From positions 1-64,000 of the forward strand of contig JAHQWH010000224.1 of NCBI GenBank assembly GCA_029856105.1: DNA of 64,000 bases, written 5' to 3'. How positions within the stretch are numbered: position 1 is the stretch's first letter; every line of letters begins with the position of its first letter. Source of the DNA: Promethearchaeia archaeon. GTDB taxonomy: Archaea > Asgardarchaeota > Lokiarchaeia > Sigyniarchaeales > SOKP01. Positions 1 through 64,000 of this stretch are shown here, one piece after another. The notes under the pieces are model-generated. The model did not search any database, was not told where the DNA came from, and worked only from the letters and a program-made list of their open reading frames with translations. A program made the position numbers and the translations under genes.

Positions 1-119
1 TTAAGAAAAAAACAAAGTTGAAATATCCTTAAATAACAGAGGTTTTCAGAAAAAAATATTAAAGAGAAGAACATTTTTTTTAAAACTATACTATTAAAAA
101 ATAATTTTAAAGATTTATT

Positions 120-2894
120 ATGAATTTCATCAATGTTTTTGCTTTAAAAATGAAAAAAAATAAAGGACTTAGAAAGACTAAATTAATTTTATGTGCTTTC
201 TTCATATTTATGTTCGTATTTAATGTATTATACTTTAATGATAACTACTTTCAAAATATTAATCCTCATAACGAATTTTTTTCTCAAGATAATGTTGAAT
301 TTAACGTTGATGAAATAAATCTTGCAGCGGGTCCAGAAATTTTTCAAGACCCATTCAAAGTTAATTTTGATGATATTTGGAACTTTTTTAAAGCTAATTA
401 TGAATCAGATTTAACATTAGATATAAACACATATTTTCGAGAAGGTGATAATATAGGAGTTATAACCGATGATAAAGTATATCCTGTTGACAATTTACTT
501 TTATATAAAACCCTTTTGAAAGATGATATGAATGCATTTGAAACGTTTGATACGTATTTGAAGTTAAAAGAGTCACCTTTATGGTATCAAAGCAGTACTG
601 AGACAGATGTTTATGGTTTTATAAGTGCAGTTGATAACACTACGGGCCAAATATTTGACGATAAAAGATATTTAACTGACAATCTTATGCCGATCTTTCT
701 ATTAATTGAAAATATTGGCAACGATATCAACAGTTTTACCATTAATAGCATTTACCCTAAGGATTCAATTGAAGAAAACTTTAATTTAATAGATTCAACT
801 CAATTTTGGGATGAGATTAATGAAGGATTCTACGATCACAACTCAACAACATACAAATACGCAGAAAGTAATATGTATGCGGTATTAGCTATGCTTCAAA
901 CTTACCGAATTTACGAAGAGCTTAATCTGAATAGTGTTATGAAGAATAGAGCTCTTGAATTGGCAAATATTACAATCAACAAACTTTTAGATGAGCTGTG
1001 GGACGCTTCGAATGGCGGTTTTGAAAGTTATGGTAAAACTGATTGGTCTTCTGAAACGGGAAGCACAACTAAATATTTACAAACCAATGCTTTAGGCATT
1101 ATTACTCTATTAGAATATTGGATTGAATCTGGGATGCAAAGTGATTCAATATATTTGCAACGAGCGACTTATTTATTTGACAAATTAGAAGAAGAATTAT
1201 GGGATTCGGGATGGGATGCGTATGAATATAGTCGAGATCAAATCTGGGGGATTTGGGGTGACGAAAACAGAGAAATTGAATTAGAAGCAAATGCAGTTAT
1301 GATGTCGGCTTGTTTAAAACTTTTTGAATACACAGGAAATATTACTTATTATGATAGAGCTTGGGAATTATTTAACGCTTTTGAAAGTTCCTTTTACGAT
1401 GGAGCAGTTAGTTCTTATAAAACATCAATAGAGTATCCAGTAGATAACGATAAGAATTTTCATGCTAACCTTAAACTGTGTGAGGCTTATTTAAATGCAT
1501 ACGATATATATAACAGTACAACGCTAAATTCGTTTTACAACGTAACTAATGAAATTCCTGATTATATATTTAATCAAGACACTCTAAACATTACCAGTAT
1601 TTATTCTTTCATAAAATCTAATCAATATTACAATGTTACAACAAAAACTTATGAGCAATTTACAATTGAATATAATATTGACAGCGCAACTATTAGTTAT
1701 ATCTTCAAAAATCCAGAAAAGGTAATCTTGAACACAACGACACAGCAAATTACTGATATATCCACAAGTCTATTATACGATATAACTGATACATTTGAAA
1801 TAGGAAACGGATATTATCTCCAATTATTTGCGAATTGTTCGAATTTTGGCACAGTACATGTTCTAAAACAGTTTAATGTAATTTCTGGATTGATAAATCA
1901 CTCGATCCAAGGTTTACCAGACGTATTATATCAAGGTCCTGTTTTAAATATTACAATTCCCGTCAATAACACCCGATATAACGATGTTAATTTAACAGTC
2001 TCCCTGGAAGGTGATAATATAATTAATGAAATTCAAAATATTACTTTTATTACTCTCGTTTTAACTAATGTTTCATTTAACCTTACTACTACCCTCGGAG
2101 TTACTATAGGAACTCATACACTTAGCATTAATTTCAAATACGGAAACATTACATATTTAGAAATTCCAATAATTATTGATATTGGGCATTCATTTGACTA
2201 TACTAATTTAATTTATGAAAGTATCATTGTAAGTGGAGAAAGTGCGTTTGTATCAATGAATTTAATTAATTTCCTACCCAATAACACTCAAACATTTAAT
2301 GTGAGTTTCTTTGAAGATGATTCCTTAATTCTTAAAGAAGAATCATTTTTACTTAAAAACGAAATCAAAAACGTATATTATAATTTGAATCTTACCGATA
2401 CTGAAACACATTTTGTTAACGTAACAATGGAAATTTCTAAAGAATCTACAGTCTTCTATACTAAGCAATTTAACGTTGAAATTATTCAAAAATTTGAAAT
2501 AATTAGCGTATTTTTTCCTGAAATTATTTCTCAAGGCTTTATTGCTCAGTTTATTATGAATATTCAAAACAATCAAGAACAATCTGAATCCTTTACGCTA
2601 AAAATAAATGGAGAGCCTGTGGAAACAAATATTGATGGATTTGGACCTGGCCTTAATAGGATTGTTGCTGAAGTAATCCCTAGTATAAATCCTTATGATT
2701 TTGGAATTGTTTCTTATACATTTGAATTGATAGACAGCTCTGGTGAAACTATTGTGCAGTATTACTTCGAAGTAAGATTAGAATTATCAGCTTCTAATTT
2801 AGTTTTCTTTTATATTGTTCCAATATTAATTCCAATAGGCATTATTTTACTATATAAAAACAAAGAGATTAAACACAGATTATTAAGAAGATGA
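120..2894 (+). CDS. Membrane-anchored surface protein: N-terminal signal/TM, (alpha/alpha)6-barrel glycosidase/epimerase-like domain (GH76/AGE-like), Ig-like C-terminal domains, C-terminal TM
   Basis: Hydrophobic N-terminus; repeated LWD..GF/Y and Y...NA helix-hairpin motifs; beta-rich region with many NxT/S sites; C-terminal TM followed by basic tail. True start may be the second Met (149-151 region). Confidence 0.6.
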   Translation: MNFINVFALKMKKNKGLRKTKLILCAFFIFMFVFNVLYFNDNYFQNINPHNEFFSQDNVEFNVDEINLAAGPEIFQDPFKVNFDDIWNFFKANYESDLTLDINTYFREGDNIGVITDDKVYPVDNLLLYKTLLKDDMNAFETFDTYLKLKESPLWYQSSTETDVYGFISAVDNTTGQIFDDKRYLTDNLMPIFLLIENIGNDINSFTINSIYPKDSIEENFNLIDSTQFWDEINEGFYDHNSTTYKYAESNMYAVLAMLQTYRIYEELNLNSVMKNRALELANITINKLLDELWDASNGGFESYGKTDWSSETGSTTKYLQTNALGIITLLEYWIESGMQSDSIYLQRATYLFDKLEEELWDSGWDAYEYSRDQIWGIWGDENREIELEANAVMMSACLKLFEYTGNITYYDRAWELFNAFESSFYDGAVSSYKTSIEYPVDNDKNFHANLKLCEAYLNAYDIYNSTTLNSFYNVTNEIPDYIFNQDTLNITSIYSFIKSNQYYNVTTKTYEQFTIEYNIDSATISYIFKNPEKVILNTTTQQITDISTSLLYDITDTFEIGNGYYLQLFANCSNFGTVHVLKQFNVISGLINHSIQGLPDVLYQGPVLNITIPVNNTRYNDVNLTVSLEGDNIINEIQNITFITLVLTNVSFNLTTTLGVTIGTHTLSINFKYGNITYLEIPIIIDIGHSFDYTNLIYESIIVSGESAFVSMNLINFLPNNTQTFNVSFFEDDSLILKEESFLLKNEIKNVYYNLNLTDTETHFVNVTMEISKESTVFYTKQFNVEIIQKFEIISVFFPEIISQGFIAQFIMNIQNNQEQSESFTLKINGEPVETNIDGFGPGLNRIVAEVIPSINPYDFGIVSYTFELIDSSGETIVQYYFEVRLELSASNLVFFYIVPILIPIGIILLYKNKEIKHRLLRR

Positions 2895-2901
2895 TTGAAA
2901 A

Positions 2902-4623
2902 ATGATTAGACAAAAATATTTTATTAGTATTTTTCTGGTATTATTTACTTTTACTGCTATATTGTTTAACTTTTGGGTTATTTCAATTAATTATAATAGC
3001 GAGTATTTTAATAGCGAAAAAATTAGTGACGGAAGTGATTTTAACCTTATTTCTGATTTAAAGAATTCAGATAACGGAAACCCCTCTTTAGACTATACGT
3101 CCATATTTCAAAACGAGACTACAATTTATAGGTTATTTGAATCTTTACAATTTGATATCAACGCTTCTAAATTTACTCACGCAAACTACACTATTATGCA
3201 AATCCATTATTCAAATAATGCAGTAGAAGAATTTAGCATGGATCCTATTACTGGAAATAATTTTACTTATACATACAGCCCCGTATACGACGCCCCATTA
3301 GGGTTTCACAATGTAAGTTTCTTAATTTACAACGAAACTAATGTTCTCTTAAGTTCGGATGTTCCAATTACTAACTTCACGATCACAACCAATTATTTAT
3401 TGGTACTTAACAGCATAGAATATAGTAAAGGTGAAACGCTCTACGCAGAATTAATTGTAAATGATGAACCTCAACCATATAACTTCGATTGGAATGTAAC
3501 AATTGTTGATAGTGTCAACGAAACTCTTCAAAATAATGTTTTTGATGTTGGCAATAATCTAGAGCAATTTTCTTTTGAAATTGACGACAGATTTAATCAT
3601 ACTAATAAGATTTATTACATAAAAATCAATATGTCAGATACCTTGAATAACCTTAAAGAAGCAGCGTATTTTCCTTTTAAAGCTTTAAATTCTTTACCGG
3701 AAATAGATGTTTCGACAATAATTTTTTCACCAAGCACGATAAAGAGAGCAGAAGATTGTATTCTTACTTTAAATGTTACCGATGTTGATATTTATACTTT
3801 ACCAGAAAATTTAACCGTCTCTATGACAATTCAAAGTTCTTCTGGTGAATTAGAATCACCTATTGAACTAACTAACAATAATAATTGGACTTTCACAACA
3901 ACATTTTCGATAGGTATAAATAATCCAATAGGAAAATATCAAATTATTATCGAAGCACAAGACCAATATAATGGAATGGATTCCTATACAGCTTCCTTAT
4001 ATGTTGAAAATAATGCTCCTGAAATTCAAAGCTATTCAGTTAACGGATTAAGTATGAATCAGAGCATTTCAGCAAATTATGGCGAAGATTTAATTTTTAC
4101 TTTTGATGTTTCTGATGTGGAAAACACGATTGCTTATATCACAGTCTCTCTTTTAGACGCAGAAAATAATTGGTATAATATTTCAAGAGCGTATACGTCC
4201 AGCATGAATATCTTAGTCAGAACGGAGGAATTAATAACGGGCGTTTGGTATGTTTATATTTCTGTGACAGACATTGATGGCGCAACTACTTACCTAGCTT
4301 CAGATTATGGTTTAGCGCCACAAGAAATTAGTATAATCCCTGATTTATTAACACCAATTCTTCCATGGATTGGGTTTGTGATTGGAATTGCGATTGGTTT
4401 GTTGGCTGGTATTGGTTTATTGTATAAAAAATTTAAGAGTAAATACATCGAATCAAAAGACACTGCCCCAAAAAAACCTACTTCTAAAAAAATATCGAAG
4501 AAACCTAAAACTAAACCTTCTAAAAAAGAAGTTGTAAAGGAAGAAGACACTAAAGTTGAACCTCAAGAAACCAAAGAAATACCAAAAGAACCTCAAAGAA
4601 AAATAAAAAGAAAATTAAAATAA
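2902..4623 (+). CDS. Membrane-anchored surface protein with tandem Ig-like beta-sandwich domains and a Lys/Glu-rich cytoplasmic tail
   Basis: N-terminal TM, repeated N..P.I / V.D.D motifs, C-terminal TM (WIGFVIGIAIGLLAGIGLLY), charged tail; starts 7 nt after the previous gene. Confidence 0.6.
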   Translation: MIRQKYFISIFLVLFTFTAILFNFWVISINYNSEYFNSEKISDGSDFNLISDLKNSDNGNPSLDYTSIFQNETTIYRLFESLQFDINASKFTHANYTIMQIHYSNNAVEEFSMDPITGNNFTYTYSPVYDAPLGFHNVSFLIYNETNVLLSSDVPITNFTITTNYLLVLNSIEYSKGETLYAELIVNDEPQPYNFDWNVTIVDSVNETLQNNVFDVGNNLEQFSFEIDDRFNHTNKIYYIKINMSDTLNNLKEAAYFPFKALNSLPEIDVSTIIFSPSTIKRAEDCILTLNVTDVDIYTLPENLTVSMTIQSSSGELESPIELTNNNNWTFTTTFSIGINNPIGKYQIIIEAQDQYNGMDSYTASLYVENNAPEIQSYSVNGLSMNQSISANYGEDLIFTFDVSDVENTIAYITVSLLDAENNWYNISRAYTSSMNILVRTEELITGVWYVYISVTDIDGATTYLASDYGLAPQEISIIPDLLTPILPWIGFVIGIAIGLLAGIGLLYKKFKSKYIESKDTAPKKPTSKKISKKPKTKPSKKEVVKEEDTKVEPQETKEIPKEPQRKIKRKLK

Positions 4624-4675
4624 AAGAATTTTTTTAAATTTACTTTTAAAACATTATTTCTAATTTTTTAGTGGT

Positions 4676-5587
4676 TTAAGCTAAAATATCATGTAATCTA
4701 TATTGAAATTTTCCCAGCTTACCACCATAATTCCCTGCACTGATTTTTGAAACACCCGGGACTTGAACAGCCGCTTTAATCCCTAACTTCAAAGCTTCTT
4801 TTATAACTTCTTCATTAGCACCGTCAAGGATTACTTCGTACACGTAATTATCTTTCTCTCCGAGTAAAGAATTCTCAGTTTTTCCTCGCAGTGTTGGACA
4901 AAGAGGATCGTTCGTTGAAGCATTTAAAAAACTATATTGTGATCCTACTTTTGAACCAGACCGTGCTATCCCACCCGGAAAAGGAGCTATTATATTTTTT
5001 AAATCTTTTATTGCATCAATTGCTTTTTCTGCAGCTTCTAAGGCTGCCTTTTGAGTTTCACCATAAATTAAGAAATTTCCTCCCGCGATTCCTTTTCCAA
5101 CTTTGAATGTGCTTTGAACGATAAATTCGCCGTCCATAACGGGAATTTTCCACGCTTCAAAAGGATAGTCTCCTTCTATTTTTTCTTCAAATTTATCACC
5201 AAAAAATTTTAGCTTATATCCTGTTTTTATTTCAAAGTCTTTTTCTGGAACAAGAGAGCCATTAAATGCATCGAAACAAGCTGTTGTTGGGCATGTTAAT
5301 ACACATTGACCCATCCTATTCAATAAAACGCTGTCCATTTTATCTTTTTTAGTCTTAAAAAACATCAATACAACTCCAGGTCGTTTATCGGGTGTTTTTT
5401 CAGCAGAAACAAATACATCTATACCGGCTTCTGAATCGCAGTGGATTGTTGAAGTCCCATAACCAGTTGCGATTTGACCAACAATTTTCGCCCATTTTTC
5501 ATTTATGGTAGTTACTAAAATTCTAGTAAAAACAGCTCCAAACGCTTCACAGAAAGTATCTTCAATTTCTACTCCATTTATTTCCAT
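4676..5587 (-). CDS. ftr: Formylmethanofuran:tetrahydromethanopterin formyltransferase
   Basis: MEINGVEIEDTFCEAF, TPDKRPG, GQCVLTCPTTACF, GIAGGNF, SGSKVGS, ISAGNYGGKLG motifs. Confidence 0.97.
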   Translation of the reverse strand: MEINGVEIEDTFCEAFGAVFTRILVTTINEKWAKIVGQIATGYGTSTIHCDSEAGIDVFVSAEKTPDKRPGVVLMFFKTKKDKMDSVLLNRMGQCVLTCPTTACFDAFNGSLVPEKDFEIKTGYKLKFFGDKFEEKIEGDYPFEAWKIPVMDGEFIVQSTFKVGKGIAGGNFLIYGETQKAALEAAEKAIDAIKDLKNIIAPFPGGIARSGSKVGSQYSFLNASTNDPLCPTLRGKTENSLLGEKDNYVYEVILDGANEEVIKEALKLGIKAAVQVPGVSKISAGNYGGKLGKFQYRLHDILA

Positions 5588-5764
5588 TTTTTAATCAACA
5601 TTTCTATTTTGTATTTTAAATCCTAATGTTTATTATAAATTTTAATAGAGCGCAATAATATATAAAATTTTTAAGAAAAAAAGCTAAAAATTTTAATTAA
5701 TTATCAATTTAAGAAATTCATAATAGAATCTTTATGATTTTTAATAAGTTTAAAGTTGTCAAAA

Positions 5765-6604
5765 ATGAGTGAAGAAAAAGTTTTAAAAATTGGGATACTT
5801 AAGAATGGAACAATTGGTTCTTCGTTATTACTTGCTTTTTTATTGGATGAAAGGGCAGAATCTAAGAATATAGTTGTGCGAGAAGTTACCTCGGGAGCGA
5901 AAATGAACCCTCCAGAGGAATGCGTAGAAACAATGAAAAAATTATTAGAATTTGAACCGGAATTAATCTTAATGTCCAGTCCAAACGCGGCGTTAAAAGG
6001 ACCGAAAGCAGCAAGAGAATTAGCAGGAAATATTCCTACGATTATAGTCTCTGATGCCCCAGCAAAAAAGGCTTTCGAAGAATTTAAAGAAAAAAACATG
6101 GGATATATAATAGTAGGCTGTGACTCAATGATAGGAGCAAGGCGTCCATTTCTAGACACTATCGAGATGAGTTGTTTCAATGCAGATCTATTAAAAGTTC
6201 TTGCGATTACTGGTGCTTTTAATATAATAACTAACGAATTGAATAAAGTTATAATGGATATGTTAGAAGGGAAGGTTCCTACTTTACCTCAAATTGAGAT
6301 TAAAGCCACTAACGCTACAGAGGCAGCAGGTTTTTCAAACCCTTACGCCCAAGCTAAAGCTATTGCAGCTTTCGAATTAGCAGCTTCAGTTTCTAAGATT
6401 ACGGGAAGAGCGTGCTTTGTTTTAAAAGATAGAGCCGATTATATGCCTTTATTAGCTGCATCTCACGAAATGATGAAAACAGCTGCTGAATTATGCACAC
6501 AAGCCAGAGAAATAGAGAAATCTAACGACACAGTATTGAGAACGCCTCATCATGCTAAGCAACATCTTTTAACCAAGAGAAAACTCCACGAAAAAGAAGC
6601 TTAA
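5765..6604 (+). CDS. mtd: F420-dependent methylene-H4MPT dehydrogenase
   Basis: LLDERA, SGAKM.P, SPNAALKGP..ARE, DSMIGARR.FLD..EM..FNAD, ARE.EK..D.V.RTPH; start moved to the ATG at 5765. Confidence 0.95.
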   Translation: MSEEKVLKIGILKNGTIGSSLLLAFLLDERAESKNIVVREVTSGAKMNPPEECVETMKKLLEFEPELILMSSPNAALKGPKAARELAGNIPTIIVSDAPAKKAFEEFKEKNMGYIIVGCDSMIGARRPFLDTIEMSCFNADLLKVLAITGAFNIITNELNKVIMDMLEGKVPTLPQIEIKATNATEAAGFSNPYAQAKAIAAFELAASVSKITGRACFVLKDRADYMPLLAASHEMMKTAAELCTQAREIEKSNDTVLRTPHHAKQHLLTKRKLHEKEA

Positions 6605-6699
6605 TTATTATTATTAAAATATATTTTTAAAAAATTCTTATTTTTTTAATTTGTTTTTATAAAATAGGCAATTGAACTAAAAAAATTAAGGGAATCCTC

Positions 6700-6951
6700 T
6701 TAAAATATTTTTTGGATTCCCATTATTTCAGATTCTAATAAATATATTAAGGTTTCTATATATTGTCTATTAAATGAGTCTTTCTCACGAATAGTATTAT
6801 ACGCATTTAAATATTCATTTAATTGTGTTTCTTTTTCAATTATCTCCGCTTCAAAGTAACCTCGAGCAAATTCAGATATAAATTCTCTTTTAGAAGATAA
6901 AACGATTTTTTCTCCAAAACTATTTACTTCATTAACCAAACTTATCACCAT
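6700..6951 (-). CDS. Small helical-hairpin protein, paralogous to the central helical insert of 11259..11876
   Basis: ATG at 6951 behind AAGGTG SD; 19 of 52 aligned residues identical (counted by eye) to the middle of the 11259 protein. Confidence 0.7.
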   Translation of the reverse strand: MVISLVNEVNSFGEKIVLSSKREFISEFARGYFEAEIIEKETQLNEYLNAYNTIREKDSFNRQYIETLIYLLESEIMGIQKIF

Positions 6952-6992
6952 TATGTACACCTTTTAATTTTTATATAATTTTTTTATAACTT

Positions 6993-7072
6993 CTAATTAA
7001 ATAACCTTAAGCGATAAATTTAAAGAATTTGATAAGAAAAATTTTTGATAAATTGATAATTTTATTTTTCAA
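6993..7072 (-). promoter_or_regulatory. Promoter/operator copy A, with TATA-like box and TTGATAA-N6-TTTTCAA near-palindrome at 7053-7072
   Basis: 7021-7060 matches 11951-11990 at 34 of 40 positions; same position relative to the downstream gene. Confidence 0.65.
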
Positions 7073-7105
7073 AAAATTTCATTGACAAGTTTAATTATTT
7101 TATTT

Positions 7106-9379
7106 TTATCTGTAAATATCTTCGACTGTTTCTTTAATAGTTTCCTTATAAGCCATTTTAGCTTTATTAGCGCCTATTTGTACTTTCTCTATTGCTTTTT
7201 CAAAATCAGCTTGAGAAATTTTAACCTTTTTATATGAATCAGGATTTTGGGTATCTATATTATCGTCAATAACACTTCTGCGAATGGCCAAAAGTGTGGC
7301 TTCTTCGCAGATTGCTTTTATATCTGCTCCTGTATTTCCTTCTAACCTTTCTGCTAGTTTTTCACTATCAATATTATTATCTATCGGACGATTAGCGATG
7401 TGTATTTTAAATATCTTAATTCGAGAGGTTTTATTTGGTAATGGAACTTCTATATGCCTTCCGAATCTTCCTGAACGCAGAATGGCAGGATCGAGAATAT
7501 CAGGTCTATTTGTAGCCGCTATTAAAATGACATCTTTTAATTCTTCTAAACCATCCATTTCTGTTAAAAATTGCGCTACAACTTGTTCAATAACCCTTGA
7601 ACTTGAAGATATAGATCTTCTTGCCGCGATAGCATCAATTTCGTCAAAAAATATAATACAAGGAGCAGCCGTTCTTGCTTTTCGAAATATTTCTCTTACA
7701 GCTTTAGCACTTTCACCAACCCATTTTGATAGAAATTCAGGACCCTTTACTGAAATAAAATTTACTTCTGTTTCATGGGCAAGTGCCTTAGCCATTAATG
7801 TTTTACCCGTCCCAGGAAGACCAAATATTAAAATTCCATTAGGTGGTCTTGATTTCATATGTTTATAGAACCCCGAGTACTTAAATGGCCATTCAACTAT
7901 TTCTCTTAATTGCTGTTTTGCGTCTTCTAATCCGCCAATATCTTCCCAAGTCTCAGTTGGCTGCGTAACAAATACTTCCCTTAATGCAGATGGCTCAATA
8001 CTATTTAACGCTGTAATAAAATGTGTCATTTTGATTATTAATTTGTTTAAAATTTCTTCCGGTATAGGTTTATCTAAGTCAATATTAGGTATTATCTCCC
8101 TAATCGCAAGCATAGCTGCCTCTTTGCATAGAGCTTTAATATCTGCACCCACAAAACCGTGTGTTTTTTCAGCTATTAGATTTAGATCAATATCCTTATT
8201 TAAAGGCATTCCTCGAGTATGGATCAATAAAACTTCATAGCGCCCTTTAGTATCAGGTACTTTAATTTCAATTTCTCTGTCAAAACGCCCTGGTCTTCTT
8301 AGTGCTATATCAATATTATTTACTTTATTCGTTGCACCAATGACTATAACTTCACCCCTCCCTTCTAAACCATCCATAAGAGATAAAAGTTGAGCCACAA
8401 CTCTTGATTCTACCTGGCCTTTATTTTCATCCCTTTTATGAGCAATTGAATCTAATTCATCAAGAAAAATAATAGACGGAGCATTATCTTTTGCTTCTTC
8501 AAATCTTTTTCGAAGATTTTCTTCACTTTGACCAAAAAATTTGCTCATTATTTCAGGTCCACTGATATTTATAAAATAGGCGTCAGTCTCATAAGCTACT
8601 GCCTTTGCTAGTAAAGTTTTACCCGTACCTGGAGCCCCATGGAGTAGAACTCCTTTTGGAGGGTCAATTCCAATTCTTTCAAAAAGTTCAGGGTGTCTAA
8701 TAGGTAATTCAATCATTTCTCTAATCTTTTGAATCGAATCCTCTAAACCCCCTATATCTTCGTATGTTATTTTTCCCTGAATTTCTTGTAATCTCTGTTC
8801 TAAATCACTAATTCCTTCATATGCTATTTCTTTTTTTTTAATTTCGTTAATTTCTTGATTTGATTTTTCAACAAATAATATTTTTGTATCAAGTCGGATT
8901 TTAACCGCTTCAGAATTAGGTGTGTAATCAACGACTACAAGGTCAATTCTACGTGCCATGGCATAGAAGCTTAAGCTATCTCCTTTTGTTATTGCTCTAT
9001 TTTCTAATTTTCTAGCTAAGGCTTGAGGATCTCGAGGGATTAATGAATTATCTAACCCAGTAAAGGTTATTGTATTGGCAATATCTATACTAATTTTTTT
9101 AATTTCAACAAGGTCATCAATTGAGGCTCCTAAATTTCGTCTCAAGGAGGGATCCATACGAATAATCTTTTTTCCTCTATCTTCATTTTTTCCTGTTGAT
9201 AAAGAAGCAACAGTTTTTTTATTTACTATGGGATGGATGATTTTAATTACATCACCTATCTTAAGATTTAAATTTGAAACTATCTCTGGGTCTATTCTTA
9301 CAATGCCTCTCCCTGCGTCTTCTTTGAATGCGTCTTTAATCCTTACTTTACTTACAATCCCATCAATATTCTCAACCAT
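7106..9379 (-). CDS. cdc48: CDC48/VCP family double AAA+ ATPase
   Basis: N-domain ([10 protein letters not shown]), two AAA modules ([16 protein letters not shown]; DELD, DEID; [12 protein letters not shown]), C-terminal HbYX-like IYR. Confidence 0.96.
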
Positions 9380-9437
9380 TTTATTCCCCTCTAAACTAAC
9401 TAATAAATCAATAAAAAAAAAATAAAAATTTTAGAAT

Positions 9438-10451
9438 TTACATTTTATATAACAATTTTTTAGCAACTTCGAACGCATAGTTATAATCAAATACCTTTGT
9501 ACCTTTAGTTTTTGTTGCTTCTTTTAAGATTTCTCCCTCTGAATTTGCTTTTAAACGACCTAATGCTAATGCTCCGATTCCAAATATTCCTGGATAAATT
9601 TCTTTATTATCGTGTTTTGGTCTTATTCCTTCAATTCCATAAGGGGGAACTAAATTGATATCTACTACAATTTTCTTACCTTCTAACCTTTCCATTAGAT
9701 CGCTTGACAAAATTTCAACACCAGCAGCAGCTAGAGACCAGATAATAAGCGCATCTTTAGCAACATCATATCTTTGTTCATTTTCAGGAGCAAAAATCCC
9801 TTTAATCTCGGTCGCATTCTCCCCCGCTTCTTCGGTTACTTCTTTAGCAAGGTTTTTAATAAATTCTTCGTTCGATTTATCCCAAGTTTCAACTAAAAAT
9901 GTATTCATCCCTTCTTTTGCTGCTAATATGGCAGCAATTCTGGCAACTGGACCCGCCCCATAGATGACGACTTTTTCTCCTTTTAAATCCCTAATTTTAT
10001 GTATATTTTTAGCATCGTATAAAGTCTTAGCTACAACTGCAGAAGCAGTAGTATGAGAACCCCTTGGATCTATTATTACGGGACATTCAAATGGAGGTAC
10101 TAAGGATTCAATAACTTTCTTAGCAATTTTTTCCCCTTCCTTTACATTAGACCCCCCAATAAAAAACGTTGTACGTGCTTTAGGTTTACGCGAAAATATA
10201 GCATCCTGGACAAGTTTAGGAACTTGATCCGCCGTCATTCTACTTATTGGAACAACAATATCAAAACCAGCGTCGTAAGCCATGTTAATGTCAAACGGAG
10301 AAGCGTTATCATCCGTGTCAAAAAAATAGCAAATCTTATCTGAGGAATCCTTTTTCTTTATTTTAATTGGCGTCAATTCTATTATTGATTTTTTACCAAG
10401 AATACTTTCTATTTTATTTCCAATTTCATTATTTTGAGTAATTTTTCTCAT
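9438..10451 (-). CDS. mtdB: NAD(P)-dependent methylene-H4MPT dehydrogenase, MtdA/MtdB-like
   Basis: SPFDINMAYDAG, LVQDAIFSR, FIGG, DPRGSHTTASA, GAGPV Rossmann motif, DINLVPPYGIEG, GIGALALG.LK. Confidence 0.85.
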   Translation of the reverse strand: MRKITQNNEIGNKIESILGKKSIIELTPIKIKKKDSSDKICYFFDTDDNASPFDINMAYDAGFDIVVPISRMTADQVPKLVQDAIFSRKPKARTTFFIGGSNVKEGEKIAKKVIESLVPPFECPVIIDPRGSHTTASAVVAKTLYDAKNIHKIRDLKGEKVVIYGAGPVARIAAILAAKEGMNTFLVETWDKSNEEFIKNLAKEVTEEAGENATEIKGIFAPENEQRYDVAKDALIIWSLAAAGVEILSSDLMERLEGKKIVVDINLVPPYGIEGIRPKHDNKEIYPGIFGIGALALGRLKANSEGEILKEATKTKGTKVFDYNYAFEVAKKLLYKM

Positions 10452-10504
10452 CTCACATCGTTAATTAAATTATAAAATTTAAAAAAATTATAACTAAAAA
10501 AAAA

Positions 10505-11236
10505 TTATTTAGATATCTCAACTTCTACTTCTTCTTCATACTCTTTTTCGATTTCTGCGGTTTTAATAGTTCTTTTGATTTTAATCTGTTCTGTATCGAT
10601 GCCTAAATCGTTTGCTAACTTATCTAGGCCTTCAAAGTGCCTTAAATCGCAAATGAATAACCCTTTTAATTTTTTCCCATTAATCTCCTTTGCAAGATTT
10701 AAAGTATTCATCATCATCCAAGCTTCTCTAACTTTATATCGAATTTCATCTTCTTGTGAGTCATAATCATTTTTGAGATATTCCTTCCATAAAACTAATT
10801 GTTGGAAGAGTTCATCCTCGGAAGGAACACCACCATTTTCTGTAATTATCTCTTTGATTCGCTCTTCAAGTGTTTGTAGCATATTTCTGTGTTCATCCAA
10901 TGCGGCAGAAAGATAAAATTCCGCATTTTCAGAGATATCAGCATGTTTAAATCGAATTCCTTTCTTTTTGAATAAGTTTTTTAGAGGATCGTTAGGGTTT
11001 AACGGGTTATCCCAAAAATTAGGTTTTTCTTCTAAAGCAAAATCAGGTGAATATTTGTCTATTAAACCATCGATGAGCTGAAGATATTCTTTACTAATAA
11101 GATGTAAAGACCATAGCAAATCCTCCTTTTTTTCTTTAGGAACTTCGAACCACCAATCTATTGGAAACTCACTTTCTACCATGATAAGCTTTAGATGCTT
11201 ATTTTTTAATGGTTTTAATTCTAATACTTCTGGCAT
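10505..11236 (-). CDS. Uncharacterised protein, possibly TraB/GumN(Tiki)-like fold; paralog of the adjacent gene
   Basis: PDFALEE, REAWM and LFICDLRHFEGL...L...G pattern resembles the TraB/GumN C-terminus; shares EVLELKP.KNK N-terminus with its neighbour; GGAGTG SD. Confidence 0.6.
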   Translation of the reverse strand: MPEVLELKPLKNKHLKLIMVESEFPIDWWFEVPKEKKEDLLWSLHLISKEYLQLIDGLIDKYSPDFALEEKPNFWDNPLNPNDPLKNLFKKKGIRFKHADISENAEFYLSAALDEHRNMLQTLEERIKEIITENGGVPSEDELFQQLVLWKEYLKNDYDSQEDEIRYKVREAWMMMNTLNLAKEINGKKLKGLFICDLRHFEGLDKLANDLGIDTEQIKIKRTIKTAEIEKEYEEEVEVEISK

Positions 11237-11258
11237 ATTTTCTCACTCCTTTTTTTAA

Positions 11259-11876
11259 TTAAAATATAACATTTTGAATTGTATGTTTTTTAGTATATGA
11301 AATTACTTTTACTCCCAAATCTCTTAAATCTGTTACGACTTGAGGGCAAATATCCTCGCAAATATCCTCTTGAACAAAATGAACAAAAGAAACTACTTCA
11401 TTTTCAAAACGATTTGCAAAATCTAACATTTTTTTTACGATCCACTGTGGTCTTAGCTTTAAGCTTAAAAAAATCTCTTTTTCTTGAATTTCTTCGCTTA
11501 ACATGTCAATCCAATTTTTTAGACTTTGTCCTTTGAAAGATTCTTTATCACTCATATTCTCGTATTCTTCAAATAATTCATTTTGAAGTTCTTGTTTTTC
11601 AACAATTTCTTCGTAAAGGTATCCCATTGCATAATCTGGAATATCTACCTGAATATATGGTATTCCAAGTTTATCTAATGTTTGAGCAAAAGGTGTTTTT
11701 TTAAACTCCTTCATATTTACTTGAAAATCAACGGTAACAAAATTAACATCTTTCTTTTTAAGAAAATCAGTTAGTCTTGATTTATCTTTATTTTGAAAAT
11801 ACCTGCCATTTTCTTTTGAGGACATATACGCTATTATTTTTTTATTTTTTACTGGTTTCAATTCCAAAACTTCCAT
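11259..11876 (-). CDS. Uncharacterised protein, degenerate paralog of 10505..11236
   Basis: ATG at 11876 behind GAGGTG SD; MEVLELKPVKNK N-terminus; collinear RPQWI versus REAWM. Confidence 0.7.
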   Translation of the reverse strand: MEVLELKPVKNKKIIAYMSSKENGRYFQNKDKSRLTDFLKKKDVNFVTVDFQVNMKEFKKTPFAQTLDKLGIPYIQVDIPDYAMGYLYEEIVEKQELQNELFEEYENMSDKESFKGQSLKNWIDMLSEEIQEKEIFLSLKLRPQWIVKKMLDFANRFENEVVSFVHFVQEDICEDICPQVVTDLRDLGVKVISYTKKHTIQNVIF

Positions 11877-11922
11877 ATAATAATACACCTCTTTTATTTC
11901 AGCTTTTTAAAAAAGCATTTAC

Positions 11923-12002
11923 CTAATTAAATTGTCATAAGCTTAAAATATAAAGAATTTGACAAGAAAACTTTTTAACATATTGATAAGGAATATTATC
12001 AA
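11923..12002 (-). promoter_or_regulatory. Promoter/operator copy B, with TTTATATT TATA box on the minus strand and perfect TTGATAA-N6-TTATCAA inverted repeat at 11983-12002
   Basis: Perfect 7-6-7 inverted repeat in the divergent intergenic region; conserved with 6993-7072. Confidence 0.7.
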
Positions 12003-12197
12003 AATTTTTTCTAAACAATTTTTTTAGTTAATTGAAAACCGTCATTCTTATTGATGGGATCCGTGGGTCACATGATCATTTTCTAACATATTTATATATT
12101 TTAACAACATATGTTATCATGAAGAAAAAATAATTTGTCAAAAAAAAGTTTTTAGCAAAATAAATTTAGAATAAAAAATCAATAGGAAAGCTCAAAA

Positions 12198-14744
12198 ATG
12201 GATATTTATTCAATTTTAGCCCATCCAATCAGAAGAAAACTCTTATATCTTCTCGAAGAAGAGGGTTTTATTCCATATACTGAATTAATGGTTAAGTTAG
12301 GTGTAGAACAAACTGGACAATTAAATTTTCATTTGAAAAAGCTTAATAATTTAGTAAGTAAAGACAAAAAATCATATTATTTAACTGATGATGGTAAAAG
12401 AGTATTAAGGATATTAGGATTAAACAAAAGAATTTTATCCGGAGAGGAAATAGACTATTTAAAATCAAAAGGTAGCGAAATAAACAGAATAGGTGTTATT
12501 ATCTGTAATTGTAATACAGAAATCTCAAATGTACTTAACATTAACTCCTTAGAAAACTATATAAGTAAAATAAATAATGTAGTTTCAGTAAAAATTCTTG
12601 ATAATTTATGTCAAGAAAAGAACCAAGATAAAATTAATAATTGGATTACTGATAACTTCATAAATAAAATTGTTATCGCTGCTTGTTCTCCTAAAACACA
12701 TCAACATATATTTGAACGTCTTTTTCAAAATATAATTGATAATGCAAATATTGAGATTGCAAATATAAGAGAACAATGTTGTTGGGTACACTATTCAAGT
12801 AAAAAACACATTGATAGTCTTTTAACTCTGAAAAAAGCACAATTACTTATAGAAGCCTCAGTTAATCGAGTAAGCCTTCAAAAACCAATTAAGATAAAAA
12901 GAGTTGAAGTTGAAAAAAGTTGTGCTGTTCTTGGAGGAGGAATTGCTGGTATGAATATAGCGTTAAACTTATCAAGGGCAGGTATCAAAGTTTATCTAAT
13001 TGAAAAGTCTCCTACGTTAGGGGGAAAAGTAGCAAGATGGCAAAAGATTTCAAATATGGGAGATTGCTCTACTTGCTTAATCTCTGAATTAATTGGGGAA
13101 ATTGTGAAAGAAAATAATATTGAAATCTTGACAAATTCGGAAATAATTAGCGTATCGGGAGAAGTTGGTAATTTTACTATAAACTTAATTAAAAAACCTC
13201 GCTATGTTGATGAGACAAAATGTACAGGTTGTAAGCAATGTGTGGATGTGTGTGCTCGAGAGAAAGTTAATCTATATGAATTTGGCTTAACGCATAGAAA
13301 AATAATTCACTTTCCTTTTCAATACTGTTATCCTTATGTCCCAGTTATTGAAGATGAAGATATTAATACCTGCCTTGAATGTGGAGTATGTGAACGTGCT
13401 TGTGCAAATAAAGCAATTAATTTAAGAGAAAAGCCTAAGGAATTGAGAATTAAAGTAGGCGCAAAAGTTATAGCTATTGGTTCAGATCTTTCTTCAAATT
13501 TAAAAGAATATAATTATAATCCACGAAATAATGTTATAACTTCGGCAGAATTTGAACGAATTTTATGTTCAGATGGCCTAACTAATGGAAAGATCGTAAA
13601 ATTGCCTGATGGGAAACCAGTGAAAACAATATCAATTATTCAAGAAGTTGGAATTTCAAACTATCTATGTGAATATTCGGATATTTTAGCCCTAAAGTAT
13701 ATAGATGTTATTAAAGTAAAGAGCCCTGATTGTGAAGTTAATGTTTTTTACGATTTAAGTAAACTAAAAGAAAAAGACGAAATAATACTAAAATCTACTC
13801 ATCCAAGATTTCTTTACGCTAATAAAGTATTAATTGAGACAAAAGAGAATATTAATTACGTAGTTGCGGATTCTATTGAGTTTCAGAGTGATTTGATCGT
13901 TTTAAATCTTAAATTAATTCCAAATAAGGATTTGAAAACTCTTAGAAAGATTATGGACTTCACTTTAAATGATTATGGTTTTATGAGTGAAGAAACTTTA
14001 GCTTCTGGTATTTATGGTGTTGGAACAATATTTGGACCATTAAATTATCACTCAACTATTGCAACCACTAATAACATAGCGTTAAAAGTAATATCACTTC
14101 TTTCAAACGATTATTTAATAACAGAATATACTGGAATAGAGATTAATGAAGACAAATGTGGATTGTGTAACCTCTGTGTTATTTCTTGTCCTTACAATGC
14201 AATAAGCATAAACTTCGAAAAAATTACTGTTGATAAGTTTAAATGTAAAGCTTGTGGTATGTGTGTTAGTGTTTGTCCTACTAATGCCATCGAAATGAAT
14301 ATAAATACATCAGAAAAGATTTTAAAAACGATCGAAATTTTCTCAAAATTCAATAAAAAACCAAAAATTATCGCTTTTTGTTGCCAATCTTGCGGTTACG
14401 CTGCCGCTGACAATGCAGGATTAAAGAAATTGTTATATCAGCCTAATGTTTTTATAATCTCTGTTCCTTGTACTGGCCGTATTGATACTGAATTCATTGT
14501 TAAATCTCTTGAAATGGGGTTTGATGGAGTTATGATTATTGGTTGCAGAAAGGATTCTTGTAGATATATTGACGGGATTGAAAAATTAAAAAAAAGAGTT
14601 AGGCTTTTAAAAAAGGTTCTAGGACCAAAGTTAAGCAGACGGATAATAGTGATGAGTTTAAACGGAGTAGAAGGACAGGTATTTGCTGAAATCTCTAATA
14701 AATTCTATAATTTATTAAAGGAGGAGATTAAAAGTGAGGCTTAA
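12198..14744 (+). CDS. hdrA: Fusion: ArsR-like winged-helix DNA-binding domain + degenerate heterodisulfide reductase subunit A-like FAD/FeS protein + MvhD [2Fe-2S] domain
   Basis: aa 1-75 wHTH (LAHPIRRKLL...LNFHLKKL...YYLTDDG); HdrA motifs CNC, AACSP, REQCCWVH, GGGIAGM, DCSTC, EFER; two ferredoxin pairs; MvhD motifs FCCQSCGYAAAD, PCTGRI, GC...SCRY. Confidence 0.9.
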   Translation: MDIYSILAHPIRRKLLYLLEEEGFIPYTELMVKLGVEQTGQLNFHLKKLNNLVSKDKKSYYLTDDGKRVLRILGLNKRILSGEEIDYLKSKGSEINRIGVIICNCNTEISNVLNINSLENYISKINNVVSVKILDNLCQEKNQDKINNWITDNFINKIVIAACSPKTHQHIFERLFQNIIDNANIEIANIREQCCWVHYSSKKHIDSLLTLKKAQLLIEASVNRVSLQKPIKIKRVEVEKSCAVLGGGIAGMNIALNLSRAGIKVYLIEKSPTLGGKVARWQKISNMGDCSTCLISELIGEIVKENNIEILTNSEIISVSGEVGNFTINLIKKPRYVDETKCTGCKQCVDVCAREKVNLYEFGLTHRKIIHFPFQYCYPYVPVIEDEDINTCLECGVCERACANKAINLREKPKELRIKVGAKVIAIGSDLSSNLKEYNYNPRNNVITSAEFERILCSDGLTNGKIVKLPDGKPVKTISIIQEVGISNYLCEYSDILALKYIDVIKVKSPDCEVNVFYDLSKLKEKDEIILKSTHPRFLYANKVLIETKENINYVVADSIEFQSDLIVLNLKLIPNKDLKTLRKIMDFTLNDYGFMSEETLASGIYGVGTIFGPLNYHSTIATTNNIALKVISLLSNDYLITEYTGIEINEDKCGLCNLCVISCPYNAISINFEKITVDKFKCKACGMCVSVCPTNAIEMNINTSEKILKTIEIFSKFNKKPKIIAFCCQSCGYAAADNAGLKKLLYQPNVFIISVPCTGRIDTEFIVKSLEMGFDGVMIIGCRKDSCRYIDGIEKLKKRVRLLKKVLGPKLSRRIIVMSLNGVEGQVFAEISNKFYNLLKEEIKSEA

Positions 14745-15498
14745 ATTTTTAATTACATCTTTAACGTCTTGTACTGGATGTATATCAGCATTGATATCAC
14801 TAGATATATTTCCACAATTTCTTGAAAGAACGAAAATCGAATATTTTCCATTTATATCTGACAATTTAGAGATTAATGAATGCGATATAGCGCTAGTGGA
14901 GGGGGCTGTGTCCGAAAAGAATCAAATCGAATATCTACAAGAAATACGAAAAAATGCAAAAAAACTATATGCATTAGGTACATGCTCAGCGTTTGGGGGG
15001 ATTCTTAGTCTCTCAAATAAAAAAGAATCGTATCCTATTTCAAAGTTTGTGGAAGTTGATGGTATTATACCTGGATGTCCCCCTCCATCCATACTTTTAG
15101 GAAATTGTTTATTGAGGTTAGTTGAGAACAAAAAAATCCAGCTAAGCTTTAAAAATATGTGTTCTACTTGTCCTTTAAACAACCACGCAAAATTAGATTT
15201 ACCATTAACAATAGAAAAGTTTGTTCCAAGAAACGATGAAATTCGTTTTCCGGAAGAAAATTTATCGTGTTTTTTGAACGATGGGATTTTATGTTTAGGT
15301 CCTATTACTCGAGATGGCTGCGATCATCTCTGTATAAAACAAGGTTTACCCTGTGAAGGATGTTTAGGGCCTGTTTCAAAGGGGTTTACGTCGAATTTAA
15401 TCAATTTCTTAAGTCTTTTTAACCTTTCTAAAGATTTAAGAAAATACAAGGGGATATACCATAGGTTCTCAAAACCACATGTAGGAGGGAAGGATTGA
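14734..15498 (+). CDS. mvhG: [NiFe]-hydrogenase small subunit, MvhG-like (group 3c)
   Basis: SCTGC, EGAV, GTCSAFGG, IPGCPP, CSTC, CFL..G.LCLGP.TR.GC..LC...G.PCEGC; overlaps both neighbours. Confidence 0.9.
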   Translation: MRLKFLITSLTSCTGCISALISLDIFPQFLERTKIEYFPFISDNLEINECDIALVEGAVSEKNQIEYLQEIRKNAKKLYALGTCSAFGGILSLSNKKESYPISKFVEVDGIIPGCPPPSILLGNCLLRLVENKKIQLSFKNMCSTCPLNNHAKLDLPLTIEKFVPRNDEIRFPEENLSCFLNDGILCLGPITRDGCDHLCIKQGLPCEGCLGPVSKGFTSNLINFLSLFNLSKDLRKYKGIYHRFSKPHVGGKD

Positions 15499-16799
15499 TG
15501 GATAAAGTTGTAGAAGCATGCACAAGGGTTGAAGGTAGTGGAAACTTAAACATTTATTTAAAAAACGATGAAATTTATCGAACTGAATTGAACTTTTCAG
15601 TATTTAGAGGATTTGAAAATATTTTAATAGGCAAAAAGCTATTAGATATTCCAAAAATAGTATCTAGAATTTGTGGACTGTGCTCCGCATCTCAAACAAT
15701 TGCAAGTTGCAAAGCAATAGAGAATATATACGGAATAGAACCATCAAACCAATCAATTTTGCTTAGAAGGGTTTTATTATCTGGAGAATTAATACAATCG
15801 CACATTATGCATTATTTTTTCCAATCCTTTCCAGATTTATTAAAAATATTTAAAATTAATACTATAATTAACGAACCTTATAATTTAATTAATTACAATC
15901 CTCATTTAACGACAAATGTATTTAATTTAATAAAAATTGGCTCAGAAATAAATAAGTTAATAGGAGGGAGGGTGTTACATCCAATTACTCCGATTCCTGG
16001 AGGATTAATATATAATCCGAATCGAAAGAGTTTTATTTCTATGGAGAAATATCTTCAAAAGGGAATTTACTACATAGAAACTATAATTGAAAATTTTATA
16101 GATTTATTTTCTGCTTTTGATCCTCCTACAGAATTTAATCTTTCTAATCCTATATATTTCGGCTTAAAAAACAATATGGGTTTTGATAGGTATGAAGGAA
16201 ACCTTAGAATTGAACAAAATGAAACAACTTACAACGATTTTCAAGCGAAAAATTATTCAAAATATTTTGATAAAGACCCTAATCTTTATGGGATTACGTT
16301 TAAGTCAAATTCGAAAAATGAAATTTTAACAGGACCAATTGCGCGCTATAAGTTAACTCAAAATTATGGAATAGATAAAATATACGAATACTTAAGCAAT
16401 TTTGGAAAAAAATGGCAAAGCAATTTATTATTTATAAACTTTTTACAATTAATTGAAAGTTATTACGAAATTCAAAAAAGTGTTGAAATATTAAATACTA
16501 CTTCACTAAAAAGTAAAACAAAACTTAAACAACTAAACTCAATAAAAAAATCAAATGGAATAGGGGTTATCGAAGCACCAAGAGGTATACTAATGCATCA
16601 TTATCATTTAAATAAAGCTAAATCCGTTGATCAAGTAAAACTTTTCATTGCAACCGAAATAAATATGCCTATTCTTAACAAAATGATCACTGAATATGCT
16701 AAAAAGCTATATGAAAAAGAAGATATCGATTCTGTTAAAGAAAAAGTTCAAATAATGATAAGAGCATTTGATCCTTGCATATCGTGCGCTTCTCACTAA
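15495..16799 (+). CDS. mvhA: [NiFe]-hydrogenase large subunit, MvhA-like, with sensory-type signatures
   Basis: TRVEG, RGFE, RICGLC, EAPRG..HHY, RAFDPCISCASH followed directly by a stop codon. Confidence 0.92.
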   Translation: MMDKVVEACTRVEGSGNLNIYLKNDEIYRTELNFSVFRGFENILIGKKLLDIPKIVSRICGLCSASQTIASCKAIENIYGIEPSNQSILLRRVLLSGELIQSHIMHYFFQSFPDLLKIFKINTIINEPYNLINYNPHLTTNVFNLIKIGSEINKLIGGRVLHPITPIPGGLIYNPNRKSFISMEKYLQKGIYYIETIIENFIDLFSAFDPPTEFNLSNPIYFGLKNNMGFDRYEGNLRIEQNETTYNDFQAKNYSKYFDKDPNLYGITFKSNSKNEILTGPIARYKLTQNYGIDKIYEYLSNFGKKWQSNLLFINFLQLIESYYEIQKSVEILNTTSLKSKTKLKQLNSIKKSNGIGVIEAPRGILMHHYHLNKAKSVDQVKLFIATEINMPILNKMITEYAKKLYEKEDIDSVKEKVQIMIRAFDPCISCASH

Positions 16800-16857
16800 C
16801 ATTAAAAATCATAAATATTAAGCATAATTGATTTAATGAAGAAGAGGATGGTTAAAA

Positions 16858-17898
16858 TTGAAAGAAAATCTCTTAAATAACGCCAATACAGATTGTCCAT
16901 TTAAGGAATTATGTGAGACTCTTTTGTTTTATTTTGATGAGACTATAGGCCATGTCCCACTTCTTATTTGTCCAGAAAATGCGTTAGATGATGATTCGGG
17001 AAAAATGCATCTTATAAGATACCATCCAATTTGGTTTTTAGAGCTCAAAGATAAAACTACAATTAACCGAATCGATTTAGAATACTGTAATAATATGTAT
17101 TTTGCGAAGAAATTTATTGTTGAATCTAAAAGGGTTAAAAGAAGAGCAGGGTCTTTTCAAAAAATGGATGAAATAGTTGTGTTGATACTTGTGTTGCCAA
17201 CAGATTTAGATGTTTTTGGGGGAGAATTAATAAATTTATTAACGAAAAAAATAATCGATGAATTTGAAAATACGCTTTATCACGTAATAGAATCAGAAAT
17301 TGCGAAACTGGAAGTTATTAAAACAGAAAAATTAATTAATATAATAAAAAAAGGAGATCAGATAAAAGAAGAAATAAAAGCAATAATTAACCTTACTTGT
17401 GAGGAACATTTTTCATCGGTAATTAAACAAACTGATGCGACCTCTTTCAAATTGCAAAAAGCAATTTCTTATTTAACATTTAAAGGAATCGATATTGACC
17501 ACATTGTTATAGACGCTCAAAATGAATCGTTTTCTAAAATTCGATTATTCGATTACGATAGAGTTGTTCAACAAAAATTAGGAATAAAAGATCAATTTAA
17601 AATAACAAACATAAATATTATTAACAATTTTCAGGAAATAGAAGTTTTAGTAAAGAATAAAAGTAAAAAGGAATTCAACGATCTCATCGTCCGAATTACT
17701 TACATTAAAGAATTTTTTGAAAAAGAGGTATTAAACGAAAAAGTTGAAAAATGCCTTCCTGAAGAAGAATTATTGTTTATAACGCCCGTAATTAAAGAAA
17801 CAAACAATTATTTGTTTTCTATTATTGAAGAACATTCTAATAGAACAATTTTTTCTAAAAAAATTGATTTAGAATCAGTTAAAAGTCGTCCCTACTAA
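16858..17898 (+). CDS. Uncharacterised protein with N-terminal longin/uDENN-like domain and C-terminal beta-sandwich
   Basis: LFYFDETIGHVP..ICP pattern resembles the FD...GP start of uDENN/longin domains; fold is an inference. Confidence 0.5.
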   Translation: MKENLLNNANTDCPFKELCETLLFYFDETIGHVPLLICPENALDDDSGKMHLIRYHPIWFLELKDKTTINRIDLEYCNNMYFAKKFIVESKRVKRRAGSFQKMDEIVVLILVLPTDLDVFGGELINLLTKKIIDEFENTLYHVIESEIAKLEVIKTEKLINIIKKGDQIKEEIKAIINLTCEEHFSSVIKQTDATSFKLQKAISYLTFKGIDIDHIVIDAQNESFSKIRLFDYDRVVQQKLGIKDQFKITNINIINNFQEIEVLVKNKSKKEFNDLIVRITYIKEFFEKEVLNEKVEKCLPEEELLFITPVIKETNNYLFSIIEEHSNRTIFSKKIDLESVKSRPY

Positions 17899-18832
17899 GG
17901 AATTTTTTTAAATTTTGGTAATCTTCGCCATTTAAAACGTTCATTACCGTATCAAAAGTTCCAATTGTTTTCTCTTTTGTAACAACCATCAGTACCGATC
18001 CATTGCTAACTTCCTTCACTAGAATATAGTTATGTTCGCTCTCATATATAACAGTTGATAATTCTAAAGGAGAAATCGAAGAATTTGAAAGTTCCATGAT
18101 CTTTGAAAAAATTTGATAAATATTAGAGTCTAAGCTACCAATCTCGAATTTGATAAATTGGAGATTTGGACTTTCAAATTTTCCTATTGTGGAAGCTATT
18201 AATAAACCATCTGGTTGGTTAAATAAAAGAAATTCTGAAAGCGTATTGATCTTCAATTGGTCTAATAAATGGCGTATTTTCCCAAGCCTTTGTAAAGCTA
18301 ATGTGTTCTCTTGAATTTTATAATCGAGTATTTCGATCAATCGATGTTGAGCACTTCCCTCTTTTACTGATACAGGTGTAAAAGCAATTTTGCTTTTTAA
18401 ATCATCTGTAAGATCTTTAATTAACAGTTTATAAATGTCATCTTCTTTTGATTCTTGAAGATCAATTTTATTTAATAAGACATATACCTTTCCCACTTCA
18501 GGACTAAATTCAAAAAGGTATTTCAAGAATTTACCAAAAGTATCTTTCAGTTTTGGTTCTTCTGCTGCCGAATCAACCATGAAAACTGCAGCTGTTACAT
18601 CAGAAAATACAAGCTCTCGCTTTTTTTCTGAGAAATATCTTTCCATATAAAGTTCCTGACCCCCTAAATCCCAGATGGAAAGTTCCATTATTCCTCTAAA
18701 TATAAAATTTTCCCTTGAGACTCCTTTTGTAGGTTTCAGATTAAGCACTTTCATGAAATTATAACCTAAACAAGTAGTCCGCATTAATGACGTTTTACCC
18801 GCACCACCAGGGCCAAATAGGAGTATTTTTAT
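17879..18832 (-). CDS. RagA/Gtr1-like small GTPase with C-terminal roadblock domain
   Basis: Frame extends upstream of the tracked ATG to include the P-loop KILLFGPGGAGKTSLM; WDLGGQELYMERYF (G3), NKID (G4); roadblock-like C-terminus (NQPDGLLIAST); probable ATA start at 18832. Confidence 0.85.
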   Translation of the reverse strand: MKILLFGPGGAGKTSLMRTTCLGYNFMKVLNLKPTKGVSRENFIFRGIMELSIWDLGGQELYMERYFSEKKRELVFSDVTAAVFMVDSAAEEPKLKDTFGKFLKYLFEFSPEVGKVYVLLNKIDLQESKEDDIYKLLIKDLTDDLKSKIAFTPVSVKEGSAQHRLIEILDYKIQENTLALQRLGKIRHLLDQLKINTLSEFLLFNQPDGLLIASTIGKFESPNLQFIKFEIGSLDSNIYQIFSKIMELSNSSISPLELSTVIYESEHNYILVKEVSNGSVLMVVTKEKTIGTFDTVMNVLNGEDYQNLKKFLSRDDF

Positions 18833-19062
18833 TTTATTTCACCGGTAAACTTTTACTGATTAAAATAAAGCGACAATTGATTTAATATTAAATATATTTA
18901 ATCGTCTAATATATTTTTTATAAATTAATGATTATTTAATTTTTTCTAATTATTATACGATTTATTAGATTTTAATTGCATGGATGATTCAATTAAATAT
19001 AATTTTTAATTAATTTAAATAATAATATATTTAGAACTAACAATAATAGGAATTGAAAGATT

Positions 19063-19590
19063 TTGAATTTAGAAGATTACATAAGGAATGTCCCAGATTT
19101 TCCAATAAAAGGAATTCAGTTTAAAGATGTCACAACTTTGTGTAAGGTTCATGCTTCTTTTAAAGAGTCATGTGACAGACTAATAAATCATTTTAAAGAC
19201 AAAGGAATCAAGAAGGTTTGTGCTGTCGAAGCTAGAGGCTATGTGTGGGGCGGCGTTTTAGCGTATAAATTGGATGCTGGATTCGTTTTGATACGAAAAC
19301 CAGGAAAGTTACCTGCTGAGACGATTAAAGAGACCTATGAACTTGAATATGGTACTGATACTATTGAAATGCATAGGGATGCCATAGAAAAAGGAGAAAA
19401 AGTGTTATTATTTGATGATTTGTTAGCAACTGGAGGAACTGCAAAAGCAGCTTGCAATCTAATAGAAAAGGCAGGTGGAAGCGTAGCTGGGATTGCATTT
19501 GTTATTGAGCTTACCGGTAGTTTACATGGTCGAGACAAATTAGAAGGTTATGATATAATCAGTCTAATGAAGATAGTAGTTGATGAATAG
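19063..19590 (+). CDS. apt: Adenine phosphoribosyltransferase
   Basis: PDFP..GI.FKD, EARG, RKPGKLP, YELEYG, DDLLATGGT. Confidence 0.97.
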   Translation: MNLEDYIRNVPDFPIKGIQFKDVTTLCKVHASFKESCDRLINHFKDKGIKKVCAVEARGYVWGGVLAYKLDAGFVLIRKPGKLPAETIKETYELEYGTDTIEMHRDAIEKGEKVLLFDDLLATGGTAKAACNLIEKAGGSVAGIAFVIELTGSLHGRDKLEGYDIISLMKIVVDE

Positions 19591-19713
19591 TAAACGGAAT
19601 AAACACATTCACCCATTTTTTTCCCATAATAATATCCTTATTTTTTAGGCTGAAAATTTAAATAATTCTCTGTACTTTATACTCACAGTATTAAAATAAA
19701 CACATTATAAGGT

Positions 19714-20808
19714 GTGGATTTGATTCAAGAACTGAAAAAAACGCCATTCTATAATATTCACGTGAATTTAGGGGCGAGAATGGTCGACTTTGCTGGTTTT
19801 AGTATGCCAGTACAGTACGAAAGCATTATTAAAGAACACGAAGCGGTACGCAATAAAGCTGGTGTGTTTGATGTGTCCCATATGGGGGAATTCCTGTTAG
19901 AAGGGAAAGATGTAAAATCTTTTCTCCAATATGTAATGATTAACGATTTAAAACTACTAGAACCCACAAAAGGACAATATTCATGTATGTGTTACGAAAA
20001 TGGGACTGTTGTTGACGATCTTGTTTATTACGAGGAAGAACCTGAGCGATTTAGAATGATCGTTAACGCTAGCAATGTCGAAAAAGATTTTCAATGGTTA
20101 ATCGAGCATATTGAAGGTAGGGATGTTAAAATCACTAATTTATCCTTAGAACGATGTCGTTTAGCGTTTCAAGGTCCAAAATCCGACGAATATCTCCAAC
20201 CGCTAGTGGATGTCGATTTATCTTCGATAAATAGGTTTTATTTTGCTCACACTACGTTAAACGGGGCTCCAATATTTATAGCTAGAACCGGGTATACAGG
20301 TGAGCGAGGATTTGAAATTTCATTTGATAACAAATATGCTGAGAAAGTATGGAATGATCTAACTAAAGCTGGAGCCTCACCAGCAGGGTTAGGGGCGCGA
20401 GATTCGTTGAGATTAGAAGCAACTTACTCATTATATGGTCACGAAATTAGCGATTCAATTACACCTATTGAAGCAGGTCTTTTTTGGCTCGTTAAACCTA
20501 AAGAGGGTATCGATTATATTGGAAAAGAAACTTTATTAAAACAAAAATCCGAAGGAACAGATCGAATTATTGTTGGGTTGAATTTACTTGATAGGGGAAT
20601 TATTAGAGAGCATTATAAAATCTTTAAAAATGGCAATGAAATTGGATTCGTGACTTCAGGAGGATTTTCACCTACACTTAAGAAAACAATTGGTTTAGGA
20701 CTTGTTGAGAAACAATATAGCGAAGTAGGAACGGAATTTGAAATTGAAATTCGCAATAAGTTCTTGAGAGGAAAAATAGTTGCTACACCGTTTTATAGAA
20801 ATGTGTAA
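19714..20808 (+). CDS. gcvT: Glycine cleavage system T protein (aminomethyltransferase)
   Basis: KTP, FAGF.MPVQY, FDVSHMG, RTGYTGE.GFE, GLGARDSLRLEA. Confidence 0.97.
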   Translation: MDLIQELKKTPFYNIHVNLGARMVDFAGFSMPVQYESIIKEHEAVRNKAGVFDVSHMGEFLLEGKDVKSFLQYVMINDLKLLEPTKGQYSCMCYENGTVVDDLVYYEEEPERFRMIVNASNVEKDFQWLIEHIEGRDVKITNLSLERCRLAFQGPKSDEYLQPLVDVDLSSINRFYFAHTTLNGAPIFIARTGYTGERGFEISFDNKYAEKVWNDLTKAGASPAGLGARDSLRLEATYSLYGHEISDSITPIEAGLFWLVKPKEGIDYIGKETLLKQKSEGTDRIIVGLNLLDRGIIREHYKIFKNGNEIGFVTSGGFSPTLKKTIGLGLVEKQYSEVGTEFEIEIRNKFLRGKIVATPFYRNV

Positions 20809-20836
20809 TTATCTTACAAAAAAAAAGTGAAAAATT

Positions 20837-21232
20837 ATGGAATACGAATTTCCTGACGATATAAAATATATGAAGACACATGAATGGGCGCGAATTGAAG
20901 GCGATATGGCTACAATAGGCATTACCGATTATGCTCAGCATCAATTAGGTGATATAGTTTATGTTGAATTACCCGAAATAGGAAGAACGCTAGAAAAAGA
21001 TAGCAATGCTGGTGAAATTGAATCCGTTAAGGCAGTTGGAGAAATTTTAATGCCATTATCCGGAGAGATCGCTGAGATTAATGCTATTATAATAGAAAGC
21101 CCCGAATCAATTAATTCTTCTCCCTATGGGACTGGTTGGATGATGAAGATAAAGGTTTCAAATAGTAGCGAAATTAACGAACTTTTATCCGTTGAAGATT
21201 ACAAAAAAATAGTAGAAGAAGAGAAAAAATAA
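20837..21232 (+). CDS. gcvH: Glycine cleavage system H protein
   Basis: HEW, GITDYAQ..LGDIVYV, lipoyl-Lys motif ESVKA, N.SPY..GW. Confidence 0.97.
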   Translation: MEYEFPDDIKYMKTHEWARIEGDMATIGITDYAQHQLGDIVYVELPEIGRTLEKDSNAGEIESVKAVGEILMPLSGEIAEINAIIIESPESINSSPYGTGWMMKIKVSNSSEINELLSVEDYKKIVEEEKK

Positions 21233-21269
21233 ACTTTTTTTCCAATTTTTAATTTTATTTCTTAAATTC

Positions 21270-22634
21270 TTGAAGTATGAGTTGGTTAATTTGGATTTTG
21301 TTCCTCATGACGATAAAACTATTACTGAAATGCTTAAAGTTATTGGCATTAATAATTTAGAAGAATTATTTCAAGATATTCCTAAAGATTTAATTATTAA
21401 CAGTTTAAATTTACCTTTAGGCTTATCCGAACCAGATGTTCTGAAAAACTTAAAAGAACTTTCTCAAAAGAATAAAGTTTATTCTAATTCCTTTTTGGGA
21501 GCAGGTTATTATTTTCACTACATCCCTTCTTTAGTTGATTTTGTAATAAGTCGTACAGAGTTCTATACTTCATACACACCCTATCAAGCAGAAGCTAGTC
21601 AAGGTTATTTACAAGCGATCTATGAATATCAAAGCGTAATTTCTCGACTCACCCAGATGGATGTTGCTAATGCGAGTATGTACGATGGATCTACTGCGCT
21701 TGCAGAAGCGGCTATTATGGCAACTATAATAACAAGGAAAAACAGTCTATTATTATTGGAAGGTATTCATCCCGAATATTCTGAAGTTGTTAAGACTTAT
21801 TGTTGGGGACAAGGAATCAATCTTAGAATTATCGCTGAAAATAAATTAAAAGACGAATTAAACGAAGATATTGCAGCTGTTTTATTTCAAAGTCCAAATT
21901 TTTTCGGAGATATTGAAGATGTGTCTATGTTAGCAAAACGAGTGAAAGAAAAAGCTCCTAATTGCTTATTGATACAATGTATGACCGACCCCACATGTTT
22001 AGGTGTTCTGAAACCACCAGGGGAAACAGATGTAGATATTTTTGTAGCAGAAGGGCAGTCTTTTGGAATTAGTCCCTCATTTGGTGGACCGGGATTAGGG
22101 ATTTTTGCAGCAAAGAAAAAATATTTGAGAAAAATGCCAGGTAGATTAGTTGGCAAAACAAAAGAAATTGACGGAGAACGCGAGGGTTTTTTATTAACGC
22201 TACAAGCCCGTGAACAACATATACGAAGAGAAAAAGCGAGTTCAAATATATGCACAAACCAAGCATTATGTTCGTTATCTGCCTTAATTTATATTATATC
22301 TTTAGGAAAAACAGGATTGCGCGAAATCGCAAGCCAAAACTTTCAAAAAGCTAATTATGTTAAAATCAAACTAACAGAAATTCCTGGTTATGAAATTTTA
22401 AACAAAAAACCAACTTATAACGAATTTATTGTAAAGTGTCCAGATGTTGATGCTCTTACTCATGAATGCAAGCAATTAAACTTACTTCCTCCTCTATGTC
22501 TCTCAAAATATTTTCCAAATTTGAAGAACATAGTTTTAGTGTGTGTAACAGAAATGAATTCTCGTGAATCAATTGAAAAGTTTATCAATGCTGCTAAAAA
22601 TGCTCTACATAACAAAAAGGAGGGAAAAAAATAA
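21270..22634 (+). CDS. gcvPA: Glycine dehydrogenase subunit 1
   Basis: FLGAG, YTPYQAE.SQG, NASMYDG, REQHIRREKA.SNICTNQ; start may be the TTG at 21291. Confidence 0.96.
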   Translation: MKYELVNLDFVPHDDKTITEMLKVIGINNLEELFQDIPKDLIINSLNLPLGLSEPDVLKNLKELSQKNKVYSNSFLGAGYYFHYIPSLVDFVISRTEFYTSYTPYQAEASQGYLQAIYEYQSVISRLTQMDVANASMYDGSTALAEAAIMATIITRKNSLLLLEGIHPEYSEVVKTYCWGQGINLRIIAENKLKDELNEDIAAVLFQSPNFFGDIEDVSMLAKRVKEKAPNCLLIQCMTDPTCLGVLKPPGETDVDIFVAEGQSFGISPSFGGPGLGIFAAKKKYLRKMPGRLVGKTKEIDGEREGFLLTLQAREQHIRREKASSNICTNQALCSLSALIYIISLGKTGLREIASQNFQKANYVKIKLTEIPGYEILNKKPTYNEFIVKCPDVDALTHECKQLNLLPPLCLSKYFPNLKNIVLVCVTEMNSRESIEKFINAAKNALHNKKEGKK

Positions 22635-24070
22635 TGGATATTAATGATTCTTTGATTTTTGAAAAAGGGGTTGACCGAGCCCAAAAGAATTTCATTCCAA
22701 AAATGGATGTTAAGACAGAAAAACTTGAGGACATCCTTCCCAAAAATCTCTTAAGAGATGTGCTTCCAATTCCAGATGTTCCTGAGGTGGAGATCGTTCG
22801 CCATTATGTTAAATTAAGCACGATAAACTACGGTGTAGATTCAGGAATTTATCCGTTAGGCTCTTGTACCATGAAATATAACCCAAAAATTAACGAGATA
22901 GTAGTACGATTAAATGAATTTTCGCAAATACATCCACTTCAGGACGAAAGTGAAGGTTCACTTGAATTACTATACAATATTTCAATAATGTTAAGTGAAA
23001 TTACTGGTATGGACGGATTTACCTTACAACCTGCAGCTGGAGCGCATGGAGAATTAGTTGGTATGTTAATAATAAAAAAATATTTCGAGACTAAAGGGAT
23101 TATCAAAGATAAAATTATAGTTCCAGATTCGGCTCACGGCACTAATCCTGCGTCGGCGAAAATGGCTGGATTTTCAATTATTGAATTACAATCAAACGAA
23201 TACGGTGAAGTTTCGCTGGACCATCTTGAATTTGCAATGCAACAAGGCGATGTAGCAGGAATTATGCTAACAAATCCTAACACGTTAGGTGTTTTTGATA
23301 GACAAATTAAAGATATAACTAAAATCGTCCATAAGCATGGTGGGTTATGTTATTACGACGGAGCAAATCTGAATCCTATGTTAGGGATCTGTCGCCCAAG
23401 AGATATGGGTTTTGATATAGTTCATTTGAACTTACATAAAACTTTTTCAACACCTCACGGTGGTGGGGGCCCTGGCTCTGGTCCTGTTGGCGTTATAAAC
23501 GAACTCATCTCATTTTTACCAAAACCCTATATAATCTCGACTGATGATAGCATTGTTTGCGAACAGAACAACGATAAATCAATAGGGCGAATTAAAGCTT
23601 TTTGGGGTAATTTTGGGGTAATCTTAAGAGCATATACTTATATACTATCTTTAGGAGCAGATGGTTTAAAACGGGTTGGTCAGATAGCCGTTTTAAACGC
23701 TAACTACCTAAAATGTTTGCTACAAAAGAAATACGAGCTTCCATATAACCGCAGGTGTCAACACGAATTTGTTTTGTCTGATAAAAATTTACCAAACGAT
23801 ATTACAACTGAAGATGTTGCTAAAAGAATTCTTGATTATGGTTATTATTCTCCAACTATTTACTTTCCCTTAATTGTAAATGGAGCAATAATGATTGAAC
23901 CGACAGAAACAGAATCAAAATATTCCTTAGATAAATTCGCTGAAGCGATGTTAAAGATTTACGATGAAGCGTTAAATAAACCAGAACTTTTGAAATCTGC
24001 ACCACATAACACCCCAATTGGGCGATTAGACGCGGTGATCGCTGCAAGAAAACCAATCTTGCACGATTAA
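22634..24070 (+). CDS. gcvPB: Glycine dehydrogenase subunit 2
   Basis: YPLGSCTMKYNP, QPAAGAHGE, SAHGTNPASA, PLP-Lys motif NLHKTFSTPHGGGGPG. Confidence 0.97.
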   Translation: MDINDSLIFEKGVDRAQKNFIPKMDVKTEKLEDILPKNLLRDVLPIPDVPEVEIVRHYVKLSTINYGVDSGIYPLGSCTMKYNPKINEIVVRLNEFSQIHPLQDESEGSLELLYNISIMLSEITGMDGFTLQPAAGAHGELVGMLIIKKYFETKGIIKDKIIVPDSAHGTNPASAKMAGFSIIELQSNEYGEVSLDHLEFAMQQGDVAGIMLTNPNTLGVFDRQIKDITKIVHKHGGLCYYDGANLNPMLGICRPRDMGFDIVHLNLHKTFSTPHGGGGPGSGPVGVINELISFLPKPYIISTDDSIVCEQNNDKSIGRIKAFWGNFGVILRAYTYILSLGADGLKRVGQIAVLNANYLKCLLQKKYELPYNRRCQHEFVLSDKNLPNDITTEDVAKRILDYGYYSPTIYFPLIVNGAIMIEPTETESKYSLDKFAEAMLKIYDEALNKPELLKSAPHNTPIGRLDAVIAARKPILHD

Positions 24071-24142
24071 TTTTTATAATCAAACCAAAAACAAGTAGAA
24101 GTAGAAATTAAAAAAAAATTACAAATATAATTAAGTTATTTT

Positions 24143-25021
24143 TTAAAGAATTGCCCCAGCTAAAGTATGTTTACAAGCACAATCTCTTTCAGTGTCTATT
24201 TTTGGAATAGTTAATTCCAACATTTTTTTAAGATTGTCAGCATTTTTCTCCATCGTCTCTAAAATCTCATCGATACTTACTGCGAGTTTTTTTACTGGAC
24301 CTCCACATATTGCACACTTATCTTGAATCTCAACAACTCCGCAATTTGAACATTCTCCCGCCCATACATCTAAGTCAGTAACCATTGCAATACAACAATA
24401 GCATAACTCTTTTTCAGCTGCAAGAACTACTTCTGGATATGTTGTCATTCCAATGACGTCTCCACCCCATTGTCTGAACATTTTCGATTCAGCTCTTGTT
24501 GAAAATCGAGGACCCTCGATACAAACATAGGTACCACCATTTTGTATTTCTAACCCATCAATAGATTTTCCAGTTTCGTAAAATAAATTATTTAAATAAG
24601 AACAATAAGGGTCTGCTTGGCTAATGTGACATACTTGCCCGCCTTCATAAAAAGTGTCCAGTCTTTTTTTTGTTCTATCAATGTATTGATCTACCATTAC
24701 AAATTTGCTCTTATCATGCTCCTTTTTTAGAGACCCAACTGCTGAAGGTGAAATTATAACTTTTACTCCCAATTCTTTTAAAGCCCAGAGATTAGCTCTA
24801 GAATTTACTTTGTGCGGAGGTATTGTATGTCCAGCTCCATGACGAGCTAAAAACGCTACTTTCTTTCCTTTAAATTCACCAACTTTAACAAAATCAGATG
24901 TATTTCCATATGGAGTATATAGCTTTATTTCCTCAATGTTATCTAGTTCAACATCTGAACCCGTTCCACCAATAATTGCTATTGAAGCGGATTTCGACTT
25001 TAAATCCTGTTTTGATTGCAT
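24143..25021 (-). CDS. mtnP: S-methyl-5'-thioadenosine phosphorylase with an inserted CxxC..CxxC segment
   Basis: IIGGTG, TPYG, LARHG..H..PPH, EGPRFSTRAES, IGMT..PE..LA, VTD.D; start taken at the ATG 25021. Confidence 0.93.
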   Translation of the reverse strand: MQSKQDLKSKSASIAIIGGTGSDVELDNIEEIKLYTPYGNTSDFVKVGEFKGKKVAFLARHGAGHTIPPHKVNSRANLWALKELGVKVIISPSAVGSLKKEHDKSKFVMVDQYIDRTKKRLDTFYEGGQVCHISQADPYCSYLNNLFYETGKSIDGLEIQNGGTYVCIEGPRFSTRAESKMFRQWGGDVIGMTTYPEVVLAAEKELCYCCIAMVTDLDVWAGECSNCGVVEIQDKCAICGGPVKKLAVSIDEILETMEKNADNLKKMLELTIPKIDTERDCACKHTLAGAIL

Positions 25022-25093
25022 AATAAAAACCAATTTTTACTTATAGAAGTATTAGTTATTTTAAGGAATTATTTTTATTGAATATTTCTAATA

Positions 25094-27100
25094 TTAAAAA
25101 AAATTTAGAAAATTTAGCAAATCTTCATATAAAGAAGTATTTTTTTTCATTCCCTTGATGTAAGGTCGATCTTTTGTATATTGTAAAAGAGCTGGAGACA
25201 TTTTATTATATTCAAACCTATATCCTTCTTTATGTGTGAAGCCAATACAATGAATGTCGTAGTTCAAATTTTTATTAATATATGTTAAACACGAGTTTAA
25301 TAAATTAGCATAACAAAAAAATTGAGGTATTGATTGAAGAATCTCTGATTTATTTTGTTTATAATCGAAAATAAGAATACAATTATCTACAATTCCTAAA
25401 AAATCAATATGACCTGTTTGAAAAACGAGTTTTTCTTTCCCATTAATAATGTTTTTTCCTAAAAATTTCCACACCGGAACTTCAACAGCCACGATATAAT
25501 CAAAACATTGTAAAAATTGACTTTGTATAGGATAATGATATGGAATCTGAGAATACTTTTCTATATAAGATTGGTAAATTTTATCTGCATACAAAATGAT
25601 TTTAGAGGATTTTTGTAATTTTGTTAAAACTTGTTTAGATATAAAATAGTGTTCTATTTCGTCTACATTCGCTCTAAACTGAGGTGTTCCGATTAGTTTT
25701 AAATTAGATGCACGAAGGTCAGGATCAATAAAAGCTTCGAAAGGATAATTAAAATTTTTAATGCTTATTAAAAAAGATTTTATAACCTCTGCAATCTCTC
25801 CATTATCATGCAAATTTTCGAATCTATAATTAAAACTAATGGATTTAGCGGTTTTAACTAACGATGGTTTTACATATAAATGATGTTTTTCTAATATATG
25901 TAGAATCTCATAATAATCATAATCACGAATCTCTGTGGTTTCACAAAGAATTATAGTTGAAAAGCGTTCATGTGTAAACATGTAAAATATTGTTTTTATA
26001 TACTTATTAATGAGACTTTTTTGTGTTTCAGATAATTTATCAAGATCCAAAACAGGCATGACTTCAATAATAATAGAATCTACGGTATAATTGTCTAATA
26101 CCATTCTATTTAGCTCTTTTGCGATAATGAGGATTATGGAAGATTTAAAATCACTCCATTGGTTAGTTGGAATGCCTGTTAAACCTAATTTATTTTTAAT
26201 ATTTTTAAAAATTCCTATGGAAACATCATACTCTTCAGCAAGAGCTAAAGCTGACATATAAGGATTTGTCAGCATAAGAAAACGTGCTCTAATATAGGTT
26301 TCAGCAAGAATTCTCTGTGTTTTGGATAAATTGTCAAGATCCAAAATAGGCGTGACTTCAATAACAATAGAATCTACGGTAAAATCGTCTAATTTTAAGG
26401 AAGTTAACTTAATTTCAATATCTTGAATGATAGCATCTCTAATAGGGGGAAAATCTTTAGTTCTAATACCTGTTAAATCCAAAGTATTCTTTATGATTTT
26501 GAAATTGTCTATAGAAATATTATATTCTTCAGCAAGAGCTAAAGCTGATATATTAGGATTTGCCAGCATAAGAAAACATGCTCTAATATAGGTTTCAGCA
26601 AGAATTCTCTGTGTTTTGGATAAATTGTCAAGATCTAAAATAGGCGTGACTTCAATAACAATAGAATCTACGGTAAAATCGTCTAAATTCAAGATTGTTA
26701 AATTATTTTCGATGTCCAGAATAATAGCATCTCTAATAAGGGGAAATTCTTCAGAAGGTATTCCCGTTAAATTTAAAGCGCTTCTAACCTTTTTAAAAAC
26801 CGATCTGGGAATATTATATTTTTCAACTAGACCTCTAACAGACGTACTGCTTTCTGTAATTAAATAAAATGTCGCTTGAATGTATGTAATAACATACTCT
26901 CTTTGGGTTTTAGACAATCTATTCAGATTTAAATCTGACAAGACTTTTTTAATTATACTATTGCTCGTAAAAATTTTCAAATCTAAATTATTCATTTTAT
27001 TGTATAGATCACGAATAACATCGTCCCTAAAAATTGTCCATTCTGTATTTGATATAAATACATTTTTATCATTATTTTTTAACATATTGAAACTACCCAT
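25094..27100 (-). CDS. Protein with four tandem 98-aa HTH-like repeats fused to a C-terminal PD-(D/E)XK (RecB/Cas4-like) nuclease
   Basis: C-terminal AVEVPVW...TGHIDFL.......IFDYK...Q...YA motif; repeats visible in both protein and DNA. Confidence 0.8.
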   Translation of the reverse strand: MGSFNMLKNNDKNVFISNTEWTIFRDDVIRDLYNKMNNLDLKIFTSNSIIKKVLSDLNLNRLSKTQREYVITYIQATFYLITESSTSVRGLVEKYNIPRSVFKKVRSALNLTGIPSEEFPLIRDAIILDIENNLTILNLDDFTVDSIVIEVTPILDLDNLSKTQRILAETYIRACFLMLANPNISALALAEEYNISIDNFKIIKNTLDLTGIRTKDFPPIRDAIIQDIEIKLTSLKLDDFTVDSIVIEVTPILDLDNLSKTQRILAETYIRARFLMLTNPYMSALALAEEYDVSIGIFKNIKNKLGLTGIPTNQWSDFKSSIILIIAKELNRMVLDNYTVDSIIIEVMPVLDLDKLSETQKSLINKYIKTIFYMFTHERFSTIILCETTEIRDYDYYEILHILEKHHLYVKPSLVKTAKSISFNYRFENLHDNGEIAEVIKSFLISIKNFNYPFEAFIDPDLRASNLKLIGTPQFRANVDEIEHYFISKQVLTKLQKSSKIILYADKIYQSYIEKYSQIPYHYPIQSQFLQCFDYIVAVEVPVWKFLGKNIINGKEKLVFQTGHIDFLGIVDNCILIFDYKQNKSEILQSIPQFFCYANLLNSCLTYINKNLNYDIHCIGFTHKEGYRFEYNKMSPALLQYTKDRPYIKGMKKNTSLYEDLLNFLNFF
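25865..27040 (-). repeat. Intragenic tandem repeat, 294-bp period, four copies (middle two most alike)
   Basis: caagat(c/t).aaa.aggc.tgacttcaata starts at 26041, 26335 and 26629; the outer copies are more diverged. Confidence 0.9.
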
Positions 27101-27291
27101 TTTATTAATTTTTTTTCGAATCGAATTTTAAAAATTTATAGCAAAATTTTGAGGGATTTCTCACTTAATAGTTAGAACCAAACTTAATTAAATCATATAG
27201 AGTTAAGATTTATCTTGAAAGAAATTATAAAAAGTAATATTAGGGATCAGAATTAAATTTAATTCCTTATTATTTTTCTCCAAAATATAAA

Positions 27292-28749
27292 TTACATATA
27301 AAATCTATACTGTTTAGGTAAATTTTGAATTTTTCTTGCTCTTGCTTCTGCTAAAATTATTCCAACTCTATGAGATACTTTTAATGTGATTGGAAATTTA
27401 CTACAAAATTCAGCATTATTCCAGTCCAATTTAGAAAAAGCCATAATTTCAGTTAATAATTGTTCATAAGTCGAATCACAGTCATGCAATTTGACGTAAA
27501 GGGGCGTAGGTACTTGGGAGCCAGGGTATGTGTTTAAAGCTGGGATAAAACCAGAAGTATAAAGAAAATGTTCATTGTTCGAAACTGATATTACCGTTCC
27601 TCTTACAACAGGATACTGATCATCAGTATAGAATCTAACACCTTTTCTTAATATACAAATAAAATTCTTATCTGAAATAGTTTTTGCACCTTCATTAAAT
27701 CCCTTTAATTCTTCTTTATTAAATTCAGTGGATTTATGTATCACTATTCTCTGAGGTTCTTGCCCCATGTGGTTCTTATACTCATTCACGATTTCCATCA
27801 TCAATGCAGAAGCATGATCTTCATCGAGATGAGGATTTCGATCTTGATTATAATCCCATGGAAATGGTTGTCCACGTAAAACATAACTCTGTCCTGTATG
27901 TAAAAATATCTGTGCCATACTTACACCCATCTCTCCCCCTTGTTCAATATTATCTGGATAAAACCCTACTCCTGCATAACATGTTCCTGGGTATAAATCA
28001 ATTACTTTCCAAGGGATTCCTGTAGCTTTATAATAGAGCCCGACTGAAAAATTCCAAGCAACCATCGATGGATCTTGCGTTTCGCCTTCTTCTTGAGTCC
28101 AAGTTCTTTCGGTGACTAATTGAGTTGGTTTTTGGTATTTTAAACCAATGGTTTTGATTATATTATGAAAGTCTAGATCTCCACCACTCATTTGAGCAGC
28201 TAGAATGGATTTATCGCTGAAAGTTCTTTTAGCAAATTTCACAATATGTGTTTTCATACGTTGTTTTTGAAAATGACCTAATTCCTCATTCATTACTGCT
28301 AGTAGTATGATATGAGGAGGTGGTTCTCTAACAATCATAGCATCCATTTTTTTTTCAAAAAGATTAATGTATTCTTGTCCTTTTTCAACTCGGGAAAGTT
28401 TTTGAAGACAAGCATCAAATTCTTTTTTAGTAATAATATCTTCCCAAGTTTTTGATAGAGAAATTTTACAATTAATTTTTGAAATTTGAGAAAGACCAGG
28501 AAAAAGGGTTAAATAATCCTTATCTTTATCAATTGGATAAATCTTATTTGAGAGATTGTAAAGAAAAGGTTTAATTCCATTGATAGAATTAACAGTTCCA
28601 ATAAGTCCCACTCGGATGGGTAAGTATTCTGCTTCTTTATTAATATCTGGTCCACAAGGGCCGTATTTTATTAGTCCAATACATGGATTAACATCTCTAC
28701 GCCCCCTCGAAAATATTAATTCTGGTTCACTGATTCTCCATACTCTCAT
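27292..28749 (-). CDS. ago: Short prokaryotic Argonaute (MID-PIWI), catalytically inactive
   Basis: EPELIF, DFHNIIK..PTQ, AWNFSVGLYYKA.GIPW, RIVIHK, RGT, LYTSG..P...TYPG..VP.P, KLDWN, PIT, C-terminal YRFYM; tetrad Asp positions replaced (CYAGVGF, IHKS). Confidence 0.93.
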   Translation of the reverse strand: MRVWRISEPELIFSRGRRDVNPCIGLIKYGPCGPDINKEAEYLPIRVGLIGTVNSINGIKPFLYNLSNKIYPIDKDKDYLTLFPGLSQISKINCKISLSKTWEDIITKKEFDACLQKLSRVEKGQEYINLFEKKMDAMIVREPPPHIILLAVMNEELGHFQKQRMKTHIVKFAKRTFSDKSILAAQMSGGDLDFHNIIKTIGLKYQKPTQLVTERTWTQEEGETQDPSMVAWNFSVGLYYKATGIPWKVIDLYPGTCYAGVGFYPDNIEQGGEMGVSMAQIFLHTGQSYVLRGQPFPWDYNQDRNPHLDEDHASALMMEIVNEYKNHMGQEPQRIVIHKSTEFNKEELKGFNEGAKTISDKNFICILRKGVRFYTDDQYPVVRGTVISVSNNEHFLYTSGFIPALNTYPGSQVPTPLYVKLHDCDSTYEQLLTEIMAFSKLDWNNAEFCSKFPITLKVSHRVGIILAEARARKIQNLPKQYRFYM

Positions 28750-30155
28750 CCTGATACCTTCTTATGTATTTTAAGTAAATAATTTTCTTGTAATTCATAT
28801 TTTTCAACTTCCTTTTTAATAGTTGGTCGATAATTCAACTCAAAGAGTAATGGTTTCCCCATGCGTATTAATTCTAAATGCTCTTGAACCCTTTTGGGGT
28901 TATATTGTATAGTTTTAAAATACTCTGACAAAGGTTTTATAAATAAATACCAATACCAGAAGGTGAAAAATCGGGATTGACCTCTATTAAAATTACTTTT
29001 AGAACTTCTCATTTCTTCATGATGTTTCTTAATTTCCTCAGATGAGCAAAAATTATAACCGTTAGTGGTGAAAATCCATGTAGGAATTAATGATAAATAT
29101 ATTCGATTCTCAAGATAAATTGGTTTTATCTTTACAGCAAGATGCTGGAAATTAAAGACATCTCCCGTGGTTTTTGAGGTGTAAGCTTTTAGACATGTTA
29201 AACCTTTAGAACCAGATACCCATCTCTCTCTAATTCTGTCCCAATCTTTTTTACTTGTATCTTTTTTTGGGAAAACTCGCGGTCTAAATTTATAGTAAAC
29301 AGTTTTGGATTTTAGGATATAACTTAGATGCTTTTTTCTTAAAAAACATAATTCCTTGATCCACTTATTTATTAACTCAAATATGTAGCGCCGAGTAGAT
29401 TCTTTAGATAACCAGTCATGAAGATCTACTAATTTGAGAGTATCAAAATCAATTATATCTCCAAGCTGTTCTAATTTTTCTACCTTACTAATTGTAATAA
29501 ATTTTTCTTCCTTTAGAATAAAGGGTGGTAAAATCACTTTTTTCTTTTTAGCTTCCTCAAATATATTATAATAAGTTCTAAATTCCGTATCAGCTATGCA
29601 AAATAATTCTTTAGGGATTTGAACGGGAATTAGATTAGCAAATAAATAACCTAATTGCTTAACAGGCTCAGTTTCAATTCCTTCTATCCGATTTAGCTCT
29701 AACTCATATCGGTTTTTATTAACTACCTTATATCTTTTTTCTCTCAATTTTTTTAGAATTTCTGGAGAGTATTTATCCCGTGTAAGATCCGAGTGTGTAT
29801 GAACTTGGTCATGATGATTTAAGCATAGTAAAATAAGATTATCAAACTCATTATTTTGTGATACTTCATAGGGATCTATGTGATGGATTATGACAGGTAA
29901 TTTGTTTCCAAATTTACATAAAACACATTCAAATTCGCTTTTATTCAATAGTTTGTAGAAATCCTTGTTTGGAATTCGTTTTCTCTTTATTTTTTCTTTC
30001 CATTCTTTGACCTTGTTCTCTGAAAAGATTTTTAGTAATTCTTTAATAGAAGTTGTTCTTATTTTGGTTAAATTATAATCTCGATTAAGAATCTCCTCAG
30101 CATGCTCTTGAGAAATCCCATATTGCATTAATTTAGCTTTTCTTTTTAGAATCAA
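28746..30155 (-). CDS. HNH nuclease-APAZ fusion, effector partner of the short Argonaute
   Basis: CVLC...HHIDP......N...NLILLCLNHHDQVH (HNH); APAZ-like C-terminus (ANLIPV, PPFIL, HLAV, L.PTW.FT.NG, N......FW); ATGA overlap with ago. Confidence 0.85.
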   Translation of the reverse strand: MILKRKAKLMQYGISQEHAEEILNRDYNLTKIRTTSIKELLKIFSENKVKEWKEKIKRKRIPNKDFYKLLNKSEFECVLCKFGNKLPVIIHHIDPYEVSQNNEFDNLILLCLNHHDQVHTHSDLTRDKYSPEILKKLREKRYKVVNKNRYELELNRIEGIETEPVKQLGYLFANLIPVQIPKELFCIADTEFRTYYNIFEEAKKKKVILPPFILKEEKFITISKVEKLEQLGDIIDFDTLKLVDLHDWLSKESTRRYIFELINKWIKELCFLRKKHLSYILKSKTVYYKFRPRVFPKKDTSKKDWDRIRERWVSGSKGLTCLKAYTSKTTGDVFNFQHLAVKIKPIYLENRIYLSLIPTWIFTTNGYNFCSSEEIKKHHEEMRSSKSNFNRGQSRFFTFWYWYLFIKPLSEYFKTIQYNPKRVQEHLELIRMGKPLLFELNYRPTIKKEVEKYELQENYLLKIHKKVSG

Positions 30156-30347
30156 TTTTTACAACCCTTAATAGCTTATTTTGATGTCCTTATCTTTAAC
30201 AAAAAAGTAAGAACTTCAAAGTCTAATTATTAAAGGTTTATTTAAAAATTAGTGGAGTTTAAAAAATTAGAAATTTCTTGTTTTTAGATTTATATATATA
30301 CTTTATAATAGTATTTTTTTAACCTAAGTAATTTAATATTAATTTTT

Positions 30348-33341
30348 TTATTTAAACTTATTAAACATTATTTTTGGGAGTTTTTCAAAAATTACCTCAA
30401 TATCATCAAACCAGTAATTTAAATATTCATTAATACGTGATTTCAATTTTGTAGTATCATCAGTTCTTAGTAATAATTTGAAATATACTTCATATCCTTT
30501 ATATGTAAACTTCCTTTCAACATTTTTGATTTCAAATAAGTTTTTAAAACCTATTACTTTATCTGTCCAAGCTAAGTGTTCAGTACCTTTAGGATCAATA
30601 AATAATATGGTATAATAATTATCTTTTTTCAACCAAAAAATGAAATCTGGAAAAAAATTCCTTTTTTTATTAGAATCATAGTATGGAATAAAAATTCTAT
30701 CTATACTTTCATCTATTTTACTAAAAAACCACCAATCAAATTCTTTAAATTTATTATCTTCTTCTGCTAAATACTCTTCTAAAGCATTGACAAATTTAAC
30801 TTCGCTTTCTACTTTAATAATATGTTTGATAAAATCGATATCTTTATCCATTGTCTTTAAGATAGGGTTATAATAATGGTTCTTGTTACTAACTAAATTA
30901 AACTTCTTTCTATTTATCGTGAATTCTTCCAAATCATGAAATCGTCTTACTTTCTCTTCATATTCTTCCCTTGAAATTTTTCCATATAAATCGTCTAACT
31001 CTTTCTTTTTCAAATTCAAATCTTTTGCAAGCTCAAGTATAGCTTCAAAATCTTCGAAATATTCCGCTTTAACACAAATCTTTTTATAATGTCCTATTTC
31101 TTCGGTTAATTCTTTTAACTCTATGTCTTTAATTAATGTAAGATCAAAAAAATTGAATAAATTTTGTATTTGAATATTCATATTAATATAATTATCAATA
31201 TTTAGAGAGAAATTTCTTTTATTCACTATGAATTCTCTTACTTTTTTTATTTTTTCAGGAGATGTATTAAAATTCATAAGAATTATCCTATCATCCTCTA
31301 TATAATTGAAATAACGAATTATTTCTTCATAATTTTTTATAGCAATTTTGTATTTAGGGATATTCTTATTTCGTAGAACTGGTTCATCGGAATAAATGGG
31401 CTTTGGGATGAGAAGAGGGATATCTTTTATCGAGGGGTTCTTCTTAAAAGAGGAGAGAATAAGGTCTATACTTTTTTTTCTTAAATCATCCAATTGTTGG
31501 AGGATAGTTGTAATTACTTCCCTGTTCGTAGCATATATAAAAAGCGTTTCTAAGGGTATTATGTTTTTCTTTAGTTTATTGTAATTTTTTTCGGATAATT
31601 CTTCATTTGGGATAATTCCCGCGTTAAATAAATGGTTTAATCGTTTTCTTCTATTTTTAATGGGTTCAATACGTACTCCACGTCCAACTGATTGAAGAAT
31701 GAATTTTTTTGAATCTTTTTTCAGTCCAATATTAATAAAATTAATTATATTTGGTCTATTAGAGTCCCATCCTTCATAAAATGATTGCGCGCCTATTAAA
31801 ATATTAGTACTTGAGTATTCCTTGTTTAATTCTTCAAAAAATGTATCTTCCTCGAACTTCTCTTGAATATCATAACCATATAATTCAGATTTAATCCACT
31901 TTGAGATATCTCCGATCTTAAGAAGTGCGAAGGGTTTATTGCTTGTTTTCAATTTAAAAGCTAATTCTTGTTTATTTGAAATCCTTCTGATTATCTCAAT
32001 ATCTCCAAGACTATTTGAATTATAGACGGATCTTAAAATATCTTTTTGTGTAATATTTCTGAAGTCAGCCACCTCATATTCAAATTTTGCTTTCGGCTCA
32101 AATGTATACTTGAGATCTTCGTTGAGATCTTTTATAAGACCATCCAAGGCAGATTTAAATAAACCTTTTTTTATTTGTTTTTTACCAATTTTATGTAGGA
32201 CTCTAAAAAAAAGTTTTAAATCAGCATTGTTAGTATTTACCGTTTTTCCTAAAACTAAATACAAGGGTTTATGGTATAAGTTTTTTTGAATCTTTAAAAC
32301 TTCTTGATATTTTTTTTTTGTATAGGTGAGCAGAATAAGAGATTTCAAAATATTTTCTACTTTTTCAATATCATTAAAGTCTTCTTTTTCTCTAAAACCT
32401 GCAATATCTTCGTGAAGAACTTTAAGATGCTTCCCAAATCCATTATTAGTAAATGTTGCTAGATTATATTCATAAACACAAGTTAAAATATCTCTAATAT
32501 CAATAAAGGTCGCTGAAAAATTAAACAGAAAACCATTTCTTGAGATTAAAGAAAAGATATATTGCCGTTTCGATTCTTCTTTATCTCCTTTATGTGCTTC
32601 ATCTAAAAAAACATAACATTCTCCATTATAAAAATAATTTCTAAAATCTATAATCCTTTCTTTTTGAATATCGCTTAGATTATCTGAACGGTAATAATAT
32701 ACAATTATATCTCCTTCTCTTAACAGGTGCCTTTGTTTCTTTATTTCGGGTAATTCTCTTAAGTCCTTTAATATAATATTGGAGTAATTATTATATTTAT
32801 TAAATTCTTCCACCAAAACTTTAAATTGATTTATTAGGTTATCTTTATGCGTTAAAAATAATATATCAATATCTGGAATTTCTCCTCGGTCAATTAGAAT
32901 TTTTAGGATATCAATCATTTTTACTATTATCAGAGATTTTCCACTTCCTGTAGCCATCCAAAAGCTCATTCGATTTATAAACTCCTTATAGCTTAATTTA
33001 TCTTCTACATCTGGATAGACCTCACCGAGAATTAGCTTTATATCTTCCCTAATTTTCTGAAAATCAATATCGATATCAGTATCTAAACCATTTTCTTCAT
33101 AAGCTTGAATTATTTTTAATTTTCTCGCATCATTTATATTTAAATGCTCATCTTTAGTAAAATCAGTCAGATTTTGATAATATTTCCATAAAGCTTTAAT
33201 AGCGTTCTTAACAGCATTTCGTTGATAAGGAAATAATATTTTATCCTTTGAAAAATTTAAAAAATTAAAATTTCTCCAATTCTCTTCCAAGAGGTCGAAG
33301 TTTATATCATCTATTATGTGCTGAAGTAGAATTTCAGTTAT
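30348..33341 (-). CDS. res: Type III restriction enzyme Res subunit (SF2 helicase + PD-(D/E)XK nuclease)
   Basis: YQ, MATGSGKS, DEAH, FSAT, EGWD..RP, QSVGRGVR, FPDFIFW...DPKG; probable ATA start at 33341. Confidence 0.92.
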   Translation of the reverse strand: MTEILLQHIIDDINFDLLEENWRNFNFLNFSKDKILFPYQRNAVKNAIKALWKYYQNLTDFTKDEHLNINDARKLKIIQAYEENGLDTDIDIDFQKIREDIKLILGEVYPDVEDKLSYKEFINRMSFWMATGSGKSLIIVKMIDILKILIDRGEIPDIDILFLTHKDNLINQFKVLVEEFNKYNNYSNIILKDLRELPEIKKQRHLLREGDIIVYYYRSDNLSDIQKERIIDFRNYFYNGECYVFLDEAHKGDKEESKRQYIFSLISRNGFLFNFSATFIDIRDILTCVYEYNLATFTNNGFGKHLKVLHEDIAGFREKEDFNDIEKVENILKSLILLTYTKKKYQEVLKIQKNLYHKPLYLVLGKTVNTNNADLKLFFRVLHKIGKKQIKKGLFKSALDGLIKDLNEDLKYTFEPKAKFEYEVADFRNITQKDILRSVYNSNSLGDIEIIRRISNKQELAFKLKTSNKPFALLKIGDISKWIKSELYGYDIQEKFEEDTFFEELNKEYSSTNILIGAQSFYEGWDSNRPNIINFINIGLKKDSKKFILQSVGRGVRIEPIKNRRKRLNHLFNAGIIPNEELSEKNYNKLKKNIIPLETLFIYATNREVITTILQQLDDLRKKSIDLILSSFKKNPSIKDIPLLIPKPIYSDEPVLRNKNIPKYKIAIKNYEEIIRYFNYIEDDRIILMNFNTSPEKIKKVREFIVNKRNFSLNIDNYINMNIQIQNLFNFFDLTLIKDIELKELTEEIGHYKKICVKAEYFEDFEAILELAKDLNLKKKELDDLYGKISREEYEEKVRRFHDLEEFTINRKKFNLVSNKNHYYNPILKTMDKDIDFIKHIIKVESEVKFVNALEEYLAEEDNKFKEFDWWFFSKIDESIDRIFIPYYDSNKKRNFFPDFIFWLKKDNYYTILFIDPKGTEHLAWTDKVIGFKNLFEIKNVERKFTYKGYEVYFKLLLRTDDTTKLKSRINEYLNYWFDDIEVIFEKLPKIMFNKFK

Positions 33342-33344
33342 TTA

Positions 33345-35882
33345 TTACCACCATATTAAGTCCTTTATTATCTTAAAATCTAAATCATCAAGATTAATAG
33401 TTTCGTCATTTTCAAATACTATTAAATTTTCTTCTATCTTTTTAATATTTTTTCCAAATAGATTAGAAAGAGATTCGTGTACATCAACTTTATCGTATAA
33501 TTTGGTAAAATCAACATTGACCGAATTTTTCTCATAATCTATTTCTAAAGCGTCAATCAATTTAGGGTCTTTCAAAAATATATAATTATTGTAAGGATCC
33601 TTTTGAGAAATCTCAAAAAACTCAGTATCTTTATATTTAGCTTTCTTTAAGATATCTTCATATTGTTCAAGTTCATAATACTTAAAAAATCCTCCACCTT
33701 GCCAATTAACCATTTTTGTAATTCCAACTTTTTTTATATTTTTAGTAGCTCTTTCTCTACCAGCTAAAACTCTCTTCATTCTCGGTAAGACAACCTTATT
33801 ATAATGTTCTCCCATTTCAATACCTATCCACTTTCTTTTTAATTTTTGAGCAACTGCACATGTAGTACCTGAGCCGAGAAAGAAGTCTAAAACGATATCA
33901 TTAACGTTACTCGTAGACAATATTATTCGGGCTAACAATTTTTCAGTTTTTTGTGTATTAAATCCCTGATTTTCATTTCGATTTATTGCAGAATGTCTGA
34001 AACTTTGTATATCAGTCCACACATTTCCAATTACATCAAAGAAGTATATCTCATCCCAGTCTTGGTCTATTTTTAATTTTTTAAAAAGAGATCTTTTAGT
34101 AAACATACCATTTTCCCAATATGGCATATACAAATCATTAAATATCGTTTTAATTTTTCCCTTTTCTTTAATCTTTGTGGTTGTAGCAATCAAATTAGGA
34201 CTAAATGGTTGAAATAGGCCATCTGAAAAATAGTTAATATAAGAATCCTCGATTAAATAGCTTTTAAGTAATTCTAAACATTGATTTGTAAATTTGGGTT
34301 TATTCTGACCTTTTAATCCTATGAGATATCTGTCTTTAATTTTTACAATCTTATTAAAGGTGAATTGATCACTTTTTGAGTAGTGTAGAATAATTTCCGA
34401 TTGTTCCACGAACTTCTTTGGTATTATTTCATGCTTTTTATTGAAACCGAGAAAAGTGCAGATATCAGCTCTAAAATTACCTTCTTGAAATATCGAATTT
34501 AAAAGGAATTTACCTAAATAATTAGCATTATCATCTAAATGCATAAAAATACTTCCTTTTGAGTTTAATAAATCTTTAGCCAGATCTAAACGATTCTCCA
34601 TAAATGTAAGCCATGTAGAGTCTTGGAATTTGTCAATATAATCAAAATCTTGACCAGTGTTAAAAGGGGGATCAATATATATGGTTTGGATTTTATCTCT
34701 AAATTTGTTCAAAATTGTTCGAAGACCTTGATAATTTTCGCTCTTAATAAGCCACCCATCTAAATTATTATGTAAATTATCAAATACATTTAATATATCA
34801 TATTTTATATCTGGAAAGTACTTGGTATCTATTGGAAGATATTTATAATTTAAATTAAGTTTCAGTCCTTCTAAATCTCTAACATAAATTTCTTTTTTAT
34901 CAAATTCTTCATCAAGTATACCAAGGTCTCTCCATTCTTTTATTTGCTGATCCAAATTTGAATGATTAAATATTTTTTTTATGATTTCAAAATCTATATC
35001 AGCAATCTTGTTAAGGGTTATGACATAATCAGAATTCTTAACAAATCTTGGTTTATTCCAGATTTTTACTAATTCGTTTTCAAATTGACTAATAAAATCA
35101 ATAATCTTATATGAAAAATCTCTTAAAATTTGAAGTTCACTAATGCGATTTTCCGTCCATTTACTCTCACCTTTGAAAATATATTCATAAATCCAGAGAT
35201 TGAATTGTTCTTTTAGAAATTCTTTTACATTCTTATTAATAAAAAAATCTATTTCACTTTGTTTATTAAAGACTTTAAATGCTTTAAGTACCAATTGTCT
35301 TGAAATATTTATACTATTTTCTTTTATATTTTTTAGAATTCCTGTTAGTTTTGCCTCACTCGGTTGAGCATTTATTACTTTAAAACTCAAATCATTATTT
35401 TCTCCTCTTTTCTTAAATTCAAAATATAATTGTTTGTTTTTATTATATTTATTCTTATCAAGAGAGTCCATGTTAAAACTGAATCGAAAATCCTCTAATT
35501 CAAAATGTAAATTTTCAAAAACCCTCTCAGTCTTAACATAATAGAGCATATGAGTCTTCCAAAAAAGAAATATATCTTTATTATCAGTATATACTCTCTC
35601 ATAAATATTTTGATGTAGAGGAGTATATTGAAAATATATCGAGCCAATTTCCGAAAAGTATCTTTTGAAAAAGGTGTATAACTTATCGAAAAACTCTTCT
35701 CTAAAATCTGAATATTCTTCTAATTTCTTGTTAATATCTTGTTTGAGTATCTTAAAAATTTTCTTAAAATACAAGGATTTAATTCTTATTAAATTTATAT
35801 AACCTGATTTAATTTCATCCTCAATTTCAACTCCTATAAATATTTTTTCTAATGTTTCATAAAATAATTCTTCCTTTGTTAT
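33345..35882 (-). CDS. mod: Type III modification methyltransferase (N6-adenine, beta class)
   Basis: YIDPPFNTG, TQK.E.LL.RII, DFFLGSGTT.AVA.KL.RKWIGIE, W.GGGFFKYYELEQYE; probable ATA start at 35882. Confidence 0.93.
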   Translation of the reverse strand: MTKEELFYETLEKIFIGVEIEDEIKSGYINLIRIKSLYFKKIFKILKQDINKKLEEYSDFREEFFDKLYTFFKRYFSEIGSIYFQYTPLHQNIYERVYTDNKDIFLFWKTHMLYYVKTERVFENLHFELEDFRFSFNMDSLDKNKYNKNKQLYFEFKKRGENNDLSFKVINAQPSEAKLTGILKNIKENSINISRQLVLKAFKVFNKQSEIDFFINKNVKEFLKEQFNLWIYEYIFKGESKWTENRISELQILRDFSYKIIDFISQFENELVKIWNKPRFVKNSDYVITLNKIADIDFEIIKKIFNHSNLDQQIKEWRDLGILDEEFDKKEIYVRDLEGLKLNLNYKYLPIDTKYFPDIKYDILNVFDNLHNNLDGWLIKSENYQGLRTILNKFRDKIQTIYIDPPFNTGQDFDYIDKFQDSTWLTFMENRLDLAKDLLNSKGSIFMHLDDNANYLGKFLLNSIFQEGNFRADICTFLGFNKKHEIIPKKFVEQSEIILHYSKSDQFTFNKIVKIKDRYLIGLKGQNKPKFTNQCLELLKSYLIEDSYINYFSDGLFQPFSPNLIATTTKIKEKGKIKTIFNDLYMPYWENGMFTKRSLFKKLKIDQDWDEIYFFDVIGNVWTDIQSFRHSAINRNENQGFNTQKTEKLLARIILSTSNVNDIVLDFFLGSGTTCAVAQKLKRKWIGIEMGEHYNKVVLPRMKRVLAGRERATKNIKKVGITKMVNWQGGGFFKYYELEQYEDILKKAKYKDTEFFEISQKDPYNNYIFLKDPKLIDALEIDYEKNSVNVDFTKLYDKVDVHESLSNLFGKNIKKIEENLIVFENDETINLDDLDFKIIKDLIWW

Positions 35883-35939
35883 AGTTCCTCACCTTTAATG
35901 TACAAGTCTTAATTTTTAGAGAATATGAGAATATTTTTC

Positions 35940-36935
35940 TTAGATTTCTTTAAATATATTCAAACAGGGTGTTTGAATTCCTTGAAATTTATTTTTCCAA
36001 TGATATACAACTCTTAGTATCTTTTTACCATTGGATTGAATAATACAATTAGTTTGATCATCCGCAAAAGCTATTTTTACATCGCTCTTAATTATCCCTT
36101 GAATCTCTTTTCCCAAATCATCTTTAGAAACGATGATTTTACCTTGTATTTCGTTAGTATAATAAACATAGTATATGTTAAGAATTTTAAAAATATCATT
36201 ATATTTCAAGTTCAAAATATGGTTTAGTTGTTCTCGGGTGTGATATCCGATATACATTGCTATTATAAATTTTTTTATATACTCGGGATCTTGTTCAATG
36301 TCCTTCAGATAATTTAAATAATCAATTTTGTCTTGTCTAGCGAATTTAATTATTGTACAAATTATTGATGCTACTTGACTTATACTTGGTGTATTTATGT
36401 AATTACAAACAACACTCGCAATATATTTTTTTCCTGTTTTTTCAATGAACTTCTTTTTGAGAAAAGCCCCTTTTTTTTTAATCTGATTATTTATAGAGCC
36501 ACTGCCTAGATTACTCGGATACTCTTTATATTCGTTCAATAAATCTAAAACTCGTTTAGGAAAGTTATAGTTGTCTCTATATTCACTCCAGGACATTATA
36601 TCTTCTTTTTTAAATAAATTAGATGTTGTTAAAGCCTCTTGGCTAATATTAGCCAATGTGCCTTTTCCTTTTTTCGATTCACTCATCTTTAATTCAATAT
36701 ATATCCAATCATCAGTTAATATTTTAATATCTCCAATTTCTCCTGCCCCATATGTATTTCCAATATGTTCTGCTTGTTTAATATCTCCGAAATCTCTTAT
36801 TATTGCTTTCTCCGTTTCTAATGAATGTTTAATCCATTTATTCTTTTTTTGTTTAGCAGATATAATTTTTTTGTTTAATAAATCAACCACTATCCTTTCT
36901 GCGTCTTCAATGTCTTGTCTTTCGTGTTGGCCCAA
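35940..36935 (-). CDS. Putative Type II restriction endonuclease (PD-(D/E)XK)
   Basis: E...GDI.......IELK catalytic-like motif; located beside a controller gene and a divergent methyltransferase. Confidence 0.6.
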   Translation of the reverse strand: MGQHERQDIEDAERIVVDLLNKKIISAKQKKNKWIKHSLETEKAIIRDFGDIKQAEHIGNTYGAGEIGDIKILTDDWIYIELKMSESKKGKGTLANISQEALTTSNLFKKEDIMSWSEYRDNYNFPKRVLDLLNEYKEYPSNLGSGSINNQIKKKGAFLKKKFIEKTGKKYIASVVCNYINTPSISQVASIICTIIKFARQDKIDYLNYLKDIEQDPEYIKKFIIAMYIGYHTREQLNHILNLKYNDIFKILNIYYVYYTNEIQGKIIVSKDDLGKEIQGIIKSDVKIAFADDQTNCIIQSNGKKILRVVYHWKNKFQGIQTPCLNIFKEI

Positions 36936-37003
36936 ATTTATTACCTTAAGAAATAATACTTTAAGTCTATTTTAAAAAGACATTAAAGGTAATGTCCAAA
37001 TAC

Positions 37004-37020
37004 TTACCAGATTATTACCA
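37004..37020. promoter_or_regulatory. TTACCA direct repeats (11-bp period) upstream of the putative REase
   Basis: ttacca at 37004 and 37015; same motif as 37327-37356. Confidence 0.5.
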
Positions 37021-37028
37021 GAAAAGAG

Positions 37029-37286
37029 TTATAGTTCAGATTTTATTTTCTCAGAAATTTTTTTTCCTAATTCAGTTAAAGTATAAATCTTTCCTTTTTT
37101 TGATGTTTCATTCAGACATTCTACAACATTTTTGCTTTTTAACTCTGATAAAGCACGACTTATATGAGATAATTGAATTTTTAATTCTTTAGCTAATGTA
37201 CTGGGTAAATAATTCTTATATTTTAGTTTTTCAACAATTAATCTTCGATAATTACTTGCCATTATATATCCAATATCATCCCACAT
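37029..37286 (-). CDS. Small winged-helix transcriptional regulator (probable RM controller)
   Basis: S.YRR.I...L.....PS.LAKEL....SHISRAL.EL....VECLN...KKGKIY.LT..G; ATG at 37286. Confidence 0.85.
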   Translation of the reverse strand: MWDDIGYIMASNYRRLIVEKLKYKNYLPSTLAKELKIQLSHISRALSELKSKNVVECLNETSKKGKIYTLTELGKKISEKIKSEL

Positions 37287-37326
37287 TATTATCAATTAGA
37301 AAATTTGAAATAAAGATAATAAATTA

Positions 37327-37356
37327 TATTACCATAATATTACCAAATTATTACCA
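37327..37356. promoter_or_regulatory. Three TATTACCA direct repeats, 11-bp period, in the divergent controller/MTase promoter
   Basis: tattacca at 37327, 37338 and 37349. Confidence 0.65.
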
Positions 37357-37410
37357 ATACCAGATTAATAAAAAAATATAAGTTTAAATTGAAAACACTA
37401 GAGGAATAAT

Positions 37411-38961
37411 ATGCTAGAACCGAAAGAAAATGAACTCAATAAAGAAAAAGATTTAGGATTAGTTACGACTCCCCTTAAAACTGCTGAATATATCATTTCG
37501 AAGCTACTACCCTTAGAGAATAAAAGAATCTTAGACCCTTGCGTCGGCCCCGGTATTTTTATTAAGAAACTCCTTGAAGCGGGTGTACGAGAATCTCAAA
37601 TTCAAGCATTTGATATTAATTCTGATTATAGAAATCAAATAGAAGCTATGGGTGTTAATTTTAAAAAACAAGATTACTTATTATCCCTCTCGGCTTTTAA
37701 CTATAATGAGTTTGATATAATAATTGGAAACCCTCCATACTTGAATAAGGCTAGTCAATATGTGAGAAAAAATAAATCTAAATTACAAAAGATATATGGT
37801 AAGATAAATGCACATGAAACATATTCCATGTTTATTGTTAGTAGTATTAGGAGATTAAAAAATCGAGGAAAACTGGGTTTTATCACTAGTGATTCTTTTT
37901 TAACACTTAATACCCATACAAAATTAAGGAGATTTATTTTAAGTACATGTAAAATTATGGAAATTCTGTTACCTCCTAAAAATTTATTTGATGATCAAAA
38001 TGTTAGCACGAGTCCTGTAATCATTATTTTAGAGAAATGTTCAGGTAAAGAAAATAAGAAAGAGAGATTTAATAACATAGTAAGAGCAATTCCTCGAATA
38101 ACAAATGAGGAAGAATACTTAAATCCCCTGAAAATATTTGAATTTAAACAAGAAAGATATCACCAATTACCTTTTCAAATATTTTTTACTAATATTGAAG
38201 AAGAAATAATTGATTTGTTTGCCAATTCCTCTCGATTGGAAAATTACATAAAAGGTGATATAGGTATGCATACTCGCAACAATTTGGAACATATTGCAGC
38301 TATTGAAGGTACAGAATTAGCTGAAATTTTTAAAAAACGAAATAAAAGTATCAAGGATCAAAATAAGCAATATACTATAATAACTGAAGAGGAATTAAGC
38401 TCTAATAGGTGGAAACCGTATATGAAGCGTGGAGGTGGTGACCAATACTATAGACCAATAATGGAAGCTGTTGATTGGAGAGAGGAATCTGTAAAAAAAT
38501 ACATAATACCAAAAAATATTGAATTCCAAAAAGAAGGAATCGTATTCAGTGGTGTTAGTTCACGATTAGCCGTAAGATATATGCCAGAGGGGTGTTATTG
38601 GGACTCTAATAAAGCAATTGGCTTCTATATTATAGATCAAAATATCTCCATAGAGTATGCATTAGGAGTTCTTAATTCTTCACTATATAACTACCTAATG
38701 AAGGGTATTTTAAATAATACAAACTCTATTCAAATAACTGGAATCAAGGCATTACCATTTATCCCCCCCGATAATGGTATTAAAGAAAAAATTGAAAATT
38801 TGGTTAGAATAATTATTAATAATAAAAAAAAAGATTGTAATTATGATTATACTGAGGAACAAAAAGAAATTGATAATATTATTTTTGAATTCTACACAAA
38901 ACGGTTTAATTTCAAGGAAAACTTGAAAAAGAAATTAAATAAATACTATTCTATCTATTAA
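37411..38961 (+). CDS. N6-adenine DNA methyltransferase, gamma class (TaqI/Eco57I-like)
   Basis: LDPCVGPGIF (motif I), IIGNPPY (motif IV), G.LGFI, C-terminal LGVLNS..LP.IP target-recognition region. Confidence 0.92.
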   Translation: MLEPKENELNKEKDLGLVTTPLKTAEYIISKLLPLENKRILDPCVGPGIFIKKLLEAGVRESQIQAFDINSDYRNQIEAMGVNFKKQDYLLSLSAFNYNEFDIIIGNPPYLNKASQYVRKNKSKLQKIYGKINAHETYSMFIVSSIRRLKNRGKLGFITSDSFLTLNTHTKLRRFILSTCKIMEILLPPKNLFDDQNVSTSPVIIILEKCSGKENKKERFNNIVRAIPRITNEEEYLNPLKIFEFKQERYHQLPFQIFFTNIEEEIIDLFANSSRLENYIKGDIGMHTRNNLEHIAAIEGTELAEIFKKRNKSIKDQNKQYTIITEEELSSNRWKPYMKRGGGDQYYRPIMEAVDWREESVKKYIIPKNIEFQKEGIVFSGVSSRLAVRYMPEGCYWDSNKAIGFYIIDQNISIEYALGVLNSSLYNYLMKGILNNTNSIQITGIKALPFIPPDNGIKEKIENLVRIIINNKKKDCNYDYTEEQKEIDNIIFEFYTKRFNFKENLKKKLNKYYSIY

Positions 38962-39104
38962 AATAACATTTATGATATCTCAATGCTATTAATTTTAATA
39001 AATCATAAGGGATAAAAAATTTTAGACCCTTTCTGGTTTTTGAATGAGTTTTTCCCGGTTTAGAATAAAATCTTACGGATATTAGAGGATATGTTAACAA
39101 TTAA

Positions 39105-39236
39105 GATTTAGCTTCTTTAGATAAATATTTAGAAAGAAAGGAGAAAGAAAAGGAAAAAGAGGAGAGAAACAAGAAAAAACCCTTACTTTTTGAAATTGCT
39201 GGTAAGGATAGAGATGATTGGTTACAGGAACGCTAA
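39105..39236 (+). pseudogene. Probable 3' gene remnant without a start codon
   Basis: 43 open codons (DLASLDKYLERKEKEKEKEERNKKKPLLFEIAGKDRDDWLQER) directly after an in-frame TAA. Confidence 0.3.
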
Positions 39237-39307
39237 AACCACAATATTTGATTCTTAACTCATAAATTACTAAAAGGTCGTTCTTATTCTGTGGTAACTA
39301 TATTCCC

Positions 39308-39493
39308 CTATTTTTCTAAAGGTTTAATATATAAAATAGCTCCACAGGTGGGACACTCCTTTTCTATATCACCAATATCAAATTTAACCATATTATATTT
39401 ATGGTCTTTGGGATTTCCTTGTATGTTAGAGCAACTAGGACATACAAATGCCCATCCATTTAATTTGAATTCTCCAATATAAATTTTTTTCAT
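39308..39493 (-). CDS. Small zinc-ribbon protein
   Basis: CPSC and CPTC pairs; ATG 10 nt after the upstream gene's stop. Confidence 0.7.
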   Translation of the reverse strand: MKKIYIGEFKLNGWAFVCPSCSNIQGNPKDHKYNMVKFDIGDIEKECPTCGAILYIKPLEK

Positions 39494-39503
39494 AATTTTT
39501 TTC

Positions 39504-40547
39504 TTAATATTTTTTTGTAATTTGGATATTCTTATCTATTTTTATAAGTTTAGTTATTAATGGACTTGGAAAACCAGAGCCTTTACATATTTCAAATCCA
39601 TTATTATTTGAAATTGCAACACATATCGTAGAATAATCTGATACTTTTTCAAGTTTTATTCTCTCTAAATCTGTTACCTCAAGACTATGCATTTGTTCCT
39701 CAAATTTTAACGCTTGTGCTATTTTTTCTACAAAAAAGTTAAATTCTCGAAATGCTAGTTTAAAAAAATCATAAGCATCTCTATTATTGTATTTATAATT
39801 TTGTGGTTGAGCTTTTGGATTATCTGGTAAAATAATTAATAATTTTTCTTTAGGGTAAATTTGTAAATAAGAATGAATAACTAAATTGAAAATATGTTGT
39901 TCAATATTTCTATACTTTCGAATCAATTCACCGTTACTTTTCCAATATTCTTTTACAATTCCTTGTATCTCATGTGAAAATCTTGATAAAAGATTTTTAT
40001 TATCTACAAAAGAATAAAATGAATTTAGAGCCTTTTTGAATTTTTTTTTATACTTTTTATAATGTTGTTCAGTTTCGTTTTCTTTGATATCTCGTGGCTT
40101 AAGAGAGATATTACCGGCTTTGGCGATTATAGGCATTATTCGGTCTTGAAGTATATACATCGTATTCAAAAAAGGCATAAGCAATGATAAATATTCATCT
40201 ACTATAGATGATTGAAAAACAAAATGCTTACATTTTAAACTGAGCTTTGATTTCATTTCTCTAAATTGAATAATACTTGCATCATTAAGCATTTCCATTT
40301 GTTCAAGTATTCTATAGTCATTTTTTGCGAAAAACATAATTTCAGTAGCTAAATGAAAATAATTCATATAGTCTTTATTAACATCTTCTTCTATTGATTT
40401 ATTTTCTGATTTTTTAAGAAACTGATACCTTAAACCATTAAACTTCAGAAAATATTTTTTCTTATTAAAAATTAGACTCATTTTACTTAAAAGTGAAAAT
40501 CTTTTTTTCCAAGTATTAGATAACCTTTTACTCCAATTAATAACCAT
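39504..40547 (-). CDS. Putative HEPN-domain RNase
   Basis: Helical protein with Rx4H motif (YRNIEQH); defence-island context; true start may be downstream of 40547. Confidence 0.5.
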   Translation of the reverse strand: MVINWSKRLSNTWKKRFSLLSKMSLIFNKKKYFLKFNGLRYQFLKKSENKSIEEDVNKDYMNYFHLATEIMFFAKNDYRILEQMEMLNDASIIQFREMKSKLSLKCKHFVFQSSIVDEYLSLLMPFLNTMYILQDRIMPIIAKAGNISLKPRDIKENETEQHYKKYKKKFKKALNSFYSFVDNKNLLSRFSHEIQGIVKEYWKSNGELIRKYRNIEQHIFNLVIHSYLQIYPKEKLLIILPDNPKAQPQNYKYNNRDAYDFFKLAFREFNFFVEKIAQALKFEEQMHSLEVTDLERIKLEKVSDYSTICVAISNNNGFEICKGSGFPSPLITKLIKIDKNIQITKKY

Positions 40548-41125
40548 ATTATAGGAAAACTTATCATAAATATTAGAAATATAAGACCCATCTTAGTTAG
40601 TAATAAGTAAGCCCCTATATATCCTCCAGTACCTATCAGACCATAATATACAACCCACACATTCCTTACTAAAAATGCTTTCCAAAAGTTAGTATTTTCC
40701 TCTTTCTTATCTTTATATTTTGGTTTTTTACTTGTACTAATTCGACCAAGTAAATCAAATACATAAAAATTTTTAAAGGAATCAGTGTTGAATTGTTGTT
40801 TTAATCCCTTACCTTTATAATTATCCGTACTATTAATAAAATCTTGAATATCTTGCATCCGTGTAATCCAAACTCTTTGATATAACTTGAAAAATGTGTC
40901 AAGCATCCAAAAAATCAGACTAATAGAAGTGCTATAAATAATGATAATAGTCCCTTGAATATTTAATTGAAATCCTAAGATAATAAAAGCTGACCATAGC
41001 GTTATACACCATCCTTTAATCTTAAAAGAAAGATTGTCGTAATCCTTAATCCTCTCTTGAACCATCACTGCTTCTTTCATTAAAAGTTCTTTCTGATACT
41101 CAATAAAACTCATAATTTTAATCAT
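40487..41125 (-). CDS. Multi-pass membrane protein, candidate defence effector
   Basis: About four TM segments; SFKIKGWCITL and FWMLD.FF...QR motifs. Confidence 0.6.
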   Translation of the reverse strand: MIKIMSFIEYQKELLMKEAVMVQERIKDYDNLSFKIKGWCITLWSAFIILGFQLNIQGTIIIIYSTSISLIFWMLDTFFKLYQRVWITRMQDIQDFINSTDNYKGKGLKQQFNTDSFKNFYVFDLLGRISTSKKPKYKDKKEENTNFWKAFLVRNVWVVYYGLIGTGGYIGAYLLLTKMGLIFLIFMISFPIIWLLIGVKGYLILGKKDFHF

Positions 41126-41268
41126 TTTCTTTATTATTAATAATTTTAGACATAAATGACTTTTAAAAGAGAGTATTAAAGGTTTGTTAATTCAGTTTGA
41201 CAAGAGATTTTCTTTTGCTCTCTCAATCTATTTTTATTTCCTAAGCTACATATTATTGTGGCAAATCG

Positions 41269-41922
41269 TCAACTTTTCATATAATTTTTTCTTTTTGGCT
41301 CTAATTCTCCAAAACTATTGGAATCTTGTAACTCGTTGTAGCTTTTATACTCTAACAGAAAATTATTTCTAACAGGATTAGCCTCAATTGAGAAGGCGTG
41401 AATATCATGAACATGCTTTTTATTGTATTTTCTAATAAATTCTTTAAAATCATCCCAAAATGAATCTTTCTTTAAACATCTGCCAAGTGTTCTCTGTGAA
41501 GGGTTAATATCAGGCTCTAATAAATTCAGATCCAATATTACATCTTCCAATCTTGCTCCATTTGGATATATTGCCTTTATCTCGTGTTCTGGTATGCATT
41601 TCCCTTGTTTATCTCTGCGAGAATAATCAATATAACGAATAAAATATTTCAATCCATAATCGGCTAAGGATTCCCCCGTATTGCCCTTACTCAGTTTTAA
41701 CGCTCCCAATCGTTCTGGATACTCCTTTTCTATATCACAGCCAAAATCCTCTGCCAACTCAAACTGCGAGTAGTTGCGGGCTATAGTATTTTTATCAAAT
41801 TCTTCTCTGTTAAAGAGAATCTTAGAAAAAATAGAAAAACTATGGGAAAATTCCCCAAATTTAAGATTTGAACAATTTATACAGAATATTTTTGGATCTT
41901 CATTGACAGAGGAGGCATGCAA
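41269..41922 (-). pseudogene. Hypothetical protein, probably 5'-truncated (coding-like only from about 41800 downwards)
   Basis: First ~40 codons are antisense to a coding-like plus-strand fragment; no convincing start or SD. Confidence 0.35.
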
Positions 41923-41986
41923 TGGTTTAACGGAACTGGGTTTATTAGAAAAAAGAACAGAAAACGAAAAAAGTAAAGAAAATTAA
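41774..41986 (+). pseudogene. Fragment of a small virus/mobile-element-type protein
   Basis: KRILEKIEKLWENSPNLRFEQFI resembles the MRDP.RI..IL..L...W...PDLR.GQL small-protein pattern but lacks its N-terminus. Confidence 0.4.
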
Positions 41987-42122
41987 ATTTTTCATATTTT
42001 AATCCTTTTTTCTATGTTTGAATAATACTAAATAAAAAACTTGATATTTTTGGATTGTTTTAACTAAGTAAAAAGTTTTTTGATATTTTATAGTATAATA
42101 AGTTATCTAAATTAAAACAACA

Positions 42123-43430
42123 ATGCCACAAATAAAATTTCTTGGAGGATGTAGAGAAGTAGGGAGGTCAGCAGTTCTAATTGAGTCAAATAATGGGGCG
42201 CAATGTATGTTAGATTATGGCATTAGATTCAAGGGCGAAGAAAGATTACCTTTAGATGGAGATTTTAGCAATCTTAAAGCTATTGCGTTGTCTCACTGCC
42301 ATGTAGATCATTCTGGAGGTTTACCTTTTTTATTTAAGAACAAAGACATTCCCCTCTTTACCAACCCTCTAACGCTTAGGATGTCAGAGATTTTGATAAA
42401 AGATACGATTAAAATCTCCAATTATCCTCACCCGTTCGGGTATAGAGAGTTACAAAGAACAATTAAAAACGCATCTTTTCTTAGCAACGAAGTACGTCAG
42501 AAGATAGACGATAATTTCTATATTACATTTTACGACGCAGGACACATTCCCGGTAGTGTATCTATATTAGTAGAAGTTGATAAAAAGAGAATTCTTTACA
42601 CGGGAGATATCAACACTCAAGAATCGAACTTAGTTTCTCCAGCCGAACCTCTCAAATTGCCTGAAATTGATGTATTAATTACGGAATCCACATATGCTTT
42701 AAAAGAACATCCTATAAGAGCGGAACTTGAAAAAAAATTTATTGATGATACTCTAAATATTATCGAAAATGGTGGAAAAGTTCTCGTTCCTGCTTTTGGG
42801 GTTGCTCGGTCACAAGAAATCTTGTTAGTTTTGCAAAAATACAATTTTAAAAGTGAAATATTTCTTGATGGATTAGCAAGAAAAGTTTCGACAGAGTACG
42901 CTCAATTTCCTAATTCTTTTAGAAATTTTGCTGAATATAAGTCTGCTTTAAAAAAAGCTCAATTAATAACATCAAGAGAAAAACGAAAGAATGTCAAAAA
43001 GAGATCAGATGGTTTAATCATATCTCCATCAGGGATGTTAAAGGGAGGTGCAGCTCTTGAATATATCAGCTCAATCTTAACTGACCCAAGCTCAGCAGTT
43101 TTTCTTGTGGGATATCAAGTCGAAGGAACTCCGGGAAGAAAATTAATTGACGAAAAAATTTTCGAGTTTAAAGAAAAAACCAGTAGGAATTATCGTACAA
43201 AAGATATTTCTATCAAAGCAAACTGTAATGTAGATTATTATGATTTTTCTAGCCACGCGGACAAATTTCATTTACACAAATATATCGAAGATATAAAGTT
43301 TCAAAACGATTCTAAATTTATTTTTTGTGTACATGGAGATGCAAAATCAACAACTTCATTTGCTTACGATTTGTCAGACAAAGGTTTTAATTCAGTTGCT
43401 CCTGAAATTGGTGAAACTTATAAGATATAG
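42123..43430 (+). CDS. Metallo-beta-lactamase/beta-CASP ribonuclease (aCPSF2-like)
   Basis: LGG.REVGRS, SHCHVDHSG, AGHIPGS, YTGD, ESTY, PAFGVARSQE, GYQVEGTPG, FSSHAD, VHGD. Confidence 0.93.
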   Translation: MPQIKFLGGCREVGRSAVLIESNNGAQCMLDYGIRFKGEERLPLDGDFSNLKAIALSHCHVDHSGGLPFLFKNKDIPLFTNPLTLRMSEILIKDTIKISNYPHPFGYRELQRTIKNASFLSNEVRQKIDDNFYITFYDAGHIPGSVSILVEVDKKRILYTGDINTQESNLVSPAEPLKLPEIDVLITESTYALKEHPIRAELEKKFIDDTLNIIENGGKVLVPAFGVARSQEILLVLQKYNFKSEIFLDGLARKVSTEYAQFPNSFRNFAEYKSALKKAQLITSREKRKNVKKRSDGLIISPSGMLKGGAALEYISSILTDPSSAVFLVGYQVEGTPGRKLIDEKIFEFKEKTSRNYRTKDISIKANCNVDYYDFSSHADKFHLHKYIEDIKFQNDSKFIFCVHGDAKSTTSFAYDLSDKGFNSVAPEIGETYKI

Positions 43431-43458
43431 AAGAACATATATTAGAAGAACAATCTCG

Positions 43459-44973
43459 TTATTCTTGTAATTGCTTTTTAATTATTTTATTACAGTTTTC
43501 TAAAAAATCATCAATTTTATCAACTGGGACTCTTGTACCTGCAGCTGGCGGATGACCTCCCCCTAATTCGTCTAAATTTGAAAGGTCTAGTGCTTCTCTT
43601 ATCGCCTCTGAAAGGTTTACTCCCTTTTTCACAATACTTTCGTGTGCTCTACTCGATATTTTATATACACCATCCTCTTTTCTCTTTGCACACCCAAAAA
43701 TAGGTTTTGATTTATCTATTAAATCACTTTTGCTAAAAATTAACATAGAAGCAATTGTACCGATAATAGTTTCTGATATGACATCTTCTCCAAAAAAAAA
43801 TTGTATGTGCTCTTTGAGTTGAATTTTATTTTCATCACGTATCCATGATAATGCTTGGCCTAAAGATCTCTTATACTCTATTAACTGCTCTCTTGCTTTC
43901 TTATAAGCGATTCTTCTATCCCCCATTGCAATAGCGATTCCTAACGATCCATTATGACTTCTCCCACATGAATTTAAAAGATAAGAAAATTCTTTTAGAT
44001 CGTGTAATTCAGAACCAACTAATTCATTTTTTAATATGTACCTATTAATAATAAGATTATTTATAATTTCAGAAGGTTCAACATCGAGTTTAAGAGATAT
44101 ATATCTAATTATGCCCGAAGTAACTTTCTGTTTTTCTTCTTTGTTAAAATCGTTTAAAGTTCTTATATTACCATCTGAATTTTCCATCAAAATTCCTAAA
44201 GTTTGTAAAAATTTTAACATTTTACTCGTATTTCCAGTTAATCCCGGTAGATTAATATCGGTGGAGTAAGCTATTGCTTCATTTATAGGTTTAATAGGAG
44301 AAAAATTTAAGTCATTTACCATTTCTACTAAATCTGCATTGGTGGCATGTTCTAAAATAATAGAATTTAACCCAGTAAAAGAATTACTAGGCCCTCGATT
44401 TTGAATATCACCCGTTGCCCCTATAAGTGCTATTGGAGACAAATCTAAATTATTCTCATTTAACGCTTTAGCAAAGAAGTAACAAATTCCTGCTCCTGAA
44501 ATTTCTTTACTACCATCAATTTCATAAAAATAAGGATTGATATGCCAAGGTTTCGAATTTTTGTAAATTTCTTTAATTTTATCGTCATTCTTATCTGAAA
44601 TATCTTGGGGGATATGGTGATCTAATATAATATAGGGAGTATTTTTATTATCATTTTTCAATTTATCATCGAGTTCTAAATATTGTCCACTTCCAAAATC
44701 AGAAAAAATCAACAAATTATTATAGTCCTGAACCTTTTCTACAATTTTTATAATTTCCTCTCTTTCTAATTGTCTTAACACAGAGATCTGAAAGGGAATA
44801 CGCTCTCTATATAGAGCCTTCCCAATTATTGCCCCAGATGTTAATCCATCTGCATCTAAATGAGTATATATCTGAACAGCAGCCTCAGATTCTTTTAAAT
44901 GATCTTGAAACCATTTGATTGTTTCTGTTAGATCAGAGGTTAATAGTTTAAGTTTTGTATGTATTTTATTCAT
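43459..44973 (-). CDS. RecJ/GAN-like DHH-family exonuclease
   Basis: HLDADG, DFGSG, LDHH, GA.GD.Q, C-terminal DHHA1 GGGHPPAAG. Confidence 0.92.
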   Translation of the reverse strand: MNKIHTKLKLLTSDLTETIKWFQDHLKESEAAVQIYTHLDADGLTSGAIIGKALYRERIPFQISVLRQLEREEIIKIVEKVQDYNNLLIFSDFGSGQYLELDDKLKNDNKNTPYIILDHHIPQDISDKNDDKIKEIYKNSKPWHINPYFYEIDGSKEISGAGICYFFAKALNENNLDLSPIALIGATGDIQNRGPSNSFTGLNSIILEHATNADLVEMVNDLNFSPIKPINEAIAYSTDINLPGLTGNTSKMLKFLQTLGILMENSDGNIRTLNDFNKEEKQKVTSGIIRYISLKLDVEPSEIINNLIINRYILKNELVGSELHDLKEFSYLLNSCGRSHNGSLGIAIAMGDRRIAYKKAREQLIEYKRSLGQALSWIRDENKIQLKEHIQFFFGEDVISETIIGTIASMLIFSKSDLIDKSKPIFGCAKRKEDGVYKISSRAHESIVKKGVNLSEAIREALDLSNLDELGGGHPPAAGTRVPVDKIDDFLENCNKIIKKQLQE

Positions 44974-45059
44974 TTTTTTATAAAATTTTAATATAAACTT
45001 AGTTTAATATATTAAAATAAGAATTTAATATTAAATACTCAATTAAAAAAAAATATTAA

Positions 45060-46067
45060 GTGAAAAATATGACACACCATGTCAAAATTAATGAGTTAAC
45101 TTTAAAGCTTGTTGAAAAAATAATTGAAAATAAAGAATTTTATAAAGCCGAAATACAAAAATTTGATAATGGCGCTACAGTCTTAGATATGACAAATGCA
45201 TCGTGGAACGGGGGAAAATTAGTTGGTGAAATTTGTATGGGCGGATTAGGAACAGTTGATTTTACTTCCTATAACTTAGATGGCCATTATATACCGAGCG
45301 TTAATGTTTATACTTCCGAACCAATAATATCTTGTATGGCATCTCAACTAGCGGGATGGAACGTAAAATTGAAAAAAGAAGTAGAAAAAGAAGGTGTAGT
45401 AAAAAAAAAGACAATTTTTCAATCATTAGGTTCAGGACCTGCTAGAGCTAAAAGTAAAGTTGAAAAGCTATTTGAAGAAATTAAATACGCTGATGATTCG
45501 GACTGTGCTGTGATTGTTTTTGAAACCGCAAAGTTGCCTAACGAAGAAGTGATGGCAATAGTAGCAGAAAAATGTGGAGTAGATACAAGTAAAACTTATG
45601 CCGTTTGCGCACCTACTGCTTGTTTAACGGGGTCTATCCAAGTTGCTGCTAGAATCGTAGAAACGGGCATACATAAACTCCATGAAATTCATTTTCCTTT
45701 AGATGTGCTCAAAGACGGTTTTGGAACGGCTACAATAGCCCCTATTGCTAAAGACGATCTTGGAGCTATGGGGCGAACTAATGATTCAATTAGTGCAGCT
45801 GGTATGACTTACTATACAATTGATGTCGAAAAGGACAAACAAGATGAGATTTTTGATCTGCTTAAAAAAGCTCCAGCCAATACATCGTCTAGTTATGGAA
45901 GACCATTTTTAGAAACATTTAAAGCAGCAAATTATGATTTCTATGCGATTGATCCAGGATTATTCGCTCCGGCTATTTATACAATTACAAATATTCAAAC
46001 AGGAAAGAGTATTACAGTTGGTGAAATTAACCATAATTTATTAAAAGAGTCCTATAAGTTAAGTTAA
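45060..46067 (+). CDS. mch: Methenyl-H4MPT cyclohydrolase
   Basis: ICMGGLG, CMASQLAGW, GSGPARA, APT...GSIQV.ARIVETG.HK, MGRTND, S.YG.PF, FY.IDP.LFAPA. Confidence 0.97.
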   Translation: MKNMTHHVKINELTLKLVEKIIENKEFYKAEIQKFDNGATVLDMTNASWNGGKLVGEICMGGLGTVDFTSYNLDGHYIPSVNVYTSEPIISCMASQLAGWNVKLKKEVEKEGVVKKKTIFQSLGSGPARAKSKVEKLFEEIKYADDSDCAVIVFETAKLPNEEVMAIVAEKCGVDTSKTYAVCAPTACLTGSIQVAARIVETGIHKLHEIHFPLDVLKDGFGTATIAPIAKDDLGAMGRTNDSISAAGMTYYTIDVEKDKQDEIFDLLKKAPANTSSSYGRPFLETFKAANYDFYAIDPGLFAPAIYTITNIQTGKSITVGEINHNLLKESYKLS

Positions 46068-46129
46068 AATTAACTTTATCAATATTACTCTAATTTTTTT
46101 TTATTTATATTAAATAACGGTTCAAAAAT

Positions 46130-47323
46130 CTAAAAATTAGTTAATTCGCCTTGATATTTTAATATTTCTGCATCGGATATATCTTTATCAACTTTAATTT
46201 GTTTATGGATTCCTAAATAAGCACAAGCTATTTTAGCTGCTGCAGCAATTTCAGCTTTTTTTAAGGTTAGAGAATATTCGTCAACAGGTTGTGCTTGATT
46301 GATATAGTATGATTTTCGATAATTTTTCTCACCTTGTACTGATTCATCTAAAAATGGGTCGTATTGAATTTTTTTTTCTTGTAATTCTGTAGCTCTTTCA
46401 GATTTCATCTTGTATAATAAAGAAGCCATTTTATCTGCCACATTGAAGGGTAATTGATTTTTTCCTATTATTCTAATGATGTTGTTTATGTCAAAATAAT
46501 TTAATGTGTCATACTTTGCTCTTATAAAGCATTTAAGGTTTTCAGAATTTTTTTGACACTCAATCTCAGTCCAATCGTGAATTGCCAATCTTCTTCGGAA
46601 AAAGATCAATTCCCAATCGATTCCTAACTCTTTTAAAAATTTAAATAATTTGTCGTCATTCGGTTTTCTCGATTCTATAATAATAAATAATTGTAGACCG
46701 TAGTATTTATGTTCTTCTTGTAGGAAGTATCCTCGCTGTTGCATTGACGCAAGGATTTTAACCTTTATAGAGTAAATATTATCAGAAACATCCCTTTTTT
46801 CACAGTTTAAGTAAATTACATTTCCTTCTTCGGTAATATATTCACTATCAAGAAAGCCTAAAATGCTATCATCGTTTTCTTCAATAAAATCCTTCAATCC
46901 ACTGAGAGTTGGTTTTACATCATACTTTGTTAAATCATTTTCTCTGATTGTAACGTAATCAGTATTACTTCCTCCAATTGCTAATTTAATAGATTTTAAT
47001 TTTAACTCTTTTTCCTCTCCAAACACATTTTTAAAAGCATCAATTAAAGGAAAAATTTCATTCTCTAAAATATTTAGATTAGCCATTGAACTTTCAAAAG
47101 GTTGCGGTGACTCAAGCAATTTGTTTAATACTGGCGCTTCTGAAGCATCGACTTCAATTTCATAATCTTTTGCTAAGTTCTTTCGAATAATACAAAAAGA
47201 CCTTCTTTTTTTATTGTATATGGAAAGAGAAGTACAATTGTCTATTACCGCTCGAAATTGTTCGTTGTACATATCATCAAAACTTTTCGATTTGAGCTTT
47301 CTTTTTCTCATGAATTTTACCAA
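46130..47323 (-). CDS. Hypothetical protein
   Basis: 397-codon ORF with normal composition; no recognised motif. Confidence 0.7.
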   Translation of the reverse strand: MVKFMRKRKLKSKSFDDMYNEQFRAVIDNCTSLSIYNKKRRSFCIIRKNLAKDYEIEVDASEAPVLNKLLESPQPFESSMANLNILENEIFPLIDAFKNVFGEEKELKLKSIKLAIGGSNTDYVTIRENDLTKYDVKPTLSGLKDFIEENDDSILGFLDSEYITEEGNVIYLNCEKRDVSDNIYSIKVKILASMQQRGYFLQEEHKYYGLQLFIIIESRKPNDDKLFKFLKELGIDWELIFFRRRLAIHDWTEIECQKNSENLKCFIRAKYDTLNYFDINNIIRIIGKNQLPFNVADKMASLLYKMKSERATELQEKKIQYDPFLDESVQGEKNYRKSYYINQAQPVDEYSLTLKKAEIAAAAKIACAYLGIHKQIKVDKDISDAEILKYQGELTNF

Positions 47324-47584
47324 AAAATATTCTATTGTTAAATTAATAAAAAAACAATTTTATAATTTTATGTATGAAAAGATATAATTGTCTTTTATTA
47401 ATATTACTCAATTAATAATCTTTTGATAACTTTTTGTTAAAAAATAACATAGATAGTTAGTTTACTATTACATTATCCGGTATTTAGAAATTTGTGGGAT
47501 CCTAATCTCTTAATTAAACAAAAATCAAGCAAAAGTTCTAAAAGCAGAGTAACAGAAGTAAATTCATTGAACTTAAATAAAAAT

Positions 47585-47764
47585 CTAATCTAATTCGTCC
47601 TCTAAGAAGTATTTACTTCCCTTTTTCTTATATATTATTGTTGAGCCAAAAGTATTTCGCATAGTATATTTGTCTCCTTCAACTTCTATTAATTCAATAG
47701 AATAAGACAACGCTCTATCTTTTAGTATTTCGTCGACAATTCTTTTTTCTTCAGCAGGGTCCAT
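47585..47764 (-). CDS. Small hypothetical protein (59 aa), not in the ORF track
   Basis: MDPAEEKRIVDEILKDRALSYSIELIEVEGDKYTMRNTFGSTIIYKKKGSKYFLEDELD; ATG 47764, TAG 47585-47587. Confidence 0.7.
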   Translation of the reverse strand: MDPAEEKRIVDEILKDRALSYSIELIEVEGDKYTMRNTFGSTIIYKKKGSKYFLEDELD

Positions 47765-47836
47765 AATATAGAAATATAATGCGGTTAAAAAAAAATTTTC
47801 TGTTTTCTTAAAATTATTTATTTAAATAAAAATTAC

Positions 47837-48319
47837 TTACAAGGACTCTTTTCCAGTCATCTCAATTATATTTAATCTCATTATACATATGTTATCATAT
47901 GCTTGTTCATTTTTAAGGAATCTTTTTTTTACTTTACCTGGATCTTCTTCTAAGTGATTTAGAATGATGTTAAATCCATATTTTTTTTCTTCCAAATCCT
48001 CTACAGTTGCCATTTTACCCCAGAATACGATAGAACGGTACTTATGAGAACAATCGTTCATTACATATCCTAGATCATCCACTATTGTGCCACACACGTT
48101 CGAATTTTCCCTTAAAAACTCAACCTTTAACCCTTCTTTAGCACTATGAAAGAATAAAGAATTCTGTTTTAAGTCAAAACCATAACTTAAGGTTACGATA
48201 TAAGGTTCGTTAGCTCTACACATTGAAATCGTCGCAAACTTTCCGTTTTTCAATATTTCAATTATTGTATTTTTATCCGTTACTTCCCTTTCTTTTTTTT
48301 TCATATGATATTTCGGCAT
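47837..48319 (-). CDS. Pyridoxamine 5'-phosphate oxidase-like flavin-binding protein (NimA family)
   Basis: EPYIV.L.YG, FFHSA.EG.K, N..VC, YRSIV..G, TGK. Confidence 0.88.
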   Translation of the reverse strand: MPKYHMKKKEREVTDKNTIIEILKNGKFATISMCRANEPYIVTLSYGFDLKQNSLFFHSAKEGLKVEFLRENSNVCGTIVDDLGYVMNDCSHKYRSIVFWGKMATVEDLEEKKYGFNIILNHLEEDPGKVKKRFLKNEQAYDNICIMRLNIIEMTGKESL

Positions 48320-48581
48320 ACATTTTTCTCACACTAAGATTTAAATCATTATATCCAAATAAGGATGCTTAAAAATTATGTAATAGTAGTAATTCCTCTG
48401 GATATTACTTTATTATTTAAAAAAATTATCTCAATCAAAAATTATACTGTATAAAACTAACGGTTTCAACGGTTTTATTAAGAAATCGTGAAAAATTTAA
48501 TAAAAACTTATGTTTAAAATATAAATAAACTTCTAGATAAACATACAACAGAATTAAAATATTTGTTTGTGGATAATAACC

Positions 48582-49829
48582 ATGGCTAAACAGGTACTTG
48601 ATATTGGCTTTTTCAGCACAATGTACAGTCAGATTAATGGTACTGCTCATGCTGTTCGATTTTTATCCGAAGCAATCGCAAAACTTGGTCATAATGTTCA
48701 TGTTTTTGCACCTCGAGTTCAAAATGGGTACAAAAAGCCGAAAACTTTACATTTTCACGAAATTGGGGGTGTAATGATTGCACCTAAAACGGGTTTTGTT
48801 CTAAGTGCCCCCATACATAAAATTTTTTTCTGTCAACACGATTATCTCGATATTTCCCACATCCATACGCATGCTGTTGTAGGATCCATGGCAATAAATT
48901 GGTCCAATTATTTAGGGATTCCAATGGTAGGAACTCATAATAGTCCTATGCAGTATTACACGGCTCAATATGTTCCGATCATTGGTAACCTCTTGACAAA
49001 AGGCGACCTTATTTGGAGATACGAACGCCATATAGTAGATAAATACGATTTTGTTCATGTCGCTACAAAATCCAAAAAAGATTTGTTAAGAGATTACAGA
49101 TTTAAAGAACCAATAGTTTGCATGACGAATGGTATTCACGATTCATATTTTACAAATTTGAAAGAAAATGGGATTCGTGAAAAATATAATTTAGAAGGTA
49201 AAAAGGTCCTTTTATATGCATCAAGGCTATCACCAGAAAAACACCCCATAGATATTATTAAAATATTTAAAGAAGTTCATAAAGCAATTCCTAACGCTCA
49301 CCTATTATTAGTTGGAAGCGATGGTCCATCAACTGACCACGTAAAAAGAATAATTAATAAGAAACAATATCGAGATTTCGTTTCGTATGCTGGTAGAATA
49401 CCCTTTCCAGATTTATTAAAATTATATGATACAGCAGATCTAACTTGCTTGTGGTCGTGGATTGAAGCTGAAGGGCTCGTCTTACTCGAAGCGATGGCTC
49501 AGGGAACACCCTGTGTTGGAGCTAATGCTTGTGGAATTAGTAATATAATTCGACATGGCAAAACGGGATATTTGGCAAATAATCTCGATCAATTTAAAGA
49601 TTATGTTATAAAGTTATTAAAAGATGACGATCTTAGGGCTGAATTTGGAAAAAATGCTCAAAAAGTAGCTCAAGATTATAGAGTAAGCAAAATCGCAAAA
49701 ACATGGATTAAGTTATACAATTTCACAATTAACGAACTCTATCCTTTACGATACAATAGAAAAGATAGGAAAACTCGTGTGGAGTTAGTAAAAGAATTTA
49801 TCCTACACTTACCAAATGCAACCTTTTAG
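48582..49829 (+). CDS. GT4 family glycosyltransferase
   Basis: QING, GH.V.VFAP, H.HT, SRL..EK, EAEGLVLLEAMAQGTP; start taken at the ATG 48582. Confidence 0.92.
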   Translation: MAKQVLDIGFFSTMYSQINGTAHAVRFLSEAIAKLGHNVHVFAPRVQNGYKKPKTLHFHEIGGVMIAPKTGFVLSAPIHKIFFCQHDYLDISHIHTHAVVGSMAINWSNYLGIPMVGTHNSPMQYYTAQYVPIIGNLLTKGDLIWRYERHIVDKYDFVHVATKSKKDLLRDYRFKEPIVCMTNGIHDSYFTNLKENGIREKYNLEGKKVLLYASRLSPEKHPIDIIKIFKEVHKAIPNAHLLLVGSDGPSTDHVKRIINKKQYRDFVSYAGRIPFPDLLKLYDTADLTCLWSWIEAEGLVLLEAMAQGTPCVGANACGISNIIRHGKTGYLANNLDQFKDYVIKLLKDDDLRAEFGKNAQKVAQDYRVSKIAKTWIKLYNFTINELYPLRYNRKDRKTRVELVKEFILHLPNATF

Positions 49830-50527
49830 ATGTTATCTCTCTCTCTAACTTTTTTAAGTTTTGATTTACATTTCTCACATAGATAAATAGATTTACTATC
49901 AATTTCTTTAATATTTTTAGAGAAGTGCATAACACAATAATCGTTAATACAATGGCCACAATCTAATATTAAATGTCCTATTTCATGAATTACTTCTTTA
50001 AAGATCCTCCTTTCCATCTTTTCCAATTTAAGATCCTCAAGATTAAACAAATCTATCAGGTTATGAGTAGACACTATAGCACTCATGTATTTAATATGTG
50101 CCTCTCCAAATAAAAACAATAACTTTTCATTACTACTAGAATAGATTGGTAAATTTGTCAATCCTAAACCAATATCTAATTTATATTCAAATTTTTTATC
50201 AACAATAATTTCATAAAATTTATTAGTTGGTTGGAGGAGGACCTTTTCTGAAGATTTATTTAATAAATTATGTTCCTCCTTTACCCTTAATTCAAATATT
50301 TCAGGGCGTATATTTACATTTTTTATAAACTGAATGCCATAAAAAAAAGAATCGAACGTTTGTTCCAAATGAAATCTCAACTTGTTTAACATAGAAGTTG
50401 ACACATTACCAATAAAGATAATTCCCAAATGACAAGGAAATATAATTTGTCTATTAGTAGATTGATTTATTGGTAATACTAGAGTGTGCTTATTTAAAAA
50501 ATCTTTACCATTTTGAAATTTTGACAT
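49826..50527 (-). CDS. Archaemetzincin-like zinc metalloprotease (M54)
   Basis: FLFGEA, KEVIHEIGH.....HC....CVM.FS.....D.K...LC..C. Confidence 0.88.
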   Translation of the reverse strand: MSKFQNGKDFLNKHTLVLPINQSTNRQIIFPCHLGIIFIGNVSTSMLNKLRFHLEQTFDSFFYGIQFIKNVNIRPEIFELRVKEEHNLLNKSSEKVLLQPTNKFYEIIVDKKFEYKLDIGLGLTNLPIYSSSNEKLLFLFGEAHIKYMSAIVSTHNLIDLFNLEDLKLEKMERRIFKEVIHEIGHLILDCGHCINDYCVMHFSKNIKEIDSKSIYLCEKCKSKLKKVRERDNI

Positions 50528-50646
50528 AATAAAATTATTTTAACAAACGGATATACTCTTTTTTTATTCATAATTATTATCTATTTAAGTTATTAATAAT
50601 TTTATAAATTTAAATAATTATTATAAAAATCTTTCTTAATATCGTA

Positions 50647-51714
50647 ATGTCGGACAATCCTAAAACAATAAATCATCAAGACGATGACCAAAAAGACGCT
50701 CAAATAAATTTGAAAATCAACGGGGAGCAAAAAGAAGTAATAGAAAAGGATTTTGTATCTCACTTTATACCAACATACAGAATTAAATCTTTGTTATATC
50801 CCTTACCTATAATAATAGTTATTGTTTTTGCTGCTTTTTTAGCCTATCTCACATTTTTTGTTGCGGGTATTCAGATTGAAGAAAGCTACTTCCCTGAAGA
50901 CGAGTTTGGCGCCTTGGCCGTCGTATTAAATGGAGCTATTTTCACTATAGTAGCAGTAGTTTCAGCGTTTGTTATCGTCTTTTTTATAAAAAAATTTGGA
51001 ATAGGCGTTTTAAAATACATTTTTGGACTGAGTTTTGCTTTTATAAGTTTCTTTATGACTCTAATGTTTTCAGAGGTAATTATTTATTTAATCTTTGTTC
51101 AATTTCCCGAAACTACTTTTGTTTTGAAACTTTATTTTCTATTTATTAACGCCTACTTGCCAATAATGACGGCGTTTTTAGTCTTTCTACTACTTTACAA
51201 ATACTTTACTTCAAAATCAATTAATACAAAAAACTTAATCATTTTATACGTCAGCTTATTAATTAGTGCTTCGATGAGTATTATTTTGCCCTTTTGGAGC
51301 ACCTTAGCTATATTAATTGGCATCTCTCTTTGGGATATCTTTGGTGTTCTTTATAAACATGGGCCAATTAAAGCTATGATAGATATAACTTCCCAAAATG
51401 ACGATGAAATTAGCTTAACAAAAGCAGAAACAAAAGAAAAAATTAAGAGCGGTGAGATGATCTATGATACCTCCAAATTAGAGATTGGAATCGGAGATTT
51501 GGCTTTTTACAGTTTACTTACTTCAAGCGTCCTCCTTTATACAAACAATGTAATAATTATGATTTTAACCACAGTTGCAATTCTGATCGGAACAGGAATT
51601 ACAATATCGGGATTAAAAAGAAATAAAATTTTGCCTGGGCTACCCATTTCTATTTTCTTAGGCATAAGTACTTTTTTCCTGTCTCAGTTTGTAATAAATA
51701 TCTTTTTTATATGA
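50647..51714 (+). CDS. Presenilin-family intramembrane aspartyl protease (A22)
   Basis: About nine TMs; catalytic SLWD and GIGD motifs; GP after TM6; LPGLPISI (PAL equivalent). Confidence 0.9.
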   Translation: MSDNPKTINHQDDDQKDAQINLKINGEQKEVIEKDFVSHFIPTYRIKSLLYPLPIIIVIVFAAFLAYLTFFVAGIQIEESYFPEDEFGALAVVLNGAIFTIVAVVSAFVIVFFIKKFGIGVLKYIFGLSFAFISFFMTLMFSEVIIYLIFVQFPETTFVLKLYFLFINAYLPIMTAFLVFLLLYKYFTSKSINTKNLIILYVSLLISASMSIILPFWSTLAILIGISLWDIFGVLYKHGPIKAMIDITSQNDDEISLTKAETKEKIKSGEMIYDTSKLEIGIGDLAFYSLLTSSVLLYTNNVIIMILTTVAILIGTGITISGLKRNKILPGLPISIFLGISTFFLSQFVINIFFI

Positions 51715-51779
51715 TTTTCGATTTCTTATGTAATGTATTGATAAATAAGGTTCTTAATGTTAATTAAAAATTCTAAAAG

Positions 51780-52982
51780 TTGAAGGAAATAATGGTTGAT
51801 TTAAGTCTTATTAAAATATTTACGGTTGTTGGTGCGGGAACCATGGGGCGAGAAATAGCCCAAGTTGCTTTACTGTCAGATATGTTTGACAAAGTCATTT
51901 TGAACGACATTAACGAATATTCTCTAAATAACGCGAAAAAATATATTAAACTTGGTATAGAAAAAATTGAATCTAAAGGAAAGCTAGGCCAGGGATTAAC
52001 CACGCTTTCTCTAATTAAAAAACTAATTATTGATAAAAATCTAATTAATTCTATTAGAGAAGCAGATTTTATCGTAGAAGCGATACCCGAAGTAATGGAA
52101 TTAAAGCAAGATTTATTCAGAGAACTAGGGCAACACGCGCCAAAACATGCGGTGTTAGCAACAAATACCTCAACGATGAGCATTTCTAAAATCGCCGAAG
52201 CGTCAGGCAGACCAGAACAAGTAATTGGAATGCATTTTTTTACGCCTATTCCGTTACTCCGATTAATTGAATTAATTAAAGGAGAAAAAACATCTCAAGA
52301 AGCGTTTAACTTGGGAGTAGCAATTGGTCAAAAGCTACCAGCGCTCAAAGGCAAAAGATATATCGCAAAAATAGAAAAGGAAAGTCCAGGCTTTATTGTA
52401 AACCGCTTAACCATTGCGACAACTCTCCTTTTTAACTGGATTTTAGATATGGCTACGGAAAAAGGAATACCTTACGAAAAATTTGACAATGATTTTGTAT
52501 CTTCCCCTGAATTAGGACCCTTAGCTAAATGGGATTACTTAGGTTTAGATGTTATTTGCGACGTTATGAATTATTTTGCGAAAATGATATCACCAGAATT
52601 CGCCCCCGGCAAAACGCTCACAAATCTTCTGAAAGCGGGAAATTTGGGGAGAAAATCGGGAAAAGGCATTTATGAGTGGTTTGAAGGAAAGCCAAAAATT
52701 AGCTTTCATGAAAAAGCAGGATTATTTAATCTAGAACACTATTTCGCAATTCAATTAAACGAAGGTTGTAGATTATTAGGGGAAAAGATTGTTTCTGGAT
52801 ATAAAGTAATTGACGACACTATGTTAGCTGGGATGGACATGCCCGGACCTTTTGGAGCTGGAAAAAAGAATTACGAAAAATGGTCTCAAATGTTAGATGA
52901 TCTTTCAGAATTTACTGGAATAACCTATTTTAAACCTTGCAACTTAATGAAATCTGGAAATTTTCTAAAAATGCGAAAATAA
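51780..52982 (+). CDS. 3-hydroxyacyl-CoA dehydrogenase
   Basis: GAGTMG, EAIPE...LK, TNTST, GMHFF, PGFIVNR, D..GLD, LGRKSGKG.Y. Confidence 0.93.
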   Translation: MKEIMVDLSLIKIFTVVGAGTMGREIAQVALLSDMFDKVILNDINEYSLNNAKKYIKLGIEKIESKGKLGQGLTTLSLIKKLIIDKNLINSIREADFIVEAIPEVMELKQDLFRELGQHAPKHAVLATNTSTMSISKIAEASGRPEQVIGMHFFTPIPLLRLIELIKGEKTSQEAFNLGVAIGQKLPALKGKRYIAKIEKESPGFIVNRLTIATTLLFNWILDMATEKGIPYEKFDNDFVSSPELGPLAKWDYLGLDVICDVMNYFAKMISPEFAPGKTLTNLLKAGNLGRKSGKGIYEWFEGKPKISFHEKAGLFNLEHYFAIQLNEGCRLLGEKIVSGYKVIDDTMLAGMDMPGPFGAGKKNYEKWSQMLDDLSEFTGITYFKPCNLMKSGNFLKMRK

Positions 52983-53101
52983 TTTGTTATAAAGCTATAA
53001 TTAAGATATCAAAATTTTTAGAAAATACTTTTTCAAGAATAAATATTAATTTATAACATATATTAATCTAAATTATCGATACAATTATTTCTTCATGAAA
53101 A

Positions 53102-53386
53102 ATGAATGAAAAAGATTCAGCTCCTAAAACGGGTTTCCATAAAATTATTGATTTTTTTAACAATAATCTTGAAAGGAATCATCCAATTGCAATCGCTGAA
53201 GTAGTTGAGAAAACCGGATTTTCGTGGAGCTTCGTGAAAAAAACACTTGCTAAAATAAAAGAAGAATACGATGGATTTCATTTTGAAAAATCAGGAAGCA
53301 CATGGATTATGTGGAAAGATCGAAATCATATAATAAAGAAATTGGACGAAACCTGTTCTCGATTTTTAAAAGATGATGAAAAGTAA
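53102..53386 (+). CDS. Small winged-helix protein
   Basis: IAEVVEKTGFSWSFVKKTL HTH followed by a beta-hairpin wing. Confidence 0.65.
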   Translation: MNEKDSAPKTGFHKIIDFFNNNLERNHPIAIAEVVEKTGFSWSFVKKTLAKIKEEYDGFHFEKSGSTWIMWKDRNHIIKKLDETCSRFLKDDEK

Positions 53387-53497
53387 TGCTAAATGGCTTG
53401 ATCGATTCTTCATCTCTTACACTTTCTAACCTTTTAACCTGAGATGTATAAAATACAGCAATCCGGGCAAATATTTTATTCTGTAAATTGCTAGAGC

Positions 53498-53875
53498 TTA
53501 CATAATTATGCTATTTACCGAATCTGGAGGATTAGGCGAAAAAAAAGACTGGATAAATTCAATGTCGAGTTCGTTAAATACTGTGGTGCTCTTACATGAA
53601 GCAATTAAGATCCCATAGTGTTTTAACGGTTGTATTAATATTGCCCCATCAGAACAATCAATTAGTATTCGTTTTAGATTGCCCGCTATTATTTCACCAA
53701 CAAATTGCCTTCCTATCCACCTTAGAGCAGCACATATCGCGGCGATAAGTGTACGATCGGTGTTTTTATCTACAAAAGAAGCAATTGGTAAGCCTTCGTT
53801 ACCCACAACTATGATTGCGCTAATTCCTATATTTTTCTTACACAAATTTTCTAGATATTCTTCTAGATTGGACAT
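53498..53875 (-). CDS. Roadblock/LC7 domain protein
   Basis: GISAIIVVGNEGLPIAS, IAA..AA, G.L..I.I....G pattern. Confidence 0.9.
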   Translation of the reverse strand: MSNLEEYLENLCKKNIGISAIIVVGNEGLPIASFVDKNTDRTLIAAICAALRWIGRQFVGEIIAGNLKRILIDCSDGAILIQPLKHYGILIASCKSTTVFNELDIEFIQSFFSPNPPDSVNSIIM

Positions 53876-54182
53876 TATAAATAAGCCCTCTGTTTTCGGC
53901 TAAAAATAATTTTAACAAGAAAATATTAGTAATCCCAAATATATATGTGTTTGCTTAGGGTGTAAAATAAAAATGTCGGAAATTTGTTTTAAGAGCAATT
54001 CAAACCTAACTCTCACCCTACCTCCTATACAAAGTAAGATTGATTTATTTTCAAAAAAAGTGCTATTAAATTGCTATAAAATGTATTTTTAATTATATGT
54101 TCTAATAATAAGTTTTCTTAAAAAACCAACATTATCAATTTTTAAACCTTAATTTAAACGGTCTTGGCCTTAGATAATAGAG

Positions 54183-54211
54183 AGTGTGAATATTCACACT
54201 AGCTTTATATT
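54183..54211 (+). promoter_or_regulatory. Perfect 18-bp palindrome AGTGTGAATATTCACACT directly upstream of a TTTATATT TATA box
   Basis: Palindrome 54183-54200, TATA 54204-54211, upstream of the FrhB-like gene. Confidence 0.65.
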
Positions 54212-54276
54212 TTATGTTCCATTTTATAAAACAAATTTTTATCTATAAAAATATACATATTAAAGTGTCTAATTTA

Positions 54277-55215
54277 ATGAAGATTGAAAAATCAAGTCAA
54301 GAACTTGAAAATGAAGTAATTTATGCCGGTTTATGCATTCATTGCGGAAGTTGTAACGCGTTTTGCCCACATATGGATTTTAACGAAGAAACTGGACAAG
54401 CTTATGTCGTTGACGAATGTGCTGAGACTGTTGGTTTGTGCTATAATGCATGCCCACGAAGTTTCCTTCCTGTTTCCGAAATTGAAAGAAAAATGTTCGG
54501 TCAAAATCGCGTTGACTTAGCTGTTGGAGTATATAAAGATATAATTCAGGTTAAATCCAAAAATAAAGATGAGCTTTTGTATAATTTAGTTTCAGCCGCA
54601 TTTGACTCTGGAATTGTTAAACACTTTGTTTTGAGTAAACCTAAAAGCAAAAAACCACCCGTTGCTTTTCCTGTAGTTGTTGATAGCGCAAAGGATGCTA
54701 AACAATACATCCCTACCAACCCCAATCAAAACGCTGGGCCCTTAATCACGGGAATTGGAAGAGCTTATTTGGATAGAAAGAGAGATATAGGTATTATAGC
54801 GAATCCATGTCATCTTCAAGGTCTTGCAAAAATTTTAACGAGCGATTTTAACACGGGTGCTGAGCGTACTTCCCTAAAGATAGCCTTTGCCTGTTCTTCT
54901 GGTGGAATGGCGGGTTGTAAATATTGTACTGATTACTCTGGCGAGTTTTCTGATATTTCTTATAGTCCATGGGGCGCACCTAAAGGTTCTGGAGAATCGT
55001 TTTTGATTGTGAGAACTGATGTAGGTCAAAAAGTCGTAGATCACGCAATAAAGATGAAATTAATCGAAATTACAAATAAAGAGCCCGATCTTAGCGAAAT
55101 GAAAAAGTTCATAGATAAGAAGAGAAAGAAAAACTTCTTAAATTTGTTAGGTAGAGATTTAATTACTGCCAAATACTTGCATTTAAACATTGACGAATTC
55201 AAAGATATTCTCTAA
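54277..55215 (+). CDS. FrhB/FdhB-like (coenzyme F420 hydrogenase beta subunit family) FeS protein
   Basis: CIHCGSCNAFCP, C....G.CY..CPR, PCH, GCKYCTDY..EFSDIS, IVRT..G; start taken at the ATG 54277. Confidence 0.8.
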   Translation: MKIEKSSQELENEVIYAGLCIHCGSCNAFCPHMDFNEETGQAYVVDECAETVGLCYNACPRSFLPVSEIERKMFGQNRVDLAVGVYKDIIQVKSKNKDELLYNLVSAAFDSGIVKHFVLSKPKSKKPPVAFPVVVDSAKDAKQYIPTNPNQNAGPLITGIGRAYLDRKRDIGIIANPCHLQGLAKILTSDFNTGAERTSLKIAFACSSGGMAGCKYCTDYSGEFSDISYSPWGAPKGSGESFLIVRTDVGQKVVDHAIKMKLIEITNKEPDLSEMKKFIDKKRKKNFLNLLGRDLITAKYLHLNIDEFKDIL

Positions 55216-55232
55216 TAAAATTTTTGAAGTAG

Positions 55233-55775
55233 TTAACCCAAACCCATTTTTTTTTGTATTTCTTTTATCAACATTTCAAATATAATTTTATTATTTTCGC
55301 CCGATTTTGAGCTAGTTTCAAAAAGTTGAGGGATATCATGTTCTTTCCGAAACTCCTCAGCTTCTTCCCGCTTAACAGTTCGTCTAGTGTCAGCTAGATC
55401 AACTTTCTCTCCAATTAGTATAAACACGGGGTCTAAAGAATTGTCTTGAACAATATCGTACCATTCTTGAAGGTTCTGGAAACTCGTATATCTAGTAATA
55501 TCGTAACATAGCAGGCAACCGTGAGCGCCTCTTGCATAATTTGGTAAAAAAAATCTGAACCTTTTTTCGCCAGCGAAGTCCCAGATTTGAAGTTTTACTA
55601 CCAGATTTTCAAATTCCATTTGATAAGTGGCTAAATCCGTTCCAATAGTGATTTTCATTGGAGTAAAATGCCCAGTAATCAGTCTCTGTATCATGGTGCT
55701 TTTACCGGTCCCCCCATCTCCTACAACGACTACCTTAAAAAGATATTTGCGTTTTTGCTCGGTTGGTTGAGACAT
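55233..55775 (-). CDS. Rab-like small GTPase
   Basis: FKVVVVGDGGTGKS, TIG.D, LQIWDFAGEKRFR, GEKVD, ETSSK. Confidence 0.93.
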   Translation of the reverse strand: MSQPTEQKRKYLFKVVVVGDGGTGKSTMIQRLITGHFTPMKITIGTDLATYQMEFENLVVKLQIWDFAGEKRFRFFLPNYARGAHGCLLCYDITRYTSFQNLQEWYDIVQDNSLDPVFILIGEKVDLADTRRTVKREEAEEFRKEHDIPQLFETSSKSGENNKIIFEMLIKEIQKKMGLG

Positions 55776-55848
55776 AATATACAATTATTTGAAATTCAAG
55801 TAATTAATATATGGATAAGATTTTAATAAATTAAAATAATCCTATAAT

Positions 55849-56748
55849 TTATTCTCTAGCTAAATCTCGATTAAATTTTTTATTTATTTTAGTAAGATTT
55901 TCGATCATGTTTTTACGATCTTCTTCGGGTAATTCTTTCATTAACTCTTCTAAATTAGCGTGATTTATGTTGTTCAAATCTTTGTAGATGAAGATAAGTA
56001 AAAAACTTGCTATTAAAGGAGCAATTATAACAATTAAAAACGAAATGATAGATATATTTAATGGCAGTGAACCCTCAATTCCAGTGCCCGGTAGATAATA
56101 CGAAAGTCTTGAAAAAGTGCTATCTATAAATAAAGTAAAACTTATATTTAAGATGTTTAGGAATATGAATGTACTTAAGTTAACAATGCTTACAATTTTA
56201 AAACTCTTCAATTTTAGATGTGAGATCACTTTATCTAAATCGCTTTTAAGTAAAGTATTGTTTTGAGCTTGCGTACTGAGTTTATTATTTTTTAACCGAA
56301 TTACTATTTTGGAATACTTCCATACATCAGTTAGAATCCAATAAAACCCGAATGTGTAGAGAAAGTTAAAAATTACGTTAAAAAATACATCATAGTATTG
56401 AATTAGCTGTGGATGATAATAAGATTCTGCTCCTATCCAAAATAATAAAATTAATTGGAGTATTGCCGCGAAAAACAATCGATTAGCGTGCTTTTTTTCC
56501 AATCCAATGGGATTATAAATAATTTGGGTGCTATTAGACATGGTTCTCCATTTATTTGTATTAATTATTCTGAAAAATACAGAATACGCAAATGTAATAG
56601 TTGGAAATAGCAGTAGAAATAAATTTACCCAAGATTGAGTGAGGATAAATAAATACAAAATAATAAAAATTATTATGTCTCTGAGTAAAGTCTCATTGAG
56701 TAATTCTCTTAGAAGTAAATAATTTTCATCAGAATTATTTTCAATCAT
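55849..56748 (-). CDS. Hypothetical multi-pass membrane protein
   Basis: About six hydrophobic segments. Confidence 0.7.
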   Translation of the reverse strand: MIENNSDENYLLLRELLNETLLRDIIIFIILYLFILTQSWVNLFLLLFPTITFAYSVFFRIINTNKWRTMSNSTQIIYNPIGLEKKHANRLFFAAILQLILLFWIGAESYYHPQLIQYYDVFFNVIFNFLYTFGFYWILTDVWKYSKIVIRLKNNKLSTQAQNNTLLKSDLDKVISHLKLKSFKIVSIVNLSTFIFLNILNISFTLFIDSTFSRLSYYLPGTGIEGSLPLNISIISFLIVIIAPLIASFLLIFIYKDLNNINHANLEELMKELPEEDRKNMIENLTKINKKFNRDLARE

Positions 56749-56839
56749 TTTTTAATAATAAATAATAAAAAACATATATACTCTATGATATTATTAGTTC
56801 TAAATTATAGGTTAACAATACTAACCTAAAAATCCTTCG

Positions 56840-58819
56840 GTGAACAAAATAAATTATCTTGATTTCTTTCCATATGACCAATTTAGACGCGACCAAGAAG
56901 ATATCATCAAAAAAGTTGAACAGGCTTCAATTGAAAAGAAAATTACTTTACTTGCAGCTCCAAATGGTACAGGTAAGACAATAATTGCTTTAAGTGCCTT
57001 ACTACCTCTAGCAATACGAAATAATCTAAAAATCATCTATATGTGTCGTACCCATTCTCAGAATACAAGGATTATTAAAGAGCTAACGAAGATTTCAATC
57101 TTTCTAAAAAAGAAAGCCCCCCAAATCCAAATAAGCGGACTATCCATTAGGGGAAGAAACGAAATGTGCCTTAACGAAACTTTATTATCGTTAAAACTTA
57201 AACCAAAAGAATCGATGTCCGTATGTGGAGACTTAAGAAAAAATAAAAATTGTAGATATTATCTAAATTTAATCAAAAAAAGAAATGAATACGATAACCC
57301 TATCGATATTGCTCCCGATTTATTAAGTAAACCGGTTGATGCCGAAGAATTAATTAACTTATGTAAAGATCAAAAATTATGTCCTTATTTTTTGAGCAAA
57401 TTCCTTCTAAAAGAAATGAGATTGATCGCATGCAATTACCAGTGGATTTTCAATCCTTTTATACGCGAAAATTTTTTACAATTTATAGATGAAGAGCTTA
57501 ATAATTGCATTTTAGTGCTTGATGAATGTCATAATGTAATTGATATGGCAACAGAAATTAATTCCGATAGAATAACGCCGTACTCACTAAGAATATGTCT
57601 AAAGGATTTAGAGATTTTCAGGTCACCAAGTATTATGCAGAGGTTTGTAAAAGTCCTATTAAGCCATTTAGAAAAGAAGAAAAAGAGTTTAAGTGTGTCA
57701 GAAATAGAAATTAAAGCAGAAAATTTCCTGCTTCAAGTTTATTCAAAGTTAGGGCTTTCAAACTTAAACGATTTTAAGAATCTCGTTAGGGATATACACA
57801 ATTTCAGTGTTTCAATTCACGACGAAAAGGCTGCAAACGGTGATGTTTCAAGAGATTTCATAGGGCCTTTAGCAGAGTTCTGGCTAAAATGGATAAGAAG
57901 CTATTTACTGGATAATTACTTCTTTTGTTATAATCTTAAAAGGGTAAGAGAGCGACCGATAATTTCAATAGAAATTGTTGCGTTAGACCCAAGAGATATT
58001 GTTATTCCCATCTTAAAAGAGTGTTATACTAGTGTGCATCTTTCTGGGACCGTAAATCCTTATGTTTATAATAATTTAATGGGTTTGAGAGAAAGTGGAA
58101 AAAGTTATAAGGGAATCGTTGCGAGTTCACCATTTCAAAAGGAAAACATTAAAGCATTAATTACAGAAGGTGTAGACACGCGTAGAGGGAGTCGAACAGG
58201 CCCAATGTTTAAAAAGATTCTCTCTAAAATTGATGAAGTAATTTATAGCACTCCTGCTAATATAGGCATCTTTTGTGCTTCATATAAAGTTCTAAACGCA
58301 TTAGTTACGAACGGTATTGAATCTATAGCTAATAAGAATAAAAAACAATTATTTATCGAGGAACCAGGACTTTCTGCTTCAGAAAATGCCTTCTTGGTAA
58401 ACGATTTTAAATCAATGGCATCACCTTCTCGTAATGGAGCTGTTTTATTGGGCGTGTGTGGAGGAAGAAATTCAGAAGGAGAAGATTATCCGGGAGATTA
58501 TATGAATTCAGTAATTATCGCTGGATTTCCGTATCATTTACCCGCCCCCCGAGTTAATGCAAAAATAGAATATTACGATAAGGTTTTTGATAAACAAGGA
58601 TGGAATTTCGCATACCTATATCCTGCCGTTCAAAGGGCAAACCAAGCTTCTGGGCGTCCTATACGAAAAATAAAAGATAAAGGCGCAATAATATTTATGG
58701 ATTTCCGTTTTAAACAAAAGCACAAATGGATTTCTGAATGGATAAGAAAAGAACTTGAAGTTGTGCCAGATAAGGAAGGTGTTTTAACAAAAAATTTATA
58801 TCATTTTTGGCACAGTTAA
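56840..58819 (+). CDS. xpd: XPD/Rad3 FeS-cluster DNA helicase
   Basis: APNGTGKT, four FeS Cys (CLN, C, C, CPY), DECH, SGT, SEG.DY, QA.GR.IR...D.G. Confidence 0.93.
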   Translation: MNKINYLDFFPYDQFRRDQEDIIKKVEQASIEKKITLLAAPNGTGKTIIALSALLPLAIRNNLKIIYMCRTHSQNTRIIKELTKISIFLKKKAPQIQISGLSIRGRNEMCLNETLLSLKLKPKESMSVCGDLRKNKNCRYYLNLIKKRNEYDNPIDIAPDLLSKPVDAEELINLCKDQKLCPYFLSKFLLKEMRLIACNYQWIFNPFIRENFLQFIDEELNNCILVLDECHNVIDMATEINSDRITPYSLRICLKDLEIFRSPSIMQRFVKVLLSHLEKKKKSLSVSEIEIKAENFLLQVYSKLGLSNLNDFKNLVRDIHNFSVSIHDEKAANGDVSRDFIGPLAEFWLKWIRSYLLDNYFFCYNLKRVRERPIISIEIVALDPRDIVIPILKECYTSVHLSGTVNPYVYNNLMGLRESGKSYKGIVASSPFQKENIKALITEGVDTRRGSRTGPMFKKILSKIDEVIYSTPANIGIFCASYKVLNALVTNGIESIANKNKKQLFIEEPGLSASENAFLVNDFKSMASPSRNGAVLLGVCGGRNSEGEDYPGDYMNSVIIAGFPYHLPAPRVNAKIEYYDKVFDKQGWNFAYLYPAVQRANQASGRPIRKIKDKGAIIFMDFRFKQKHKWISEWIRKELEVVPDKEGVLTKNLYHFWHS

Positions 58820-58870
58820 AATATTTGAAAGAATCAATTATTTTTCATCAATTCAAGAAGTTCAACACAT

Positions 58871-60664
58871 TTATTGTAAATTAAAGTACAGATTCGCTAA
58901 TTTTTTAGAAACAATGCTCCATGTAAAATTCGTCTTAACCCTTTTGTAGCAATTCTCCTTAATTTTCAGAAAATAATATGGATCTAATAAAACATGTGAT
59001 TTAATGATTTCGTCTGGTATCTGGTTAATGATATTTAGAATATCAATATCATAGATTGTTTTATTTTCAGAATTCTTCATAAGTTGCGCAACTTCTGACG
59101 CTTTAAAGAGGGATATTAAAGCATTTGCAAATTGTTGGTGGTTGTCTTTTTCTATTAGAATACCAGTACCTATTTCGGGAAAAGTTTTTACATCAATAAT
59201 AGTTTCTTGCAAGCCTCCAACTTTACTTGCAATGATGGGCATTTTAGATGCCATAGCTTCTAATGCCATAATACCAAATGGTTCCCATCGAGATAAAGCA
59301 CAATAAACATCGGCAGATATATGTGCCAGATAAAAAATATCGGAAGCTACTCCGAAAATTATGCGTATGTTTTCAGGATATTGTTTAACATAGTGAGCAT
59401 ATGTTTTAATTTCATTTAAGCTATAATCAGTTGGTAATATGAGAAAAAGGAATTTAGCATTAGGAACTGCCTTTAAGACCTCTGGAATTGCTTCAAAAAT
59501 AATTTCAAAACCTTTTTGAGGAGAAACCCTTCCTGTCGTAAGAACTAACGGGCCTGATTCTGAAAAGGCTTTAATATTACCGTTTTTAATAAAGGGATTT
59601 CCGTTTGATATTTCGTTTATTGTATCCAAAACGGATTTAGAATTAATTAATGGGCTTTGGCTGAGATTACCTATTTTATACTCTAAAAGGAACTTTTTCA
59701 TATTGATATTTGTAACCTCAGTTTCTTCTGAGAGATTTAGGAATTCGCGAATTTCTTTTCCATGAATTGCTACTACTCTTTTATAAATCTCATAATAATC
59801 CCAATCGCATCCATCCCAAACAAAATCAGCCTTGAACTCTATTAATTTTTTGCCACAATTTGGAATAATATCTGATATTAAATATGATTGACTTACTGTA
59901 GTAACCACATCTGATATAATAGCCCCAATCTTTTCAACTGTGGGTACTGTAGACTCAAGACCCGATCCGTTAAATTCCTTAGATAGTCTAAATATTTCTT
60001 TCAAATTTAACATTTTAAACCCTTCATTCAACAAGACTCTAATAGGCGTTTCGTCTATTCCACTTGCTCTATAAAAGTCGTATTCGAACCTCGGCCAAGT
60101 TAATAAGTGTATAGTTAATATTGAAGCAACTTTTAAACTATTTTTTGCTAAGATCTGTTTCATTCCAATGTAAGGCAAAACAACGTGGTAATCGTGCATA
60201 TGAACGACTTCAGGCAATTTATTCCTGTTATTTTCTAAAAAGAATTCTACTAAACATTGAATCCCAATGCTAAAAAGAGATATTTTACCATTTATTGTTT
60301 CTGGATTATAAACCGTCTTATCATCCAAATACTTTGATGTGAAAGAATTTTCTCCAGAAACTAAAACGATGTTCACATTTTCCATTTTAAATTTGTAAAA
60401 TGTAATATAATAGCTAGCTTCCTGCTCTTTTATTCCGATAAAAGAAGGATTAATTTGACCAACACAACTGAATGGTAATTTTTCCAATTTATATTTGTTT
60501 TTGAGATTTTCAAGTTGCCCATGGGACGGCATAAATACAGTTATATCGAACTGTTCAACTAAATGTTTTGCTTGGTTTGCAGGTACCTCCCCAAGTCCTC
60601 CTACTTTAGCTACACCAGCGTACTCAAATGAAAAAATCCATACTTTTTTCTTATTTTCTATCAA
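58871..60664 (-). CDS. glgA: Glycogen/starch synthase (GT5)
   Basis: KVGGLGEV, H.HD.H, TIH, TTVS..Y, GR...QKG, SRWEPFGI..LEAM. Confidence 0.88.
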   Translation of the reverse strand: MIENKKKVWIFSFEYAGVAKVGGLGEVPANQAKHLVEQFDITVFMPSHGQLENLKNKYKLEKLPFSCVGQINPSFIGIKEQEASYYITFYKFKMENVNIVLVSGENSFTSKYLDDKTVYNPETINGKISLFSIGIQCLVEFFLENNRNKLPEVVHMHDYHVVLPYIGMKQILAKNSLKVASILTIHLLTWPRFEYDFYRASGIDETPIRVLLNEGFKMLNLKEIFRLSKEFNGSGLESTVPTVEKIGAIISDVVTTVSQSYLISDIIPNCGKKLIEFKADFVWDGCDWDYYEIYKRVVAIHGKEIREFLNLSEETEVTNINMKKFLLEYKIGNLSQSPLINSKSVLDTINEISNGNPFIKNGNIKAFSESGPLVLTTGRVSPQKGFEIIFEAIPEVLKAVPNAKFLFLILPTDYSLNEIKTYAHYVKQYPENIRIIFGVASDIFYLAHISADVYCALSRWEPFGIMALEAMASKMPIIASKVGGLQETIIDVKTFPEIGTGILIEKDNHQQFANALISLFKASEVAQLMKNSENKTIYDIDILNIINQIPDEIIKSHVLLDPYYFLKIKENCYKRVKTNFTWSIVSKKLANLYFNLQ

Positions 60665-60827
60665 ATTAGCTTATTTTTTAAAGAACTTAATTTTCTGGAA
60701 AAAAGCTCAAGACTTATTTAATTATTAATATTTATTTAAAGACTTAAAATATTACTTTTATTAAAGTTTAATTAAATTTACCTATTGTTTGGGGCTATCT
60801 CGGTAAAAATAAAATATTTTTATTAAT

Positions 60828-62477
60828 TTATTTATCGCTTTTATGTTTTAAAATTTGACCGTTTAAAGCTCCAGTATGGATGCCCTTTTTAACGGCTATT
60901 TTACCATTTACGATAACATAGTCAATTCCTTCAGGAAATTGGCGCCCATTTTTGTATGTAGATTTATCTTCTATTTTTTCAAAATCAAATATTACTATAT
61001 CAGCTTTTTTATTTTCTTTAATTTCGCCGCGATCACTTAATCCCAATATGGTCGCCGGTAAAGAAGTCATCTTCTTAATTGCTTTTTCTAAAGATACTAT
61101 GTTTTTTTCCCTTACATATTTAGATAAGATTTTAGGAAATGTCCCGTACGATCGCGGGTGAGTATTTGCGTCTTTAACCAAAAAACCGTCAGAACCTACG
61201 CATACAAAATCTTGTTTAAAAAGGGAATAAATGCTTTTTGCTTCGCTCATCATTCTCATAGAAACCATTATTCCCCCTTCTTCATCTCTTACAAAATCTA
61301 ATAAACCATCAATAAATTTTCTTTTCGGATATAAAATTTCGATAGCGCGCCCTAAAAATTCTCCCTCTATTTTATGATTATGCGTTACACTAATTATTCT
61401 CACTGATTTTTCAAAAAACCTTAAGAGAAATTGTCGTAAAATAATTTTAGGGATAATTCCTATTGCTTTAGGAGCGCTTGACAAAAAATTAGCTGATATT
61501 AAAGTAAATATTTCATTAATAATTTTTTTTCTTTTTTCTAAATCAGTGAGATTTTCTTTAAAATTATCGTAGACCCAAGGCTGAAGTAGGACATAGGATA
61601 GACTTGTAGAACTTTCTTCGTAAGGATATAAATCGGCATGGATTTTTAACCCCTGTTCTCTAGCTTCTTTCACTAAATTTATCATGTCTGAAGTTAATTT
61701 CCAAGCAAAGCTACTTCCAGCTTTCCAATGAGAAATTTGTGCTTGAACATTTGCTTCTCTGGCAATTTTTATTAATTCAGTCATACCTATTTTGATTACA
61801 TCTCCTCCTTCGTTTCTCATATGCGAATCGTAAATACCCTTATATTGAGCTACAACTTTGCATAATTCAATTATTTCTTCTGTAGATGTTATAGAGCCTG
61901 GAGGGTAAATTAAACCCGTAGTTAAACCAAACGCTCCAGCTTTCATCCCTTCTTCTACGCTTTTTTTCATCCCTTCGATTTCCCTTTCGTTTGCAGGTCG
62001 CCTTTCAGAACCCAAAACTAAAAACCTAACGTTTCCATGCGGGATAAAAAAAGCAAGATTAATAGAAACCCCTTTTTTAACGATCGCATCCATATATTCT
62101 TGAATTGTATCATATAATATATCAGAGGACCCAAAAATGTTTTTAACGAAATTACGGTAATATTCTCTTACTTTTTCGTTAGCGGGAGCAAGGCCTATTC
62201 CGCACATCCCAACTACGAGAGTCGTTACACCCTGCATTATGGACGCTTCTGCTTTATTTATCTCCAGAATTGAAAGGTCTCCGTGATGATGCATGTCAAT
62301 AAAACCGGGGGCAACAATTTTATTTGAAGCGTCAATTATTTCTGTTCCAGCTGCATCAATGTTCTGTTTGATTTGAACAACCTTATCCCCTTCAATTAAA
62401 ATATCCGATATAAAGCCTTGTGAACCGGTACCATCAAAAATCAGTCCATTTTTAATTAATAATCCCACTAATATCAA
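60828..62477 (-). CDS. N-acyl-D-amino-acid deacylase (amidohydrolase)
   Basis: PGFIDMHHH.D, QGVTT...G.CG, SHMRNE, ISH.K, GSDG, HPR.YGTFP, RG......ADIV.FD. Confidence 0.9.
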   Translation of the reverse strand: MILVGLLIKNGLIFDGTGSQGFISDILIEGDKVVQIKQNIDAAGTEIIDASNKIVAPGFIDMHHHGDLSILEINKAEASIMQGVTTLVVGMCGIGLAPANEKVREYYRNFVKNIFGSSDILYDTIQEYMDAIVKKGVSINLAFFIPHGNVRFLVLGSERRPANEREIEGMKKSVEEGMKAGAFGLTTGLIYPPGSITSTEEIIELCKVVAQYKGIYDSHMRNEGGDVIKIGMTELIKIAREANVQAQISHWKAGSSFAWKLTSDMINLVKEAREQGLKIHADLYPYEESSTSLSYVLLQPWVYDNFKENLTDLEKRKKIINEIFTLISANFLSSAPKAIGIIPKIILRQFLLRFFEKSVRIISVTHNHKIEGEFLGRAIEILYPKRKFIDGLLDFVRDEEGGIMVSMRMMSEAKSIYSLFKQDFVCVGSDGFLVKDANTHPRSYGTFPKILSKYVREKNIVSLEKAIKKMTSLPATILGLSDRGEIKENKKADIVIFDFEKIEDKSTYKNGRQFPEGIDYVIVNGKIAVKKGIHTGALNGQILKHKSDK

Positions 62478-62620
62478 CCATAATTAATTTTCGAGTTCTT
62501 CTTATTTGATAAAATTAACAATTTCATTTTAACTATAATTATTAAATTAAATAATTAAAATTTTTATTGAGTTATTCTTATAGAATTAAATAAATAAACG
62601 AAAATTTAGAAAAAGAAATT

Positions 62621-63823
62621 ATGTGCGATACATTAGTAGCATTAGGAAATTCAACTAAAGATGGAAATGTAGTTTTTGGAAAAAATAGCGATAGACAACA
62701 ATCTGAAGCTCAATTAATAACATACGCTCCACGAAAAAAATACTCTCTTGGAGAGGAAGTAAAATGTACTCATATTGTAATTCCCCAAGTGCCAGAAACA
62801 GCATCGATAATTTTAAGTCAACCATATTGGATGTGGGGAGCTGAAATGGGTACTAATGAGTATGGAGTTGTTATTGGTAATGAAGCGGTTGCTTCAAAAG
62901 AACCTTTAAATGAAAACGGACTTCTTGGAATGGATCTTATAAGATTAGGACTTGAACGGGGAAAAACAGCAAAAGCAGCATTAGAAATAATTATAGAACT
63001 ACTTGAGAAGTATGGACAAGGAGGAGCTCACACATTAAAAGGGAGTAATAATAGTAATTCCATGATTATAGCGGATGAAAAAGAAGCTTATGTGTTAGAG
63101 GCAGTTGGAGATTGGTGGATTGTTGAGATTGTTAAAAATTATCGATCAATTTCTAATCACATCTCAATTAGAGGTAAAGGAGATATTAGAAAAAAGGGTA
63201 TAATAACACATGCTATTGAAAAAGGGTATTGTAAGGATGATAATGATTTTGATTTTAAAATGAACTTTTCTCGAGTTTCTTTACCAGATAAATGGCCACT
63301 TACATCTAGAGATGGATGTTCATTGAATCAATTGTCTACAAATAAGGGTAAAATTACGCCAGCCCTAATGATGGAATTCTTAAGAGAACATGAAGTTGGT
63401 ATTTGTATGCATGGTCGTGCTGATCGATCAGTAGGGTCTCAAGTTTCCCATTTAAGAAAAGGAAAGAAATCAATACATTGGTTTACTGGGAATACGATCC
63501 CGTGCTTAGGTATATTTAAACCCTACACTTTCCCTTATGAAGGAAAAAAATTTACTAAGCCAGGACCTTATTCTGAAATTAATCCTGATTGGTTTTGGAC
63601 TCGTCATGATAAATTCGTGGAAAAAATTGCTCGAAGGCCAAAAAATGATAATTCTGAAAGAAATATATACTATGGAAAAATAAGAACCGTAGAAAACGAA
63701 ATATTGAGACGTACGGAGGAGATTATTAATACAAAAAACGATATCTCAGAAAACGAATTTAATAAGTTGATAAGAGAAGTTAATAATTATGCGTGGGATA
63801 AATCAGAAGAACTGGTTAGTTGA
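62621..63823 (+). CDS. C69 family dipeptidase (secernin-like Ntn hydrolase)
   Basis: N-terminal MCDT nucleophile, KNSDR, WMWGAEMG.NE.GV.IGNEA, GMDL.RLGLER, CMHG. Confidence 0.92.
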   Translation: MCDTLVALGNSTKDGNVVFGKNSDRQQSEAQLITYAPRKKYSLGEEVKCTHIVIPQVPETASIILSQPYWMWGAEMGTNEYGVVIGNEAVASKEPLNENGLLGMDLIRLGLERGKTAKAALEIIIELLEKYGQGGAHTLKGSNNSNSMIIADEKEAYVLEAVGDWWIVEIVKNYRSISNHISIRGKGDIRKKGIITHAIEKGYCKDDNDFDFKMNFSRVSLPDKWPLTSRDGCSLNQLSTNKGKITPALMMEFLREHEVGICMHGRADRSVGSQVSHLRKGKKSIHWFTGNTIPCLGIFKPYTFPYEGKKFTKPGPYSEINPDWFWTRHDKFVEKIARRPKNDNSERNIYYGKIRTVENEILRRTEEIINTKNDISENEFNKLIREVNNYAWDKSEELVS

Positions 63824-64000
63824 ATGTGTGATACTCTCGTTGCTTTAGGAAATTCAACTGAAGACAGACATGTTATTTTTGGTAAGAATTCGGATCGTCC
63901 ATTTAATGAAGTGCAATTAATAACTCATTCTCCAAGAACGAAACATGAAAAAGGAGATTCATTGAAATGCACTTATTTAGATATACCTCAGGTTTCTGAA
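63824..64000 (+). CDS. Second C69 family dipeptidase paralog (cut by the window end)
   Basis: MCDTLVALGNSTEDRHVIFGKNSDRPFNEVQ... starts immediately after the previous stop. Confidence 0.88.
   Translation, partial: MCDTLVALGNSTEDRHVIFGKNSDRPFNEVQLITHSPRTKHEKGDSLKCTYLDIPQVSE

Follow-up and report, generated by a model that had tools for sequence, protein, structure and literature searches.

Organization of the locus

The window, the whole stretch of 64,000 nucleotides analysed here, hosts a gene in which a winged-helix (wHTH) domain is joined to HdrA and MvhD. Two hydrogenase genes lie 3' of it, mvhG overlapping the fusion by 11 nt and mvhA overlapping mvhG by 4 nt. The identified features are listed in Table 1. 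Pfam and profile matches assign aa 2-72 of the fusion protein to the DUF7347 wHTH family (E 2e-10), aa 93-713 to HdrA (5ODC_A, E 2e-103) and aa 724-841 to MvhD/FlpD (E 2.5e-33). An in-frame ArsR-like winged helix ahead of HdrA-MvhD, trailed by overlapping mvhG and mvhA, had been described in the first-pass annotation, and the single stop-free ORF, the domain matches and the overlaps bear this out.

Table 1. Coordinates of the fusion operon, the operator-like sites and the neighbouring genes in the window
Feature	Position	Strand	Evidence or remark
86-aa ORF downstream of the third operator-like site	6700-6960	-	presumed regulon member
Third operator-like site	7054-7071	.	half-site 5 nt before TTTAAA; conserved in 10 relatives
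MtdA/B-like NAD(P)-type methylene-H4MPT dehydrogenase	9438-10451	-	PF09176, E 4e-26; presumed target
up2, up1 paralogue	10505-11236	-	fused to MtdA/B-like enzyme in several genomes
up1, alpha/beta protein with coiled-coil insert	11259-11876	-	205 aa from ATG at 11876; presumed target
Promoter element of the divergent operon	11949-11965	-	half-site TTGTCA (11965-11960), 5 nt, TATA-like TTTATA (11954-11949); putative activator geometry
Perfect operator palindrome TGATAA-N6-TTATCA	11984-12001	.	promoter alignment, motif count
Own promoter of the fusion	12091-12140	+	TATA-like TTTATATA (12091-12098); palindrome 12102-12119 (1 mismatch); putative repressor geometry
wHTH-HdrA-MvhD fusion ORF	12198-14744	+	848 aa, no internal stop
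wHTH domain, DUF7347/ArsR-like (aa 1-78)	12198-12431	+	Pfam PF24038; 1Y0U_A, E 0.003 by profile; structure model; dN/dS
Linker (aa 79-95), wHTH to HdrA N-terminal domain	12432-12482	+	pLDDT; mobile-arm paper
HdrA body (aa 96-715)	12483-14342	+	profile match, residue alignment
Degenerate HA4 site	13644-13685	+	residue alignment to 5ODC_A
Fused MvhD domain	14343-14744	+	PF02662; Cys invariance
MvhG-like small subunit, 254 aa	14734-15498	+	12 Cys invariant in 56 orthologues
MvhA-like group 3 [NiFe] large subunit, 434 aa	15495-16799	+	profile matches, alignment

The wHTH domain features both a winged-helix fold and a conserved recognition helix, T39-G-Q-L-N-F-H45. T39, G40, L42, N43, F44 and H45 are invariant in 116 sequences, a set picked with the N-terminal end of the fusion as query, which biases any per-domain conservation drawn from it. 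Domain conservation was therefore judged from domain identities and dN/dS. Identity is as high for the wHTH as for the enzyme domains, and its dN/dS (0.18) denotes purifying selection. No cysteine occurs in aa 1-95. The structure model of aa 3-80 includes three helices, a beta-wing and a long fifth helix, and is followed by a linker modelled at low confidence (aa 78-94, pLDDT <50). The prediction of a two-copy complex of aa 1-92 scored 0.22 and was given no weight in either direction. In methanogens, HdrA's N- and C-terminal domains constitute a mobile arm (PMC12350162).

The HdrA body carries the N-terminal Cys set, the FAD Rossmann motif GGGIAG, the Cys pair C290/C293 and two 2x[4Fe-4S] ferredoxin domains. 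By residue alignment to 5ODC_A, E453 and K500 correspond to Glu356 and Lys409, the flavin N5 pair of HdrA (PMC13514486). Both residues, as well as C290 and C293, are invariant in 57 orthologues. The lysine of the GPKD motif had been considered as the flavin lysine and was rejected, as in 5ODC numbering Lys409 is K500 and the GPKD lysine is K545. Cys386/399/403/404 of 5ODC, taken here to be the HA4 ligands, are matched by E483, C491, D495 and I496, three of the four cysteines being replaced. As judged from the alignment, HA4, the exit to HdrCB, is lost in this HdrA; its role is that of a high-potential exit cluster toward HdrC/HdrB (PMC13580544). The first HA4 ligand is a cysteine in 5 of the 36 sequences of family f1. 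HA4 is lost in families f1, f4, f5 and f23 and kept in f11, f16, f20 and Bathyarchaeia, and a dead-end flavin is therefore not a family-wide trait. In the MvhD domain the [2Fe-2S] ligands C729, C732, C758, C783 and C788 are invariant in the 116-sequence set, as are the cysteines of the HA5/HA6-type and C-terminal ferredoxin domains. Since all electron-transfer ligands other than those of HA4 are kept, real electron flux to ferredoxin is possible.

Distribution of the fusion

The fusion, searched for by match to aa 1-198, was found in 71 of 301 Asgard genomes, nearly always in single copy, and also in some Bathyarchaeia. Full-length matches free of stops were retrieved from 18/41 genomes, own genome included (54-100% identity), and 115 database clusters likewise span the full length. 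The survey of Asgard and other archaea advocated in the first-pass annotation thus disposes of the concern, voiced there, that the gene might be a singleton or an assembly artefact. Synteny is conserved as well: mvhG and mvhA are located 3' of the fusion in every locus extending far enough, except in one genome (G033), in which the fusion ends early. The genome under study also encodes a DUF7347 domain fused to an NrdD-like protein, and fusions of enzymes to wHTH domains recur in it. One of the alignments (A2) includes a wrongly framed row (L019), and served only for two profile look-ups.

The hydrogenase subunits

MvhA retains C60/C63/C428/C431, E13 and R363, and a near-invariant T387-E388-x-N390 tract. 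It has no C-terminal tail, ending at His434 (DPCISCASH-stop). Tails are lacking in all complete f1 sequences, and are 6-13 aa long in six other families, so that the equation of a tail-less subunit with a sensory one was rejected as a family trait. Because Ech also lacks the tail (PMC6769069), its absence is not diagnostic of group 2b. The best matches (7T2R_D, 5ODC_F, 9SW2_F, 5XF9_D, and the ShyA and VhuA models) all belong to group 3. By sequence, MvhA is best classed as a fast-evolving group 3 subunit, not as a member of group 2b. The label of sensory-type [NiFe]-hydrogenase, drawn solely from the missing tail, is consequently too strong.

Within f1, identity is 44-64% among the MvhA sequences of the fused system vs 79-88% for the canonical enzyme, and this fast drift fits a relaxed catalytic demand. 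Purifying selection acts on both MvhG (dN/dS 0.21) and MvhA (dN/dS 0.27). In f11 the catalytic Glu13 of MvhA is replaced by Gly. The MvhA tree, built with no outgroup, separates fused-system from canonical sequences, which does not in itself demonstrate a single origin.

The contig of the window has no match to HdrB (CCG), and all fetched fusion loci likewise proved free of hdrB, the positive control having worked. This agrees with the earlier remark that hdrB does not lie near the fusion. Many hdrB copies are found elsewhere in the genome, and the fusion may use HdrB in trans. A separate canonical VhuGAU-HdrCB operon of the Sec type, accompanied by hypD/hypF, is located on another contig (C19), and canonical Vhu-Hdr already serves metabolism in this genome.

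Operator sequences and presumed targets

A palindrome with the consensus TGAYAA-N6-TTRTCA (core GAYAA-N6-TTRTC) marks the promoters of the fusion genes. An exact match is found in 32/58 own promoters, against a mean of 0.02 in shuffles, and almost solely with the 6-nt spacer. Of the 20 up1 promoters lacking a back-to-back arrangement with the fusion, 19 match to within one mismatch, against a shuffle mean of 0.31. As the genomes are related and not mutually independent, these shuffle counts overstate significance. The core occurs in 45/58 upstream regions and in 6 of 7 families, and is missing from all five promoters of f20, where the fusion is present. In the window an inverted-repeat operator is found in the own promoter, as far as presence and position go, and a second, imperfect copy at 12123-12140 covers the expected start site of the fusion operon.

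A TATA box precedes the site by 3-4 nt in 23/58 own promoters. Half-sites located exactly 5 nt before the TATA box were counted in 35/63 partner promoters vs 0/58 own promoters. The palindrome would accordingly occupy a repressor position at own promoters, just after the TATA box, and an activator position at partner promoters, 5 nt before it. The same core and the same 5-nt spacing are found in Bathyarchaeia before different genes; the motif therefore tracks the fusion and not the gene presumed to be controlled.

The protein encoded by up1 gave no clear fold match: its coiled-coil hairpin alone was matched, and Atlas look-alikes are unnamed. Its gene co-occurs with the fusion, being found in 50/50 fusion-bearing f1 genomes vs 1/18 others (E<1e-25). 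Genome G252 (97% complete) lacks the fusion, and no site is found in the locus of its up2-mtdB gene. Genome G021 (99% complete, 320 contigs) keeps sites before up1, and searches of it turned up neither the fusion nor an orthologue of its wHTH or of MvhA. At the family level, motif counts slightly exceed those of the reversed pattern. No large genome-wide regulon was seen, the genome hosting two exact sites, as many as counted for control spacers.

A putative hydrogen-responsive regulator

Evidence at the sequence level covers the three genes, the cofactor ligands, the conserved wHTH and the candidate operator. From these we infer that the fusion binds DNA, that the three subunits assemble and that H2 is the signal. 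The system is rather likely to be a kinase-free, H2- or redox-sensing transcription factor built from Mvh-Hdr parts. Its more detailed version, to which we lean somewhat less firmly, is a new H2 sensor running from the [NiFe]-hydrogenase through MvhD and the HdrA flavin to the wHTH, present in several Asgard families and some Bathyarchaeia, in which H2 pressure would directly repress the sensor operon and switch on genes of H4MPT one-carbon metabolism and of electron carriers, without a kinase, a second messenger or any separate regulator. Of the original proposal, the Mvh-Hdr wire repurposed as an H2-sensing regulator gains support from palindrome geometry, the conserved wHTH, the loss of HA4 and the separate Vhu-Hdr; a sensory MvhA in the sense of group 2b is not supported.

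MvhA and MvhG would bind the fused MvhD in the manner of MvhAGD-HdrA, and electrons from H2 would move toward FAD. In the absence of both HA4 and an HdrCB partner, the flavin would lack a high-potential drain, and its two-electron state (Lys409/Glu356 being kept) could track H2 pressure and, via the ferredoxin domains, the low-potential pool. The mobile arm of HdrA, carrying the tethered wHTH, may swing in response to redox state and thereby decide if the wHTH pair in an HdrA dimer can bind GAYAA-N6-TTRTC. Binding after the TATA box would repress the own operon. Binding 5 nt before it would activate a small regulon, namely up1-up2-mtdB, a second copy of that operon and the 86-aa ORF, or, in Bathyarchaeia, a GcvH-HydCBA-like flavoprotein operon. 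The sites kept by G021 though no fusion was found in it, the motif-less fusion of f20, the HA4 kept in several lineages and the Glu13 to Gly change in f11 all run against the sensor model.

The same genes could encode a trigger enzyme, that is a working oxidoreductase passing electrons from H2 to ferredoxin (or another acceptor) without HdrBC, with wHTH autoregulation reporting assembly or cofactor loading (Ni, FeS, FAD) and not H2 pressure. The retention of all NiFe, MvhG, MvhD and ferredoxin ligands and of the flavin Lys/Glu pair, the intact HA4 of four lineages and the DUF7347-NrdD-like fusion of the same genome speak for it. It is nonetheless unlikely, as sites at activator spacing also precede unlinked operons, MvhA evolves at a much higher rate than its canonical counterpart in the same family, and metabolism already has canonical Vhu-Hdr.

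The input may also be the general low-potential redox state rather than H2. If the factor read reduced ferredoxin, the hydrogenase would be a slow H2-evolving drain used for reset, as the invariant HA5/HA6-type and C-terminal ferredoxin cysteines, the electron-carrier-linked targets (MtdA/B-like, or HydCBA-like in Bathyarchaeia) and the loss of Glu13 in f11 could suggest. We hold this improbable, given that mvhG and mvhA follow the fusion in all sufficiently long loci except G033 and are both under purifying selection. Least probable is that the palindrome is the site of a different transcription factor, the wHTH being either structural or a nonspecific nucleic-acid binder. The G021 sites, the f20 fusion and three other DUF7347 proteins of the genome fit such a view; however, the recognition helices of those three differ from TGQLNFH, the motif accompanies the fusion in Bathyarchaeia too, next to unrelated genes, and it is not spread genome-wide.

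The fused system probably senses hydrogen or the redox state directly, and we have found no description of a sensor of this type. The first-pass annotation knew of no report of this architecture; likewise, a literature search on the fusion, DUF7347 and archaeal H2 sensing through HdrA, with most subscription papers outside its reach, found nothing relevant and no paper on the fusion. We know of no H2-sensing protein characterised in archaea, and syntrophy models of eukaryogenesis with an Asgard host assign H2 exchange a central role. The fused system is a concrete candidate for how Asgard cells read H2; if this is true, a bifurcating HdrA scaffold has been turned into a signalling device. The natural HdrA variant lacking HA4 and keeping the flavin Lys/Glu pair would be useful for dissecting bifurcation, and both the domain (95 residues) and the candidate operator (18 bp) are delimited.

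Comparison with known systems

The closest reference is the electron-bifurcating MvhAGD-HdrABC complex of methanogens (group 3c; PDB 5ODC, 8RVU, 9SW2; HdrA2 NF040770). Shared with it are the HdrA fold, the FAD motif, Lys409/Glu356, the Cys pair, the ferredoxin domains and the MvhD [2Fe-2S] site, as well as MvhG and MvhA homologues with the MvhG clusters and NiFe Cys ligands kept. The fused system differs in the N-terminal wHTH, the own operator, a changed GPKD motif, the HA4 ligands lost in this lineage and the unlinked hdrBC, and scores 558 bits vs the HdrA2 NF040770 cut-off of 1100. HdrA-MvhD fusions have already been described in Loki- and Thorarchaeota (PMC11237513).

HoxBC/HupUV (group 2b) resemble the fused system in the tail-less large subunit (f1 only) and in the proposed role as H2 sensor. 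In contrast to them, it is of group 3 ancestry and carries the DNA-binding domain in the partner subunit. Sensing [NiFe] enzymes are listed in HydDB only as 2b, linked to kinases, and putative 2c, linked to diguanylate cyclases (PMC5037454). No histidine kinase or response regulator was found among the scanned flanking genes of the window or on the annotated contigs. In PutA-type trigger enzymes a flavoenzyme is likewise fused to a DNA-binding domain, and autorepression depends on the redox state of the flavin; the switch in PutA is a move to the membrane, its folds and signal are unrelated, and it has no [NiFe] partner.

SurR of Thermococcales is, similarly, an archaeal ArsR-related wHTH regulator of hydrogen and redox genes. 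It acts as an activator when its site lies before the TATA box and as a repressor when the site lies after it (10.1101/2025.03.14.643387), and this position rule matches that of the fused system. SurR is a stand-alone CxxC disulfide switch recognizing GTT-n3-AAC, whereas the fused wHTH, cysteine-free over aa 1-95, has another motif and is linked to a flavin/FeS wire that has a hydrogenase of its own.

The fusion gene and its distribution

A single stop-free reading frame encodes a winged helix (wHTH), HdrA and MvhD, and is followed by mvhG and mvhA in an overlapping series (see table), as the first-pass annotation had it. The window's contig (C225) belongs to a 3.66 Mb genome, and close protein relatives are labelled Lokiarchaeota/Promethearchaeota. 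In an AlphaFold model of the fusion the winged helix is confident, the linker (aa 78-94) is loose, and the HdrA and MvhD folds match 8RVY, 5ODC and 7BKB. No HdrB domain was found by domain search of the contig, nor any hdrB in the fetched fusion loci, which upholds the proposed absence of a nearby hdrB.

Full-length stop-free matches were found in 18 of 41 near genomes. Among 301 Asgard genomes, 71 match the first 198 residues; they are distributed over seven families and carry one copy in all but one case. The fusion was found in 50/68 genomes of the window's own family (f1) and in 0/7 of family f2, of the same order; the near-genome search added a further family, f4. The same three-gene operon was found by sequence search in a Bathyarchaeia cluster among 1.84 billion representatives. 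The order fusion-mvhG-mvhA is kept in all fetched loci extending far enough; the exception is one Asgard genome (G033), in which the fusion stops at 646 aa. This is a genuine and ancient fusion, and the suspicion of a singleton or assembly artefact is not borne out by its spread.

Across families, the wHTH is about as similar to the query (75% identity in f1, 38-41% in f11 and f16) as the enzyme domains are. In eight close genomes its dN/dS is 0.18; the other domains give 0.14-0.33. Families f1, f5 and f23 share the recognition-helix sequence TGQLNFH, which varies slightly in other families. By these sequence measures the wHTH is maintained. A second enzyme-type fusion, joining DUF7347 to an NrdD-like (anaerobic ribonucleotide reductase) protein, lies on another contig (G000:C114:3898-5919, L166), and is possibly another one-component regulator.

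An unknown 346-aa gene is found 3' of mvhA in many f1 genomes, has a paralogue on contig C17, and converges with a small GTPase gene.

Features of the window
Feature	Position	Remarks
ftr	4676-5587	H4MPT one-carbon cluster (4676-10451)
F420-dependent mtd	5756-6604	same cluster
unknown 86-aa ORF	6700-6960	same cluster
candidate operator site	7054-7071	motif scan
CDC48-like AAA ATPase	7106-9379	H4MPT cluster
MtdA/B-like enzyme	9438-10451	H4MPT cluster
up2, up1	10505-11876	paralogous, minus strand
candidate operator sites	11984-12001; 12102-12119	motif scan
wHTH-HdrA-MvhD fusion	12198-14744	848 residues, stop-free
DUF7347 winged helix	fusion aa 2-72	domain search
HdrA	fusion aa 93-713	domain search
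MvhD	fusion aa 724-841	domain search
mvhG	14734-15498	overlaps neighbours
mvhA	15495-16799	overlaps mvhG; stop directly after DPCISCASH
T-E-x-N of MvhA	16653-16664	aa 387-390
region of 346-aa gene	16858-18784	
Gtr1/RagA-like small GTPase	17879-18784	
adenine phosphoribosyltransferase, then apparent glycine cleavage operon (T, H, P1, P2)	19063-24070	ordinary

Electron path and hydrogenase subunits

Residues were aligned to the methanogen HdrABC-MvhAGD structure 5ODC. Only one of Cys 386/399/403/404, which we take to be the ligands of the exit cluster HA4, is left in the window's HdrA. HA4 hands the high-potential electron to HdrB (PMC13580544, PMC12350162). The loss is common to f1, f4, f5 and f23 and is not seen in f11, f16, f20 or Bathyarchaeia, whose ligands are intact. 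K500, corresponding to Lys409 near flavin N5 (PMC13514486, PMC10734219), and E453, corresponding to Glu356, are invariant, as is the pair C290/C293, whose methanogen counterpart sits between MvhD and FAD (PMC13580544). All ferredoxin, N-terminal and MvhD cysteines are retained. Because these residues are kept and the HA4 cysteines lost, input and low-potential branch are predicted to be intact and the heterodisulfide exit to be cut.

MvhA retains the four Ni-Fe cysteines, Glu13 and Arg363, and MvhG retains 12 cysteines. The label 'sensory-type' for the hydrogenase is not supported by the sequence: best MvhA matches are group 3 enzymes, and the missing tail is not diagnostic, since it is confined to f1 (6-13 residues follow the motif in other families) and Ech is also tail-less (PMC6769069). 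Beside the Fe-site ligand loop, MvhA has T-E-x-N, where 5ODC has T-V-Q-N and 7T2R T-G-H-N; the near-invariant Glu388 may tune activity or affinity. The f11 MvhA (L090, L091, L096) lacks the catalytic Glu of RxEG and carries xSRG in place of APRG; in that family the subunit may be inactive or non-H2 sensing.

A canonical enzyme is encoded on contig C19 (G000:C19:18372-21132, L049). Its large subunit is split, of VhuA/VhuU type, with an in-frame TGA, likely selenocysteine, in the C-terminal Cys motif. It adjoins hdrC-hdrB, a molybdopterin oxidoreductase and hyp genes including hypD and hypF; a maturation protease is encoded on C12. The fused-system MvhA is fast-evolving: f1 genera share 44-64% identity in it, versus 79-88% in the canonical enzyme (different genome pairs, overlapping genera). 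This makes the fused module a specialised second copy.

Partner genes and candidate operator

The divergent gene up1 occurs in 50/50 fusion-bearing f1 genomes versus 1/18 others. Together with up2 and homologues on contig C11 (G000:C11:23728-26024, L167), it forms an unnamed Asgard family with an alpha/beta domain and a coiled-coil insert, often fused to an MtdA/B-like enzyme; neither a Pfam family nor a fold match was found. A more distant paralogue precedes a dihydrolipoamide dehydrogenase-like flavoprotein (L122-L125). Since the window also holds ftr and F420-dependent mtd, a natural guess is that H2 level might switch methylene-H4MPT oxidation between F420- and NAD(P)-linked forms.

Alignment of fusion upstream regions yielded the candidate operator palindrome TGAYAA-N6-TTRTCA. 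It is exact in 32/58 regions (0.02 in dinucleotide shuffles) and within one mismatch in 46/58 (0.78 in shuffles), other spacer lengths scoring 0-2, and the core GAYAA-N6-TTRTC is present in 45/58, in six of seven families and in no f20 upstream region; the genomes are kin, and such counts overstate independence. Position relative to the TATA-like box is informative. Sites begin 3-4 nt past the box in 23/58 own promoters, and half-sites end 5 nt ahead of it in 35/63 up1 promoters, a spacing never seen in the 58 own promoters. Where up1 and the fusion are not arranged back to back, up1 retains the site (19/20 within one mismatch), which also precedes the second up1-up2/mtdB operon, on C11. Bathyarchaeia are the most independent test: there both flanking promoters carry the same core 5 nt ahead of TTTAAA, and the genes behind them, one a GcvH-HydCBA-like operon, are unrelated. 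The candidate operator strongly suggests regulation. SurR follows the same position rule, activating before the TATA box and repressing after it (10.1101/2025.03.14.643387); the 5-nt sites might alternatively repress by covering the BRE.

Possible mechanism

Probably, the flavin of the complex comes to equilibrium with H2 and has no drain, a mobile arm bearing the wHTH would shift with redox state, and the dimer would bind to, or come off, the palindromes; the fusion operon would be self-repressed and up1-up2-mtdB activated. H2 is no more than a plausible candidate for the signal. An autoregulated working enzyme is unlikely, and a sensor of the ferredoxin pool, with the hydrogenase as reset, is more doubtful still. 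It is most improbable that the operator is owned by another factor. In favour of that reading, one Asgard genome (G021) has sites and no detected fusion, and f20 has the fusion and no core motif; a further genome (G252) points the other way.

Comparison with known systems

HdrA-MvhD fusions in Asgard archaea have been published (PMC11237513). Their fusion to a wHTH, thought undescribed in the first-pass annotation, is not mentioned in the literature searched, whose coverage is incomplete. The fused module lacks two defining features of MvhAGD-HdrABC, HA4 and linked hdrBC, and its MvhA differs from the group 2b sensor sequence type. The architecture is real and conserved and falls outside the systems described so far; it would work as a hybrid between a PutA-type trigger enzyme and SurR.

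Follow-up and report, generated by a model that had tools for sequence, protein, structure and literature searches.

Sequence comparisons make it fairly probable that a three-gene operon of a Promethearchaeia archaeon (assembly GCA_029856105.1) encodes a H2/redox-responsive, DNA-binding hydrogenase–flavoprotein complex that controls transcription, in which a group 3 [NiFe]-hydrogenase large subunit is the H2-reacting input. A more specific model, a kinase-free form of archaeal H2 sensing in which H2-driven reduction moves the HdrA arm and makes a fused wHTH domain bind or release its operator, the sensor-like glutamine of the large subunit being a late addition, is tentative and in our estimate falls just short of an even chance. 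The bacterial H2-sensing hydrogenases known so far signal through kinases or cyclases, and to our knowledge no H2-sensing [NiFe]-hydrogenase has been characterised in archaea. Literature searches returned no published description of the system. The window referred to below is the whole 64-kb stretch analysed, positions 1–64,000 of contig JAHQWH010000224.1.

Results

Active Site and Termini of the Large Subunit

The large subunit is encoded on the forward strand at 15498–16799 (433 aa from ATG 15498; 434 aa from TTG 15495). The ATG is the likely start codon, since it overlaps the stop codon of the small-subunit gene (TGATG) and yields a protein matching the 433-aa homologues; residues are nonetheless numbered here, unless stated, according to the 434-aa translation from TTG 15495. 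The four cysteines, the RxEG glutamate, the PRG arginine, the terminal histidine, and the fold of group 3 [NiFe] large subunits are all present. Pfam, NCBIfam, PDB, and Foldseek concur in this assignment, with the protein falling below every subgroup cut-off (best NCBIfam match ShyA, 178.7 bits against a cut-off of 700; VhuA, 162.9 against 800) and superimposing on 5XF9_D and 5ODC_F with a TM of 0.87 at 24% identity (Foldseek). As the preliminary description had noted, the Ni/Fe cysteines (Cys60/63/428/431) and the APRG arginine (Arg363) are kept, as are Glu13, Glu41, Thr387, Asp426, and His434.

The first motif reads RICGLCSASQ, in which a glutamine encoded by CAA at 15693–15695 (forward strand) replaces the histidine that follows the first cysteine pair. 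Translation and DNA agree on this residue, and a direct check of HoxC of Cupriavidus necator (RVCGICSVSQ, Gln67, tail-less) bears out the parallel drawn earlier; Afipia HoxC also has glutamine in the same column. The residue is number 66 under ATG 15498, and its numerical match to HoxC Gln67 requires the TTG start. The protein ends DPCISCASH, followed by TAA at 16797–16799 and a second in-frame TAA two codons on, so that the reported lack of a C-terminal extension is real and a hidden tail reached through Sec read-through, a frameshift, a split gene, or a VhuU-like piece is ruled out. Chance or sequencing error is excluded as a source of either feature because the glutamine occurs in 119 of 120 close homologues and every complete one is tail-less.

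The gas-channel gate position corresponds to Leu122 in Sf Hyn and Phe110 in HoxC, and substitutions there alter the catalytic bias of other hydrogenases (PMC11023054). The gate comprises Leu62 and Gln110 in the window protein, in contrast to Ile62 and Phe110 in HoxC. Within the clade (n = 118), position 110 is Gln in 111 members and His in seven; elsewhere it is Phe in one more distant Asgard family (f21, the only relatives with Phe), Met in most members of another (f18) and in a Bathyarchaeia sequence (L049), and mostly Leu in others. Each lineage whose hydrogenase is linked to the wHTH–HdrA–MvhD fusion described below has altered its second-sphere residues in its own way.

Several further residues differ among the fusion-linked large subunits. 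Cys9, which arises together with the glutamine, is placed by the prediction where the two subunits meet, and Glu388, adjoining the CN-binding threonine, is common to most fusion-linked Asgard sequences. The terminal Mg-binding histidine is gone in f18 (L117–L121) and in the Bathyarchaeia member L049, and the arginine before the first cysteine has become lysine in f18, a separate active-site drift within the same system.

The Glutamine Is Lineage-Specific, and Tail Loss Is Not

The preliminary description treated the glutamine and the missing tail as two paired hallmarks of regulatory hydrogenases and added the change of RVEGH to RVEGS. Among 137 near-full-length group 3 representatives (50% clusters), the position after the first cysteine pair is His in 122, Gln in five, Tyr in three, and unparsed in seven. 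All five Gln representatives also have the Cys9 and Gln/Asn110 of the window protein's lineage, to which the glutamine is confined in this divergent set, and the three whose context is visible all have the wHTH–HdrA–MvhD fusion upstream. In these alignments and trees the glutamine is a specific, lineage-specific convergence with HoxC, gained once in Lokiarchaeia; it counts as convergent because the protein is placed in group 3, far from group 2b. The HoxC glutamine itself has been reported as one that “seems not to be involved in H2 sensing” (PMC5665086).

The second hallmark did not hold up. Tail loss was found in 27 His-type representatives of the 137, and the combination of histidine with no tail occurs in 30 Anaerolineae-type enzymes as well as in one ordinary 3b operon, hyhBGSL; the catalytic groups 4c and 4e likewise lack the tail (PMC7294309). 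Tail loss as a sensor marker is ruled out by its frequency in His-type group 3 relatives, an ordinary 3b operon included. Moreover, the two traits do not travel as one package within the fusion clade, which includes glutamine with a tail (L112, P0128, and P0133), histidine without one (P0123 and P0116), and histidine with a tail (families f18 and f21). The proposed co-occurrence with the fusion stands for the glutamine, since every Gln-type protein with visible context accompanies the fusion and the residue is not common among fusion-less group 3 enzymes, and fails for tail loss, which is common in ordinary relatives. One clade of tail-less, His-type group 3 enzymes from Anaerolineae and some Desulfobacterota (L051–L080) branches apart from both 3b and 3c/3d.

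Serine was correctly read at residue 15, but RVEGS is ruled out as a clade feature: His occupies the position in 103 of 121 homologues, and Ser, Arg, Cys, or Gln occur mostly in the window's own subclade. By this distribution His15Ser is local drift. Neither the missing tail nor the serine is evidence for sensing.

A Deep Group 3 Clade Linked to the Fusion

In the large-subunit tree, all fusion-linked members form one clade (support 100/97) that is sister to 3b (95/89) and outside 3c/3d, with subgroups labelled from operon context and no methanogen MvhA or group 3a row included. The phylogeny called for at the outset thus places the window protein on the group 3 side of a 100/100 branch, away from group 2b. 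In the small-subunit tree the fusion-linked members again form one clade (100), which lies near 3c at a weak support of 86 and not with 3b. The 3c scaffold proposed earlier therefore finds an echo in the small subunit, but nesting within 3c was not recovered in the large-subunit tree, where grouping with 3c/3d is not rejected by an AU test (p = 0.08). The lineage is best called a distinct deep group 3 clade on these trees. Appler et al. (bioRxiv 10.1101/2024.07.04.601786) defined novel Asgard subgroups 3e–3l from large-subunit trees; these are likewise new Asgard group 3 clades, and the present one, compared with them by description alone, may be among them. Their text mentions no sensor or wHTH link, sequences, operons, or functions.

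The tree orders the events as acquisition of the fusion (present in L049 and f18), loss of an HdrA cluster motif (f21 and Lokiarchaeia), gain of the glutamine, and loss of the tail, with a single origin of the glutamine together with Cys9 and Gln110 (100/99). By this ordering the wHTH–HdrA–MvhD fusion predates the glutamine and all other sensor-like changes of the large subunit.

The closest homologues and loci carry the names Promethearchaeota or Lokiarchaeota. The clade is present in about three quarters of the family genomes searched. In a further count the module was found in 47 of 71, and its absence from roughly one third is due in part to contig ends. Beyond this family the clade occurs in two other families of the class, in f21 and f18, which are Asgard families at a greater distance, and, as the distant member L049, on one Bathyarchaeia chromosome. 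Seven records labelled Hodarchaeota, Thorarchaeota, Hermodarchaeota, Odinarchaeota, or bacteria (L008, L015, L018, L020, L024, L004, and L037) are nested among Lokiarchaeia with the same synteny and are probably mislabelled.

Patchy presence in the family and a variable residue 15 in the window's subclade might be taken as signs of a decaying duplicate whose substitutions represent neutral loss of function. We regard this as highly improbable, given dN/dS well below 1 in all parts, reading frames that are intact across a class, and the near-fixation of the glutamine (119/120).

A wHTH–HdrA–MvhD Fusion as the Proposed Output Subunit

Domain searches and alignments identify the first gene of the operon (12198–14744, forward strand) as an 848-aa fusion of a wHTH domain (residues 1–75; DUF7347, ArsR-like), a flexible linker, HdrA, and MvhD. 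The wHTH matches DUF7347 with an E value of 2e-10 and, weakly, 1Y0U (0.03); linker residues 76–94 have low confidence in the predicted structure. It is followed by the small subunit (14734–15498, forward strand; 254 aa), which is translationally coupled on both sides and whose 14 cysteines are sufficient for three FeS clusters. Of the 47 clade loci, 38 show the complete gene order of fusion (~848 aa), small subunit, and large subunit; eight others are cut by contig ends, and in the exception, L038, the fusion is located elsewhere in the genome. Among 51 genomes searched for both, the fusion was seen only together with the hydrogenase, which is weak evidence of a link, the genes being adjacent. 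Apparent absences of the fusion in G099 and G350 fall at contig ends, and candidate substitute wHTH proteins in fusion-less genomes proved to be distant paralogues that the window's own genome carries too.

The two hydrogenase subunits are predicted to pair, scoring 0.93 against 0.00 for the best control, with at least 88% contact agreement between runs and a partner pLDDT of at least 83. Of 80 solved pairs 58 pass the mark used, as do two of 110 mismatched ones, and for such a textbook-like pair the score shows likeness only.

The HdrA portion, 30% identical to the HdrA of Mvh–Hdr, retains the FAD motif, the Cys290/293 pair, both ferredoxin pairs, and the MvhD part. A further cysteine motif, aligning with approximately residues 393–410 of 8RVU, persists in Bathyarchaeia and f18 but has disappeared from f21 and Lokiarchaeia. 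In the 5ODC structure the corresponding motif binds cluster HA4. In Mvh–Hdr, HA4 passes the high-potential electron to HdrB, and both the N-terminal and the C-terminal domain of HdrA move with a rotating arm (PMC12350162, PMC13580544). The conserved three-gene operon contains neither hdrBC nor a histidine kinase or response regulator, and the clade loci lack HyhB/HyhG diaphorase genes in the operon.

The wHTH shows dN/dS values of 0.08–0.17, among the lowest in the operon, and a near-invariant recognition helix, which place it under strong purifying selection; the large subunit, at 0.21–0.32 in the window's subclade, is the least constrained part. This imbalance also bears on a different kind of regulator, in which the FAD/FeS part reads ferredoxin, F420, the thiol pool, O2 stress, or nickel/maturation status, and the hydrogenase serves as a valve for slow resetting or to gauge cofactor loading. 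Such a regulator would fit a fusion that came before any sensor-like change of the large subunit, as well as the loss of the terminal histidine in f18 and Bathyarchaeia members. It is an improbable reading all the same, as the catalytic residues are invariant and the fusion was never found without the hydrogenase, weak as that count is for adjacent genes.

The only other large subunit encoded in the window's genome is a canonical split VhuA, accompanied by a Sec-containing VhuU beside hdrC and hdrB; HypD and a maturation protease are encoded as well. That locus (L168; G000:C19:16791-21141) reads small subunit, split VhuA, short VhuU with an in-frame TGA at a Cys position, hdrC, and hdrB, with hypD about 11 kb away.

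A Conserved Palindrome in the Promoters of the Operon and Its Neighbours

The palindrome WTGAYAA-N6-TTRTCAW occurs at three sites near the operon. The genome's best site (11983–12002) lies ~126 bp upstream of a divergent gene for an uncharacterised 205-aa protein (11259–11876, reverse strand), a probable target that accompanies the fusion and retains the palindrome even after relocation. The second site (12101–12120) is just downstream of a TATA-like box (12091–12098) of the fusion operon, a position that would suit a repressor, and the third (7053–7072) is ahead of a short ORF (6700–6960). Domain and locus comparison points to 9438–11236 (reverse strand) as a probable target operon, encoding an uncharacterised 243-aa paralogue and an MtdB-like methylene-H4MPT dehydrogenase, which in many relatives form a single 560-aa fusion protein.

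The two paralogous uncharacterised proteins at 10505–11876 belong to Atlas clusters found in Promethearchaeota only, with TraB/GumN as the nearest named family (0.81, a lead only). A 346-aa protein with no Pfam family (16858–17898) often follows the large subunit and here converges on a Rag/Gtr1-like GTPase (17879–18784). Farther on, 25094–28749 holds a 668-aa protein rich in repeats, with a nuclease-like motif at its C terminus, that adjoins an Argonaute-like 485-aa ORF.

The palindrome consensus, seeded by a previously noted inverted repeat at 11983–12002 and refined on the same 46 fusion-upstream regions used for the count, gave 53 sites in 31 of them, compared with 0.83 expected (maximum 4) in Markov controls. 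It is found in families f1, f3, and f21, is weak in f18, and was not seen in L049; the recognition helices of f18 and L049 differ. The divergent 205-aa gene is preceded by the palindrome in 28 of 29 fusion-positive genomes (partly training regions), and where genes have been inserted ahead of the fusion, the palindrome is found before them instead. Paired copies spaced 107–109 or ~168 bp apart occur in the other divergent promoters of the gene island, those of an HdrC-like/HdrA/MvhD/FrhB-like operon. These patterns make the wHTH fusion a candidate binder of the palindrome, although another regulator could own it.

In three loci of relatives (L391, L393, and L403) a larger island comprises an HdrC-like protein of 400–420 aa, an HdrA of 1037 aa, MvhD, an FrhB-like protein, and a split HdrA (~130 + 472 aa), with paired palindromes in each divergent promoter. 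At L160:1124-4676 (G000:C11), an NfnA-like gene is followed by a 912-aa FrhB–NfnB fusion, possibly an F420-linked Nfn transhydrogenase by its domain content; its promoter, with two palindrome sites, is shared with a second copy of a 205-aa-type gene and an MtdB-like fusion.

The supported regulon appears to be local. The top palindrome hits in the genome precede metVF, glyA, nfnA, ftr, and an H4MPT-linked gene (orf9), but a broad C1 regulon was rejected and the regulon looks small, because conservation is lacking for the sites at glyA and nfnA and the metV sites are not significantly tied to the fusion (p = 0.12–0.28). The latter occur in ~40% of genomes, 20 of 42 with and six of 23 without the fusion (p = 0.12); an association that looked significant in an early subset was gone in the full set. 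Counts of the exact pattern across whole genomes carried too much noise to tell fusion-positive from fusion-less genomes.

These observations allow another reading. The enzyme would be a catalytic oxidoreductase of the H2:ferredoxin or H2:F420 type that does not bifurcate and that, in a fermenter, probably evolves H2; its wHTH would be only autoregulatory, and the glutamine and the missing tail would adjust catalysis or make maturation simpler. The active-site and FeS ligands are all intact, many loci have an FrhB-like gene immediately ahead of the fusion, as would suit electron transfer, tail-less catalytic relatives exist (PMC7294309), gate changes shift catalytic bias elsewhere (PMC11023054), and a mostly local regulon is what autoregulation would leave. 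However, the genome already carries a canonical Vhu–Hdr, the high-potential exit has been lost without replacement in the core operon, the palindrome also marks the promoters of other operons, and the second-sphere residues have changed separately in each fusion-linked lineage. Such a catalytic, autoregulated enzyme is rather unlikely in our judgement.

Discussion

The case for a sensory complex does not depend mainly on the glutamine, and the missing tail is no part of it. It is built on a wHTH under purifying selection, the lost HA4-type motif of HdrA, a separate catalytic Vhu–Hdr, and the conserved palindrome. A working model for the H2/redox-responsive complex would begin with loading of the NiFe(CN)2(CO) site, whose ligands are present, by Hyp proteins and presumably without need of a protease, followed by the predicted pairing of large and small subunits. 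By analogy with Mvh–Hdr structures, electrons would then pass through the small-subunit clusters and the [2Fe–2S] cluster of MvhD to the HdrA cysteine pair and FAD. With the HA4-type exit to HdrBC lost and no hdrBC in the operon, they would be expected to accumulate there, and no heterodisulfide turnover would follow. The wHTH is attached to the HdrA N-terminal domain, a part of the “mobile arm” in solved complexes, such that redox-driven movement could alter the spacing of two wHTH heads on the palindrome. The complex might in this way regulate its own operon, the divergent 205-aa/MtdB-like operon, and the neighbouring HdrA/MvhD/FrhB-like operon, all of which have sites. The glutamine, the gate glutamine, and tail loss would represent late adjustments, specific to Lokiarchaeia, of a complex that was regulatory beforehand, probably to low turnover, rather than the origin of its function.

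The group 2b sensors HoxBC–HoxJ–HoxA of C. necator and HupUV–HupT–HupR share with the window protein the glutamine, the lack of a tail, a non-canonical gate, and a sensing role, here a proposed one, beside a separate catalytic enzyme. They are linked to a kinase and response regulator, whereas the window operon has neither and its proposed output is a DNA-binding domain carried on a flavoprotein. The group 3c MvhAGD–HdrABC complex (PDB 5ODC, 9SW2; HdrA2-type HdrA–MvhD fusion NF040770) has the same module order, folds, and MvhD. In contrast to it, the window system belongs to a separate clade, has an added N-terminal wHTH, has lost the HA4-type cysteine motif, lacks hdrBC in the operon and the tail, and has shorter subunits (433 and 254 aa versus ~470 and 300). 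The large subunit resembles in length those of group 3b Hyh/SHI (PDB 9NEZ, 5YXY), as does the short tail of early-branching clade members. Unlike 3b and 3d (HoxH, 5XF9), however, the system has no HyhB/HyhG or HoxFU diaphorase genes, and its small subunit falls outside 3b.

The clade offers a natural series, with histidine and a tail, glutamine and a tail, histidine without a tail, and glutamine without a tail, and with members that have or lack the HA4 cluster, in which the roles of the glutamine and of the maturation tail can be compared. Asgard genomes may have less H2 metabolism than is suggested when such genes are counted as catalytic 3b or 3c enzymes. Lokiarchaeia rely on H2 exchange with partners, a dependence central to syntrophy models of eukaryote origin. 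If the proposed function is correct, a direct switch from H2 or redox state to DNA would show how Lokiarchaeia read the activity of those partners.
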